Assembly (NCBI GenBank): GCA_977017575.1
Contig: CDRNVI010000054.1
Coordinates: 620,001 to 684,000, forward strand
Source: Paramoeba atlantica
Lineage: Eukaryota; Protista; Discosea
Reading direction: 5' to 3'
DNA: 64,000 bases
The notes beneath the pieces are model-generated. The model had not been told where the DNA came from. It did no database searches and was given only the letters and a program-made list of their open reading frames with translations. A program made the position numbers and the translations under genes. Every line of letters starts with the position of its first letter. Within the stretch, counting starts at the first letter, position 1. Shown here piece after piece: positions 1-64,000 of this stretch.

Positions 1-292
1 CTCGAGATGAAGCGTACTCGAAGAGTAGCTCTAATGTCTGAGCAACGTGCGCTGCCATAGGCTGCCCTATCATATCAGAAAATTTTTTTAGGGCGACACG
101 TTCTAACCCTCCTGTCTCCCGGTGGCGTTTAACCCATCGAGAGACAGTAGCTTCACTGCATTTCATAAAAGCAGCAGTGTCTGTAATCGAACGTCCCTGG
201 TTTTGTACCTCATGCACGCAAATTATACGTGTTTCATAAGTGATTTGTTGCGTCGAGAGGGTGCGTCTCTGGCGGCGAAGTGTTTTCGGCAT
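1..292 (-). CDS. HTH-domain ORF, 5' part only (window-truncated copy of 54841-55440)
   Basis: Positions 1-292 match about 55149-55440; ATG at 292 reads MPKTLRRQRR...; Tc1/IS630-like HTH (RSITDTAAFMKCSEATVSRWVKRHRETG). Confidence 0.6.
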   Translation of the reverse strand, partial: MPKTLRRQRRTLSTQQITYETRIICVHEVQNQGRSITDTAAFMKCSEATVSRWVKRHRETGGLERVALKKFSDMIGQPMAAHVAQTLELLFEYASSR

Positions 293-587
293 AAATGATG
301 GGTTAGAAAGAGTTAAATGGTATTTTATTCATAGTTTGATGCGCTAAAATGATAAAAAATGATAAAAGTCTGATCTTTTGCAGAATTTTCGGGGAAAAGG
401 TTCAGTAAAATATGCTTATGACGTCACATCAGCTTCAGGGGAGGCAACAATGGTGCCAGTAGTCTTAAAAATTCGAGATCTGTTGAATGCCCAAGAAATT
501 AGGTCAAAAGCTCGCACGGTACAATTTTTTTTGTCCTTTTTTCAAAAACAAAATCAGCCCCCCCTTTATACAACCAAAAGTCAGGTT

Positions 588-639
588 CCCCCCTTTATAC
601 TTCCAAAAGTACTGAAACCGGCGGAAGTATAAAGGGGGG
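588..639. repeat. 17-bp-arm hairpin, left-arm-deleted version of the foldback at 55735-55857
   Basis: CCCCCCTTTATACTTCC (588-604), 18-nt loop, GGAAGTATAAAGGGGGG (623-639). Confidence 0.8.
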
Positions 640-697
640 GTGACAGTACATGTATTTATAATATTTAAAAAAAATTATAGTACTATGTAGTACTATA

Positions 698-1813
698 CAG
701 GGGGGGCCATGAAAACTGACAAGGTCCGCATTTTAGCATCCTGAGGCCGTTTGAGCTGATTTTTGTTGCAAACGAGAGATCTCGTTCTGAATATCGTGTC
801 TACGCTATTTAAAATACAAAAACGTTCACCGGAAAACATTTCCAATGAGTTACAAAAGTGAAATTTTAAAGATTTTGCAAATTGAAAAACGGGTCTAAAA
901 TTCGTAATTTTTAGTACCACGGCCCAAAAAGTACCCAGAAAGTAGGTCTTAATAGCCAGTATTCCCACCTTCACGCTCACGTAGTATAGCGAGGCGCGTG
1001 GGAAGACTCTTTAGCGTGTTCACATACGCCTCGTGACATTCGTTCAACAAATATTCCTTGGCCTTTGGAATAGCAGCTTGTAATTCTTTTCGATTATGTG
1101 GACGAAGATGGCTGTGGATGTATTTATCCATCATGCTCCACAAATTCTCAATCAAATTGAGATCAGGAGATTTCGAAGGTCAATCAATAATTTTGATGTT
1201 TTCCAACTTACCTATTCTCCTGGCTTCCCCATGCCCTGGCGCGTTGTCAAGGACAACTGTAGCCCCGGGGCGGCGATGCATCCAGTTGAAAAACCCATTT
1301 CGTTTTTTCATTGCATTCAAAAAGACCTCATTTGTAACAGTTTCATTTTGTGCGAACTCATGGAAACACGCATCAGGCACTTCCCAACGGAGACTGGTGG
1401 CCATGAATACATGAACTCCTTTCCCCCCATACCACCTATCTATTCGTACTGGTGTTTCCTTGGGGGGGTCAGTCATTTTTGCAAGGTACGTAATTTTTTT
1501 ACCGCGTGATCCGCATCGAAAGATTTTTTCGTCGCACCACACAATACGAGACATCTGATATGGGCTGAATCCCTCAAAGTAATCAGCAAGTTGTAGTCTA
1601 GCAGCCTTGTGCTCACCTGTTAAAAAAAGGCTTGTGCGACATCGTCTTAATGACGTATCCCATCCTTTTCAAACTCTAACTTTTATTACCAGAAACGGGC
1701 TCCAAATAGCGTAGACACGATCAGAACGAGATCTCTCGTTTGCAATAAAAATCAGCTCAAACGGCCTCAGGACGGCAAAATGCGGACCTTGTCAGTTTTC
1801 GTGCCGCCCCCCC
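698..1813 (-). mobile_element. Tc1/IS630-superfamily DNA transposon, non-autonomous, ~110-bp TIRs, TA flanks
   Basis: Left TIR 698-810 and right TIR 1704-1813 are near-perfect reverse complements; TA at 696-697 and 1814-1815; encloses a DDE transposase. Confidence 0.9.
949..1554 (-). pseudogene. Tc1-like DDE transposase catalytic domain with a premature stop
   Basis: WCDEK...VLDNAPGH...WPSKSPDLNLIENLW; the Trp codon of copy 56132-56737 is TGA here (1180-1182); the upstream KPFLTGEHKAARL motif is frameshifted in a T-run. Confidence 0.9.
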
Positions 1814-2329
1814 TACGGGCTACGGTTCACTACGGGTAAACCGCAGCATCATAGTACTATAAATCTATAAAAATCTATAACAGAAAAAAGTGATCAAAAA
1901 CGTTTTGATGCTCTCTTTTAGCACCAAAGACACCATGTACAAAGTCAATTTATGACAGGCAGTTTAATAATAGTCAATTTATGACAGTTTAATCAAGTTT
2001 TTTATGTTTCGCGGCAGAAAACTTAGTTTTCAGTTTTTTGCTTGTGCTTCTTCCGCCACGGGAGAAAAAAGAAGTTACAAGGACTCTCTTTTGAAGGAGA
2101 AACGTGTCCAAGCCCGACGAAAATCAATCAAAAAAATTATATATATATTTTTATACATAGTAATTGAAAAATTATAATACTATATAGTACTATAATTATA
2201 GATTTTGTAGATTTTCAGACCCCTGAAAAATACCTAAAAAAGAATCTTTAAAGTGCATTAAATTCAGTAACTCAAATTTTCAGGAATCAATCTTCAGGAA
2301 TTAAAGTTCTGCTGGATTCGACGAGGATA

Positions 2330-3617
2330 CACCCCCTTTTCCTTGACGGAAAATAAGGCGGCAAGAAAAATAGTCACTGTTTGCTTTTCGTTCGTACGAA
2401 CGACTTTGACTCAAATCACGCCCACTGGCGCTAAAGTTTTCCCCTTCAGTTCGCCGTCGACGCTAACGCTAGTCTCATGACAAAACTTTTATCTCCGAAA
2501 ATAACAGAGCTGTACTGACGAACATCGTGCTGCGAGTACAAATGATGCGACTGTCGTCTTATACGTTGACCAATATCTGATGCTTGAGTCCATCAAAACA
2601 CGTAACGATAGTGCTTATACGCTCTTTCTTTTGCTTTTTCACCCAGTCCTTCATGTAATGTTCCATGATGACTCATCAACTGGAGCACCCTATCTCGAGT
2701 GATAAGGATATGACCATTCAACAGACCGAGAAGGGATTCATGAACCTTTGTTATTGAATCTTGTCGCGAGCTATTGAAAGCTCGCTCACACTTCCGGCCG
2801 CGACCTCCATGATTTATTCTTGATTGATATTCTTTTTCTCCGACTCGCTTTATTTTAAACGATATAAATTATATATATTATATATATTATATATTTACAA
2901 TATAATATAAAGGAAGAAGGAATATAATATATTATATGTATGATAAACTATATTTATACGACTTCGCAAGTTTTGATACGGAAGACGAAGAACGACACAC
3001 GGACAACTTGTCTTGCACCGACAAGTTCTTTCTGCGGTATGTTGATGGGGGAACAAAGGGAGGGGGAGTGGGACATGCTGAAAGAGAATTTTGGGAGAGC
3101 GAGATACCAGGTTCTTGTCCGGAAGCAAAAGATCCGACTACACGTGATATACGAGCCACTGGAGTTCGCGAAATGATCCAGTTAACGGTCCACGCGGCAC
3201 CAGACCCTCCCGAGAATTCATAGGACAATAATTTTCAGGAGAAGTTTTCTATAGTTCCTAAACAAGGTCTTGCAGCTTTTTTATACACTTTTTTACACTC
3301 GGATAGCTATGCCCCGGAAAAAAGCCGCTGCTTCTTTCATCGGGGGATTTCATAAAAAAAACATGCCCCCCCTAAACAAATATTTGGCCTTTTAGACAAA
3401 CTAGCCCTATCAAAGGGGGGACACGCGTAGCCCTATTAAATAGGGCCGTTTCTGTAATTACATGCTCTGACTTTTTTATGTAACAGATCCCCCCCTAGTT
3501 ATACAGGGGGTGTATACACATACCCCTAGTTGGGGTGTATGTCACACCCCTACTCCCCCTAGTTATACGTCACTTTTCCACGAAAAGTAGTGACTGATAA
3601 CTACGGGGGGGGTACAC
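2330..3617 (-). mobile_element. Degenerate pogo/Tc2-like transposon, 5' half
   Basis: Minus strand has broken frames reading (G)DETSVSVDGELKGKTLAPVGVISVKVVRT.EKQTVTIFLAA, resembling the pogo DDE_1 first-Asp motif; terminus ATAACTACGGGGGGGGTACAC-TA with subterminal CCCCCTAGTTATA motifs; left boundary approximate. Confidence 0.6.
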
Positions 3618-3676
3618 TACATTCATAAAATTATTTTTAATTTTTAAAAAAACAATAATTTACATTCTAACTTTAC

Positions 3677-4573
3677 ATGCCACACTTAACGCTACAGACG
3701 ATCGTGCGGCTCACATGTTCGGATATTCAGGAGCCATCGACTAAACGTCGTAAAGTCGAAACTCCAGTATCTTCGAACACCCATTCCGATAAACAAATTA
3801 CAAATATGAGATCGCGTATTGCCAAAGTGAGTGCTGCTAATTTACCCCAAGAGTATCACCTTGTTCGTCTCCTCGCGGAAGTCCACAACTTGGACGAATC
3901 GTGGAGTCTTGACACGCCAGCATGTGAGTGGAAAGGTGTGAGTTGTTTGGTGCGGCAAGAAGTCACCCGCATAGAATGGGGTCTACTACATTTGGCAGGC
4001 ACTATGAACCTGATTCATCTCCCACATAGTCTGTACCATTTTAATGCGGGTCAGAACGCTCTAGAAGGTGCGGTGCCGCTCACGCGCTTGCCTTCGGAAC
4101 TGCGATCACTAACTCTGTACGAAAATCGGTTTGAAGGCGAGTTGGACTTGACTTCCCTTCCGCACTGTTTCGTAGATTTGACTTTGAATGACAACAGGTT
4201 CAATGGAACTGTATGTTTGACGAGTCTGCCGTTCTATATGCAAAATGTGAACCTTAGCGGAAATCGTCTTACCGGGTCACTTGATTTGACTTTGCTTCCG
4301 CCTAACATTTGGCAAGTAAGTCTCGCTGGAAATCAGATGTCCGGCGAACTCGATCTTCGGCAACTTCCTTCGAGGATTTCTTACCTTGATTTGTCGCGCA
4401 ATATGTTTTCTGTTTATGTCAACTTGGCGAAGCTTTCATCTTCATTGATTGGTTTGGATTTATCAGATAATGTGAACTTGCGTAGCAATATAACAAGATC
4501 GCCATTCTCTGAAGATGTGCAAGAGTTCGGTTTGTGCGTGCATAACACACAGATAAAGCTCGAGAATCATTGA
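3677..4573 (+). CDS. Leucine-rich repeat protein, 298 aa (Cys N-cap plus ~7 plant-type LRRs)
   Basis: WSLDTPACEWKGVSC cap; LxxLxLxxNxFxGxxxLxxLP repeats; intact ORF; basic PSTKRRKV motif near the N-terminus. Confidence 0.92.
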   Translation: MPHLTLQTIVRLTCSDIQEPSTKRRKVETPVSSNTHSDKQITNMRSRIAKVSAANLPQEYHLVRLLAEVHNLDESWSLDTPACEWKGVSCLVRQEVTRIEWGLLHLAGTMNLIHLPHSLYHFNAGQNALEGAVPLTRLPSELRSLTLYENRFEGELDLTSLPHCFVDLTLNDNRFNGTVCLTSLPFYMQNVNLSGNRLTGSLDLTLLPPNIWQVSLAGNQMSGELDLRQLPSRISYLDLSRNMFSVYVNLAKLSSSLIGLDLSDNVNLRSNITRSPFSEDVQEFGLCVHNTQIKLENH

Positions 4574-4960
4574 ATCAAATAAAATGATAGAGAGAATAAA
4601 GAGAATTCAAGGAGAATAGAGAGAAAGATAGAGAGAAATATATGGGCGGCGGGGTTAGGGGGAGCTTCACTTATTCAATAAATTCTATTGTTTTTGAAAC
4701 TTTTATACGTATAATTTCTTATCTCAAAAAAGTGTACGACGTGCCGTACCCCCTTGATTAATTGCTGTCGCTCAACACCATTGTAATGTGCATAACAGAC
4801 AACACATCTACAATGTGTATAACAGACTAAAAGCAATGTCCGAGAACTGTGATTTAATATAATTTGTCTTAAAAAAAGTGTTGTTTGCTTTTGACTTCTT
4901 AATTCCTATGGCTTCTTAACTCCGCAGTTTCCAGACCCAAGCCTGGAGCAGGTCTCTCAG
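4574..4960 (+). repeat. Conserved LRR 3' flank (purine-rich tract plus downstream block)
   Basis: AGAGAATAAAGAG tract and downstream block recur after the LRR stop codons at 7195, 9187, 10862, 42810 and 59650. Confidence 0.8.
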
Positions 4961-5419
4961 AGACCAGGGTACTGCGCCAACGCTTCACGCAGTTTAGCGC
5001 TGGACAATGAGTGAAATTGGGCGCAAGGGAGCATCACACTAGAGCGCAGGATTAAGGAGGCGGGGATCTTGTACGGTGGCTGGGGCGTCCCCCAGTGGGC
5101 CACGCCTATGCTCTCGGTAGGTGGCACCCTCCAAGGTTCTAAGCTTCTAGAAGCATAGCGTCCGGGTTGTGATTAATCGAATCTCGTTGGTTGGTCATTA
5201 TAAAAGAATGTCAGAGAATGCGGAAAGTCAGAATTCAGAGAAAGAAAATAAATTATTAAACTTAAAATGAAATTATAAGTTTCATGTAACAGCCGATATA
5301 AGAAATCGTTCAAAGGCAAAAAATTAAAAATCACCTTCGATGAAGACTCATCGAAGGTCCCCCCTAGCTAATTAGTTAATTTAATTATATAAATACAGTG
5401 AAGTATTCAAATATGAGTG

Positions 5420-5533
5420 GATTATATTACGGTTATTTTTAATTAAGATTGGCGCAACTTTAATTAAAGCAATAATTAATTTTTAAATTCGTTCTGCCTT
5501 AATTACTTTTATCCTTAATAACCGTTTCACCGG
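5420..5533. mobile_element. pogo-type element terminus (single end)
   Basis: ...TTAATAACCGTTTCACCGG-TA; reverse complement CCGGTGAAACGGTTATTAAG resembles the end at 28291 (CCGTGGAAACATTAATTAAG); TAATTAAG subterminal motifs. Confidence 0.4.
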
Positions 5534-5994
5534 TAATTTGCCTTCTTACTTTCCAGGCTGCGCTTGACGCTACACATGATCGTACGGCTCATGCTGTATG
5601 TTCGGATATTCAGGAGCCATCGACTAAACGTCGTAAAGTCGAAACTCCAGTATCTTCGAACACCCATTCCGATGAACAAATTACAAATATGAGATCGCGT
5701 ATTGCCAAAGTGAGCGCTGCGAATTTACCGCAAGAGTATCACCTTGTTCGTCTCCTCGCCGAAGTCCACAACTTGGACGAATCGTGGAGTCTTGACACGC
5801 CAGCATGTGAGTGGGAAGGTGTGGGTTGTAACGAGCGGGAAGAAGTCAGCCGCATGGAATGGGGTCAACTAGATTTGTCAGGTGCTATGAACCTGATTTA
5901 TCTCCCACATAGTCTGTATGATTTTGATGCGCGTCAGAACGCTCTAGAAGGTGCAGTACCGCTCACGCGCTTGCCTTCGGAACTGCGATCGCTA

Positions 5995-6025
5995 GCTATA
6001 AAGATACAGTTTCTGTACCTTGTTG
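5995..6025 (+). other. Kinetoplastid-type spliced-leader exon sequence (copy 1)
   Basis: GCTATAAAGATACAGTTTCTGTACCTTGTTG; contains the ACAGTTTCTGTAC core and TTG end; last 23 nt are 20/23 identical to the T. cruzi SL as recalled; not followed by GT. Confidence 0.85.
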
Positions 6026-6729
6026 TTTTTTTCCTAGCTCATCTTTTCTCTCCCGGAAACAGGCATATTTTTACTATGCGCATGCCCGTTTCCGGATGGC
6101 GCTAGGAAAGGAACTGTCCCTCTTGTCGTAAAGCAGGGGTGCGCCTCCCTTCCTTCATCTCCCACCACCCCGCTCGAACACGGTTCCGAGTCCCCATGCG
6201 CTGCAGGACCCTTCTACGGGACTACGCGACGTGCCTTCACCATCACGCGACACCGGTACTTCGCGGAGGAGGCTTCCAAACGCTTGAAGTCTCCCACACG
6301 GCGAGCAAACACGTTGTATGCGTGTTCTAGAGGATGTCCTATGCACCTCTCTTGCTCACCAGCCGTGGCGGATTATGTGGGACCCCGATGCCCAAGATGT
6401 ATCATGAACCATGACTCCATTTGCCAGCATGCATCCATGGCCCTGACCATGTTGTATCATGAACCATGGAGGTCATTTGTAGCATGTACGACGGGAATAC
6501 CATCTGCGTCCCACAAATCCGTATATCTTTCCTGGTGCATTGCGCTCACTGAGTATCGCGGGATATCTTATCCCGATGAGGCCGTTTCTTTTCGCTTTCC
6601 TGGGGATGATATCCCGAGCTTTCCCCTGTGTCGCCGCGGAGGCCGAAAGGGTCCAGCAGGGAGTGTTGATTGCGCCTACCCCTGCTGGGCCCTAATTATC
6701 TCTGCAGGTCTTGCCCTGCATGACAAAAC
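5995..6729 (+). mobile_element. SL-headed non-coding retro-insert 1 (candidate SINE-like element)
   Basis: Absent from intact LRR paralogues; SL, then structured head homologous to 10205-10354, a 55-bp direct repeat (6398/6453) and a 3' stem-loop at 6698-6723; the 5' edge may be 5991. Confidence 0.75.
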
Positions 6730-7778
6730 ACTATTCTGTGCGAAAATCGGTTTGAAGGCGAGTTGGACTTGACTTCTCTTCCCTACTGCTTCCATCATTT
6801 AACTTTGCATAGCAACAGATTCAATGGAACTGTATGTTTGACGAGTCTGCCGGTTAATATGCAAAGTGTGAACCTTCGCGAAAATCGTCTTACCGGGCCA
6901 CTTGATTTGACTTTGCTTCCGCCTAACATTCGGCAAGTAAATCTCTCTGGAAATCAATTGTCCGGCGAACTCGATCTTCGGCAACTTCCTTCGAGGATTT
7001 GGCACCTTGATTTGTCGCGCAATATGTTTTCTGGTGATGTCAACTTGGCGAAGCTCCCATCTTCATTGATGACTTTGGATTTATCGTATAATGTGAACTT
7101 GCGTAGCAACATAACAAAATCGCCATTCCCTGAAGATGTGCAAGAGTTCGGTTTGTGCGTATATAACACACAGATAAACCTGGAGAATCATTGAATCAGA
7201 TAAAAAGATAGAGAAAATAAAGAGAATTTAAAGAGAATAAAGAGCATGATAAAGGGAATAAAAATGTGTGGGCGGGGGATTTGGGGGGAGCTTCATTCAT
7301 TCAATAAATTCTATTGTTTTTGGAAGATCTTATAAACTTTCTTACCGTAAAAAAGTGTACGACCTGCCGTACCCCCTTGATTAATTTCTGTCGCTCAACA
7401 CCATTGCAAAAAATGTGCACAACAGACAACACATCCACAACGTGTATAACAGTCTAAAAGCAATGTCTGAGAACTGTGATTTGATTGAAGTTGTCTTACA
7501 AAAACGTATTGTTTACTTTATGTACGTCGCATGTGGCTTCTTAACTCCGCAATTTCCAGTCCCAAGCCTGGAGCAGGTCGCTCAAAGACCGGGAGAGGAG
7601 GGGGGAGCGATCATTCGGTCGAGTTGTACGCCTTGAATTGGATGTGTCAGTCTTGCCGATGACATTCGAACCGTATAGGGCTGGACTTAGCATGCTGCAG
7701 GGCAGTTAGACATGGTGAAGTACCGCAACACTCTCATGTTCCCGCTGGTAGGCTGTAACATTGGATGTCACATGCTGG

Positions 7779-8070
7779 TTAGTTACGGAGAGTTGGACTC
7801 CCTTGGCGCTGGTAGGCTGTGACATTGGATTGTTCTGACGAGTGAGACCGCCATCGTCCCATTAATTGCCTCTCTGAAATAGGAACACCACGGACTCGAA
7901 GCTCAGTGGCCTTCCCATGCCGCAATGAATGCATAGTCCATGTTCGAGTGTTGTCCATGTTCGAGTGTTCAAGTGGTGAGCTGCATCATTTATAAGTTTA
8001 TTAGTCAAACGTCGATTCCACCTCGGGAACAATAAGGAACCTGGATTGCCCTTCGCGAGGGCCTTCCATA
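7779..8070 (-). pseudogene. Tyrosine recombinase C-terminal relic (VIPER/TATE/DIRS-like)
   Basis: ...LLFPRWNRRLTNKLINDAAHHLNT...HSLRHGKATELR.RG...GRW.S...AY; parallels the intact YR at 15038-15994. Confidence 0.75.
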
Positions 8071-8082
8071 TACTGTACTATC

Positions 8083-9073
8083 AAAATATGCCCTTTTGAC
8101 CACGAGCGAAGTTCTGTACTCTGAACGCGGCTGGGCTCTCACCAGCCTGTCTAAGCTTTGGTTACTCTGCACAGGCACAGCAGTTGAACAGATGAAAAAA
8201 TCTCGTGATCCAGCAGTGCAACAAGCGCTGAGATATCGCATCCGTCGTGAGCTCGACAAACGCTCTTCCGGACAAGTGCGACAAGTCGTCGAGTTGTACG
8301 ACCGCAGTGAAAATCACGCATCGACACGGCAGTACATTGAACATGAATATGAAAGACATCTTTCAGAAGCTGTGCAGCGTCGAGCACCAATCGCGGGGCA
8401 GTGGTTTCGCATGGCTACAGAAGACGACCTCGCGAAAGACTTCGCTGCTGCTCTGTGCAATATAAAAAGTACGTCGCTCTCCAGATTTTCTTCATGTGTT
8501 CTGACACAGACACCGCTTCCGACCCGATCCGCCTTACACCGCTGGGGCCTCAGTCCCACTCGAACCTTAAATGCCCCATTTGCAAAGAAGACGTACAAAC
8601 TGTGAGCCACGTTCTCACAGGCTACAAGGTCGCTCTGCAACAGGGGCGGTATACCTTCCGTCATAACCTCATCCTACACGCCCTTGCAGATGCTATACGA
8701 CAATCCCCCGAAACCGCACAGTGTCACTTTGACCTCGCTCACTATCAGAATCCGCCAACCTGGCTGAGCGGGCAGGAAACGTCCCTCCGACCTGATGGAT
8801 GGATCAAACTTAAGAACGGTTCTGAGTTCATACTCGAACTGACATCTCCGTGGGAGGAAAACTTTATCTCCTCACACGAACGGAAGATGCAGAAGTATGG
8901 GCATCCTTATGTATCTACAAAGGAAAATGTCGAATCCAGCCACATTTCTCCTGGCCATTGAAGTAGGTGCCAGGGGAAAGCTCAACAGCTCAACTCGGGC
9001 ACTGAACTCCCTTCAGTGTCATGCGTCTTCTGGGTATCAATCTCTGCAGATAAACTGCATGAATATCATATTG
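8083..9073 (+). mobile_element. 3' fragment of an RLE-type non-LTR retrotransposon (HERO/NeSL/R4-like)
   Basis: CPICKEDVQTVSHVLTG.KVALQQGRYTFRHN zinc knuckle, RPD, ILELTSPWE, RKMQKY, AIEVGARG; frameshifted; 3' end joined to an LRR 3' end. Confidence 0.85.
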
Positions 9074-9186
9074 TATCGTATAATGTGAACTTGCGTAGCA
9101 ACATAACAAAATCGCCATTCCCTGAAGATGTGCAAGAGTTCGGTTTGTGCGTATATAACACACAGATAAAGCTGGAGAATCATTGA
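9074..9186 (+). pseudogene. LRR gene 3'-terminal fragment
   Basis: TATCGTATAATGTGAAC...GAGAATCATTGA essentially identical to 7082-7194. Confidence 0.9.
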
Positions 9187-9446
9187 ACCGAATAAAAGAG
9201 ATAGAGAGAATAAAGAGAATTTAAAGGGAATAAAGAGCATGATAAAGGGAATAAAAATGTGTGGGCGGGGGATTTAGGGGGAGCTTCATTCATTCAACAA
9301 ATGTTATTGTTTTTGGAAGATCTTATAAACTTTCTTACCTCAAAAGGGGGAGTACAGTATATGAACCTGGTGTCTAATATTTCACTGGGGTCGGAATCTG
9401 GTTTAAAATGACAGCGTCGCAAATCTATTTCTGTTCAAACTATTTC

Positions 9447-9662
9447 TCATGTTGCCGTATTGCGACTTGATGTAATGTCGCTGTTACGAGACAGTGTTTC
9501 TGCAGCATTTTGATGTCCAGGTATCCATCTTATGCTGAGGTGTAACTTCTTTTCTAGCTTCCATTTCGAAATAAATCTTACGATCGAGCAAACATGAGAC
9601 ACTGCGATATATCCTTTCGTAATTTTACTTTTTGCCGCGATGTTGTCTGTGGCGAGGACCAT
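9447..9662 (-). pseudogene. RNase H C-terminal fragment, DIRS/VIPER retroelement type
   Basis: ATDN...KG...LSIRWIPGHQNAAETLSR motif. Confidence 0.7.
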
Positions 9663-9815
9663 TATTTATTGTGCAACAATTTCAAAAGTTCCATGTAGTT
9701 CAAAAAAAAAGGTACTTTGTCTGAGAACAGTCTCCGAACACCGCTGTATAAAACACTAAAAACAATGTCTAAAAATAAATTCACTTTCATAATATAAATT
9801 GCCATCTTACTTTAC

Positions 9816-10861
9816 ATGCTGCGCTTAACCCTACGCACGATCGTGCGGGTCACATGTTCGGATACTCAGCGACCATCGACTAAACGACGTAAAGTCGAAA
9901 GCCCAATACCTTCCAACACTCATTCTGCTGAACAAACTGCAAAGACGAGATCGCGTATTGCCAAAGTGAGCGCTGCGAATTTACCTCACGAGTATCACCT
10001 TGTTCGTCTCCTCGCTGAAGTCCACAACTTGGAAGAATCGTGGCGTCATCACACGCCAGCATGTGAGTGGGAAGGTGTGAGTTGTAACGAGCGGGAAGAA
10101 GTCAGCCACGTGGACTGGGGTCAACTAGATTTGACAGGCACTATGAACTTGATTCATCTCCCACATAGTCTGTACGATAAAGATACAGTTTCTGTACCTT
10201 GTTGATTTTCCTTTAGTTCATCTTTTCTTTCCCCGGCAACGGGCATAGTCTTACTGTTTATATGCCCGTTGCCGGCCGGCACTAAGGCCGAAACTGTCCC
10301 TCTTCCTCGGTGAAGCAGGGGACGCGCTTCCACCCCATCACCCCTCCCCGGCTCACTCTTTTAGTGAGTTTTCTTCCCTCCCCGGCTTTCTTCCTTTCGC
10401 GCCTTTTCCTTCCCGGGGAGCCATGCGCCATGGTGGCTTCCCTTGAGGATCACTGGGCGTGACTCTGCCTTGTATTATCGCGAGGCAGCGGTCGGTTGCA
10501 GTGCGCCCCTCCGGCTGCGTAAAGAGGTAGTGAGTTGCCTGGACCACCTCTACCGACTGGGACCGAGTCGGTTGCAGTGCGCCCCTCCGGCTGCGTAAAG
10601 AGAGGGCGAGTTGCCTAGACCCCCTCTACCGACAGAGTCCGTGTCGAATGCCCCTCGGTGCGACATCCGCCATTGCGGATTGCGCTGATGATATCGGCCG
10701 TCGCATCAAGGGCTGTATCTCTGCGCCAGCGAGCGCATGAACATCAACTATCGTATAATGTGAACTTGCGTAGCAACATAACAAAATCGCCATTCCCTGA
10801 AGATGTGCAAGAGTTCGGTTTGTGCGTATATAACACACAGATAAAGCTGGAGAATCATTGA
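9816..10861 (+). pseudogene. LRR paralogue with the central LRRs replaced by SL-headed insert 2
   Basis: 5' part 9816-10178 and 3' part 10749-10861 match LRR paralogues; roughly 420 bp of LRR coding sequence is missing between them. Confidence 0.9.
10177..10748 (+). mobile_element. SL-headed non-coding retro-insert 2
   Basis: ATAAAGATACAGTTTCTGTACCTTGTTG (10177-10204), structured head, 76-bp direct repeat (10491/10567), 3' stem-loop 10717-10740. Confidence 0.75.
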
Positions 10862-11444
10862 ATCAGATAAAAAGATAGAGAGAATAAAGAGAATTTAAAG
10901 AGAATAAAGAGCATGATAAAGGGAATAAAAATGTGTGGGCGGGGGATTTAGGGGGAGCTTCATTCATTCAATAAATTTTATTGTTTTTGGAAGATCTTAT
11001 AAACTTTCTTACCTCAAAAAAGTGTACGACCTACCGTACCCCCTTGATTAATTTCTGTCGCTCAACACCAATGCAATGTGCATAACAGACAACACATCCA
11101 CAACGTGTATAACAGTCTAAAAGCAATATCTGAGAACTGTGATTTGATAGAAGTTGTCTTACAAAAACGTATTGTTTACTTTATCTACGTCGCATGTGGC
11201 TTCTTGGAAACTCCGCAGTTTCCAGTCCCAAGCCTGGAGCAGGTCGCTCAAAGACCGGGAGAGGAGGGGGGAGCGATCATTCGGTCGAGTTGTACGCCTT
11301 GAATTGGATGTGTCAGTCTTGCCGATGACATTCGAACCGTATAGGGCTGGACTTAGCATGCTGCAGGGCAGTTAGACATGGTGAAGTACCGCAACACTCT
11401 CATGTTCCCGCTGGTAGGCTGTAACATTGGATGTCACATGCTGG

Positions 11445-11918
11445 TTAGTTACGGGGAGTTGGACTCCCTTGGCGCTGGTAGGCTGTGACATTGGATTGTT
11501 CTGACGAGTGAGACCGCCATCGTCCCATTAATTGCCTCTCTGAAATAGGAACACCACGGACTCGAAGCTCAGTGGCCTTCCCATGCCGCAATGAATGCAT
11601 AGTCCATGTTCGAGTGTTCAAGTGGTGAGCTGCATCATTTATAAGTTTATTAGTCAAACCTCCTGTGGGTAACTGCATGCTCCCTGGCACGTCACTACGC
11701 TCGCGTATGTTATCTTCGACGCTTAATATGTGATCGCCATTTTTCTCGTGTAGTATGACCCCCCATGTAATTGCTTGAGCAATGCCACAGGCGTGTTTAC
11801 ACCCTATTGGAAGCACACTTGGTTTCAAGATTTTTCGCCCGAGTCGGACGCAACATACTTGACCGAAGGTATCAGAAGTAGGCACTTGATAATACATGTT
11901 CTTTATGTTTAGGTGCAA
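11445..11918 (-). pseudogene. Chimeric ORF: DIRS/VIPER-type RT fragment fused to a YR C-terminus
   Basis: VLPIGCKHACGIAQAITW (RT motif-like) followed by HSLRHG...GRWRS...AY; junction near 11660, where other YR copies continue differently. Confidence 0.65.
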
Positions 11919-12063
11919 AAATCTTATTTTTTTTGTTGTACAATCCCCAGCTTAATAAGTGATATAATAAGGTCCTGGGTGCTTGGTAGACTAAAGTTAA
12001 CTTTGTAGTCGAGACAATTGTCGTTTGCCCATCTCAAGTTGAAGATAGCTCGAGCGTATTTGG

Positions 12064-12748
12064 CACTTGGAAGTCAGTCATGCTGCGCGCTTCGCGTTAA
12101 AAACTACCACCGCGTTTAACGAAGCGACTAAAAAAGAAAAATCGCCGAAAGATCATGGATAAACTATTTTTTTCAGTGAAAATGCCCGATTTTTGGGCCA
12201 AAAATGCGAAATTTTAACCCGAATTTGGGCCGTTTTTGAAGCCTTACCAGTAGGGGTAGGAGGCGCATCTGACGGAAAAAACATCGTAGAATGGTAGCTG
12301 AGGTCCCAAACTCTCAAAATACGTTTTAGGGGTCGATTTTGGAAAAATATTGTTTTTACTTTTTTTTGGTCAAAAATATTTTTTTTTGGGTCCCCCCAAA
12401 AATTTCGGAAATTTCGACCTTGTCGGACCCCTCCTACGTGTACCAGGGGGTGTCACCCCCAGGTGTGGGGGTGGAAAATCATCGCCGCGGCATACTCTAC
12501 CACTTCCGCGCGCTCGATTTTGAAAAGCAAAAAATTTGAAAAAAAATCGCGACGTATACCCCCCCCATGGACCCCCCCTAGACCCCCCATTTTTTTCAAT
12601 TTTTTTTTTCAGTTTTGGACCACCGGAGCCCCCTTTTATATTTTTTTCTTCTATTATATTACTGTGTTCCTCTTTATATTTTCACTGTTTTTGTTCACTT
12701 TTTTTTCAATAATCGAGGGTACAGCGGTAGTTATACAACCACCGCAAT
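12064..12748. repeat. Interspersed non-coding repeat, homologous to 53281-54178
   Basis: Shared blocks (CATGCTGCGCGCTTCGCG, CCCCCCTAGA repeats, TTTTGGACCACCGGAGCCCC, terminal GCGGTAGTTATACAACCACCGC hairpin). Confidence 0.75.
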
Positions 12749-13295
12749 ATATGCTTTCTAAAGCGTTCAGAGTTCGGGGAGCTCTCTAAAGTCGGCACTA
12801 TTGTGTCCCTATCGATGAGACATAGTTTCAAAAGTGAGATTGCACTTTTCGTGAAACGAGCACATGAGACCGATAGTAAGTCAACTTTGAAACCCCCGAC
12901 GTTATCTATTGTGCAAAGTGGGTCATCGTCGGAGGCCCATGCCCCTCGCGATTTGCTTTCCGGTGGTGGCAGGGCATCGTATATTCGTTCTATCCCGTAA
13001 ATTTTGTCACGAGGGTAATCGTTTCTCATTGGTCGTGAATAATACGTGAAAGCCCATACCAATAGAACCATAAAATACTGTCGTCAAGTCGTCAGGGGTG
13101 ATGCTACACATTCGTGAGCTGATGCCCATCTAATCTGGGCGTCAACACTAAAGTGTACTCTACAATCTCAAAGCCTGACCACTTGTATAGTGTCTGAAGC
13201 ACGAGTATACGCTCGAGTTATGTTTCCGGGTTGCTGTATAATTTATAAATCCCAATATACTTAGTATAATAAATAATCTTAAGAGCGTGCATATA

Positions 13296-14876
13296 CTGTT
13301 ACCCCCCCCTTACTTAGCCCCCACTTTTTGGCCCAAAACTTTTTGGCCCTAAAACATACTTTGTGGTGAAGTAAGGGGGGTGGTGAAGTAAGGGGGGGAT
13401 TATTAAGTTGTCAAGTTCCTCCAGTAAAATCCTTATCGCCCGTCATGCTCACTTCAGGGTTGAATGAAATTTTCTGTTTCACGCTTGCCATAGTTCGGAA
13501 AGATCATTGACTTCATAAAATGAATTAAAAGATCATTGACTTCTACAGAAAGTAACTAACATCATGAAAATACGCTACGCCCGAATTTAGTTTCTAATGT
13601 GCCGGCTTAAATATATAAAATGAAGAAAGAAAATATGATACCTATAGAGGCTTTGCAAGACACTAAGTAAAACCACAGAAAAACTTAGATACGACGAATA
13701 TTAAAAACGGTGCTGTGGACGTAAAAAGCTGGGGAAGGTGAGGTGCGCTAAGCCCCAACACTGCCGAAAATATATGCAGTGTCCCTGACCTGCGGCCATC
13801 GTTAGTGCTTTGCGCAGAAATTGTCATTCTCTTCCCCCTTTTCTTCAATTGCACACATGTGATGAAATTTCGTTAAACACCCAGGTTCACTACACTCCCG
13901 TAGAGTTAAATTCACTCGCGTGCAATAACAACACTCCTGTACTGGGGTTGCGTTAAGCGCTGGATTCCTGTTACGCGCTGACTCTATGGCGGACTTCATG
14001 ACTTTCGCTTCTTCTTCTCCTTCCCTGTAGTTAAAACCTTTACGCGCTTTGTCCCTTTAGTGTCGTATGTGATTTCATTGACGGGCTCCCACACAACACA
14101 GGTCTCGTCCCGTGACGATTACAGCGTATCCCCCGCGATCACAATTTCGCAGAGCTATCATATTCAAAAAGGCTTCTATACGCTCGTCCATGTCTTTTGG
14201 GACCATTTGGGTTGCTCCATTGACTCTTCGTCGCGAAATATTGGCGAAGATGCAAAAACGAATCCAAAAATTTTCTTTTCCTTTGTCGGTAAGGGAACAG
14301 AAGTGCTCTGAAATTTCAGCAAAGTACCCCAACATTGTCGGTTTCGTGCCGAAAGAGACTCGCGTAGCAAAAGCAGTTGCGACAACCCTTTTTCATATAA
14401 TTCTTTATTTGCTCGAGGGGGGTGGTACTGAAACAATTTCCCAAAGCCAAGTTGAGTAAATTTATGCCAATCTTCTTTTTTCCGATAAACTCTATGTACC
14501 GTGCTTACCTCGACCTTGTAATCTCGGGCGGCGACGCTTATAGACTTGCCGGCATCTATACTAGCACATAGGTTGTTTTTTTGTTGTATGGTAAGATCCA
14601 TCCGAACCTTCCGCGGCTGCTCAGCAAGCTGGTTAGATGCATTCAACATTAATGCGGTGGATGGGGTAGTTGAAGTATCATCGGGGAAGAGCAGTACGGC
14701 AACAGTTTCGTGTGGCAACGGTGAGGATTGAGTCACTTGGCTCGCGTTAAAGAATAGAAGTGGTGGGGCCATCGTGTATTGAATAAATATTGAAATCAAT
14801 GAAATTTTACAATTTCTGACTGAATTTCTGAAATGTGGTGAAGTAAGGGGGGAGGTGAAGTAAGGGGGGGTAACGG
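13296..14876 (-). mobile_element. pogo/Tc2-like element with internal deletion, TA flanks
   Basis: TIRs CTGTTACCCCCCCCTTACTT / AAGTAAGGGGGGGTAACGG; TA at 13294-95 and 14877-78; four subterminal GTGAAGTAAGGGGGG motifs. Confidence 0.85.
13802..14799 (-). pseudogene. pogo-like transposase relic: N-terminal HTH, CENP-B-like HTH and C-terminal PHD-like finger, no DDE core
   Basis: GKSISVAARDYKVEVSTVHRVY HTH; RFCIFANISRRR; CCYC...CSEPGCLTKFHHMCA...FC..H; three broken frames. Confidence 0.65.
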
Positions 14877-15037
14877 TATCTTGCGGTATGCGAGCCGCTA
14901 TCTAGTATATGGTGCTGTATGTACATTACATACGCTATCCAGTCTGCAACAGATATGCTGTGCAATAAACGAAGAAAAAGTGGTCAGCGGATTGTGGTTT
15001 TACATTGGCGTACGTAAACGAAAGGGAAAGCAAAAGA

Positions 15038-15994
15038 TTACACTATAGAATATGCTTCCGCGCTGAATGCGGACATCCATCGACCTCGTAAAAGTCGTGT
15101 AGAGAGCTCACTGCCTTGGCGGGTGAGGTGACCGGCACCCCCATGACGGAGACAGTGGAACGACCAACTCTGGCGCTTATTCCATTTAAAATGTGCAGCT
15201 GCTGCACATATCAAGGCGTTAGCCTTGACTTTGTTCCAGTACGGAAGTAGTAGAACGGTAGTACCGACGTTTTTTAGGTAAGTTAATAGATGCTGAACTT
15301 CTGGTACGAGTACGATGTCAACCTCATAGTGGAGGCGTCCTTTTCCACCACGAACCCGTAGAGTCGCAGTTTCTGTCTCGACATCGTCTCTGCGTAATAA
15401 CGCCATTTCACTATGCCGCAAGAGGCCGAAATACGCTATAGCAAAGCCCCGAGCGTATTCTAATTCCTCAGCCTCACGGCAATACTCTGTCAGTTGTGTT
15501 AGTTGGTCAAAGGTAATCGAGCCCCTGGGTTGGGGATCCAGGCACAAACGAGTGGCTCCTTTGAACCGCCGTCGAAAACGGGTCGTTTGTGCCAAGCATC
15601 GCTCTATAGGTGTCTCTTCAAGTTGCCGCCATACTAGGGCAGCGCGTAAAGCCTCTAGCCTTGATGCTCGATAAAATCGAGATAGGCATACACAAAGAGC
15701 CAAAAAGGCTTCTTCGGTAATGTTGCATACGCCGTGTACTCCCAAGAAATGCTCGATACTTGAGAAGTTAAGGGATCGCCTTCGAGCAGTTTCTGGGGCT
15801 ACAGCAAGTTGGGCGAGCTGTGAGTGGACGTTTGCTTGAAGCAAACGTTGTGTTTCATCTTGTACTATTTGATCACTTATACGGTGACGTCTAAGTTGTG
15901 GCATAATTGAGTCTTCAAGAGAAATAGTGAATATCTGTTCAAATAACTCTTGAACTAACTTGGTATGACTGTAGGTCGATGTTACAGGGACCAA
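15038..15994 (-). CDS. Tyrosine recombinase (VIPER/TATE/DIRS-like), catalytic residues intact
   Basis: GLLRHSE, GGKGR, FHCLRHG, GRW, EAY = R-K-H-R-W-Y set; the track start is TTG and the first ATG is about 30 codons in. Confidence 0.88.
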   Translation of the reverse strand: MVPVTSTYSHTKLVQELFEQIFTISLEDSIMPQLRRHRISDQIVQDETQRLLQANVHSQLAQLAVAPETARRRSLNFSSIEHFLGVHGVCNITEEAFLALCVCLSRFYRASRLEALRAALVWRQLEETPIERCLAQTTRFRRRFKGATRLCLDPQPRGSITFDQLTQLTEYCREAEELEYARGFAIAYFGLLRHSEMALLRRDDVETETATLRVRGGKGRLHYEVDIVLVPEVQHLLTYLKNVGTTVLLLPYWNKVKANALICAAAAHFKWNKRQSWSFHCLRHGGAGHLTRQGSELSTRLLRGRWMSAFSAEAYSIV

Positions 15995-16656
15995 ACACCG
16001 AGCCGAATACCTTCTGGTTCGCCGTTGGCTATCGGTGAATCCGGAGGGGAGTCTGCCAAGAGCTTTGCGTAATGCAAAGTGTCAGGTCGGTTCCCCACTG
16101 ATTCCTTCACAGCCCTTTTTACTTGTTGAACAAACCAAGGTTCTGTGGTGAAACCGGTGTCCGTGAGGCTTTGGTGCAGTTGGTTACCGCACCGAGGATC
16201 TTCGCGCGTTCCGATAAGCGTGCGAAATGCAGTGCGAAGATCCTTGCTGTTGCGCTCGTCTCGGAGGGGAGTGCTAGCCTCTTGGACGACCAGATTGCTT
16301 TCATTTTCCTCCAACTCTGACTCGAGTGCGCAAATCGCATCACGTAGTGCCACAAGAACAGTTTGGGCAACGTGTTCCGAGGTGAAATCTCCGCGCAACA
16401 TAGCTTCAAGTGTGCGGCGGACGATGCGGGCTCCATTCACGGTGTTTCCCTTTGCAGATGTGACAGCAGCGCTTTCGAGAATGGGCGTGATAGCCTTTTT
16501 CTCCTTTACGTACTGAATCGCTTTTGGGAGACTCGCAACTAATTCATCCCGTACAGTTACACCCAATCGTTTAAGGGAACATAACTCAAAGAAAGCACTT
16601 TTTGGACTTTCTGTTGTGTAGCTTTCTGGGACAAGGTTAGGTAAGGCGTCGGGCAT
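15982..16656 (-). CDS. Putative gag-like ORF overlapping the YR
   Basis: 224-aa ATG ORF directly upstream of and overlapping the YR by 13 nt, the ORF1 position in VIPER/TATE; no diagnostic motif recognised. Confidence 0.5.
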   Translation of the reverse strand: MPDALPNLVPESYTTESPKSAFFELCSLKRLGVTVRDELVASLPKAIQYVKEKKAITPILESAAVTSAKGNTVNGARIVRRTLEAMLRGDFTSEHVAQTVLVALRDAICALESELEENESNLVVQEASTPLRDERNSKDLRTAFRTLIGTREDPRCGNQLHQSLTDTGFTTEPWFVQQVKRAVKESVGNRPDTLHYAKLLADSPPDSPIANGEPEGIRLGVWSL

Positions 16657-17311
16657 AAATTTAAGGAGGTATTGATAATTTATTGAGATTAGGACGCATG
16701 CTGTAAGATACGTTTGTTTTGGAATCCTGAGTGCAATATGATAGATAATCTTTCGTGTCTTTATATCTGTATCTCACTAATTTTATTCTAGATATAAGAT
16801 CTAGTGCACTTTTTCAGGACTTGAAATTTTTTGGCCGTTGATTCAAATGCCTGGATGTTCCACCTTAGAGCACGAGGTGTTTTCCTGTCTGCAATGCCAC
16901 GATGTAAGGGATTGCAAGTATGTATTTAGGATCGGCAGTACAATGCTATAGCAACTAGTGCAATAATTCAATAAAGCAAGTATAAAACTTCTTTAATCGA
17001 TGTCCTGATACACCTGTTGAAGGCGTCTCGAACTATCTACGTGCTCAGCAATGTTCACCGTGTACGCTCCAGCGCTGACTGGCGTTGCGTGGGACAAGTC
17101 TATTAATGTCCCTGATCGTTTAAAGGTCGTGTCGCGAGCCTCACTTTTCTGTGCTCAATATCACTGCGAGAAAACAGCGAGAAAACTGCGAATAGAAAAC
17201 TGCGAATATCACTGCGAGAAAACAAGTTATGAGAAAAACCTTACTTGCGTTGGTATCCCTTTCAAAGATTAAAAGAAAATCGGGACCGGAACTAAATCCC
17301 TACTTAAATAG

Positions 17312-17613
17312 TCTCTATGAGATAGTGAATGACTTGAGACACCTTACGGCGAGCTGAACTATTCCTTAACTGAATGCTCTCTCTAGGAGATTCAACAACT
17401 AAAAACGCCCTATGGCGAACTAAACTGCTCCCAAGTGAGAATTTTCTATGATAGAGTCAACGACTCAAAAACGCCCTATGGCGAAATAAACTGTTCCTAA
17501 GTAACTAAACACTTTAAAAGTGTTGTTACGTGACTATATTCGATGATAGAGTCAACGACTCAAAACGCCCTACGGCGAACTAAACTGCTCCTAAGTGGGT
17601 ATTCTCTATGATA
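17312..17613. repeat. Four degenerate ~66-bp direct repeats
   Basis: Unit ATGATAGAGTCAACGACTCAAAAACGCCCTATGGCGAACTAAACTGCTCCTAAGT...; CGCC-CTAT-GGCG anchors near 17341, 17406, 17472 and 17566. Confidence 0.85.
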
Positions 17614-18074
17614 TAATTTTCCACATCTGCGCTGCAATGCCAGGGTAGGCGTCCGACCTATGCCGGTTGCAGAAGTGCACTTCACTGCCCTGAGCAGGTG
17701 CTAGTGAAGTATTACATCCGTTTTTGTCGTCGCTTCGACGTCTTTCTCTCAGGTGAATTCGCCCTTTCATGCTCCTTGTCCGCTGAACGCTTGGTACGTC
17801 TCTCATGCAACTCTGTATTTTTGGCATCACATTCCCCAGGCAAACGCTCCTTTTCAGGAGAATCCACTCCAGCCCCTACAGATGGCGAGGTACCATCGAG
17901 AGAGGATCACCGTCTGTAATCTTGTAGTAATCCCGTCTTTTCCCTAATGGCTTAGGTATTTGGCCAATGTGTTTCCAAGGGAGATTCATGGTTTGAATGG
18001 TTTCCGGGCTAACCCTTTGAGCTTCTGAAGCACTTGTCGAAGTCCTTCTCCTCCTTATTTCTGAGGCTGGGACT

Positions 18075-18154
18075 ATTTTTCTCGACCCTGCAAGCGCCAA
18101 GGTGTCTGCCTTCTCGTTGTAAATGTTCCCGTTGTGAGACTTCACTTTACACAC
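18075..18154 (-). pseudogene. RNase HI-type C-terminal motif fragment
   Basis: KVKSHNGNIYNEKADTLALAG at the start of ORF 17876-18154. Confidence 0.65.
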
Positions 18155-18254
18155 GTAACACCTTTTATCTCTCGATTGGAGCGTTCGAATTTCTCGATCC
18201 GATTTCTCAAGGATACCCCCATTTGGTAGATTGTTATACCCAATGATTCGCCGT

Positions 18255-18375
18255 CGGAGACGAGTACGATGGAAAAAAATCCATACATAGAACGGCTCCC
18301 TCCCGTTAGAACTTCTTCCTCGACAAATGGTCGGTCTTCATCTGACTTCTAACCAATTTTCTGGGGTATTGGACT
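18255..18375 (+). pseudogene. Fragment of an LRR paralogue of the 49526 subfamily
   Basis: NGSLPLELLPRQMVGLHLTSNQFSGVLD; nucleotide match to about 49850-49930. Confidence 0.75.
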
Positions 18376-19275
18376 CATCGGATAGATGCCGTTTTTTGTT
18401 CTCAATGTGGAGCGTGTGCCCAAATTCTCGTTTCGTATGTGTTTCTGAGTAGTTCCGATTGGTTGCTTGTCGGAAGACTCGAATGTGTTTATAAATGTGA
18501 TTATTTTTGAGAACCAGTGCTTTTCCAATAATCTTCCACAACTTGACGTTGCATAATCGTCCAACATGAGATCGAATTCCGCTTCAAGAATCTCTCGTGT
18601 TCCATTATTTGCAAAAGTCGTCGCACCCTACTCTTTATCCCGAAGTATACTAACATTGCTTCAACGACAATACGCTTCATCTGATTGACAGCTTTGTCCG
18701 TAGAAACATCCGTGTATTTGGCTAAGAGACTTTTTTCAATTAATTTTTAATTGGCTAAGAGACTTATTTTAAGGAGAAAGAGAGCACAGAGTATAAAAAC
18801 AGGTGACCGTAGCTGCTTGTGATAGCGCATCCGAAGATACTGTGCAAGATTTGAGCTGCCTCCCGTGGCAGTATACCACTGTTCGAAAATGGTAAAGAAA
18901 CCATTCACGCATTGAAGATCAGTCGTGTCGGATGTTTCACACAAATTGCCGAGTGCACGAAGTGGAATAAGTAAATGAAATATTTTCATCATATTCTCCT
19001 GGTCTCACATTGTTAACGAAGCTGCTGTTTCCGAGGAGTTGCTTGCTTTGAGCGCAGCTCGAATCTGCTCATACCCTGACCACCAGCGCGTCTCATTCTT
19101 TTTAGGAAGAGTATTTCCCGTGCTTCCTTTGTATCAGTCGCTAAGCGCAAGACATGTAATCCACTCAGGTATTAATGAGGTCCTTTGCCAACACGGACGC
19201 TGCGCCTCGCAAATAATATCATTTGCATAGAAGTTGTACAACATGTGGTACACCAACACGGTAAAATAAATGCAT
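18374..19275 (-). pseudogene. hAT transposase C-terminal relic (family 2)
   Basis: LPKKNETRW.SGYEQI, LLIPLRALGNLCE, LRMRY; same segment as 22040-22930 and 50640-51560. Confidence 0.65.
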
Positions 19276-19475
19276 GATATTGAGAGGGGTGACTCTGGGT
19301 GGGAGTGTCTAGGATATCTTTCGTCAAAAATTTCTTCCTTAGTTTTTTATTATTTTTGCTTCAATCGGACGATACAGAAATCATGTTACTGGAATTCTTA
19401 TTCTGTAGGACTTAAACGAGTGTTTCGGTATGTAATACAAGTTAATAAAGCGCCTAACAATGAATTTACCAACTA

Positions 19476-20250
19476 CCGTTGGACCCGCCCCAGTAATAGA
19501 CCCCCCCCGTAACAAGGATTTGACCCTTGTGGCGTCTCCCGCAACCGCACCAGGATCTTTCGAGTTCCCGAAGTGTTTCCGAATTTCATGTTCTAACCGT
19601 CCAATCAAGTTGCTTCGGTACAGCTCACTGCAGAAATGACGGTATTCCCATTCTTTCGGGCGGGAAGGTTTTTCCTGGGGGAGATTATGAGCCGCGAGAT
19701 CATACCCACCGGGTGCCGATACACTTTGTTCGCAAACGGGGGCTTTGGCCTCCAGACGTGGGCTTCGCTCACAGTTGGGCCTGGCCTCCAGACACGTAAA
19801 CTAAGTGTTACTGTCGTGGGCTACGCTCACAGTTTGGCCTTATGTGACAGAGCATAGGAAAATACACAGTGTAGAATCATACAGGTAAGTCTGCAGAGAT
19901 TTATAAGGTGAAGACGCGCACAAAACGCGTTTTTGTCACCTGTTTCTATTCAGCGGCACTAAGAACGTTCTCCTGCATCCGATTTTTGTCGTTGCGGTGT
20001 TGATGCACTATGTCATAGTGCTAGTATGAAGCTCCCACTCAGAGCCTTAACGGTCATATTGCGCCGGCACTCAGCAACCAGCTCATCATTATATTCTACA
20101 ATATACTCCTTCCCGTTGGAAATAGTCATTGTTTGCTTTTCTTTCGTACGAACGACTTTGACTGAAATCACTCCCACTGGCGCTAAAGTTTTCCCCTTCA
20201 GTTCGCCGTCGACGCTAACGCTAGTTTCATCTCCGAAAATAACATACACT
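19476..20250 (-). mobile_element. pogo-like relic with one terminus
   Basis: VIFGDETSVSVDG...EKQT motif (20013-20249, shared with the 2330-3617 family); TA-CCGTTGGACCCGCCCCAGTAATAGACCCCCCCCGTAA terminus at 19476. Confidence 0.5.
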
Positions 20251-20405
20251 CCCTTTAATTAATAATGATAATTGAAAAAATATTTTTACCTCGGGATGTG
20301 AAAATTACTCAAAAATTATCAAAAACATTTGAATCTTGTCTTGTTTTTTCCCTTCGTAGACAAAGAATCATACTACACAGATGTATGTTTATTTCTGATC
20401 TCCCC

Positions 20406-21821
20406 TTATTGCCGCAATAATAATATTGCGTTCATAAATAATTCATAAATAATTCGGATCTCTCTGAAACCGCACGAAACCGCGGCGAAACCGCGCGAAA
20501 CCGTGCTGACTCCCTTTCTCCCTGAAAGCTTGGCACCACTGTGAAATGAGTTCATGTAACCTTTTCTAAGCTTGAAAATAGGGGTTTCAGTCCAAGAGGT
20601 CAGTGCACTTTTCGCCACGTTGTTTAGAAATTGTCCGACACATGGAATAAGTACGAGCTTTGGAAATGGAGTCTGAGTGTTGTTTTCTAATGGATGAATC
20701 GCACTACGAACGGAGTTGCTTACATCTGTCCAATCTTGAGTGCCTAGTCTAGACAAACGATGAAAGAAGTCTGCAAGCTCACTTTCAGCTTCATCACGTG
20801 CGACATGATTTACCGCTGCCCCGTCAGCAATAATGTACGCCCATTTGGCCAACCGTGCAGCACCTAAATGCCGACGTAGATCGTTGACGATAAGCATGCC
20901 AATTTCTGCACCATTAAACGAGCCTCTTCTAGGGTGATACATGGGGGGGAGGATCCACTCAAAAGGGCCAACGTACAATACCACAACCATGATGTGTTCG
21001 CTTAGTACTTGATCCGTACCCCCATCTATGGCAACGCCAAAGATATCATATTCGTCAATCGAGCCCAATATTTTCTCCCACAACACGTGAGATATTTCAA
21101 CGATATCATTTTCGAATGACCTCACAGTTTTCGGGATTTCCCTTCGCATTACTTCACTTGGGGCATCAGGACGAACTTCTTCCAATTGACGAAACAAACG
21201 AACGGCCACGGAAAGAGGAATGTTCGTACTTGCTATCGCAGTTGGAAACACCTTGTGCCAAAACTCATGAGGACTGATTTCCTTCGCTTTGGGAGTCTGA
21301 ACGTCACGACTGATTCCTGAACAATGGTGGTTAAGGTGCATGTTGTATGTGGATTCGCAATGTGAATGAAACACCTCTTTGCAGTATCGACACCGAAGAT
21401 GAAGTGAGTGTCCCGAGGCGTCCTTCAGTGCCTGTTCTTCATATTGGTTGCGTACCTCGGCAGCTTTACATACTGAATCATTGCTACACACCTCGTCAAG
21501 AAAATGAGCCTGAATGCTGGCTTTCTTGAGAAGATTTATACTTCCCCGTGTACGTGTCCTTTTCTTGGCCCGGTTCGGAGTGGCTTGAGCATCGAGGGAA
21601 GACTGGGAGGGAGCTTCCGAGATTCTTTGTGACATTGTGGCAGCTGCTTCTCGGCGGTCTCTAGCCGAAGCAAGTGTTCTAGGAGGTGTTGCATCATCCA
21701 CTCCAGGCAAAATGATCCCCTCGTTTCTCACTAAATTCGTTGGAGCGGTATTCGATGGAGGTGGCGCTGGGGAATCTGAATCCGGTACAGAGCGGCGTGC
21801 TCGTGGCTTCTCTTTGGGCAT
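20406..21821 (-). pseudogene. hAT transposase, N-terminal two-thirds (family 1)
   Basis: BED-like CRYC...HLNHHC finger, VAIDGGTD and IIADGAAVN aspartates, IPCVGQFLN (CxxH variant); catalytic Glu and dimerisation domain absent. Confidence 0.8.
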
Positions 21822-21972
21822 ATATTTCCGATGATGTGGAAGAAACTATAAAAGCGTATAGTGATATAGGAATCAGAAGAAATACTATAAAAAAAACTAT
21901 GCATAAAAAGTTGGATTCAAACGTTTATAGGAGTAATAAACATATTACATGGAGAAGGAGTAGATAAATATT

Positions 21973-22031
21973 TGGGTTCAGTGGGTTCAGTGGGTTCAAT
22001 GAACCAAGAAATAGGGTTCACTGAACAACTA
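21973..22031 (-). repeat. Probable hAT 5' terminus with GGGTTCA subterminal repeats
   Basis: Minus strand starts TAGTTGTTCAGTGAACCC; four GGGTTCA motifs; 210 bp upstream of the hAT ORF; partner end not found. Confidence 0.55.
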
Positions 22032-22039
22032 GGTATGGG

Positions 22040-22930
22040 AGCATGTGCCCAAACTCTCGTTCCGTATGCGTTTCGGAGTAGATCCGATTGGTTGTTTGTC
22101 GGAAGACTCGAATGTGTTTATATTTTTGAGAACCAGTGCTTTTCCAATAATCTTTCACAACTTGACGTTGCATAATCGTCCAACATGAGATCGAATTCCG
22201 CTTCAAGAATCTCTCGTGTTCCATTATTTGCAAAAAGTCGTCGCACCCTACTCTTTATCCCGAAGTATACTAACATCGCTTCAACGACAATACGCTTCAT
22301 CTGATTGATAGCTTTATCCGTAGAAAATTCCGCGTACAAAAATCCGAGTATAGCTGCTAGTGATAACGCATCCGAAGATACTGTGCAAGATTTGAGCTGC
22401 CTCCCGTGGCAGTATACCACTGTTCGAAAATGGTAAAGAAACCATTCACGCATTGAAGATCAGTCGTGTCGGATGTTTCACACAAATTGCCGAGTGCACG
22501 AAGTGGAATAAGTAAATAAAATATTTTCATCATATTCTCCTGGTCTCACATTGTTAACGAAGCTGCTATTTCCGAGGAGTTGCTTGCTTTGAGCGCAGCT
22601 CGAATCTGCTCATACCCTGACCGCCAGCGCGTCTCATTCTTTTTAGGAAGAGTATTTCCCGTGCTTCCTTTGTATCAGTCGCTAAGCGCAAGACATGTAA
22701 TCCACTCAGGTATTAATGAGGTCCTTTGCGAACACGGACGCTGCGTCTCGCAAATTATATCATTGCACAGTTGTACAACATGTGGCCAACACGGTAAAAT
22801 ACATGATATTGAATATCATGCATTGTGCGAGAGCCAGGCAGGTGGATTTTTGTAGAATAACACATCGAATTGCAGAGAAGAGGTGCACGGTGAATCGGAC
22901 ACTGCGTCTGCGAGAGCGAGTAAAATTAAC
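22040..22930 (-). pseudogene. hAT transposase C-terminal relic (family 2)
   Basis: LPCWPHVVQL (CxxH, clearest in copy 51314-51508), NETRWRSGY, ATSSCERL; many stops and frameshifts. Confidence 0.65.
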
Positions 22931-23224
22931 TACCGCTTATTATACTAAGTAGTATAAGCATTATAAGTATAAAGATAGTAATGGGATTATGATGAGATTG
23001 CACGTAGCTAGTATCGGAGCCTTTTTAAGGATCCCAGTTTAATGCGCAAACGATCAAGTGTCAATTGTCCAACTTCAAAATGCTTTTCAGAATCATCAAT
23101 TTGATTCTGGCGATCTGCTCTTGCTCGCATCCATTGCTTCAATAATTCCTAAGGAAATTTCAATTCTTCATTTAGATAAAAGGGCATCTGCAAGGCTTCC
23201 TTAAGTCGGTTTTCCAATATGTTC

Positions 23225-23296
23225 CTCCAGGGTATGTACTTGTACATACCCTGGAGTTTACTCGTAGTGAATCACTGCGGTTCACTACGGGTAAAC
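23225..23296. repeat. Two abutting hairpins (15-bp and 16-bp stems)
   Basis: CTCCAGGGTATGTAC-TT-GTACATACCCTGGAG then GTTTACTCGTAGTGAA-TCACTGCGG-TTCACTACGGGTAAAC (one mismatch); also at 51868-51939. Confidence 0.9.
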
Positions 23297-23749
23297 CGCA
23301 GCATCATAGTACTATAAATCTATAAAAATCTATAACAGAAAAAAGTGATCAAAAACGTTTTGATGCTCTCTTTTAGCACCAGAGACACCATGTACAAAGT
23401 CAATTTATGACAGGCTTAATCAAGCTTTTTATGTTTCGCGGCAGAAAACTTAGTTTTCAGTTTTTTGCTTGTGCGTCTTCCGCCACGGGAGAAAAAAGAA
23501 GTTACAAGGACTCTCTTTTGAAGGAGAAACGTGTCCAAACCCGACGAAAATCAATCAAAAAAATTTATTTTTTTATACATAGTAATTGAAAAATTATAAT
23601 ACTATATAGTACTATAATTATAGATTTTGTAGATTTTCAGACCCCTGAAAAATACCTAAAAAAGAATCTTTAAAGTGCATTAAATTCAGTAACTCGAATT
23701 TTCAGGAATCAATTTTCAGGAATTGAATTTCTGCAGGATTCGACGAGGA

Positions 23750-25010
23750 TACACCCCCTTTTCCTTGACGGAAAATAAGGCGGCAAGAAAAATAGTCACT
23801 GTTTGCTTTTCGTTCGTACGAACGACTTTGACTCAAATCACGCCCACTGGCGCTAAAGTTTTCCCCTTCAGTTCGCCGTCGACGCTAACGCTAGTCTCAT
23901 GACAAAACTTTTATCTCCGAAAATAACAGAGCTGTACTGACGAACATCGTGCTGCGAGTACAAATGATGCGACTGTCGTCTTATACGTTGACCAATATCT
24001 GATGCTTGAGTCCATCAAAACACGTAACGATAGTGCTTATACGCTCTTTCTTTTGCTTTTTCACCCAGTCCTTCATGAAATGTTCCATGATGACTCATCA
24101 ACTGGAGCACCCTATCTCGAGTGATAAGGATATGACCATTCAACAGACCGAGAAGGGATTCATGAACCTTTGTTATTGAATCTTGTCGCGAGCTATTGAA
24201 AGCTCGCTCACACTTCCGGCCGCGACCTCCATGATTTATTCTTGATTGATATTCTTTTTCTCCGACTCGCTTTATTTTAAACGATATAAATTATATATAT
24301 TATATATATTATATATTTACAATATAATATAAAGGAAGAAGGAATATAATATATTATATGTATGATAAACTATATTTATACGACTTCGCAAGTTTTGATA
24401 CGGAAGACGAAGAACGACACACGGACAACTTGTCTTGCACCGACAAGTTCTTTCTGCGGTATGTTGATGGGGGAACAAAGGGAGGGGGAGTGGGACATGC
24501 TGAAAGAGAATTTTGGGAGAGCGAGATACCAGGTTCTTGTCCGGAAGCAAAAGATCCGACTACACGTGATATACGAGCCACTGGAGTTCGCGAAATGATC
24601 CAGTTAACGGTCCACGCGGCACCAGACCCTCCCGAGAATTCATAGGACAATAATTTTCAGGAGAAGTTTTCTATAGTTCCTAAACAAGGTCTTGCAGCTT
24701 TTTTATACACTTTTTTACACTCGGATAGCTATGCCCCGGAAAAAAGCCGCTGCTTCTTTCATCGGGGGATTTCATAAAAAAAACATGCCCCCCCTAAACA
24801 AATCTTTGGCCTTTAAGACAAAATAGCCCTATCAAAGGGGGGGCACGCGTAGCCCTATTAAATAGGGCCGTTTCTGTAATTACATGCTCTGACTTTTTTA
24901 TGTGACAGACCCCCCCTAGTTATACAGGGGGTGTATACACATACCCCTAGTTGGGGTATATGTCACACCCCTACCCCCCCTAGTTATACGTCACTTTTCC
25001 ACGAAAAGTA
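23750..25010 (-). mobile_element. Second copy of the pogo-like 5' half (terminus deleted)
   Basis: Near-identical to 2330-3590; the terminal GGGGGGTACAG is missing. Confidence 0.6.
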
Positions 25011-25062
25011 GTAAAATTATTTTTAATTTTTTAAAAAACAATAATTTACATTCTAACTTTAC

Positions 25063-25959
25063 ATGCCACACTTAACGCTACAGACGATCGTGCGGCTCAC
25101 ATGTTCGGATATTCAGGAGCCATCGACTAAACGTCGTAAAGTCGAAACTCCAGTATCTTCGAACACCCATTCCGATGAACAAATTACAAATATGAGATCG
25201 CGTATTGCCAAAGTGAGTGCTGCTAATTTACCCCAAGAGTATCACCTTGTTCGTCTCCTCGCGGAAGTCCACAACTTGGACGAATCGTGGAGTCTTCACA
25301 CGCCAGCATGTGAGTGGGAAGGTGTGATTTGTTTGGAGCGGGAAGAAGTCACCCGCATAGAATGGGGTCTACTACATTTGGCAGGCACTATGAACCTGAT
25401 TCATCTCCCACATAGTCTGTACGATTTTAATGCGAGTCAGAACGCGCTGGAAGGTGCGGTGCCGCTCACGCGCTTGCCTTCGGAACTGCGATCACTAACT
25501 CTGTACGAAAATCGATTTGAAGGCGAGTTGGACTTGACTTCCCTTCCGCACTGTTTCGAAGATTTGACTTTGAATGACAACAGGTTCAATGGAACTGTAT
25601 GTTTGACGAGTCTGCCGGTCAATATGCAAAATGTGAACCTTAGCGGAAATCGTCTTACCGGGTCACTTGATTTGACTTTGTTTCCGCCTAACATACGTCA
25701 AGTATATCTCTCTGGAAATCAGTTGTCCGGCGAACTCGATCTCCGACAACTTCCTTCGGGGATTCGGCACCTTGATTTGTCGCGCAATATGTTTTCTGGT
25801 GATGTCAACTTGGCGGGGCTTCCATGTTCATTGAGGGGTTTGGATTTATCAGATAATGTGAACTTGCGTAGCAACGTAACAAAATCGCCATTTCCTGAGC
25901 ATGTGCAAGAGTACGGTTTGTGCGTATATAACACACAGATAAAGCTCGAGAATCATTGA
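25063..25959 (+). CDS. Leucine-rich repeat protein, 298 aa
   Basis: Intact paralogue of 3677-4573. Confidence 0.92.
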   Translation: MPHLTLQTIVRLTCSDIQEPSTKRRKVETPVSSNTHSDEQITNMRSRIAKVSAANLPQEYHLVRLLAEVHNLDESWSLHTPACEWEGVICLEREEVTRIEWGLLHLAGTMNLIHLPHSLYDFNASQNALEGAVPLTRLPSELRSLTLYENRFEGELDLTSLPHCFEDLTLNDNRFNGTVCLTSLPVNMQNVNLSGNRLTGSLDLTLFPPNIRQVYLSGNQLSGELDLRQLPSGIRHLDLSRNMFSGDVNLAGLPCSLRGLDLSDNVNLRSNVTKSPFPEHVQEYGLCVYNTQIKLENH

Positions 25960-27105
25960 ATCATTTATAGTTGCATCATTTATAGTTTATTAGTCAAACG
26001 TCGATCCCACTTCGAGAACAATAAGGAACCTGGATTGCCATTCGCGAGGGCCTTCCATTAACCACTGTATACCGTACTATCACTATCGCCTTCGCCATCC
26101 CCTTCATTTTACCCTTCATTATCGCCATGATCATCCCATGATTCCGGTTTTCCGCGTTTCTTAGTGGGGGGGAGGCGCAGTGGCCGCCGTTGGAAAAACA
26201 ACTAGTGGCTGGATCGGGACTTTCATATTCACGAGAATAGCAGGCCGAGGCAAATGAAGTGTGTCCTAGGGGCTAACTGACGATGAATGCACAGCATGGA
26301 CTGTAATACCCCCCGTGACAACATCCACTTCCTTTCGGTAACCTCGGTCTCCTTTAAGCCTGCTATACCGGCCCAAAGCCCGGAGCCACGTATCAGTTCG
26401 ACCGTACGGTGGAAAGGTGATGGAAAGAGAAATCGTAATCAAAAGAATTTGTAAAAAAATCTACTATCTAAACTTGTTTAATACTAAACTATGTTCCAGG
26501 ATAGTATACCCGTGCCCACTTAGTATACCTACCCCCCCCTCCCAGCAACAGGAGCGGGAGACATCCCTTTTTTAGAAGCGACAGATCCATTTTCTAGCCA
26601 TCACACGGCAAGAAATCGCATTTTAAGGTCAAGGCAACATTTTTCTAGCAACTACTGATAAATTAAATATAATTATAAATTATTTTTTGCTTTTTAGACA
26701 AAATTTAGTATACCCATACATCTCCCTAGTACGGATAGTACGGTACTTCATACATTTTGAAAAACGTTTTGTGATGAAGCGGGACCTTGACTATGAATTT
26801 CAATCAAAGAAAGCTCGTGTTTTTTATTGGTAAACAATGATGGGATTATGAACAATGATGGGATATGATGGGAGTATGTAATGTTGGGATCGTAGAGTTC
26901 TACGGAAGAAATTGGAAAGCAGGATTCGGAGCTCGTTAGCTTCAACGTCTCCACCAGCGTCCCCTTCATCATCCCCATCATCGTTCCCTTCGTCATACCC
27001 TCCATCCCCTTTATCATTCCCCTCATTATCCCCATCATCTCCTTCATCATCCGCTTCACTCTCTGGTATTCTTTTTACCCCGTAGACGCATGTCTTCAGC
27101 TTATA

Positions 27106-27533
27106 CCGTATACCCCCCAGGAAGAGAGATTTGGCTCTTTTTGGGCTGGCCCCCAGTAAGAGAGATTTAGCCCTTATTCTGGGCAATCAAATGAGGTTGA
27201 AGCACAGAGAAGAAAACGCACAATCAAAAACAAAGAGTCAATATTTTATATGAAGCATACGAAAATCAAATATAGTTGGGCTGGAGTCTTGGACAACGCT
27301 TTCTAACGCAAGTTGTATGCGAATGTCCGTTGTCATAACTTAAAAAAAGTAGATGAAATGAAATCAATGACAGAATGACAATTTCTTTTAGACAGAACTA
27401 TTCGAAAAAGAGAAAAACTCTAAAAAAAAGGTTGTCAAAAAAGTTTGGAGAAAAAAGAAAACTGGCCTAAAAAGCATAACCCCCCAGTAAGAGAGATTTG
27501 GTCAAAACCCACTCTTACTGGGGGGTTGTACGG
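27106..27533. mobile_element. pogo-type MITE, 428 bp (also 33637-34064 and 40165-40592)
   Basis: TA-CCGTATACCCCCCAG...CTCTTACTGGGGGGTTGTACGG-TA; internal CCCCCAGTAAGAGAGATTT repeats. Confidence 0.8.
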
Positions 27534-27715
27534 TAGTACCCCATTGGGGTGCAAAGGAACCTTCCTAGGCAATAAAGAAAAAGTTTCTGTAACTTTTCGT
27601 TCCCTTGCTTTTTTTGGCGATGGACCCCGCTAGATATCTGTCGCATTTTGACCCCCGTAACTATCTGTCACACCCATACCTGTAAAATTATTAATAATTT
27701 TTCCTTCTAATAATA

Positions 27716-27811
27716 CTGTCCTCCCTCCCCTTAAGCGCACACGGTCAGACCCCCCCCCCGTTTAAGCGCACTTTTCACGGAAAACGAGGTGCGCTTAAAC
27801 GGGGGGGACAG
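27716..27811. mobile_element. 96-bp foldback mini-element (also 34247-34340 and 40775-40870)
   Basis: TA-CTGTCC...TTAAGCGCAC / GTGCGCTTAAACGGGGGGGACAG-TA with an internal inverted copy. Confidence 0.75.
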
Positions 27812-27879
27812 TAATTATTATTAAAGAATTATTAATAATTATTAAAGTACATCCTAATGCCGAAAAGTATGGACCATAT

Positions 27880-27971
27880 TCGCGTCGAGAACTCTCCTTT
27901 GCAACAAAACTCAGGTGAAACGGACCCAAGGACAAAAACAGGAGGTGTCCTGATATTGGCGATCCCCCCTG
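27880..27971. repeat. Solo TIR of a second Tc1 subfamily (present in each tandem unit)
   Basis: CTCTCCTTTGCAACAAAACTCAGGTGAAACGG aligns with the TIR at 1704-1813; ends CCCCCCTG-TA. Confidence 0.7.
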
Positions 27972-28344
27972 TATAAGGTTTCAATACTGGTGGCAGAGGC
28001 AAAGTTCATCCACTTCTTGATATGGTGGGTGGTTCTCTTTTGTAGCCTCTCAATGAATGAGTAAGGCTGGCATGAACAACGAATGAAAGCGCAATTTGGA
28101 TAGGACGGCGTGTTGGTAGATCCATAGTTTGGATGAGAACCTTTGGATTAAACCCGTAGTGGATTAGGAGGTTTCTGAAGGCCTCCTTGACCTCCTTCTA
28201 CATAAAATAAGGGAACACTAATTAAGGGAATAAGTTTTTTTGAAAACCATTTTCCCTTAATTAGTGTAATTCTTAATTAATGTTTCCACGGTATATCTCA
28301 TTTTTTGTTATAATTTATAATTTATAAAAATTAATGAGAGGGAG

Positions 28345-30518
28345 AGTATGGTGTCGCCACCGCCGCTGGCGCCGAACGCATGATTCATCTCTGTCGTCAG
28401 ACGGTGACCAAGCATGCTGACGACCCAGATTTCGTCCTGTGCAAAATTGATCTCTCAAACGCGTTTAATGACGTCTCAAGATCCGCCTTTCCCTCCTTGA
28501 CTCAGAAGCACTTTCCTAACCCCCTCTCTAAATGGGTAGAATGGTGTTACGAAACGGACAGCTACGTCACCTTTGGGCAACACATTCTGCACTCCGCAGA
28601 AGGCGTTCAACAAGGCGATCCCTTGGGACCGCTCCTTTTCTCCCTGGTAATCCATCATCTCGCGCAAATTTTTATTTATTTTTTTTATTTATTAACGCTG
28701 AGTTTCCTGAAGAACTTTTCCTCCATGTCTGGTACCTTGACGACGGGGTACTTGCCGGCAAGGCGGCGCTCGTCAAGCAAGCCCTCGAAGTCATTGAGCG
28801 GGAAGGTCGACAGCTCGGACTCCTTCTTAACACTCAGAAGTGTGAAGTGACCCTACACCCCCCGTCCGCACACCTCGTGACTTTATTCCCTGAGATCCCA
28901 TAACAAAGAATTCTCTTCGATGGCAATTTCAGCATCCTAGGCAGCCCGGTGGGATCCGCGCAATACTGTAGTGATTACCTTCGCGAACACGCCTTGGCCC
29001 CAGCATTCTCCACACTTAGCGCTATAAAGAAAATCGTCGATCCCCAAGTGGCGTTAACCCTCATCCGCCAGTGCTCTGGCTTTTGTCAGCTCGTCTTCTC
29101 CCTCCGCACCACAGACCCTAAACGCCTATTAGATCTATGTTTGCGTCTCGACACCGCGGTGCTACAAGCTTTAGAGGACGCACTTTGCTCACTCGATCCT
29201 TCCGGGTGCGCTCAGCGCTCAGCGCAGAAAAAAATATGGCGGTTTTGGACTTCCTCTTCTCTTTTCTACTCAGCGGGGTACGCTTCCTCAGTCTCCTTCG
29301 CAGCCAGCCAAGACGGATGGGATGCACTGGATGCAGAAGGATTCCGGGAGGCAATGACCCACGTAAACGAACTATCCGGAAGACCCCTCATCAACGTCCA
29401 TACAGGGTACGTCTTACCAGAGGATCCTGAGTCCCCCCGGCAAATCCAACACCACCTAAAGACCAACTAAAGAAAACACCAACTAAAAAAGATGGCTTCT
29501 TCTCAAAGTGGGGATGGGGTCGCAAACTGGGCCTTTGCTCTCCCATCCAAAGAGCTGGGGTACGCCCTTATCCCTACGGCGTTCCGCGCCCTGGCCCGTT
29601 GGTGGCTCGGGGCAGACGTCCACAATGCCCCCCGCCCTTGCCCTGTGGACAAGTGTAGCCAACCGCTAGGCCGAACCAGATGGCAGGCACGCCCTAGCTT
29701 GCAAAAGTGGCTACGGTCTACTTTCTCGGCACAACGCCCTGGTCGACCACTTCTACGACGTGTGTACCAAGGCGCACTTCGCCCCACAACGAGAGGTTAG
29801 CCTACGGCCCTGGCGGTTGCCCCACCCGACCAGGAGACGTATTCCTCCCGAACTTTGGCCTAGCTACCGGCTTGGTATTGGACTTCTGCGTTACCCACGT
29901 TCAGTAACCCACATACATATGGTATATGTATGCTCGGGTATATGTATGCTCGGGTATATGTATGCTCGGGCATGTGTAATCACTTGGATATGCGCAAAAC
30001 AAAGAAGGTTTATGAAAAATAATCAACATGTTCGTGGGATGTGTACCTCCCCAGAAAGTGTTCAATGCGTTCTATGTGTTCAATTAAAAAAAGAAGTGTT
30101 CATAGAACACACAGGTATATTATACGGACTGAGTCCGAGGTGCTAACGTGTGGAAAGCGGGATCCTTTGCCGAGCGGTACGCTACGGAGCACAAACGGAG
30201 CGCCTCGAGGCTGAATCCCAAGGGTACAGATTCACCGCTATGGCAGTGGAATCCTTCGGATCGTGGTCCGACAGCGCGCAGGCCATTCTCCGTGAGGTCG
30301 CCGAGCGTCGCTCAGCCGCTTCGCAGGGCACTCTTTCGAGAGGAAAGGCCTTCCAACGCCTCCTCACGGAAATGAATGTGACTCTAATGCGAGCCCAAGC
30401 GCGCATGCTGGTAAGTCGGATGCCCGCAGAGAACTTGCGTCCTTCGTTGCGCACGTGAGGACGTGAAAATAATGGAAATATGTGTGAAGCTTTAAGCGTA
30501 GTAAGTTGGAAAAAAAAA
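28345..30518 (+). mobile_element. CRE-clade RT-RLE non-LTR retrotransposon, 5'-truncated, degenerate (subfamily A)
   Basis: KIDLSNAFN, QQGDPLGPLLF, WYLDDG, ILGSPVG, RPGDV, VLDFCVTH, MAVESFGSWS; stop at 30458; A9 run near 30510; in-frame stop and frameshifts. Confidence 0.9.
29905..30147. mobile_element. ~240-bp insertion in the CRE endonuclease region with 16-bp tandem repeats
   Basis: Interrupts DFCVTHVQ / VWKAGSFAE; GGTATATGTATGCTCG x3 (29921-29968); terminal CGGACT-G-AGTCCG hairpin; second copy ~6.53 kb downstream. Confidence 0.7.
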
Positions 30519-30959
30519 GGATTTACTTTCCACGCTTCTTTCCTTGAATCTAGAACGTAGTAGTTTCTCAGGCAACGTTCCGTTAGAACTATTGCCTGGT
30601 CATCTGGAAAAACTGGACCCGAATACTTTTTCGTGATGCTAGATTTCGGGACCGTGCCGAAAACCGTGGTCAAACTGAGTGTCTCCCGCAATCAGTTTGC
30701 AAAGATCTTGTGATCAAAGCGGATGGATGACGTTCTGAGAGTGATGAATAGAACAACTTGTAGGTCATCATAATACACACAAGAACAATTTGTAGGTCGT
30801 CGTCGTCGTTCTCAAAATAGATAACGCACACGAATTTATAACGCGCACGAATAAAGCGAAAGTATAAAATCACAAAACAAATACCTAAAAAAGACTATTT
30901 AAAGTGCATTAAATTCAGTAACTCGAATTTTCAGGAATCAATTTTCAGGAATTGAATTT

Positions 30960-32027
30960 CTGTAGGATTAGACGAGGATACATCCCCTTATCCTTGACGG
31001 AAAATAAGGCGGCAAGAAAAATAGTCAGTGTTTGCTTTTCATTCGTCCGAACGACTTTGACTGAAATCACGCCCACTGGCGCTAAATATTTCCCCTTCAG
31101 TTCGCCGTCGACGCTAACGCTAGTTTTATCTCCGAAAATAACATAGCTGTACTGACGAACATCGTGCTGCGAGTACAGATGATGCGACCATCGTCTTATT
31201 CGTTGATCAATATCTGCCGGCGTGATAGCTTGAGTTTTTCCAAACGTTCGTCAAGTCCATCAAAACACGTAACGACTCATCAACTGGAGCACCCTATTTC
31301 GAGTGATAGGGATATGACCATTCCACAGACCGAGAAGGGTTTCATGAAACTTTACCATAAAATCTTGTCGCGAGCTATTGAAGGCTCACTCACGCTTCCG
31401 GTCGCGACCTCCACGATTCATTCTTGATTGATAATCTTTTTCTCCGACTCGCTTTATTTTCCGTATGGTCTCCTCGGCAATATTATGACTTCGCAAGTTT
31501 TGATACGGAAGACGAAGAACGACACACGTACAACTTGTCTTGCACCGACAAGTGTTTTCTGCGGTATAATGATGGAGGAACAAAGGGAGGGAGAGAGGGA
31601 CGTGCTTAAAAGAGAATTTTGGGGAAGAGAGATACCAGGTTCTTGTCCGGAAACAAAAGGTCCGACCACATGTGATACACGAGCCACTGGAGTTCGCGAA
31701 ATGATCCAGTTGCTTAACGGTCCACGCGGCACCAGATCCTCCCGAAAATTCATAGGACAATAATTTTCAGGAGAAGTTTTCTATAGTTCCTAAACAAGGT
31801 CTTGCAGCTTTTTTATACACTATTTTACACTCGGATAGCTATGCACCGGAAAAACGCCGCTGCTTCTTTCATCGGCGGATTTCATAAAAAAAATGCCCCC
31901 CCCCTAAACAAATCTTTGGCCTTTTAGACAAAATAGCCCTATCAAAGGGGGGGCGGGCACGCGTAGCCCTATTAAAGTTTATGTCTCTTTTCCACGAAAC
32001 GTAGTGACTGAAAACTACGGGGTACAG
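30960..32027 (-). mobile_element. pogo-like 5' half inside the tandem unit (also 37490-38555)
   Basis: Homologous to 2330-3617; ends GGGGTACAG-TA. Confidence 0.6.
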
Positions 32028-32086
32028 TACATTCATAGAATTATTTTTTATTTTTTAAAAAACAATAATATACATTCTAACTTTAC

Positions 32087-32164
32087 ATGCTACACTTAAC
32101 GCTACAAACGATCGTGCGGCTCACATGTTCGGATTTTCAGGAACCGTCGACTAAACGTCGTAAA
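32087..32164 (+). pseudogene. LRR 5' stub (also 38615-38692) joined to the YR relic
   Basis: ATGCTACACTTAACGCTACAAACG...AAACGTCGTAAAG then a switch to YR 3' sequence. Confidence 0.85.
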
Positions 32165-32303
32165 GCCGCTGGTAGGCAGTAACATTGTATGTCACATGCA
32201 GGTTAGTTATGGGGAATTGGCCTCCCTTGGGTTGTGGCAAGTCGGCGGTGACATTGCCTATGTGACAATGTGACATTGCCAATGATTGGATGTCACATGC
32301 TGG

Positions 32304-32590
32304 CTATTTACGGGGAGTTGGACTCCCGTGGTTGGCGCTGGTAGGCTGTGACATTCGATTGTTCTGACGAGTGAGACCGCCATCGTCCCAATAATTGCCT
32401 CTCTGAAATAGGAATACCACGGACTCGAAGCTCAGTGGCCTTCCCATGCCGCAATGAACGCATAGTCCATGTTCGAGTGTTATTCCAATTAAAGTGGTGG
32501 GTTGCATCATTTATAGTTTATTAGTCAAACGTCGATCCCACTTCGAGAACAATAAGGAACCTGGATTGCCCTTCGCGAGGGCCTTCCATT
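32304..32590 (-). pseudogene. YR C-terminal relic (also 38832-39120, 43399-43570, 60269-60440)
   Basis: Same HSLRHG/GRW-bearing segment as 7779-8070, variably frameshifted. Confidence 0.75.
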
Positions 32591-34873
32591 AACCACTGTA
32601 TACCGTACTATCACTATCGCCTTCGCCATCCCCTTCATTTTACCCTTCATTATCGCCATGATCATCCCATGATTCCGGTTTTCCGCGTTTCTTAGTGGGG
32701 GGGAGGCGCAGTGGCCGCCGTTGGAAAAACAACTAGTGGCTGGATCGGGACTTTCATATTCACGAGAATAGCAGGCCGAGGCAAATGAAGTGTGTCCTAG
32801 GGGCTAACTGACGATGAATGCACAGCATGGACTGTAATACCCCCCGTGACAACATCCACTTCCTTTCGGTAACCTCGGTCTCCTTTAAGCCTGCTATACC
32901 GGCCCAAAGCCCGGAGCCACGTATCAGTTCGACCGTACGGTGGAAAGGTGATGGAAAGAGAAATCGTAATCAAAAGAATTTGTAAAAAAATCTACTATCT
33001 AAACTTGTTTAATACTAAACTATGTTCCAGGATAGTATACCCGTGCCCACTTAGTATACCTACCCCCCCCTCCCAGCAACAGGAGCGGGAGACATCCCTT
33101 TTTTAGAAGCGACAGATCCATTTTCTAGCCATCACACGGCAAGAAATCGCATTTTAAGGTCAAGGCAACATTTTTCTAGCAACTACTGATAAATTAAATA
33201 TAATTATAAATTATTTTTTGCTTTTTAGACAAAATTTAGTATACCCATACATCTCCCTAGTACGGATAGTACGGTACTTCATACATTTTGAAAAACGTTT
33301 TGTGATGAAGCGGGACCTTGACTATGAATTTCAATCAAAGAAAGCTCGTGTTTTTTATTGGTAAACAATGATGGGATTATGAACAATGATGGGATATGAT
33401 GGGAGTATGTAATGTTGGGATCGTAGAGTTCTACGGAAGAAATTGGAAAGCAGGATTCGGAGCTCGTTAGCTTCAACGTCTCCACCAGCGTCCCCTTCAT
33501 CATCCCCATCATCGTTCCCTTCGTCATACCCTCCATCCCCTTTATCATTCCCCTCATTATCCCCATCATCTCCTTCATCATCCGCTTCACTCTCTGGTAT
33601 TCTTTTTACCCCGTAGACGCATGTCTTCAGCTTATACCGTATACCCCCCAGGAAGAGAGATTTGGCTCTTTTTGGGCTGGCCCCCAGTAAGAGAGATTTA
33701 GCCCTTATTCTGGGCAATCAAATGAGGTTGAAGCACAGAGAAGAAAACGCACAATCAAAAACAAAGAGTCAATATTTTATATGAAGCATACGAAAATCAA
33801 ATATAGTTGGGCTGGAGTCTTGGACAACGCTTTCTAACGCAAGTTGTATGCGAATGTCCGTTGTCATAACTTAAAAAAAGTAGATGAAATGAAATCAATG
33901 ACAGAATGACAATTTCTTTTAGACAGAACTATTCGAAAAAGAGAAAAACTCTAAAAAAAAGGTTGTCAAAAAAGTTTGGAGAAAAAAGAAAACTGGCCTA
34001 AAAAGCATAACCCCCCAGTAAGAGAGATTTGGTCAAAACCCACTCTTACTGGGGGGTTGTACGGTAGTACCCCATTGGGGTGCAAAGGAACCTTCCTAGG
34101 CAATAAAGAAAAAGTTTCTGTAACTTTTCGTTCCCTTGCTTTTTTTGGCGATGGACCCCGCTAGATATCTGTCGCATTTTGACCCCCGTAACTATCTGTC
34201 ACACCCATACCTGTAAAATTATTAATAATTTTTCCTTCTAATAATACTGTCCTCCCTCCCCTTAAGCGCACACGGTCAGACCCCCCCCGTTTAAGCGCAC
34301 TTTTCACGGAAAACGAGGTGCGCTTAAACGGGGGGGACAGTAATTATTATTAAAGAATTATTAATAATTATTAAAGTACATCCTAATGCCGAAAAGTATG
34401 GACCATATTCGCGTCGAGAACTCTCCTTTGCAACAAAACTCAGGTGAAACGGACCCAAGGACAAAAACAGGAGGTGTCCTGATATTGGCGATCCCCCCTG
34501 TATAAGGTTTCAATACTGGTGGCAGAGGCAAAGTTCATCCACTTCTTGATATGGTGGGTGGTTCTCTTTTGTAGCCTCTCAATGAATGAGTAAGGCTGGC
34601 ATGAACAACGAATGAAAGCGCAATTTGGATAGGACGGCGTGTTGGTAGATCCATAGTTTGGATGAGAACCTTTGGATTAAACCCGTAGTGGATTAGGAGG
34701 TTTCTGAAGGCCTCCTTGACCTCCTTCTACATAAAATAAGGGAACACTAATTAAGGGAATAAGTTTTTTTGAAAACCATTTTCCCTTAATTAGTGTAATT
34801 CTTAATTAATGTTTCCACGGTATATCTCATTTTTTGTTATAATTTATAATTTATAAAAATTAATGAGAGGGAG

Positions 34874-37047
34874 AGTATGGTGTCGCCACCGCCGCTGGCG
34901 CCGAACGCATGATTCATCTCTGTCGTCAGACGGTGACCAAGCATGCTGACGACCCAGATTTCGTCCTGTGCAAAATTGATCTCTCAAACGCGTTTAATGA
35001 CGTCTCAAGATCCGCCTTTCCCTCCTTGACTCAGAAGCACTTTCCTAACCCCCTCTCTAAATGGGTAGAATGGTGTTACGAAACGGACAGCTACGTCACC
35101 TTTGGGCAACACATTCTGCACTCCGCAGAAGGCGTTCAACAAGGCGATCCCTTGGGACCGCTCCTTTTCTCCCTGGTAATCCATCATCTCGCGCAAATTT
35201 TTATTTATTTTTTTTATTTATTAACGCTGAGTTTCCTGAAGAACTTTTCCTCCATGTCTGGTACCTTGACGACGGGGTACTTGCCGGCAAGGCGGCGCTC
35301 GTCAAGCAAGCCCTCGAAGTCATTGAGCGGGAAGGTCGACAGCTCGGACTCCTTCTTAACACTCAGAAGTGTGAAGTGACCCTACACCCCCCGTCCGCAC
35401 ACCTCGTGACTTTATTCCCTGAGATCCCATAACAAAGAATTCTCTTCGATGGCAATTTCAGCATCCTAGGCAGCCCGGTGGGATCCGCGCAATACTGTAG
35501 TGATTACCTTCGCGAACACGCCTTGGCCCCAGCATTCTCCACACTTAGCGCTATAAAGAAAATCGTCGATCCCCAAGTGGCGTTAACCCTCATCCGCCAG
35601 TGCTCTGGCTTTTGTCAGCTCGTCTTCTCCCTCCGCACCACAGCCCCTAAACGCCTATTAGATCTATGTTTGCGTCTCGACACCGCGGTGCTACAAGCTT
35701 TAGAGGACGCACTTTGCTCACTCGATCCTTCCGGGTGCGCTCAGCGCTCAGCGCAGAAAAAAATATGGCGGTTTTGGACTTCCTCTTCTCTTTTCTACTC
35801 AGCGGGGTACGCTTCCTCAGTCTCCTTCGCAGCCAGCCAAGACGGATGGGATGCACTGGATGCAGAAGGATTCCGGGAGGCAATGACCCACGTAAACGAA
35901 CTATCCGGAAGACCCCTCATCAACGTCCATACAGGGTACGTCTTACCAGAGGATCCTGAGTCCCCCCGGCAAATCCAACACCACCTAAAGACCAACTAAA
36001 GAAAACACCAACTAAAAAAGATGGCTTCTTCTCAAAGTGGGGATGGGGTCGCAAACTGGGCCTTTGCTCTCCCATCCAAAGAGCTGGGGTACGCCCTTAT
36101 CCCTACGGCGTTCCGCGCCCTGGCCCGTTGGTGGCTCGGGGCAGACGTCCACAATGCCCCCCGCCCTTGCCCTGTGGACAAGTGTAGCCAACCGCTAGGC
36201 CGAACCAGATGGCAGGCACGCCCTAGCTTGCAAAAGTGGCTACGGTCTACTTTCTCGGCACAACGCCCTGGTCGACCACTTCTACGACGTGTGTACCAAG
36301 GCGCACTTCGCCCCACAACGAGAGGTTAGCCTACGGCCCTGGCGGTTGCCCCACCCGACCAGGAGACGTATTCCTCCCGAACTTTGGCCTAGCTACCGGC
36401 TTGGTATTGGACTTCTGCGTTACCCACGTTCAGTAACCCACATACATATGGTATATGTATGCTCGGGTATATGTATGCTCGGGTATATGTATGCTCGGGC
36501 ATGTGTAATCACTTGGATATGCGCAAAACAAAGAAGGTTTATGAAAAATAATCAACATGTTCGTGGGATGTGTACCTCCCCAGAAAGTGTTCAATGCGTT
36601 CTATGTGTTCAATTAAAAAAAGAAGTGTTCATAGAACACACAGGTATATTATACGGACTGAGTCCGAGGTGCTAACGTGTGGAAAGCGGGATCCTTTGCC
36701 GAGCGGTACGCTACGGAGCACAAACGGAGCGCCTCGAGGCTGAATCCCAAGGGTACAGATTCACCGCTATGGCAGTGGAATCCTTCGGATCGTGGTCCGA
36801 CAGCGCGCAGGCCATTCTCCGTGAGGTCGCCGAGCGTCGCTCAGCCGCTTCGCAGGGCACTCTTTCGAGAGGAAAGGCCTTCCAACGCCTCCTCACGGAA
36901 ATGAATGTGACTCTAATGCGAGCCCAAGCGCGCATGCTGGTAAGTCGGATGCCCGCAGAGAACTTGCGTCCTTCGTTGCGCACGTGAGGACGTGAAAATA
37001 ATGGAAATATGTGTGAAGCTTTAAGCGTAGTAAGTTGGAAAAAAAAA
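34874..37047 (+). mobile_element. CRE-clade element, subfamily A, second copy
   Basis: Near-identical to 28345-30518. Confidence 0.9.
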
Positions 37048-40000
37048 GGATTTACTTTCCACGCTTCTTTCCTTGAATCTAGAACGTAGTAGTTTCTCAG
37101 GCAACGTTCCGTTAGAACTATTGCCTGGTCATCTGGAAAAACTGGACCCGAATACTTTTTCGTGATGCTAGATTTCGGGACCGTGCCGAAAACCGTGGTC
37201 AAACTGAGTGTCTCCCGCAATCAGTTTGCAAAGATCTTGTGATCAAAGCGGATGGATGACGTTCTGAGAGTGATGAATAGAACAACTTGTAGGTCATCAT
37301 AATACACACAAGAACAATTTGTAGGTCGTCGTCGTCGTTCTCAAAATAGATAACGCACACGAATTTATAACGCGCACGAATAAAGCGAAAGTATAAAATC
37401 ACAAAACAAATACCTAAAAAAAACTATTTAAAGTGCATTAAATTCAGTAACTCGAATTTTCAGGAATCAATTTTCAGGAATTGAATTTCTGTAGGATTAG
37501 ACGAGGATACATCCCCTTATCCTTGACGGAAAATAAGGCGGCAAGAAAAATAGTCAGTGTTTGCTTTTCATTCGTCCGAACGACTTTGACTGAAATCACG
37601 CCCACTGGCGCTAAATATTTCCCCTTCAGTTCGCCGTCGACGCTAACGCTAGTTTTATCTCCGAAAATAACATAGCTGTACTGACGAACATCGTGCTGCG
37701 AGTACAGATGATGCGACCATCGTCTTATTCGTTGATCAATATCTGCCGGCGTGATAGCTTGAGTTTTTCCAAACGTTCGTCAAGTCCATCAAAACACGTA
37801 ACGACTCATCAACTGGAGCACCCTATTTCGAGTGATAGGGATATGACCATTCCACAGACCGAGAAGGGTTTCATGAAACTTTACCATAAAATCTTGTCGC
37901 GAGCTATTGAAGGCTCACTCACGCTTCCGGTCGCGACCTCCACGATTCATTCTTGATTGATAATCTTTTTCTCCGACTCGCTTTATTTTCCGTATGGTCT
38001 CCTCGGCAATATTATGACTTCGCAAGTTTTGATACGGAAGACGAAGAACGACACACGTACAACTTGTCTTGCACCGACAAGTGTTTTCTGCGGTATAATG
38101 ATGGAGGAACAAAGGGAGGGAGAGAGGGACGTGCTTAAAAGAGAATTTTGGGGAAGAGAGATACCAGGTTCTTGTCCGGAAACAAAAGGTCCGACCACAT
38201 GTGATACACGAGCCACTGGAGTTCGCGAAATGATCCAGTTGCTTAACGGTCCACGCGGCACCAGATCCTCCCGAAAATTCATAGGACAATAATTTTCAGG
38301 AGAAGTTTTCTATAGTTCCTAAACAAGGTCTTGCAGCTTTTTTATACACTATTTTACACTCGGATAGCTATGCACCGGAAAAACGCCGCTGCTTCTTTCA
38401 TCGGCGGATTTCATAAAAAAAATGCCCCCCCCTAAACAAATCTTTGGCCTTTTAGACAAAATAGCCCTATCAAAGGGGGGGCGGGCACGCGTAGCCCTAT
38501 TAAAGTTTATGTCTCTTTTCCACGAAACGTAGTGACTGAAAACTACGGGGTACAGTACATTCATAGAATTATTTTTTATTTTTTAAAAAACAATAATATA
38601 CATTCTAACTTTACATGCTACACTTAACGCTACAAACGATCGTGCGGCTCACATGTTCGGATATTCAGGAACCGTCGACTAAACGTCGTAAAGCCGCTGG
38701 TAGGCAGTAACATTGTATGTCACATGCAGGTTAGTTATGGGGAATTGGCCTCCCTTGGGTTGTGGCAAGTCGGCGGTGACATTGCCTATGTGACAATGTG
38801 ACATTGCCAATGATTGGATGTCACATGCTGGCTATTTACGGGGAGTTGGACTCCCGTGGTTGGCGCTGGTAGGCTGTGACATTCGATTGTTCTGACGAGT
38901 GAGACCGCCATCGTCCCAATAATTGCCTCTCTGAAATAGGAATACCACGGACTCGAAGCTCAGTGGCCTTCCCATGCCGCAATGAACGCATAGTCCATGT
39001 TCGAGTGTTATTCCAATTAAAGTGGTGGGTTGCATCATTTATAGTTTATTAGTCAAACGTCGATCCCACTTCGAGAACAATAAGGAACCTGGATTGCCCT
39101 TCGCGAGGGCCTTCCATTAACCACTGTATACCGTACTATCACTATCGCCTTCGCCATCCCCTTCATTTTACCCTTCATTATCGCCATGATCATCCCATGA
39201 TTCCGGTTTTCCGCGTTTCTTAGTGGGGGGGAGGCGCAGTGGCCGCCGTTGGAAAAACAACTAGTGGCTGGATCGGGACTTTCATATTCACGAGAATAGC
39301 AGGCCGAGGCAAATGAAGTGTGTCCTAGGGGCTAACTGACGATGAATGCACAGCATGGACTGTAATACCCCCCGTGACAACATCCACTTCCTTTCGGTAA
39401 CCTCGGTCTCCTTTAAGCCTGCTATACCGGCCCAAAGCCCGGAGCCACGTATCAGTTCGACCGTACGGTGGAAAGGTGATGGAAAGAGAAATCGTAATCA
39501 AAAGAATTTGTAAAAAAATCTACTATCTAAACTTGTTTAATACTAAACTATGTTCCAGGATAGTATACCCGTGCCCACTTAGTATACCTACCCCCCCCTC
39601 CCAGCAACAGGAGCGGGAGACATCCCTTTTTTAGAAGCGACAGATCCATTTTCTAGCCATCACACGGCAAGAAATCGCATTTTAAGGTCAAGGCAACATT
39701 TTTCTAGCAACTACTGATAAATTAAATATAATTATAAATTATTTTTTGCTTTTTAGACAAAATTTAGTATACCCATACATCTCCCTAGTACGGATAGTAC
39801 GGTACTTCATACATTTTGAAAAACGCTTTGTGATGAAGCGGGACCTTGACTATGAATTTCAATCAAAGAAAGCTCGTGTTTTTTATTGGTAAACAATGAT
39901 GGGATTATGAACAATGATGGGATATGATGGGAGTATGTAATGTTGGGATCGTAGAGTTCTACGGAAGAAATTGGAAAGCAGGATTCGGAGCTCGTTAGCT

Positions 40001-41403
40001 TCAACGTCTCCACCAGCGTCCCCTTCATCATCCCCATCATCGTTCCCTTCGTCATACCCTCCATCCCCTTTATCATTCCCCTCATTATCCCCATCATCTC
40101 CTTCATCATCCGCTTCACTCTCTGGTATTCTTTTTACCCCGTAGACGCATGTCTTCAGCTTATACCGTATACCCCCCAGGAAGAGAGATTTGGCTCTTTT
40201 TGGGCTGGCCCCCAGTAAGAGAGATTTAGCCCTTATTCTGGGCAATCAAATGAGGTTGAAGCACAGAGAAGAAAACGCACAATCAAAAACAAAGAGTCAA
40301 TATTTTATATGAAGCATACGAAAATCAAATATAGTTGGGCTGGAGTCTTGGACAACGCTTTCTAACGCAAGTTGTATGCGAATGTCCGTTGTCATAACTT
40401 AAAAAAAGTAGATGAAATGAAATCAATGACAGAATGACAATTTCTTTTAGACAGAACTATTCGAAAAAGAGAAAAACTCTAAAAAAAAGGTTGTCAAAAA
40501 AGTTTGGAGAAAAAAGAAAACTGGCCTAAAAAGCATAACCCCCCAGTAAGAGAGATTTGGTCAAAACCCACTCTTACTGGGGGGTTGTACGGTAGTACCC
40601 CATTGGGGTGCAAAGGAACCTTCCTAGGCAATAAAGAAAAAGTTTCTGTAACTTTTCGTTCCCTTGCTTTTTTTGGCGATGGACCCCGCTAGATATCTGT
40701 CGCATTTTGACCCCCGTAATTATCTGTCACACCCATACCTGTAAAATTATTAATAATTTTTCCTTCTAATAATACTGTCCTCCCTCCCCTTAAGCGCACA
40801 CGGTCAGACCCCCCCCCCGTTTAAGCGCACTTTTCACGGAAAACGAGGTGCGCTTAAACGGGGGGGACAGTAATTATTATTAAAGAATTATTAATAATTA
40901 TTAAAGTACATCCTAATGCCGAAAAGTATGGACCATATTCGCGTCGAGAACTCTCCTTTGCAACAAAACTCAGGTGAAACGGACCCAAGGACAAAAACAG
41001 GAGGTGTCCTGATATTGGCGATCCCCCCTGTATAAGGTTTCAATACTGGTGGCAGAGGCAAAGTTCATCCACTTCTTGATATGGTGGGTGGTTCTCTTTT
41101 GTAGCCTCTCAATGAATGAGTAAGGCTGGCATGAACAACGAATGAAAGCGCAATTTGGATAGGACGGCGTGTTGGTAGATCCATAGTTTGGATGAGAACC
41201 TTTGGATTAAACCCGTAGTGGATTAGGAGGTTTCTGAAGGCCTCCTTGACCTCCTTCTACATAAAATAAGGGAACACTAATTAAGGGAATAAGTTTTTTT
41301 GAAAACCATTTTCCCTTAATTAGTGTAATTCTTAATCAATGTTTCCACGGTATATCTCATTTTTTGTTATAATTTATAATTTATAAAAATTAATGAGAGG
41401 GAG

Positions 41404-42724
41404 AGTATGGTGTCGCCACCGCCGCTGGCGCCGAACGCATGATTCATCTCTGTCGTCAGACGGTGACCAAGCATGCTGACGACCCAGATTTCGTCCTGTG
41501 CAAAATTGATCTCTCAAACGCGTTTAATGACGTCTCAAGATCCGCCTTTCCCTCCTTGACTCAGAAGCACTTTCCTAACCTCCTCTCTAAATGGGTAGAA
41601 TGGTGTTACGAAACGGACAGCTACGTCACCTTTGGGCAACACATTCTGCACTCCGCAGAAGGCGTTCAACAAGGCGATCCCTTGGGACCGCTCCTTTTCT
41701 CCCTGGTAATCCATCATCTCGCGCAAATTATTAACGCTGAGTTTCCTGAAGAACTTTTCCTCCATGTCTGGTACCTTGACGACGGGGTACTTGCCGGCAA
41801 GGCGGCGCTCGTCAAGCAAGCCCTCAAAGTCATTGAGCGGGAAGGTCGACAGCTCGGACTCCTTCTTAACACTCAGAAGTGTGAAGTGACCCTACACCCC
41901 CCGTCCGCACACCTCGTGACTTTATTCCCTGAGATCCCATAACAAAGAATTCTCTTCGATGGCAATTTCAGCATCCTAGGCAGCCCGGTGGGATCCGCGC
42001 AATACTGTAGTGATTACCTTCGCGAACACGCCTTGGCCCCAGCATTCTCCACACTTAGCGCTATAAAGAAAATCGTCGATCCCCAAGTGGCGTTAACCCT
42101 CATCCGCCAGTGCTCTGGCTTTTGTCAGCTCGTCTTCTCCCTCCGCACCACAGCCCCTAAACCCCTATTAGATCTATGTTTGCGTCTCGACACCGCGGTG
42201 CTACAAGCTTTAGAGGACGCACTTTGCTCACTCGATCCTTCCGGGTGCGCTCAGCGCTCAGCGCAGAAAAAAATATGGCGGTTTTGGACTTCCTCTTCTC
42301 TTTTCTACTCAGCGGGGTACGCTTCCTCAGTCTCCTTCGCAGCCAGCCAAGACGGATGGGATGCACTGGATGCAGAAGGATTCCGGGAGGCAATGACCCA
42401 CGTAAACGAACTATCCGGAAGACCCCTCATCAACGTCCATACAGGGTACGTCTTACCAGAGGATCCTGAGTCCCCCCGGCAAATCCAACACCACCTAAAG
42501 ACCAACTAAAGAAAACACCAACTAAAAAAGATGGCTTCTTCTCAAAGTGGGGATGGGGTCGCAAACTGGGCCTTTGCTCTCCCATCCAAAGAGCTGGGGT
42601 ACGCCCTTATCCCTACGGCGTTCCGCGCCCTGGCCCGTTGGTGGCTCGGGGCAGACGTCCACAATGCCCCCCGCCCTTGCCCTGTGGACAAATGTAGCCA
42701 ACCGCTAGGCCGAACCAGATGGCA
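41404..42724 (+). mobile_element. CRE-clade element, subfamily A, third copy (3'-truncated)
   Basis: Lacks the 20-nt T-rich insertion, so QGDP and YLDD are in one ORF (41439-41942); ends at a junction with an LRR 3' end. Confidence 0.9.
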
Positions 42725-42809
42725 TATAACAAGATCGCCATTACCTGAAAATGTGCAAGAGTACGGTTTGTGCGTATATAACACACAGATAAGGCTCGAG
42801 AATCATTGA
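42725..42809 (+). pseudogene. LRR 3'-terminal fragment fused in frame to CRE sequence
   Basis: ORF 42531-42809 reads ...CPVDKC...RWH|ITRSPLPENVQEYGLCVYNTQIRLENH. Confidence 0.9.
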
Positions 42810-43574
42810 ATCAAATAAAATGATAAAGAGAATTTAAAGAGAATAAAGAGAATTTAAACAGAATAAAGAGAAAGATGGAGAGAAAATGAGGGGATTAGGG
42901 GGATCTTCAATTATTCAATAAATTCTATTGTTTTGGAAACTTTTATAAACTTTCTTATCTCAAAAAAGTGTACGACGTGACATACCCCCTTGATTAATTG
43001 TGTCGCTCAACCCCTTTGTAATGTGCATAACAGACAACACATCTAAAATGTGTATGACAGACTAAACGCAATGTCTGAGAACTGTGATTTAGTATAATTT
43101 GTCTTAAAAAAAGTATTGTTTACTTTTAATTTCTTAACTCCTATGGCTTCTTAACTCCGCAGTTTCCAGTCCCAAGCCTGGGGCAGGTCTCTCAAAGACC
43201 GGGGTAGGAGGGGGAAGCGATCATTCGATCGATTTGTGCTGGATCATTCGGTCGAGTGAGCTGGACTTAGCATGCTGCAGGGCAGTTAGACATGGTGAAG
43301 TACCGCAACACTCTCATGTTGCCACTGGTTAATTGAACAGTTGGACCCCCTTGGTTCCCGCTGGTAGGCTGTGACATTGGATGTCACATGCTCGTTAGTT
43401 ACGGAGAGTTGAACTCCCGTGGTTGGCGCTGGTACGCTGTGACATTGGATTGTTCTGACGAGTGAGAGCGCCATCGTCCCATTAATTGCCTCTCTGAAAT
43501 AGGAACGCCACGGACTCGAAGCTCAGTGACCTTCCCATGCCGCAATGAATGCATAGTCCATGTTCGAGTGTTAT

Positions 43575-45075
43575 CAGAATATTCTAACATAAAAATTTAT
43601 TTTCGAAATTACAATTTTCATATTTTAAAAACTTCACACAATACAAGCAACTGCTCACAAAAATCACAAAGATATGAATCCGAATACTGGATAAAGAAAG
43701 ATGCAAATACTGGATTTGGCAAAGATTTTAATGAATACGTTAAGGAGATACCCAACATCGGGGTACAAAGATCTCAGCAGCCAGTCCAATAGACCACCCA
43801 ATAGACTAATCCTAAACATTATCCTAAACTGTGTATAAACACACTCACAACAATTGCAGGCAACTGATCACAATGATCGCAAAAAAAATTTCAAAGGATC
43901 CTGAGAAAGGGATTCAAAAGAAACGAACATACTAAGTAACTAACTAACTAGTCACTAGGATCGTGAACTGATCCCAAAGATAGAAAATAGCTCATCAAAA
44001 AGAACACAAAGAGGGACCATTCTTTAAGAATGGGTCGCAAAGACCCCCCAAAAAAAAGCAAGAAAGAAGTTCAAAGTAGCTCAACAATAAAGTCTTAAAC
44101 CTTAAAGCACAAATGCCTTAAAGTTTAAGGTATTTAAGTTGTTTAAGTCTTAAACAGCTGACCAAAAAGACCCCCCCAAGAAAGAATCCAAACTATGAGG
44201 TACAACCAACTTAAGCAACTCAACTTAAAAAACTGATCTTAAGCAACTCAAAGAGAAGAACAACTGACCACAAAAGTCACCAAAAACATAATAGTAAAAC
44301 ATAATAATAAAAAAGATCACAATGAAAAAACTGATCTTAAGCAACTCAAAGAGAAGAACAACTGACCACAAAGGTCACCAGAAACATAATAGTAAAACAT
44401 AATAATAAAGAGATCACAATGAAAAAACTGATCTTAAGCAACTCAAAGAGAAGAACAACTGACCACAAAAGTCACCAGAAACATAATAGTAAAACATAAT
44501 AATAAAAAAGATCGCAATGAAAAAACTGATCTTAAGCAACTCAAAGAGAAGAACAACTGACCACAAACGTCACCAGAAACATAATAGTAAAACATAATAA
44601 TAAAAAAGATCACAATGGTCCCAAAAAATGGATTCCGAAGAACTAAAACAAGTTCGAAATATCTTAAACAATTGATAAGGTAACAACATCCGATCACAAA
44701 GATCTTGAAGAATGTATCCGAATGACTCCATTGTGCGATACAACGTCTTAACAAACGGATCCCAAATAAATGCAATCGCCTGGCCAAGGTCACAAGACAC
44801 ATGGACCCCAAAAATATTGAAGCATGGATCTCAAATACTCCAGATAATATTGGCAAATAATTAAAGCTTCAAGGAAAATGAATCAAAAACAAAAATCACA
44901 AACAACCGATAACAAAGATCCACAAGGAGTAATTACAAATATACGAAAAACAATCGATCAAAACGATAAACCAAACTATCACAAAAATTACAAAAAAAAC
45001 AGGATCGATAACAAGAGTATCCAAGTAACCAATCGCTAACTGGGTCACGGGGGATAAAACAAAAACAACCATGTC
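43575..45075. repeat. A/C-skewed, GATC-rich repeat block (second copy about 60445-61640)
   Basis: Strong strand asymmetry; about 20 GATC sites in 43861-45060 by manual count; collinear with 60445-61640. Confidence 0.8.
44227..44617. repeat. Four ~98-bp tandem repeats
   Basis: AACTGATCTTAAGCAACTCAAAG... at 44231, 44329, 44426 and 44524; a single unit in the 61080 copy. Confidence 0.92.
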
Positions 45076-46330
45076 GCCTCCCCCGTCCTGAATATTTGTC
45101 AATGTTCCTCGGCATTGAACGACCTCCAACACCTCGCCCACCATTGCAGCTCACGGAGCATGAAATAGAAGCCGCAATGAAAAGTTTCCATCGAGGCTCA
45201 TTGGGGGGTACGATGGGGGTACGCCCAGAGCAGATACTGGAAGCTTTTTACGCGAACGTCGACTCGTCCATCAACCCACTCGCTTCTCTCACTAAATTAG
45301 TCAATCACCTCCTGGCAGGGAAGGCCCCCCTCGAATCTCAAAATTACTTCGCCGGCGCCCGCCTCTGCGCCCTACAGAAAGGAGAGCATGACGTCCGCCC
45401 AATCGCCGTCGAGGAAACCCTCCGTCGCTTAGCCTGCAAAGGGGCTTGCGCAGCACTAAAATCACAAGCACAAGCCATCTTTCACGGGACGCAATATGGT
45501 GTTGCTGTCCCCGCTGGAGCGGAACGGATGATACATCGTTGTCGATAAACGGTCTCTGCTCACATAGACGATCCGGAATTTGTTTTTTGCAAAGTCGATC
45601 TAGCTAACGCGTTCAACAACGTAGCTCTTCACCCCGCCTCGGCACATAACGCTACTCTGTTCCAGGACATCCCCGGGAACAGGATAAACCTAGACGGCGA
45701 ATTCGATATCTTGGGAAGCCCTGTTGGATCATTGCACAAACCGATCATTGCACAAACTTTCTCTACACAAAAGCTTTACTCCCCGCACAAGCCACACTTC
45801 AGGCAATAAAGAAAGTCGAAGACCCCCAAGTGGCGGTGACACTGATTCGTCAATGCTCAGGTTTTTGCCAACTAGTTTTTTCTATGCGCACGACGCCCCC
45901 TCAGGTAATATCGAACCTTTGCAAAAACCTCGGTGATGCAGGACTACAAGCATTAGAGGGGGTCATCGGCTCGCTTAACTCCTCGGCACGCTCCCAGGCT
46001 CGGCGTAACAAAAGGCACGGCGGTTTCAGTCTGCGATCCTCGTTCACCCACGCTGTCGCGGCGTATGTGTCTTCCGTTGCCTTCGCAGCATCTTGCGATA
46101 GGTGGGACGCAGAAGATGTCAACGAGCTCATCGATACACCCCTCATAAACGAACGCACAGGGCGTTACTTGCAGGACGCTATTCCCACGGCTCCCGGTCG
46201 CACTCCCACTGCTCCGACTCTTCCGGTCGATCTGACACTCCCTTGCACGGGCCAGATGGTTATCTGAAACGGGTGAGGGGGCCAGCAATTGGGCTTTCGT
46301 CGTGCCCTCCAGGGAGAGGGGCTATGCTTT
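45076..46330 (+). mobile_element. CRE-clade RT relic, subfamily B (internal deletion of the RT core)
   Basis: GARLCALQKG..DVRPIAVEETLRRL, QYGV, KVDLANAFN, then a jump to ILGSPVG; QGDP and YLDD absent. Confidence 0.85.
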
Positions 46331-46339
46331 CACCCCTAC

Positions 46340-46760
46340 CTTCATAAACTCCCTCCTCATAGTTTTCATTCACCTTTTATTGATGCACGGAATAGCACAT
46401 CAACAGGTTACGCGAGTCTTTTCTGAGCGATGTCTTTTCCGATGTGACATGTATCGTAAATGTCACGACCATTCTGTTTTTTTGTGATCTTTTCGACCCC
46501 TTACTTAGGATATTTGTGATCGTTTGTTTGATATCTATGAAGTCCTTATGACTCATTGCGCGGGATCTTTGTAATCGGATGTGTATATTACCTGATTGGT
46601 TTGTTTGTTTGTTATCTTTGTGATCGGTTCACTTGAAATCTTAATGACCCATTATTTGTTATCTCGTCGGGTGTTTGGGATCTTTGTGACCCACCGTTTG
46701 TGGCCTTCGTGATCTTTGTGATCAGTGTTAACAAATTTTTGAAATCTGTAAAAAAAAGGA
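46340..46760. repeat. Inverted, diverged relative of the GATC-rich block
   Basis: GATCTTTGTAATCGGATGTG...TTACCTGATTGGTTT resembles the minus strand of 44660-44710; 7 GATC sites in about 300 bp. Confidence 0.6.
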
Positions 46761-47270
46761 AAGAAAAAAAGAGCTTATTAAACGTGCGGGTACAGCACGT
46801 ATTTGCACACCCTGGTTCCGTATCCCAGCCTTCTTGACGCACGTCGAAAGATGTTCGCAAGATGTTAACTCTCGTTTACAATGCAGTAGATCTGTTTTTC
46901 TACCGAGGCGAGGTGGAGCAACAACTACCCAACCAACACGGAGAAAAATACCTCAGCTAAGCTGCTTACCACATTCCCGTATTCATAAATGATGTGTGCA
47001 AGGGAACGGACAACGTAGGTTCGGTCACGTCACGTGGTCCCGTATTAGGGTCCTGCGACGCATACGATCTTGTTGCTTGTGAGGCCATTAAGATACAGTA
47101 AAAGGTAAGAAAAATAAAGCAGCAAGGTATAGAAACTATACAAAAAATATACGTCTCAGATGAGTGTGTAACACAAAATTATCCCGCTGCAGGGTTTCAT
47201 TTTCCTGCTATTGGCCACAAAAAAGGAGCTTGTTTCCCCTTGTTTTTCGTTTGTACACTAAAACCTGCAC

Positions 47271-47930
47271 ATGAACCTCTTGCCGAACTGGTGGGCCGCA
47301 TCGGAGTCTTCCCCCTCCCCCCAGCGTGCCGATTTCGGAGGCAAACTCTCCGGGGCGGGTCTGCCCGAGGAATACCTTATGGAGCGCGTGGTACGCAACC
47401 TCTCCCCGAGCCATCCCACATGGCGCCCCTCCGTCGCGCTCTGTTCCTGGGAGGGGATCAAGTGTGATGGGGCGCAAAAAGTGACCTGGATCCGGTGGGA
47501 TTGGCGACAGTTAAGAGGCACGCTCTCGTGGGCGTTGCCCCCCGGTTTGGTGTATTTCGGCGTGCAATCCAATGAAATACACGGAGAAGTTGAATTTTCA
47601 CAGCTTCCCCTACATTTGCAACATTTTTATTTGAGCGAAAATGGTTTTACCGGAAAGGTGGACCTCGCGGGTATGCCTCGAAGTTTAGATTGTATCGCAT
47701 TGGACTGCAATTTGTTGAGCGGGGAAGTGGAGTTTCACGCCCTGCCACCAAATTTGCGGATGCTCATGCTGCAGAAAAATCCGGATCTTACTGGCATATT
47801 AGAGGAAAATGTGATGCCAAGGAAAGCAGAGTACAATTTTGCGCGAACGCAGATAGTGTGTTGGAATGGAATGGTACAGCGACTGATACAGAAGGGACAG
47901 GGTGCGCAAATACTGTATCAGTACAAATAG
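47271..47930 (+). CDS. Leucine-rich repeat protein, divergent subfamily, 219 aa
   Basis: LPEEYLMER...CSWEGIKC cap; SENGFTGKVDLAGMP-type repeats. Confidence 0.85.
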   Translation: MNLLPNWWAASESSPSPQRADFGGKLSGAGLPEEYLMERVVRNLSPSHPTWRPSVALCSWEGIKCDGAQKVTWIRWDWRQLRGTLSWALPPGLVYFGVQSNEIHGEVEFSQLPLHLQHFYLSENGFTGKVDLAGMPRSLDCIALDCNLLSGEVEFHALPPNLRMLMLQKNPDLTGILEENVMPRKAEYNFARTQIVCWNGMVQRLIQKGQGAQILYQYK

Positions 47931-48015
47931 AATTCTTTTCTGCATTTTCTCTTTTGGAATGGGATTCTTTTCTGCATTCTCTGAATGCAGCTGTATGAAC
48001 TTGCGACTCGCCACT

Positions 48016-49004
48016 CGCACCTTTATCTGTCATAGAAGGTGGCCACTTATCTGTCATACTAACTCGCGCGTTTATCTGTCATAATTCGATTAAAAAAATG
48101 AGGTCGTAATATCTTTTCGAGACCAAAAAAAATCGACGCGTTTTCTTCACCGGAATGTATTTTTTTTCTTTTTCGAAAACATGGAATTTACATTCAGTCC
48201 TACTTCTGGGAGTCCAGAACTGCCCCCGGCAAGGCCCCGGAGTTGCCAGAGGCCTCCATACCTCACAACGACCACCTTCCCCCCTATTTAGCTTCTGGTG
48301 TTCGAATGGAGCATCATTTAACAGCACTTCCATAGGGCGTCCGTTGATCTCGGAAACAACACGATGCATGTCATCCTGTGGGAGACTCGTAAAAGAATAC
48401 TTCTTCGGATAGTAATCACGGACATACGAGCCCCCCACGACGCAAAACTTTTACGACCTTCCACCATCGTTCTCGCCTGGCTTTAAAAAATTGTATATTG
48501 CCTGTCGGGATACTTTTATTCCATGCTCCTTGAACAAAGTGAAGCTGACTTGCTGAGGACTGTACCGGCGAGTCAGAAGATCAGTTGCCATGCCGATGAG
48601 TTCGGTTTATTTTACGTGGATGGACGAATCTCTTTTTCATGGCATTCGTTGTCATGATTACATTGGGTTTTTATTCGGCCAAATACGCGTCGTAAACTCC
48701 TTTCTTGCAACGACGCTTTAATTGACAACTTATGCCAGATTGGGTAAGTTGCAGACTCTCGGGAATCTCAGTTCGAGATAAATTATCAGTGATATACATT
48801 TGTATTTGTGCACGGTTGGTGGAGTTCATGCGCTTCGCACGGTTCACATTCGAACCCATAGTCCTTGAAGAAGTGCAGAAAAGACGTAAACAATGAAAAA
48901 CAAAGTCTACGAACTGACAGGTAAGGGTGAATTCATGACACGAAGGTACGGCTCAAAGGTGCGTCTTCGTAAGGAAGGGTCAATTCATGACAGATAATGG
49001 TGCG
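48016..49004 (-). mobile_element. IS30-family-like transposase relic within 18-bp imperfect inverted repeats
   Basis: HTH (EIPESLQLTQSGISCQLKRR...YDAYLAE), YSPQQVS...VSRQAIYNFL, RDYYPKK...INGRP...APFE; DDE core deleted; IRs CGCACC(T/A)TTATCTGTCAT. Confidence 0.7.
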
Positions 49005-49525
49005 GGCGCCCTCCTCTTCTTTACTACTCCTTTATTGCAGCTGGAGAAGCTCTGCGCAGTCCGAAATCGTTGATGGTGATTCTGAAAATGTCAAAAAAGG
49101 AACAATAAATCTAAAGGAAATCTCAATACAAATCTAAATCTAAAAGAAGCACTTTTAAAAAAAAAACAATTTAAAACTATTTGCCCTGGGCTTATGAGAG
49201 CGGTTAGTCTTCAAGACAACGTTAACCCATTGTGAACCAACGGCGCAGAGTCAATGTACACAACTTTTACCGTCCCGCTTAGTTTTTTGATAAACAATTC
49301 TCATCCTTTTGCATAAATTTTCCCTTTGCATTAAGCATCAGGCCGCTATAAGATAAGTGTATCATAACAGCATGATTATTTATCCTCAATATTATGTAAC
49401 ATAATAGGGAGTTATTCGGACTATTTTCAGTACTCATTGACAACTGCTTTTGCTTCCACACCACTACTGGACGAATCTACACTAGACGTTACCTCAGTAC
49501 CCTTTTATTTCTCAATTCGGTCCGT

Positions 49526-50233
49526 ATGTCAGATTCCCTACACGAAGTAAAGAGCTCGGAAGAATTCGCGTGCCGTCTTGGTCGCGTCAACCCCCGCTTT
49601 CCCCCCGAATATCTTCTTGCACAATTTCTGGAACCCTTGTATCTCATCCCTATGGGATGGGAATTCAACACCACCTCGACAGCAGCATGTCAATGGTATG
49701 GAGTGCAATGCGACGCGGATCAGCGCGTCACCAACATTGATTGGTCTCATATCGGGATGAAAAACAAAGTGAAGGATGAGACTTTACGATGGGAACGATT
49801 GCCCGCAACCCTCTTATCCCTGAGTTTGTACAGAAACGATGAACTAAGCCGCTCTCTCCCATTAGAATGTCTTCCTCAACAAATGGTCGGTCTTCACCTG
49901 ACTACTAATCTATTTTCCGGGACATTGGACTTGAGTTGCGTACCACACACGATGCAACACATGGGACTTGCTCTAAACCGTTTCAAACAGGCCCTACACT
50001 TTGACGCTCTCCCCCAGGGTCTTAAGACGCTCTCCTTAAAGTACAATTTCTATTTACGCGGGACGTATGACCTCACAACGCTTCCGAGCGGTCTTGTGTT
50101 GGATCAGACCTTTTTCACAGACAGCACTCTTCTGGCTGATCAAGCGCACGGTGGACCAAGCGTGCTCTCATGCACGAGTCCTCTCATTCCAGAGTGTGTC
50201 TTCGTTCACATGGATGAGTGCCGAATTGTTTGA
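49526..50233 (+). CDS. Leucine-rich repeat protein, divergent subfamily, 235 aa
   Basis: FPPEYLLAQF...ACQWYGVQC cap; LHLTTNLFSGTLDLSCVP repeats. Confidence 0.85.
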   Translation: MSDSLHEVKSSEEFACRLGRVNPRFPPEYLLAQFLEPLYLIPMGWEFNTTSTAACQWYGVQCDADQRVTNIDWSHIGMKNKVKDETLRWERLPATLLSLSLYRNDELSRSLPLECLPQQMVGLHLTTNLFSGTLDLSCVPHTMQHMGLALNRFKQALHFDALPQGLKTLSLKYNFYLRGTYDLTTLPSGLVLDQTFFTDSTLLADQAHGGPSVLSCTSPLIPECVFVHMDECRIV

Positions 50234-50639
50234 CCGGTTGGCTTATGACCCCCAAACGGGCAACACTGGGTCACGTGGGATATGTTTTTGTTGAAAACTT
50301 ACAAACGTGTTTTGTACAAAATTGTCATAGATGAAGAATATCACCAAACACCATAACAAACTGCTATAACAATTACTAAGAATTGTTAATAATACTGATA
50401 AGAGTATCGGTAGGTGATGTACTATCAGTGTCAGGGAAGACCGCGTGGAGGTCCTGACCATACTTCCCCATGCTGAGTGTGTGTCAAGTACGGGATGAAA
50501 TTAGTACAGAAACGTAGGTAAGTATCGGTAGGTCGGTGTCTGTACCATCAGTGGGATAGCAGTGCCTGGGAAGACCACGTGGAGGTCCATAAAGATTCAT
50601 TTAAGGATCATTAAAGAAGTTTCGAACCATTCCTTGAAG

Positions 50640-51560
50640 GGGCTCATCGGATAGATGCTGTTTTTTGTTCTCAATGTAGAGCATGTGCCCAAATTCTCGT
50701 TCCATATGTGTTTCGGAGTAGATCCGATTGGTTGTTTTTCGGAAGACTCGAATGTGTTTATATTTTTGAGAACCAGTGCTTTTCCAATAATCTTCCACAA
50801 CTTGACGTTGCATAATCGTCCAACATGAGATCGAATTCCGCTTCAAGAATCTCTCGTGTTCCATTATTTGCAAAAGTCGTCGCACCCTACTCTTTATCCC
50901 GAAGTATACTAACATTGCTTCAACGACAATACGCTTCATCTGATTGATAGCTTTGTCCGTAGAAAATTCCGTGTACAAAAATCCGAGTATAGCTGCTAGT
51001 GATAACACATCCGAAGATACTGTGCAAGATTTGAGCTGCCTCCCGTGGCAGTATACCACTGTTCGAAAAGTGTAAAGAAACCATTCACGCATTGAAGATC
51101 AGTCGTGTCGGATGTTTCACACAAATTGCCGAGTACACGGAGTGGAATAAGTAAATGAAATATTTTCATCATATTCTCCTGGTCTCACATTGTTAACGAA
51201 GTTGCTATTTCCGAGGAGTTGCTTGCTTTGAGCGCAGCTCGAATCTGCTCATACCCTGACTGCCAGCGCTTCTCATTCTTTTTAGGAAGAGTATTTCCCG
51301 TGCTTCCTTTGTATCAGTCGCTAAGCGCAAGACATGTAATCCACTCAGGTATTAATGAGGTCCTTTGTGAACACGGACGCTGCGTCTCGCAAATTATATC
51401 ATTGCACAGTTGTACAACATGTGGCCAACACGGTAAAATAAATACATGATATTGAATATCATGCATTGTGCGAGAGCCAGGCAGGTGGATTTTTGTAGAA
51501 TAACACATCGAATTGCAGAGAAGAGGTGCACGGTGAATCGGACACTGCGTCTGCGAGAGC
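50640..51560 (-). pseudogene. hAT transposase C-terminal relic (family 2), third copy
   Basis: Near-identical to 22040-22930; VFILPCWPHVVQL. Confidence 0.65.
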
Positions 51561-51867
51561 GAGTAAAATTAACTACCGCTTATTATACTAAGTAGTATAA
51601 GCATTATAAGTATAAAGATAGTAATGGGATTATGATGAGATTGCACGTAGCTAGTATCGGAGCCTTTTTAAGGATCCCAGTTTAATGCGCAAACGATCAA
51701 GTGTCAATTGTCCAACTTCAAAATGCTTTTCAGAATCATCAATTTGATTCTGGCGATCTGCTCTTGCTCGCCTCCATTGCTTCAATAATTCCTAAGGAAA
51801 TTTCAATTCTTCATTTAGATAAAAGGGCATCTGCAAGGCTTCCTTAAGTCGCTTTTCCAATATGTTC

Positions 51868-51939
51868 CTCCAGGGTATGTACTTGTACATACCCTGGAGT
51901 TTACTCGTAGTGAATCACTGCGGTTCACTACGGGTAAAC
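51868..51939. repeat. Double hairpin, second copy
   Basis: Identical to 23225-23296 but followed by different sequence. Confidence 0.9.
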
Positions 51940-51952
51940 TCACTAACCCGGG

Positions 51953-52680
51953 GCGCAGTTTAATATCTAAATGCGCTTTAATATCCAAATGCGCTTTAAT
52001 ATCCAAATAAACACTTTAATATCCAAATAGGCACTTTAATATCCAAATAGACACTTTAATATCCAAATAGCACTTTAATATCCAAATAGGTTTTTTCACT
52101 TGTCCAAAACAAGGTTTTCAGTCAAATAAGTTCTGAGTCACATCATGGAAACTGTCGCACCCGAATGCTTGAAGGGCCATTCGGAAGCAGTTTCAACGCG
52201 GCGCAAAGTCGGGAAATAGAACCGGGCCTCTAGATTCCTTTTTTACGATGCAGTCGACATCAACGCGTCAAGAAAGCAACACGCAAGCCATTGAAGAACT
52301 GTAATTTCAAGTAGTGATCAAGTGGAAAGATGAAATTGACGTTTAAGATCCAAGAAGCAAGTGAAAAGTTGTTGAAAGGAAAAGTTGAAACATAAAGTTA
52401 AAAGACAACGTGAAAGACCCTCATTGTCTTGCTATCCCCTTACCAGGCGGCACTCGACGCCTTGCGCCCCGAGCACGTCTACCCGACCGTAGCTACCAGG
52501 ACGGGCTTTCAAACCCGTTCCATCGTGCAGGCTATGTCTCAAGCCTCCTTTGCGTAGGCAACTCGCAATTTAGCGTCTGCACTGGATCCTGGTTCAGCCT
52601 ATTTGGATATTAAGATGCTTGCACTTTAATATCCAAATAGAAACTTTTGCACTTTAATATCCATATAGCACTTTAATCAT
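51953..52680. repeat. MITE-like block with 18-20-bp TTTAATATCCAAAT repeats at both ends
   Basis: Seven copies at 51959-52087; an inverted copy at 52599-52613 pairs with 52626-52640; further copies to 52680. Confidence 0.75.
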
Positions 52681-52688
52681 AGCCAAAA

Positions 52689-52782
52689 GGGTAAGTCGGG
52701 TAATTACCCACCTAGCGGGTAAGTGCGGGTAATTACCCGGGTAAGTGTACCCACTTACCCGCACTCACCCACACTTACCCGC
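52689..52782. repeat. Palindromic GGGTAA/TTACCC motif array
   Basis: GGGTAATTACCC, GGGTAAGT and ACTTACCC motifs, with orientation switching mid-array. Confidence 0.8.
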
Positions 52783-53280
52783 TGGGATACACAGAGTACC
52801 ATGAGTGAGGTGGCAGTGTCTGTCAGGGATGACCGTGAGTAGGTACCGACCTTGCTTCCCCATGTTGAGGGTGTCAAAGGGTTTCGTAGAACTAGCTGCT
52901 CGGCGTCTGTACCATTAGTGAGATGGTAGTGCCAGGGAAGACCGCGAGGAGGTCCCGACCTTGCTTCCCAGGTTCAGGGTGTCAAAAAGTTTCGGGGGAA
53001 GCTGCCTTCATAGAAAGAGCGTAACGGACCCTCCGTAAGGGAAGATGCCTCAGGGGAGATTTGTCTTTCCGGGGAAGGTTGTGTCTTTGACTGCATAGGG
53101 AAAAGTAGAGTCGTGAAAGTGAGGTAACTGTAGTGTACTTTAATTTAGAAACATAATTTTCAGGCTAAATCCCAATTTAGAACGTGTAGAATTCTACATA
53201 TACTGCCAATTATGTTTATCGTTTGAGTAGTTTTCCTACTTTTCTCGCCAGTGTATATACGCAGCGATTACTTATAAAAA

Positions 53281-54178
53281 TCTTCGTTAAACGCGGTGGT
53301 TGTTTTCAACTTAGAAGTCACTCATGCTGCGCGCTTCGCGTTGAAAACTACCTCCGCGTTTAACGAAGAGCCTAAAAAAGAAAAATTGGTTACGAAAGCC
53401 GAAGAGGCCGGAAGGATTTGAGTCAAAAATTGGCGATTTTTAGGTAAAAATGGGGGCATTTTTGCGTAGTTTTGCTCGGAGAGCGCTAAATCCGACATTT
53501 ACGTGTGGGAAATCACTCGTAGGCAAGAATTCAAGGCTGCAGAACGTAATGGGTAGAGAATCCGACTCCAATCACACCATTCTTCCGTCACAGAAAGACC
53601 TCTCTGAGTCCGAAAATTACTTTTTCGCGTTTTCTGGCCAAAAATGGGTCATTTTGTGAGGCGTACCACGGCTTCAAAAAGGCGTACCTTGCGAAAACAA
53701 CGTCGTTGAAAGATAGTATAGGTCCCAAACTATTAAAATACAATAGGGGAAACAATTTTGAAAAAATAATTTTTTTACCATTTTTTTCGCCAAGTTGAAT
53801 TTTTTTTCAAAATTTTTTTTCCGAAAAAATACGAACTTGGCAGACCCGTCCTGCGCATACGAGGGGGGTCACCCCCGGGTAGGGGGGTGGAAAATGCGCG
53901 CCAAGACCCCGGCTACCCCTTCTGCGGTTTTTTTCGAAAAATAATTTTTTCAAAAAAAATTCCGTGCGGTATGCCCCCCCCCCTAGACCCCCCCCCCTAG
54001 ACCCCCCCCTAGACCCCCCATTTTTTTAATTTTTTTGTTCAGTTTTGGACCACCGGAGCCCCATTTTATATTTTTTTCCTTTATTATATTACTGTGTTCC
54101 TCTTTGTATTTTCACTGTTTTTGTTCACTTTTTTTTCAATAATCGAGGGTAGAGCGGTAGTTATACAACCACCGCAAT
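53281..54178. repeat. Non-coding repeat with a 30-bp subterminal inverted repeat and a terminal hairpin
   Basis: Arms 53281-53310 and 53340-53369 (28/30); homologous to 12064-12748. Confidence 0.7.
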
Positions 54179-54550
54179 CTTTATATTATAGGTGCACAAT
54201 GAGCTCTTGTGCTTCTATCAAACATACGTACGTATCAAATGTACGTACCTATCAAATATACGTACGTAATATAAAAAATATCGTAGATACATCGTATTTG
54301 TTTCGTACATAATATAAATCGAATGTCAGAATACAAAATGCAAATATTTTTTGCAATGGGAAAAAACAAAGCGAATGATAAGGAAAGACGGAAAAAAACC
54401 ACGTAAAATGAGAAAACAAAATTTTGAATATTTCACTTACATTATTCGGCCATAAAAGAATCTTTTCAAAACATTCCCAAAAATGATTCCTGAATGCAAT
54501 ACAGGACTACTTCTATAGAAGTTCTACTTAGAAGTTCTACTTCTGTAGAA

Positions 54551-55440
54551 CTACTCTTCCCCACTGAGGTCGCCATTCGATATTTCATCGTCATCGTCTG
54601 TCTCATCCTCACCCGCCACTTCATTCACATGCTCGGTTAAGTAGCCAAGTTTCTCGCTGTTGCCACGGATAAATATTTGATTAGCGATCACATGAGGTGT
54701 AATTGAAGGTTGTCGTGAATTGAACATGTACGACAATATCGATAACCATGGATCACATTTGGTGACCAGCGGCGGCGTCCATAAGTAATGTCTTGCAGCA
54801 GTAAAAACATTCGGGAAATAGTGACGACTCACACCACCACTCATATTCGTTGGCGTGCGAGCGGATCCCATCTGTAGTCCTCATATGCTACATACATGTA
54901 TTCCTTCCACTCCTCCTCGGTAATGCAAAAAATTGGAGGCTCGTTACTATTTTCTGGACGGTACAGAGATCCGGGAAAGAGATTGTTGGCGCGTTCCCAA
55001 GAAATTGGGGGAGTGTTTGATGGTCGAGCGCATTGCACTATCCAACTTGGTCTGAACCACATAACCTCCTTCCAAAATTTCATATTATGGTTCTTTTCCA
55101 GGCGATGCTTGTGATGGTTTAGTGCTTCTAGGAAACCCGGAGGTGCATCTCGAGATGAAGCGTACTCGAAGAGTAGCTCTAATGTCTGAGCAACGTGCTC
55201 TGCCATAGGCTGCCCTATCATATCAGAAAACTTTTTTAGGGCGACACGTTCTAACCCTCCTGTCTCCCGGTGGCGTTTAACCCATCGAGAGACAGTAGCT
55301 TCACTGCATTTCATAAAAGCAGCAGTGTCTGTAATCGAACGTCCCTGGTTTTGTACCTCATGCACGCAAATTATACGTGTTTCATAAGTGATTTGTTGCG
55401 TCGAGAGGGTGCGTCTCTGGCGGCGAAGTGTTTTCGGCAT
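54551..55440 (-). pseudogene. HTH-domain protein of unknown function, probably frameshifted (54841-55440 plus 54551-54871)
   Basis: Tc1/IS630-like N-terminal HTH; no DDE motif recognised; acidic tail. Confidence 0.5.
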
Positions 55441-55734
55441 AAATGATGGGTTAGAAAGAGTTAAATGGTATTTTATTCATAGTTTGATGCGCTAAAATGA
55501 TAAAAAATGATAAATGTCTGATCTTTTGCAGAATTTTCGGGGAAAAGGTTCAGTAAAATAAGCTTATGACGTCACATCAGCTTCAGGGGAGGCAACAATG
55601 GTGCCAGTAGTCTTAAAAATTCGAGATATGTTGAATGCCGAAGAAATTAGGTCAAAAGCTCGCACGGTACAATTTTTTTTGTCCTTTTTTCAAAAACAAA
55701 ATCAGCCCCCCCCTTTATACAACCAAAAGTCAGG

Positions 55735-55857
55735 TTTTTTTTAAATACTATAAATACATGTACTGTCACCCCCCCCTTTATACTTCCAAAAGTACTGAAA
55801 CCGGCGGAAGTATAAAGGGGGGGTGACAGTACATGTATTTATAGTATTTAAAAAAAA
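55735..55857. repeat. Foldback with ~52-bp arms and an 18-nt loop
   Basis: 55735-55787 versus 55806-55857, perfect except C8/G7; core TA-CTGTCACCCC...GGGGTGACAG-TA (55763-55829). Confidence 0.92.
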
Positions 55858-55880
55858 TTATAGTACTATGTAGTACTATA

Positions 55881-56999
55881 CATGGGGGGCCATGAAAACT
55901 GACAAGGTCCGCATTTTAGCATCCTGAGGCAGTTTGAGCTGATTTTTGTTGCAAACGAGAGATCTCGTTCTGAATATCGTGTCTACGCTATTTAAAATAC
56001 AAAAACGTTCACCGGAAAACATTTCCAATGAGTTACAAAAGTGAAATTTTAAAGATTTTGCAAATTGAAAAACGGGTCTAAAATTCGTAATTTTTAGTAC
56101 CACGGCCCAAAAAGTACCCAGAAAGTAGGTCTTAATAGCCAGTATTCCCACCTTCACGCTCACGTAGTATAGCGAGGCGCGTGGGAAGACTCTTTAGCGT
56201 GTTCACATACGCCTCGTGACATTCGTTCAACAAATATTCCTTGGCCTTTGGAATAGCAGCTTGTAATTCTTTTCGATTATGTGGACGAAGATGGCTGTGG
56301 ATGTATTTATCCATCATGCTCCACAAATTCTCAATCAAATTGAGATCAGGAGATTTCGAAGGCCAATCAATAATTTTGATGTTTTCCAACTTACCTATTC
56401 TCCTGGCTTCCCCATGCCCTGGCGCGTTGTCAAGGACAACTGTAGCCCCGGGGCGGCGATGCATCCAGTTGAAAAACCCATTTCGTTTTTTCATTGCATT
56501 CAAAAAGACCTCATTTGTAACAGTTTCATTTTGTGCGAACTCATGGAAACACGCATCAGGCACTTCCCAACGGAGACTGGTGGCCATGAATACATGAACT
56601 CCTTTCCCCCCATACCACCTATCTATTCGTACTGGTGTTTCCTTGGGGGGGTCAGTCATTTTTGCAAGGTACGTAATTTTTTTACCGGGTGATCCGCATC
56701 GAAAGATTTTTTCGTCGCACCACACAATACGAGACATCTGATATGGGCTGAATCCCTCAAAGTAATCAGCAAGTTGTAGTCTAGCAGCCTTGTGCTCACC
56801 TGTTAAAAAAAGGCTTGTGTGACATCGTCTTAATGACGTATCCCATCCTTTTCAAACTCTAACTTTTATTACCAGAAACGGGCTCCAAATAGCGTAGACA
56901 CGATACTCAGAACGAGATCTCTCGTTTGCAATAAAAATCAGCTTAAAAGGCCTCAGGACGCCAAAATGCGGACCTTGTCAGTTTTCGTGCCGCCCCCCG
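55881..56999 (-). mobile_element. Tc1-like element, second copy
   Basis: TA-CATGGGGGGCC...CGCCCCCCG-TA; ~110-bp TIRs. Confidence 0.9.
56132..56737 (-). CDS. Tc1-like transposase catalytic domain (open, but no DNA-binding domain)
   Basis: D-D(32)-E triad intact; N-terminal linker frameshifted and HTH absent. Confidence 0.8.
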   Translation of the reverse strand: MSRIVWCDEKIFRCGSPGKKITYLAKMTDPPKETPVRIDRWYGGKGVHVFMATSLRWEVPDACFHEFAQNETVTNEVFLNAMKKRNGFFNWMHRRPGATVVLDNAPGHGEARRIGKLENIKIIDWPSKSPDLNLIENLWSMMDKYIHSHLRPHNRKELQAAIPKAKEYLLNECHEAYVNTLKSLPTRLAILREREGGNTGY

Positions 57000-57479
57000 T
57001 ACGGGCTACGGTTCACTACGGGTAAACCGCAGCATCATAGTACTATAAATCTATAAAAATCTATAACAGAAAAAAGTGATCAAAAACGTTTTGATGCTCT
57101 CTTTTAGCACCAAAGACACCATGTACAAAGTCAATTTATGACAGGCTTAATCAAGTTTTTTATGTTTCGCGGCAGAAAACTTAGTTTTCAGTTTTTTGCT
57201 TGTGCTTCTTCCGCCACGGGAGAAAAAAGAAGTTACAAGGACTCTCTTTTGAAGGAGAAACGTGTCCAAACCCGACGAAAATCAATCAAAAAAAATTATA
57301 TTTTTATACATAGTAATTGAAAAATTATAATACTATATAGTACTATAATTATAGATTTTGTAGATTTTCAGACCCCTGAAAAATACCTAAAAAAGAATCT
57401 TTAAAGTGCATTAAATTCAGTAACTCAAATTTTCAGGAATCAATCTTCAGGAATTAAAGTTCTGCTGGATTCAACGAGG

Positions 57480-58690
57480 ATACACCCCCTTTTCCTTGAC
57501 GGAAAATAAGCCGGCAAGAAAAATAGTCACTGTTTGCTTTTCGTTCGTACGAACGACTTTGACTCAAATCACGCCCACTGGCGCTAACGTTTTCCCCTTC
57601 AGTTCGCCGTCGACGCTAACGCTAGTCTCATGACAAAACTTTTATCTCCGAAAATAACAGAGCTGTACTGACGAACATCGTGCTGCGAGTACAAATGATG
57701 CGACTGTCGTCTTATACGTTGACCAATATCTGATGGTGTGATAGCTTGAGTCCATCAAAACACGTAACGATAGTGCTTATACGCTCTTTCTTTTGCTTTT
57801 TCACCCAGTCCTTCCCGAAATGCCCCATGATGACTCATCAACTGGAGCACCCTATCTCGAGCGATAGGGATATGATCATTCAACAGACCGAGAAGGGTTT
57901 CATGAACCTTTGCCATAAAATCTTGTCGCGAGCTATTGAAGGCTCGCTCAAGCTTCCGGTCGCGACCTCCACGATTCATTCTTGATTGATAATCTTTTTC
58001 TCCGACTCGCTTTATTTTCCGTATGGTCTCCTCGGCAATATTATGACTTCGCAAGTTTTGATACGGAAGACGAAGAACGACACACGCACAACTTGTCTTG
58101 CACCGACAAGTGTTTTCTGCGGTATATTGATGGAGGAACAAAGGGAGGGAGAGAGGGACGTGCTGAAAGAGAATTTTGGGGAAGAGAGATACCAGGTTCT
58201 TGTCCGGAAACAAAAGGTCCGACCACATGTGATACACGAGCCACTGGAGTTCGCGAAATGATCCAGTTGCTTAACGGTCCACGCGGCACCAGATCCTCCC
58301 GAAAATTCATAGGACAATAATTTTCAGGAGAAGTTTTCTATAGTTCCTAAACAAGGTCTTGCAGCTTTTTTATACACTATTTTACACTCGGATAGCTATG
58401 CACCGGAAAACAGCCGCTGCTTCTTTCATCGGCGGATTTCATAAAAAAATGCCCCCCCCCCCTAAACAAATCTTTGGCCTTTTAGACAAAATAGCCCTAT
58501 CAAAGGGGGGGCGGGCACACGTAGCCCTATTAAATAGGGCCGTTTCTGTAATTGCATGCTCTGACTTTTTTATGTGACAGATCCCCCCCTAGTTATACAG
58601 GGGGTATGTATGTATGTAGGTCACACCCCTATCTAGTTATATGTCTCTTTTCCACGAAACGTAGTGACTGATAACTACGGGGGGGTACAG
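57480..58690 (-). mobile_element. pogo-like 5' half, best-preserved copy
   Basis: Terminus ATAACTACGGGGGGGTACAG-TA; ORF 57755-58237 is a CENP-B-HTH-like segment. Confidence 0.6.
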
Positions 58691-58749
58691 TACATTCATA
58701 GAATTATTTTTTATTTTTTAAAAAACAATAATTTACATTCTAACTTTAC

Positions 58750-59649
58750 ATGCTACACTTAACGCTACAAATGATCGTGCGGTTCATAATATGTTCGGAT
58801 ATTCAGGAGCCATCGACTAAACGTCGTAAAGTCGAAACTTCAGTATCTTCGAACATCCATTCCGATGAACAAATTACAAATACGAGATCGCGTATTGCCA
58901 AAGTGAGCGCTGCGAATTTACCTCAGGAGTATCTACTCGTTCGTCTCCTCGCGGAAGTCCACAACTTGGACGAATCGTGGAGTCTTCACACGCCAGCATG
59001 CGAGTGGGAAGGTGTGAGTTGTAACGAGCGGGAAGAAGTCAGCCACGTGAGATGGACCCAACGAGATTTGTCAGGTACTATGAACTTGATTTATCTCCCA
59101 CATAGTTTGTACGATTTTGATGTGTGTCAGAACGCTCTAGAAGGGACAGCACCGCTCACGCGCTTGCCTTCGGAACTGCGATCACTAACTCTGTACGAAA
59201 ATCGGTTTGCAGGCGAGTTGGACCTGATTTTTCTTCCGCTCTGTTTCGAAGATTTGACTTTGAATGACAACAGATTCAATGGAACTGTGTGTTTGACGAG
59301 TCTGCCGGTCAATATGCGAAATGTGAACCTTAGCGAAAATCGTCTTACCGGGCCACTTGATTTGACTTTGCTTCCGCCTAACATATGTCAAGTATATCTC
59401 TCTGGAAATCAGTTGTCCGGCGAACTCGATCTCCGACAACTTCCTTCGGGGATTTGGCACCTTGATTTGTCGCGCAATATGTTTTCTGGTGATGTCAACT
59501 TGGCGGAGCTTCCATCTTCATTGCTGACTTTCAATTTATCAGATAATGTGAACTTGCGTAGCAATATAACAAGATCGCCCTTTCCTGAGCATGTGCAAGA
59601 GTACGGTTTGTGCGTATATAACACACAGATAAGGCTCGAGAATCATTGA
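58750..59649 (+). CDS. Leucine-rich repeat protein, 299 aa
   Basis: Intact paralogue with a one-codon insertion in the N-terminal extension. Confidence 0.92.
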   Translation: MLHLTLQMIVRFIICSDIQEPSTKRRKVETSVSSNIHSDEQITNTRSRIAKVSAANLPQEYLLVRLLAEVHNLDESWSLHTPACEWEGVSCNEREEVSHVRWTQRDLSGTMNLIYLPHSLYDFDVCQNALEGTAPLTRLPSELRSLTLYENRFAGELDLIFLPLCFEDLTLNDNRFNGTVCLTSLPVNMRNVNLSENRLTGPLDLTLLPPNICQVYLSGNQLSGELDLRQLPSGIWHLDLSRNMFSGDVNLAELPSSLLTFNLSDNVNLRSNITRSPFPEHVQEYGLCVYNTQIRLENH

Positions 59650-61639
59650 ATCAAATAGAATGATAAAGAATTTAAAGAGAATAAAGAGAATTCAAAGAGA
59701 ATAAAGAGAAAGATGGAGAGAAAATGGGGGGATTAGGGGGATCTTCAATTATTCAATAAATTCTATTGTTTTGGAAACTTTTATAAACTTTTTTATCTCA
59801 AAAAAGTGTACGACGTGACATACCCCCTTGATTAATTGCTGTCGCTCAACCCCTTTGTAATGTGCATAACAGAGAACACATCTAAAATGTGTATGACAGA
59901 CTAAACGCAATGTCTGAGAACTGTGATTTAGTATAATTTGTCTTAAAAAAAAGAGTTGTTTACTTTTGATTTCTTAACTCCTATGGCTTCTTAACTCCGC
60001 AGTTTCCAGTCCCAAGCCTGGGGCAGGTCTCTCAAAGGCCGGGGTAGGAGGGGGAAGCGATCATTCGATCGAGTTGTACACCTTGAATTGGATGTCTCGG
60101 TCTTCCCGATGACATTCGAACCGTATAGGGCTGGACTTGGCATGCTGCAGGGCAGTTAGACATGGTGAAGTACCGCAACACTCTCATGTTGCCACTGGTT
60201 AATTGAACAGTTGGACCCCCTTGGTTCCCGCTGGTAGGATGTGACATTGGATGTCACATGCTGGTTAGTTACGGAGAGTTGGACTCCCTTGGTTGGCGCT
60301 GGTACGCTGTGACATTGGATTGTTCTGACGAGTGAGAGCGCCATCGTCCCATTAATTGCCTCTCTGAAATAGGAACGCCACGGACTCGAAGCTCAGTGAC
60401 CTTCCCATGCTGCAATGAATGCATAGTCCATGTTCGAGTGTTATCAGAATATTCTAACATAAAAATTTATTTTCGAAATTACAATTTTCATATTTTAAAA
60501 ACTTCACACAATACAAGCAACTGCTCACAAAAATCACAAAGATATGAATCCGAATACTGGATAAAGAAAGATGCAAATACTGGATTTGGCAAAGATTTTA
60601 ATGAATAGGTTAAGGAGATACCCAACATCGGGGTACAAAGATCTCAGCAGCCAGTCCAATAGACCACCCAATAGACTAATCCTAAACATTATCCTAAACT
60701 GTGTATAAACACACTCACAACAATTGCAGGCAACTGATCACAATGATCGCAAAAAAAATTTCAAAGGATCCTGAGAAAGGGATTCAAAAGAAACGAACAT
60801 AAGTCACTAGGATCGTGAACTGATCCCAAAGATAGAAAACAGCTCATCAAAAAGAACACAAAGAGGGACCATTCTTTAAGAATGGGTCGCAAAGACCCCC
60901 CCAAAAAAAGCAAGAAAGAAGTTCAAAGTAGCCCAACAATAAAGTCTTAAACCTTAAAGCACAAATGCCTTAAAGTTTAAGGTATTTAAGTTGTTTAAGT
61001 CTTAAACAGCTGACCAAAAAGACCCCCCCCAAGAAAGAATCCAAACTATGAGGTACAACCAACTTAAGCAACTCAACTTAAAAAACTGATCTTAAGCAAC
61101 TCAAAGATTGAACAACTGACCACAAAGGTCACCAGAAACATAATAGTAAAACATAATAATAAAAAAGATCACAATGGTCCCAAAAAATGGATTCCGAAGA
61201 ACTAAAACAAGTTCGAAATATCTTAAACAATTGATAAGGTAACAACATCCGATCACAAAGATCTTGAAGAATGTATCCGAATGACTCCATTGTGCGATAC
61301 AACGTCTTAACAAACGGATCCCAAATAAATACAATCGCCTGGCCAAGGTCACAAGACACATGGACCCCAAAAATATTGAAGCATGGATCTCAAATACTCC
61401 AGATAAATATTGGCAAATAATTAAAGCTTGAAGGAAAATGAATCAAAAACAAAAATCACAAACGACCGATAACAAAGATACATAAGGAGTAATTACAAAT
61501 ATACGAAAAACAATCGATCAAAACGATAAAGCAAACTATCACAAAAATTACAAAAAAAAACAGGATTGATAACAAGAGTATCCAAGTAACGAATCGCTAA
61601 CTGGGCCACAGGGGATAAAACAAAAACACCCATGTCGCC

Positions 61640-62900
61640 TCCCCCGTCCTGAATATTTGTCAATGTACCCCGGCATTGAACGACCTCCAACACCTCGCCC
61701 ACCATTGCAGCTCACGGAGCATGAAATAGGAGCCGCAATGAAAAGTTTCCATCGAGGCTCATTGGGGGGTATGATGGGGTTACGCCCGGAGCAGATACTG
61801 GAAGCTTTTTACGCGAACGTCGACTCGTCCATCAACCCACTCACTTCTCTCACTAAATAAGTCAATCACCTCCTGGCAGGGAAGGCCCCCCTCGAATCTC
61901 AAAATTACTTCGCCGGCGCCCGCCTCTGCGCCCTACAGAAAGGAGAGCATGACGTCCGCCCAATCGCCGTCGAGGAAACCCTCCGTCGCTTAGCCTGCAA
62001 AGGGGCTTGCGCAGCGCTAAAATCACAAGCACAAGCCATCTCTCACGGGACGCAATATGGTGTTGCTGTCCCCGCTGGAGCGGAACGGATGATACATCGT
62101 TGTCGACAAACGGTCTCTGCTCACATAGACGATCCGGAATTTGTTTTTTGCAAAGTCGATCTAGCTAACGCGTTCAACAACGTAGCTCTTCACCCCGCCT
62201 CGGCACATAACGCTACTCTGTTCCAGGACATCCCCGGGAACAGGATAAACCTAGACGGCGAATTCGATATCTTGGGAAGCCCTGTTGGATCGACCGATCA
62301 TTGCACAAACTTTCTCTACACAAAAGCTTTACTCCCCGCACAAGCCACACTTCAGGCAATAAAGAAAGTCGAAGACCCCCAAGTGGCGGTGACACTGATT
62401 CGGCAATGCTCAGGTTTTTGCCAACTAGTTTTTTCTATGCGCACGACGCCCCCTCAGGTAATATCGAACCTTTGCAAAAACCTCGATGATGCAGGACTAC
62501 AAGCATTAGAGGGGGTCATCGGCTCGCTTAACTCCTCGGCACGCTCCCAGGCTCGGCGTAACAAAAGGCACGGCGGTTTCAGTCTGCGATCCTCGTTCAC
62601 CCACGCTGCCGCGGCGTATGTGTCTTCCGTTGCATTCGCAGCATTTTGCGATAGGTGGGACGCAGAAGACGCTGCCGGTTTTCCCGAGGCAGCGCGCCAT
62701 GTCAACGAGCTCATCGATACACCCCTCATAAACGAACGCACAGGGCGTTACTTGCAGGACGCTATTCCCACGGCTCCCGGTCGCACTCCCACTGCTCCGA
62801 CTCTTCCGGTCGATCTGACACTCCCTGATCCGACGCGTCCTGAGGTAAAACCGCGGATCCCTAGGCAGCAAGCCAAACATCGAAAGTCTACAACTTACCA
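61640..62900 (+). mobile_element. CRE-clade RT relic, subfamily B, second copy
   Basis: Same internal deletion as 45076-46330; ORF 62089-62940. Confidence 0.85.
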
Positions 62901-63453
62901 TGAGTACTCATCGAAGGTCCCCCCTAGCCGTGCGTTTTAGGCGTATTAAATTTATTTATTAACAGATAAATTAATATAAATTAAAGATCTCAAAACGAAA
63001 ATATGGTATCATAACCCTACCATGACCCCTAATGCAAAAAATAAGGCGGGGTGCCTTATTGGTGGCCAGGGGTTTTTAGGGGTATTTTTATTCATTTATC
63101 CTTTAATTAATGCTTTGTCGGTAATGAATGGTAGAATTCTTTTTGAATTGATGCGCAAAAGAATTGAAGAGCCTCTGCACAAGTAAAAAAAATAGTACTC
63201 CTCCTAAAAGGAGATCGCAAGGTATATACGTATGACAGAAAAGGTTTCCTGCGTCATGCACTACAAGCCATTTATGTGGCTGTACAAAAAGGCAACGCCG
63301 CTATACTATCCTCCGCGGTGAAAGAGTGGAGGAAGGCGGGTGTCCGCTAATGATGCATGTAAGAATGACATTGCAACATAGTCGACAGGCATTGCCGGAA
63401 ACAAATAATAGTATTTTTTAAATACCCTTAATATTTTATCTAACTTACGTGTA

Positions 63454-64000
63454 ATGGATTCCCAAGCTCCATCCACGCGCCCTTCGAAAGTTCGTGCAGT
63501 GAGTGTACCACAAGAAATGGATCTTGAGCGGCTCACCAGCAGTTTGTACACTCATCATGAGAGCTGGAGTTCAGATGTTTCCGCTTGCAAATGGAAAGGC
63601 ATCAAGTGCAACTCTGAGGAGAAAGTTACAGACATAAAGTGGAACCGTCAAAACCTGAGTGGATCCATGAAATTTGAGTATATTCCAATATCCGTTGAGA
63701 CGCTCGACATTGAACACAACTATATACGTGGTGAACTTGTCCTAAGTGACCTTTTCCCTTTAGTAAATTTTACTGCTTTCTATCTAGGGGAGAACAAATT
63801 TACAGGCAATCCGGATCTTTCCAGACTTCCGAAGCTTTCTACTGCAGCGTGGATGGAAAGAAATGAATTGTCTGGTGATATATGCCTTACACAGTTGCCC
63901 ATCGATCTGGCATATATTGACGTTAGCGATAACTTGTTAACGGGAAAACTAGATTTGGGGGCACTCCCACGCACTCTTGAATCATTGTACTTGTCTGGAA
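63454..64000 (+). CDS. Leucine-rich repeat protein, divergent subfamily, runs off the window end
   Basis: Manual translation MDSQAPSTRPSKVRAVSVPQEMDLERL...SACKWKGIKC...LGENKFTGNPDLSRLP..., open to 64000. Confidence 0.88.
   Translation, partial: MDSQAPSTRPSKVRAVSVPQEMDLERLTSSLYTHHESWSSDVSACKWKGIKCNSEEKVTDIKWNRQNLSGSMKFEYIPISVETLDIEHNYIRGELVLSDLFPLVNFTAFYLGENKFTGNPDLSRLPKLSTAAWMERNELSGDICLTQLPIDLAYIDVSDNLLTGKLDLGALPRTLESLYLSG

What the first reader, a model, noticed from the sequence alone, without database searches (positions are those of the whole stretch)
5995..10748. Candidate new retroelement system: spliced-leader-headed non-coding inserts that disrupt LRR genes
Seen: two inserts (5995-6729 and 10177-10748) interrupt LRR paralogues. 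Both begin with (GCT)ATAAAGATACAGTTTCTGTACCTTGTTG, share a ~150-nt head, have unrelated bodies that each contain a two-copy direct repeat (55 bp, 76 bp), and end in the same small stem-loop with no poly(A) tail. Known: ACAGTTTCTGTAC...TTG is the conserved core of the kinetoplastid/diplonemid SL exon; SL RNA genes continue with GT; SLACS/CZAR/CRE retrotransposons target SL genes. Inference: these are reverse-transcribed, trans-spliced SINE-like RNAs, or non-autonomous derivatives of an SL-targeting element, inserted away from the SL array. The head is not the ingi/L1Tc signature of RIME/NARTc/SIDER.
Basis: partly seen in the sequence, partly recalled or inferred. Interest (0 to 1): 0.92.

Follow-up and report, generated by a model that had tools for sequence, protein, structure and literature searches.

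The report
Non-autonomous retroposons with spliced-leader heads
The two non-coding inserts that break leucine-rich-repeat genes are short hitch-hikers of an R2-like jumping gene lying between them; hitch-hikers and master all begin with the last 28 bases of the spliced leader and end in the same small hairpin, a combination I found no description of in the literature I searched.

Summary
Inserts at 5998-6729 and 10177-10748 interrupt LRR paralogues. They share a ~155-nt head and end in a CTCT-hairpin-ATGA motif with no poly(A). Their first 28 nt equal positions 11-38 of a genuine 38-nt spliced-leader (SL) exon, recovered from an SL/5S tandem repeat in a metagenome.

Window ~8095-9075 is a 5'-truncated non-LTR retrotransposon (reverse transcriptase, CCHC, restriction-like endonuclease; closest solved relatives are R2 proteins) with the same tail. 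Contigs of the same organism held eight more LINE 5' ends, at least six on long RT-bearing ORFs. Each starts with the same partial SL and, where the 3' end was in reach, ends in the hairpin, whose stem keeps pairing through 12 different sequences.

LINEs and inserts also share an internal GC hairpin. Nine or ten insertions sit at one phase of the LRR repeat.

So these are SIDE/SINE-like non-autonomous elements, most likely mobilised by that LINE clade. The SL piece is a conserved 5' hallmark of the whole clade, not a full trans-spliced leader: positions 1-10 are absent in 14 of 14 copies. No LINE copy lies in an SL array, no named SLACS/CZAR/CRE relative was found, and a ribozyme test failed. 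The origin of the leader stays open.

The parts
5998..6729 (+). SINE/SIDE-like element, subfamily 1 (732 bp; only copy seen). It interrupts an LRR gene. Bases 5995-5997 (GCT) are extra junction bases. Target duplication: GCTA 5991-5994 and ACTA 6730-6733.
   Evidence: (empty-site paralogues). Its 162-aa ORF has no Pfam match. ORFs are not conserved among SINE copies.
5998..6025 (+). 5' leader, equal to SL exon positions 11-38 (28/28 to the L006 SL gene).
6053..6095 (+). Long hairpin of the shared ~150-nt head (14-bp arms). One arm position changes on both sides between subfamilies.
6198..6235 (+). GC hairpin motif (GCGC..CC[CT][CT]-loop-[GA][GA]GG..GCGY) shared with the 5' coding region of the LINEs.
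6700..6729 (+). 3' tail: CTCT-GCAGG-loop-CCTGC-ATGA plus CAAAAC. No poly(A).
8095..9075 (+). 5'-truncated copy of the autonomous LINE. Its last ~1.15 kb is 95.6% identical to the full-length L004 copy, with a 177-bp internal deletion. It holds the CCHC and RHN..RPD..E endonuclease domain (ORF 8401-8961). Tail hairpin at 9042-9062, tail end at 9075. It joins the LRR gene at the same base as insert 2.
10177..10748 (+). SINE/SIDE-like element, subfamily 2 (572 bp). Other copies: L005 at 93.6% and L004 at 86%. Leader 10177-10204, 76-nt tandem repeat 10491-10642, GC hairpin within 10413-10473, tail 10719-10748. About 420 bp of the LRR gene is deleted at the site.
47020..47146 (-). Decayed 5' remnant of a LINE of the L012/L009 type: degenerate leader (47120-47141), T-rich UTR with an ATG, and the GC hairpin.
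19877..19898 (-). Isolated tail-like motif (CTCT-GCAG-loop-CTGT-ATGA). The element it belongs to was not identified.
5534..7194 (+). LRR paralogue broken by insert 1. The break falls between ..LPSELRSL and (T)LYENRFEGEL.
9795..10862 (+). LRR paralogue broken by insert 2. The 3' junction lies before ..SYNVNLRSN, the same site as the LINE fragment's junction at 9075/9076.

Best explanation
The two inserts are non-autonomous retroposons, SIDE/SINE-like, of two subfamilies. A clade of autonomous R2-superfamily non-LTR retrotransposons in the same genome most likely copies them in trans. That clade encodes a reverse transcriptase, a CCHC knuckle and a restriction-like endonuclease.

Shown:
- LINEs and short elements share three cis modules.
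  a. A 5' leader equal to SL exon positions 11-38.
  b. An internal GC hairpin.
  c. A terminal CTCT-hairpin-ATGA motif followed by a short variable or simple-repeat end instead of poly(A).
- Insertions recur at one phase of the LRR repeat, between LPxxLxxL and xLxxNxFxG. They come with a small target duplication or a target deletion, and with stuttered 5' junctions.

Inferred:
- The LINE protein recognises the 3' hairpin on its own RNA and on the short RNAs, as in 'stringent' LINE/SINE pairs and R2.
- It nicks the target and primes reverse transcription there.
- The template RNA, or the finished cDNA, ends at leader position ~11.
- The 5' junction forms by template jumps or microhomology.

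The SL piece is a constrained 5' hallmark of the whole clade, comparable in role to Pr77 of ingi/L1Tc. It most likely descends from an ancestor that lived in, or captured, the SL exon. It is not a leader freshly added by trans-splicing at each round.
For: Partner LINE:
- The window fragment at ~8095-9075 has CCHC/RHN/RPD..E motifs. These fit the REL consensus quoted.
- Long ORFs of 1417-1561 aa, and two-ORF forms, occur in L004 and L007-L012.
- The best solved relatives are R2 proteins, E=1.5e-29, aligned from RT through endonuclease.

Leader:
- 14 of 14 complete 5' ends begin at SL position 10-13, and 25-28 of 28 bases match the genuine exon.
- LINE families that otherwise align only in ~70% patches are 92-98% identical over their first 43-61 nt.

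Tail:
- 15 of 17 3' ends have a 4-6-bp stem flanked directly by CTCT and ATGA.
- There are 12 different stem sequences, and each scores p=0.002-0.04 against shuffles.
- Every LINE 3' end within reach has the motif.

GC hairpin: present in 13 elements, with 4 of 8 predicted pairs keeping pairing through changes on both sides.

Short elements:
- Three subfamilies. Subfamily 2 has three dispersed copies at 86-94%.
- ORFs are not conserved and have no Pfam match.

Insertion:
- An empty site and a 4-bp duplication exist for insert 1.
- Nine or ten independent events fall at the same LRR phase. The LINE fragment and insert 2 are joined at the same base of two paralogues, each with its own family's tail.
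- Duplicated leader starts appear at 5' junctions.
- Simple-repeat tails occur: (ATC)4 and (AT)n.
Against: - Only 1-3 copies of each short subfamily were seen, because the whole genome could not be searched.
- A target duplication is documented for one event only.
- No RNA data exist, so the 5' end of the template is inferred from DNA junctions.
- No LINE with exactly the stem of subfamily 2 (GCGC/GCGC) was found, so the specific partner of each subfamily is unknown.
- Insert 2 and the LINE fragment share a 3' junction. That could in part reflect duplication or gene conversion rather than two hits.
- The mechanism that fixes the 5' end at position ~11 is unexplained. An HDV-like P1 pairing is no better than chance (P=0.19), and Rfam finds no ribozyme in the heads.
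Confidence: 0.8

Rival explanations
1. Retrocopies of trans-spliced RNAs. Each element RNA receives the SL exon by trans-splicing and is then reverse-transcribed. The 5' loss would be simple truncation.
For: - The SL segment stops exactly at the exon's last base in four divergent LINE lineages. It is followed by A or T rather than intron sequence (against the gene).
- It stays identical to the genuine SL while the neighbouring UTR diverges.
Against: - Positions 1-10 are missing in 14 of 14 copies, with ends clustered at positions 10-13. Random 5' truncation would scatter.
- There is no poly(A).
- Genomic copies read TTG, not AG, at the boundary, so a copy cannot be re-spliced at that point.
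- The acceptor-like signal in LINE UTRs lies downstream, just before the ATG. Spliced mRNA would therefore lack the conserved UTR that all copies keep.
- In the less decayed short copies the leader is followed by GTAC, matching the first three intron bases.
Confidence: 0.12
2. An SL-gene-specific element of the CRE/SLACS/CZAR kind. Its home is the SL array, and the copies seen here are off-target insertions. The element brings SL positions 11-38 so that insertion after position 10 rebuilds a whole exon driven by the SL promoter.
For: - The leader starts 8 nt before ACAG. From my memory of the T. brucei SL sequence, that is the equivalent of the 11/12 insertion point of SLACS and CZAR. The site itself is documented.
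- The LINE has the same RT plus REL-endonuclease build.
- SLACS is reported to be transcribed from +1 of the interrupted SL gene.
- The L004 LINE tail abuts an SL head at about position 12-14.
Against: - None of 11 LINE copies lies in an SL array.
- CRE elements end in poly(A). These do not.
- Two protein searches returned no named SLACS/CZAR/CRE relative. The named and solved relatives found are R2.
- Phase-specific LRR insertion is shared by several divergent LINE lineages, so it is not an accident of one family.
- The L004 junction can equally be a second hit at the same LRR site.
Confidence: 0.3
3. The head is part of an SL RNA gene repeat, or an SL RNA-derived SINE head (exon plus intron).
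For: Some copies continue with GTAC after ...TTG, and the head is a structured RNA.
Against: - The genuine SL intron (GTATGAGAAGC..., a terminal hairpin and a T run) shares only its first 3 bases (GTA) with the sequence after the leader in the heads.
- Positions 1-10 and the promoter are absent.
- LINEs carry the same leader followed by their own UTR and ORF.
- No Rfam small-RNA family matches the heads.
Confidence: 0.03
4. The 5' end is cut by a self-cleaving ribozyme built on the leader, as in R2 and L1Tc. The leader would then be upstream target sequence kept on the RNA.
For: - R2 RNAs are cut up to 36 nt upstream, inside 28S, and the retained target bases guide 5' joining.
- L1Tc/ingi carry HDV-like ribozymes at the 5' end.
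- In the short heads, ACAGTTTC can pair with a downstream GAAACTGT. The variants of that partner are all A-to-G changes opposite U.
Against: - Pairing of the first 10 nt with downstream sequence is no better than in shuffles (sum 90 against 86.2, P=0.19).
- The LINEs have no conserved partner for the second helix.
- The topology differs from HDV-like folds.
- There are no Rfam ribozyme hits in the heads.
Confidence: 0.1

Closest known systems
R2 and its SIDEs (short internally deleted elements) in Drosophila (PMC3414825, PMC3774820)
   Same: - An RT plus restriction-like endonuclease LINE. R2 proteins are the best solved matches.
- A structured 3' end without poly(A).
- Non-autonomous partners that keep only the 5' and 3' ends.
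- Target-derived bases can sit at the RNA 5' end.
- Variable 5' junctions and template jumps.
   Different: - The target is not 28S rDNA.
- No HDV-like ribozyme could be shown.
- The 5' leader is part of the SL exon.
- The short elements have their own ~150-nt head and bodies not found in the LINEs.
- The N-terminal region has Cys/His repeats rather than a recognisable C2H2/Myb.
CRE clade: SLACS, CZAR, CRE1, CRE2 (PMC12278014, PMC5814959)
   Same: - A euglenozoan host.
- RT plus REL endonuclease, with the C..C..H..C / RH[DN] / RPD..E motifs.
- An intimate link to the SL exon. The leader begins at the equivalent of their 11/12 insertion point.
   Different: - No copy here lies in an SL array.
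- These elements have no poly(A).
- No named CRE relative was retrieved.
- The 2025 trypanosomatid mobilome survey (PMC12278014) lists short partners for INGI and VIPER but none for CRE.
ingi/RIME, L1Tc/NARTc and SIDER with the Pr77 hallmark
   Same: A kinetoplastid LINE and its short derivatives share a conserved 5' hallmark that outlasts the divergence of the rest of the element.
   Different: - Those are APE-type LINEs with poly(A).
- Their hallmark is a 77-nt promoter/ribozyme, not SL sequence.
TcTREZO (inserted in MASP pseudogenes) and other site-specific LINEs of multicopy genes
   Same: Preference for one site in a multicopy protein-gene family.
   Different: A different element type. 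Here the preference is for a phase of a repeat motif (LRR), and several LINE lineages and their short partners share it.
Relict spliced leaders in dinoflagellate retrogenes; NeSL-1 of nematodes (from memory)
   Same: SL sequence fixed in genomic DNA through reverse transcription, or a LINE tied to SL genes.
   Different: - Those relics come from whole mRNAs with poly(A).
- NeSL-1 sits in SL1 genes.
- Neither is a LINE/SINE pair with a partial leader as its 5' end.

Membership tests
LINE-dependent non-autonomous retroposon (SINE/SIDE, stringent type) | 3' end shared with an autonomous LINE of the same genome | tested here: met
   The CTCT-hairpin-ATGA tail occurs in 5 of 6 short copies and 10 LINE 3' ends, with 12 different stems that keep pairing.
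LINE-dependent non-autonomous retroposon (SINE/SIDE, stringent type) | No coding capacity of its own | tested here: met
   The longest ORFs differ between copies (49, 85 and 127 aa in subfamily 2). The insert-1 ORF has no Pfam hit.
LINE-dependent non-autonomous retroposon (SINE/SIDE, stringent type) | Dispersed copies with independent flanks and target-site alterations | tested here: met
   Subfamily 2 sits at three loci and subfamily 3 at two. An empty site and a 4-bp duplication exist for insert 1. The copy number in the whole genome is not known.
Classical SINE | Head derived from tRNA, 7SL or 5S with a pol III promoter | tested here: not met
   No Rfam hit to such RNAs in the heads. The head starts with SL positions 11-38.
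R2 superfamily (RLE-bearing non-LTR retrotransposons) | RT followed by CCHC and a PD-(D/E)xK restriction-like endonuclease | tested here: met
   Pfam RVT_1 and zf-RVT. Motifs are CPIC..H..C, RH[DN] and RPD..E. R2 structures match at E=1.5e-29 across RT through RLE.
R2 superfamily (RLE-bearing non-LTR retrotransposons) | 5' HDV-like self-cleaving ribozyme | tested here: inconclusive
   No Rfam hit. The P1-type pairing is not above chance.
R2 proper | Insertion in the 28S rRNA gene | tested here: not met
   Flanks are LRR genes, microsatellites or other sequence.
CRE clade (SLACS/CZAR/CRE1/CRE2) | Insertion at a fixed position of SL RNA genes | tested here: not met
   None of 11 LINE copies has SL positions 1-10 upstream or SL intron downstream. 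SL arrays of this organism could not be fetched.
CRE clade (SLACS/CZAR/CRE1/CRE2) | Poly(A) 3' end | tested here: not met
   Tails end 6-14 nt after ATGA, or in (ATC)n or (AT)n.
CRE clade (SLACS/CZAR/CRE1/CRE2) | RT groups with CRE references in a tree | not testable with these tools
   No CRE, SLACS or CZAR sequence could be obtained. The single-protein and profile searches list none by name among the hits shown (all 79; the best 120 of 317).
Processed retrocopy of a trans-spliced mRNA | Complete SL exon at the 5' end and poly(A) at the 3' end | tested here: not met
   Positions 1-10 are absent in 14 of 14 copies. There is no poly(A). The exon-end boundary is exact.
SL RNA gene | Whole exon followed by the SL intron, in a tandem array | tested here: not met
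   The genuine gene and intron are in L006. The heads differ after the exon beyond their first 3 bases (GTA) and lie inside LRR ORFs.

The most novel reading that the evidence does not exclude
A lineage of R2/CRE-like elements uses part of the spliced leader as a working 5' module, in one of two ways.

- It could rebuild a complete SL exon when it lands in an SL gene, giving a promoter-driven, capped mRNA look-alike. It would then have since re-aimed its endonuclease at one phase of the LRR repeat of a protein-gene family.
- The leader, followed by GU in the short elements, could engage the SL RNP or trans-splicing machinery.

Either way, this would be a site-specific LINE/SINE system that remodels a surface-type LRR gene family in an uncultured euglenozoan.
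Probability: 0.25. Interest if true: 0.85.

Novelty: new variant of a known kind. Interest (0 to 1): 0.62.

Why it matters
- It adds a previously undescribed LINE clade and its first short partners to the mobile elements of kinetoplastid-like protists. The 2025 trypanosomatid survey I read (PMC12278014) lists short partners for the ingi and VIPER groups but none for CRE.
- A partial spliced leader kept as a conserved 5' end raises a question. How do retroelements obtain a usable 5' end in organisms where every mRNA must be trans-spliced?
- The question is testable: map the RNA 5' ends, and look in the SL arrays.
- Repeated in-phase hits in LRR repeats show a retroelement acting as a directed mutagen of one gene family. 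That may drive pseudogene formation and turnover in these tandem clusters.

Tried and rejected
1. Rfam, at gathering thresholds and at E-value thresholds, over the window and the inserts. No SL, snRNA, tRNA or ribozyme family matched the heads.
2. An HDV-like fold. A P1-type helix between the first 10 nt and nt 29-100 is no better than in shuffles (P=0.19). The second helix occurs only in the short heads. Idea dropped to low weight.
3. The head as SL intron. Rejected against the genuine gene in L006.
4. LRR targets as SL look-alikes. By eye, AAC-NNN-TTT in the targets resembles ACAGTTTC, but it lies about 5-6 nt out of register with the nick. Not pursued and not claimed.
5. CRE membership. Two of the three allowed protein searches (a single protein and a 5-sequence profile) gave no named CRE relative. 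The old CRE1, CRE2 and SLACS papers are not held.
6. The organism's own SL array. An exact-ORF look-up from L006 found nothing. A genome-contig scan for the leader found nothing. A literature search for the SL string found nothing.
7. Organism name. No relative at 90% identity or more carries a name.
8. A MAFFT column alignment of the tails misplaced four sequences. I used a per-sequence stem table instead.

Full report
**Observation**

The window is a tandem cluster of LRR genes from a eukaryote. Intact paralogues are the ORFs 3677-4573, 25063-25959 and 58750-59649.

Against these paralogues, insert 1 is a clean insertion.
- Homology stops at 5994 and resumes at 6729/6730.
- GCTA at 5991-5994 and ACTA at 6730-6733 form a 4-bp target duplication.
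- Three extra bases sit at the 5' junction.

Insert 2 (10177-10748) replaces about 420 bp of its gene.

The two inserts have these features in common.
- The SL core 13-mer occurs only at the two heads. The expected number is 0.05.
- The heads align over 155 nt at 78.7%.
- The internal repeats are real.
- Both ends carry CTCT-stem-loop-stem-ATGA with no poly(A).
- An ENA contig of the same organism is 100% identical over 14.6 kb. That argues against a window-specific assembly error.

**Is it the spliced leader?**

One metagenome contig (L006) contains the 20-mer.
- Its two ends overlap, so it is a ~1.78-kb tandem unit.
- It carries a 5S rRNA gene at 98 bits.
- It carries an SL RNA gene with a 38-nt exon, then GTATGAGAAGC, a terminal hairpin and a T run.

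SL RNA genes linked to 5S genes are, to my knowledge, an arrangement known from kinetoplastids and diplonemids. The inserts match exon positions 11-38 at 28/28. What follows the leader in the inserts shares only its first 3 bases (GTA) with the intron.

**The missing partner**

Window ~8095-9075, between the inserts, encodes the C-terminus of a non-LTR retrotransposon. It has a CCHC knuckle and RHN, RPD and E motifs, which fit the REL-endonuclease consensus quoted in PMC12857005. It ends in the same tail motif, and it joins the LRR gene at the same base as insert 2.

Protein searches led to more copies on other contigs of the same ENA assembly.
- The window fragment is 95.6% identical to the 3' part of a 4.9-kb copy in L004, apart from a 177-bp deletion.
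- Apparently intact ORFs of 1417-1561 aa exist in L007 and L009-L012.
- The best solved relatives are R2 proteins, E=1.5e-29, aligned from RT through endonuclease.
- Named sequence relatives are R2-like. The closest named protist hit is a transcript of the prokinetoplastid PhF-6.

**Three shared modules**

1. Leader.
   - Eight LINE 5' ends and six short-element 5' ends all start at SL position 10-13, with 25-28 of 28 bases matching the exon.
   - None has positions 1-10.
   - LINE families that otherwise align only in ~70% patches are 92-98% identical over their first 43-61 nt. The 5' end is therefore under constraint, or is renewed.
2. GC hairpin.
   - It lies 100-130 nt into the LINEs, inside the ORF, and 200-320 nt into the short elements.
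   - It is found in 13 elements. Four of eight predicted pairs keep pairing through changes on both sides.
3. Tail.
   - 15 of 17 3' ends have a 4-6-bp stem directly flanked by CTCT and ATGA.
   - There are 12 different stem sequences.
   - A short variable end follows, sometimes expanded to (ATC)4 or (AT)n.

**The short elements**

There are three subfamilies.
- Subfamily 1: insert 1, the only copy seen.
- Subfamily 2: insert 2, plus copies in L005 (93.6%) and L004 (86%).
- Subfamily 3: copies in L004 and L005 (91%).

Their ORFs are not conserved and match no family. The ~150-nt head is a structured RNA with a 14-bp hairpin that shows one change on both sides of a pair.

**Where they land**

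Nine or ten independent events fall between LPxxLxxL and xLxxNxFxG of an LRR repeat.
- They are four LINEs and five or six short elements.
- Three sit in successive repeats of a single L004 gene.

Eight other elements lie elsewhere, two of them in microsatellites. No LINE copy is in an SL array.

5' junctions often hold duplicated leader starts or duplicated target bases. R2 shows similar template-jump junctions (PMC3414825).

**Mechanism**

What the sequences support is a stringent LINE/SINE partnership. I infer the steps that follow. The LINE protein binds the tail hairpin. It nicks a preferred target and primes reverse transcription there. The 5' end is then joined by jumps or microhomology.

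Why every copy starts at leader position ~11 is not settled. That position is 8 nt before ACAG. From my memory of the T. brucei SL, it corresponds to the 11/12 site where SLACS and CZAR insert; the site itself is documented in PMC5814959. SLACS is reported to be transcribed from +1 of the broken SL gene (PMC3447711). An element that brings positions 11-38 would rebuild a whole exon at such a site.

Several findings argue against present-day SL targeting.
- No copy lies in an SL array.
- There is no poly(A), which CRE elements have.
- No named CRE relative was retrieved.

The exact exon-end boundary hints at an origin by splicing. Against continuing trans-splicing stand the missing first ten bases, the TTG (not AG) boundary and the missing poly(A).

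R2 suggests another route: a ribozyme that cuts upstream in target sequence (PMC3774820). My test for the required pairing was negative, and Rfam finds nothing.

**Verdict**

- This is a new variant of a known kind: an R2/CRE-like LINE clade with SIDE/SINE-like partners, marked by a partial spliced leader at the 5' end and a preference for one phase of LRR repeats.
- The host is an unnamed euglenozoan. A REH2-type helicase domain and the SL/5S unit point to a kinetoplastid or a close relative.

Noticed in passing
window 7538-7606, 43148-43216, 59988-60056 (+); also ~11204 and ~4913: A twister-P1 ribozyme-like motif lies ~350 nt downstream of the LRR stop codons. It scores 29-33 bits against a gathering threshold of 67, with best E=1.9e-4. 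The core bases (UAAC..GC, CCAGUCCCAAGCCUGG, GGAGGG) are present, but one hairpin is missing. It is conserved among the duplicated copies, which are not independent of each other.
   Followed up: partly
L004 5620-5705; L007 5927-5942; L003 21395-21420; L012 3716-3728: 5' junctions of the elements carry tandem copies of the first 8-12 leader bases, each followed by one odd base. In other cases a duplicated stretch of target flanks a short leader piece. This looks like reverse-transcriptase template jumps or later slippage.
   Followed up: partly
LINE 5' UTRs: L004 5729-5763, L007 5962-6000, L010 3391-3430: After the leader comes a conserved AATTATTTTCAATTTTGTACTAAC box. It contains TACTAAC, which is branch-point-like. 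A pyrimidine tract follows, and an AG sits just before the ATG. This looks like a trans-splice acceptor that could yield a translatable mRNA lacking the leader relic.
   Followed up: no
N-terminal 100-350 residues of the LINE ORFs (P0231, P0239, P0240, P0242): Two or three repeats of a Cys/His motif, CxHxCxxKxxCxHxCCK, with no Pfam match. It is a candidate DNA-binding module where R2 has zinc-finger and Myb domains.
   Followed up: partly
L011 8660-8690: The LINE tail is followed by 17 nt identical to part of the subfamily-2 body, and then by (GT)n. The same LINE's 5' end also abuts (GT)n.
   Followed up: no
window 15038-16656 (-), 17876-18154 (-), 14176-14799 (-): A tyrosine-recombinase ORF (Phage_integrase, 2e-8), an RNase H scrap and a CENP-B_N ORF. 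These are probably remains of a DIRS/VIPER/TATE-type element and a pogo-like transposase.
   Followed up: no
window 20406-21821 (-); L002 2235-4859 (-): A 471-aa ORF in the window resembles, by eye, an 874-aa ORF with no Pfam match that interrupts the L002 LINE. The relationship was not tested. It may be an uncharacterised DNA transposon.
   Followed up: no
window 25970-42724: A ~6.5-kb unit is repeated 2.5 times in tandem at 99.2-99.6% identity. The ENA contig of the same region ends exactly where this repeat begins.
   Followed up: no
P0012, P0013, P0237 (Perkinsela 'polyprotein'): Proteins of ~1000 aa combine the same endonuclease domain with a Tc-38 (p38) domain and have no RVT_1 (reverse transcriptase) Pfam hit. 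They may be a separate or domesticated lineage in prokinetoplastids.
   Followed up: no
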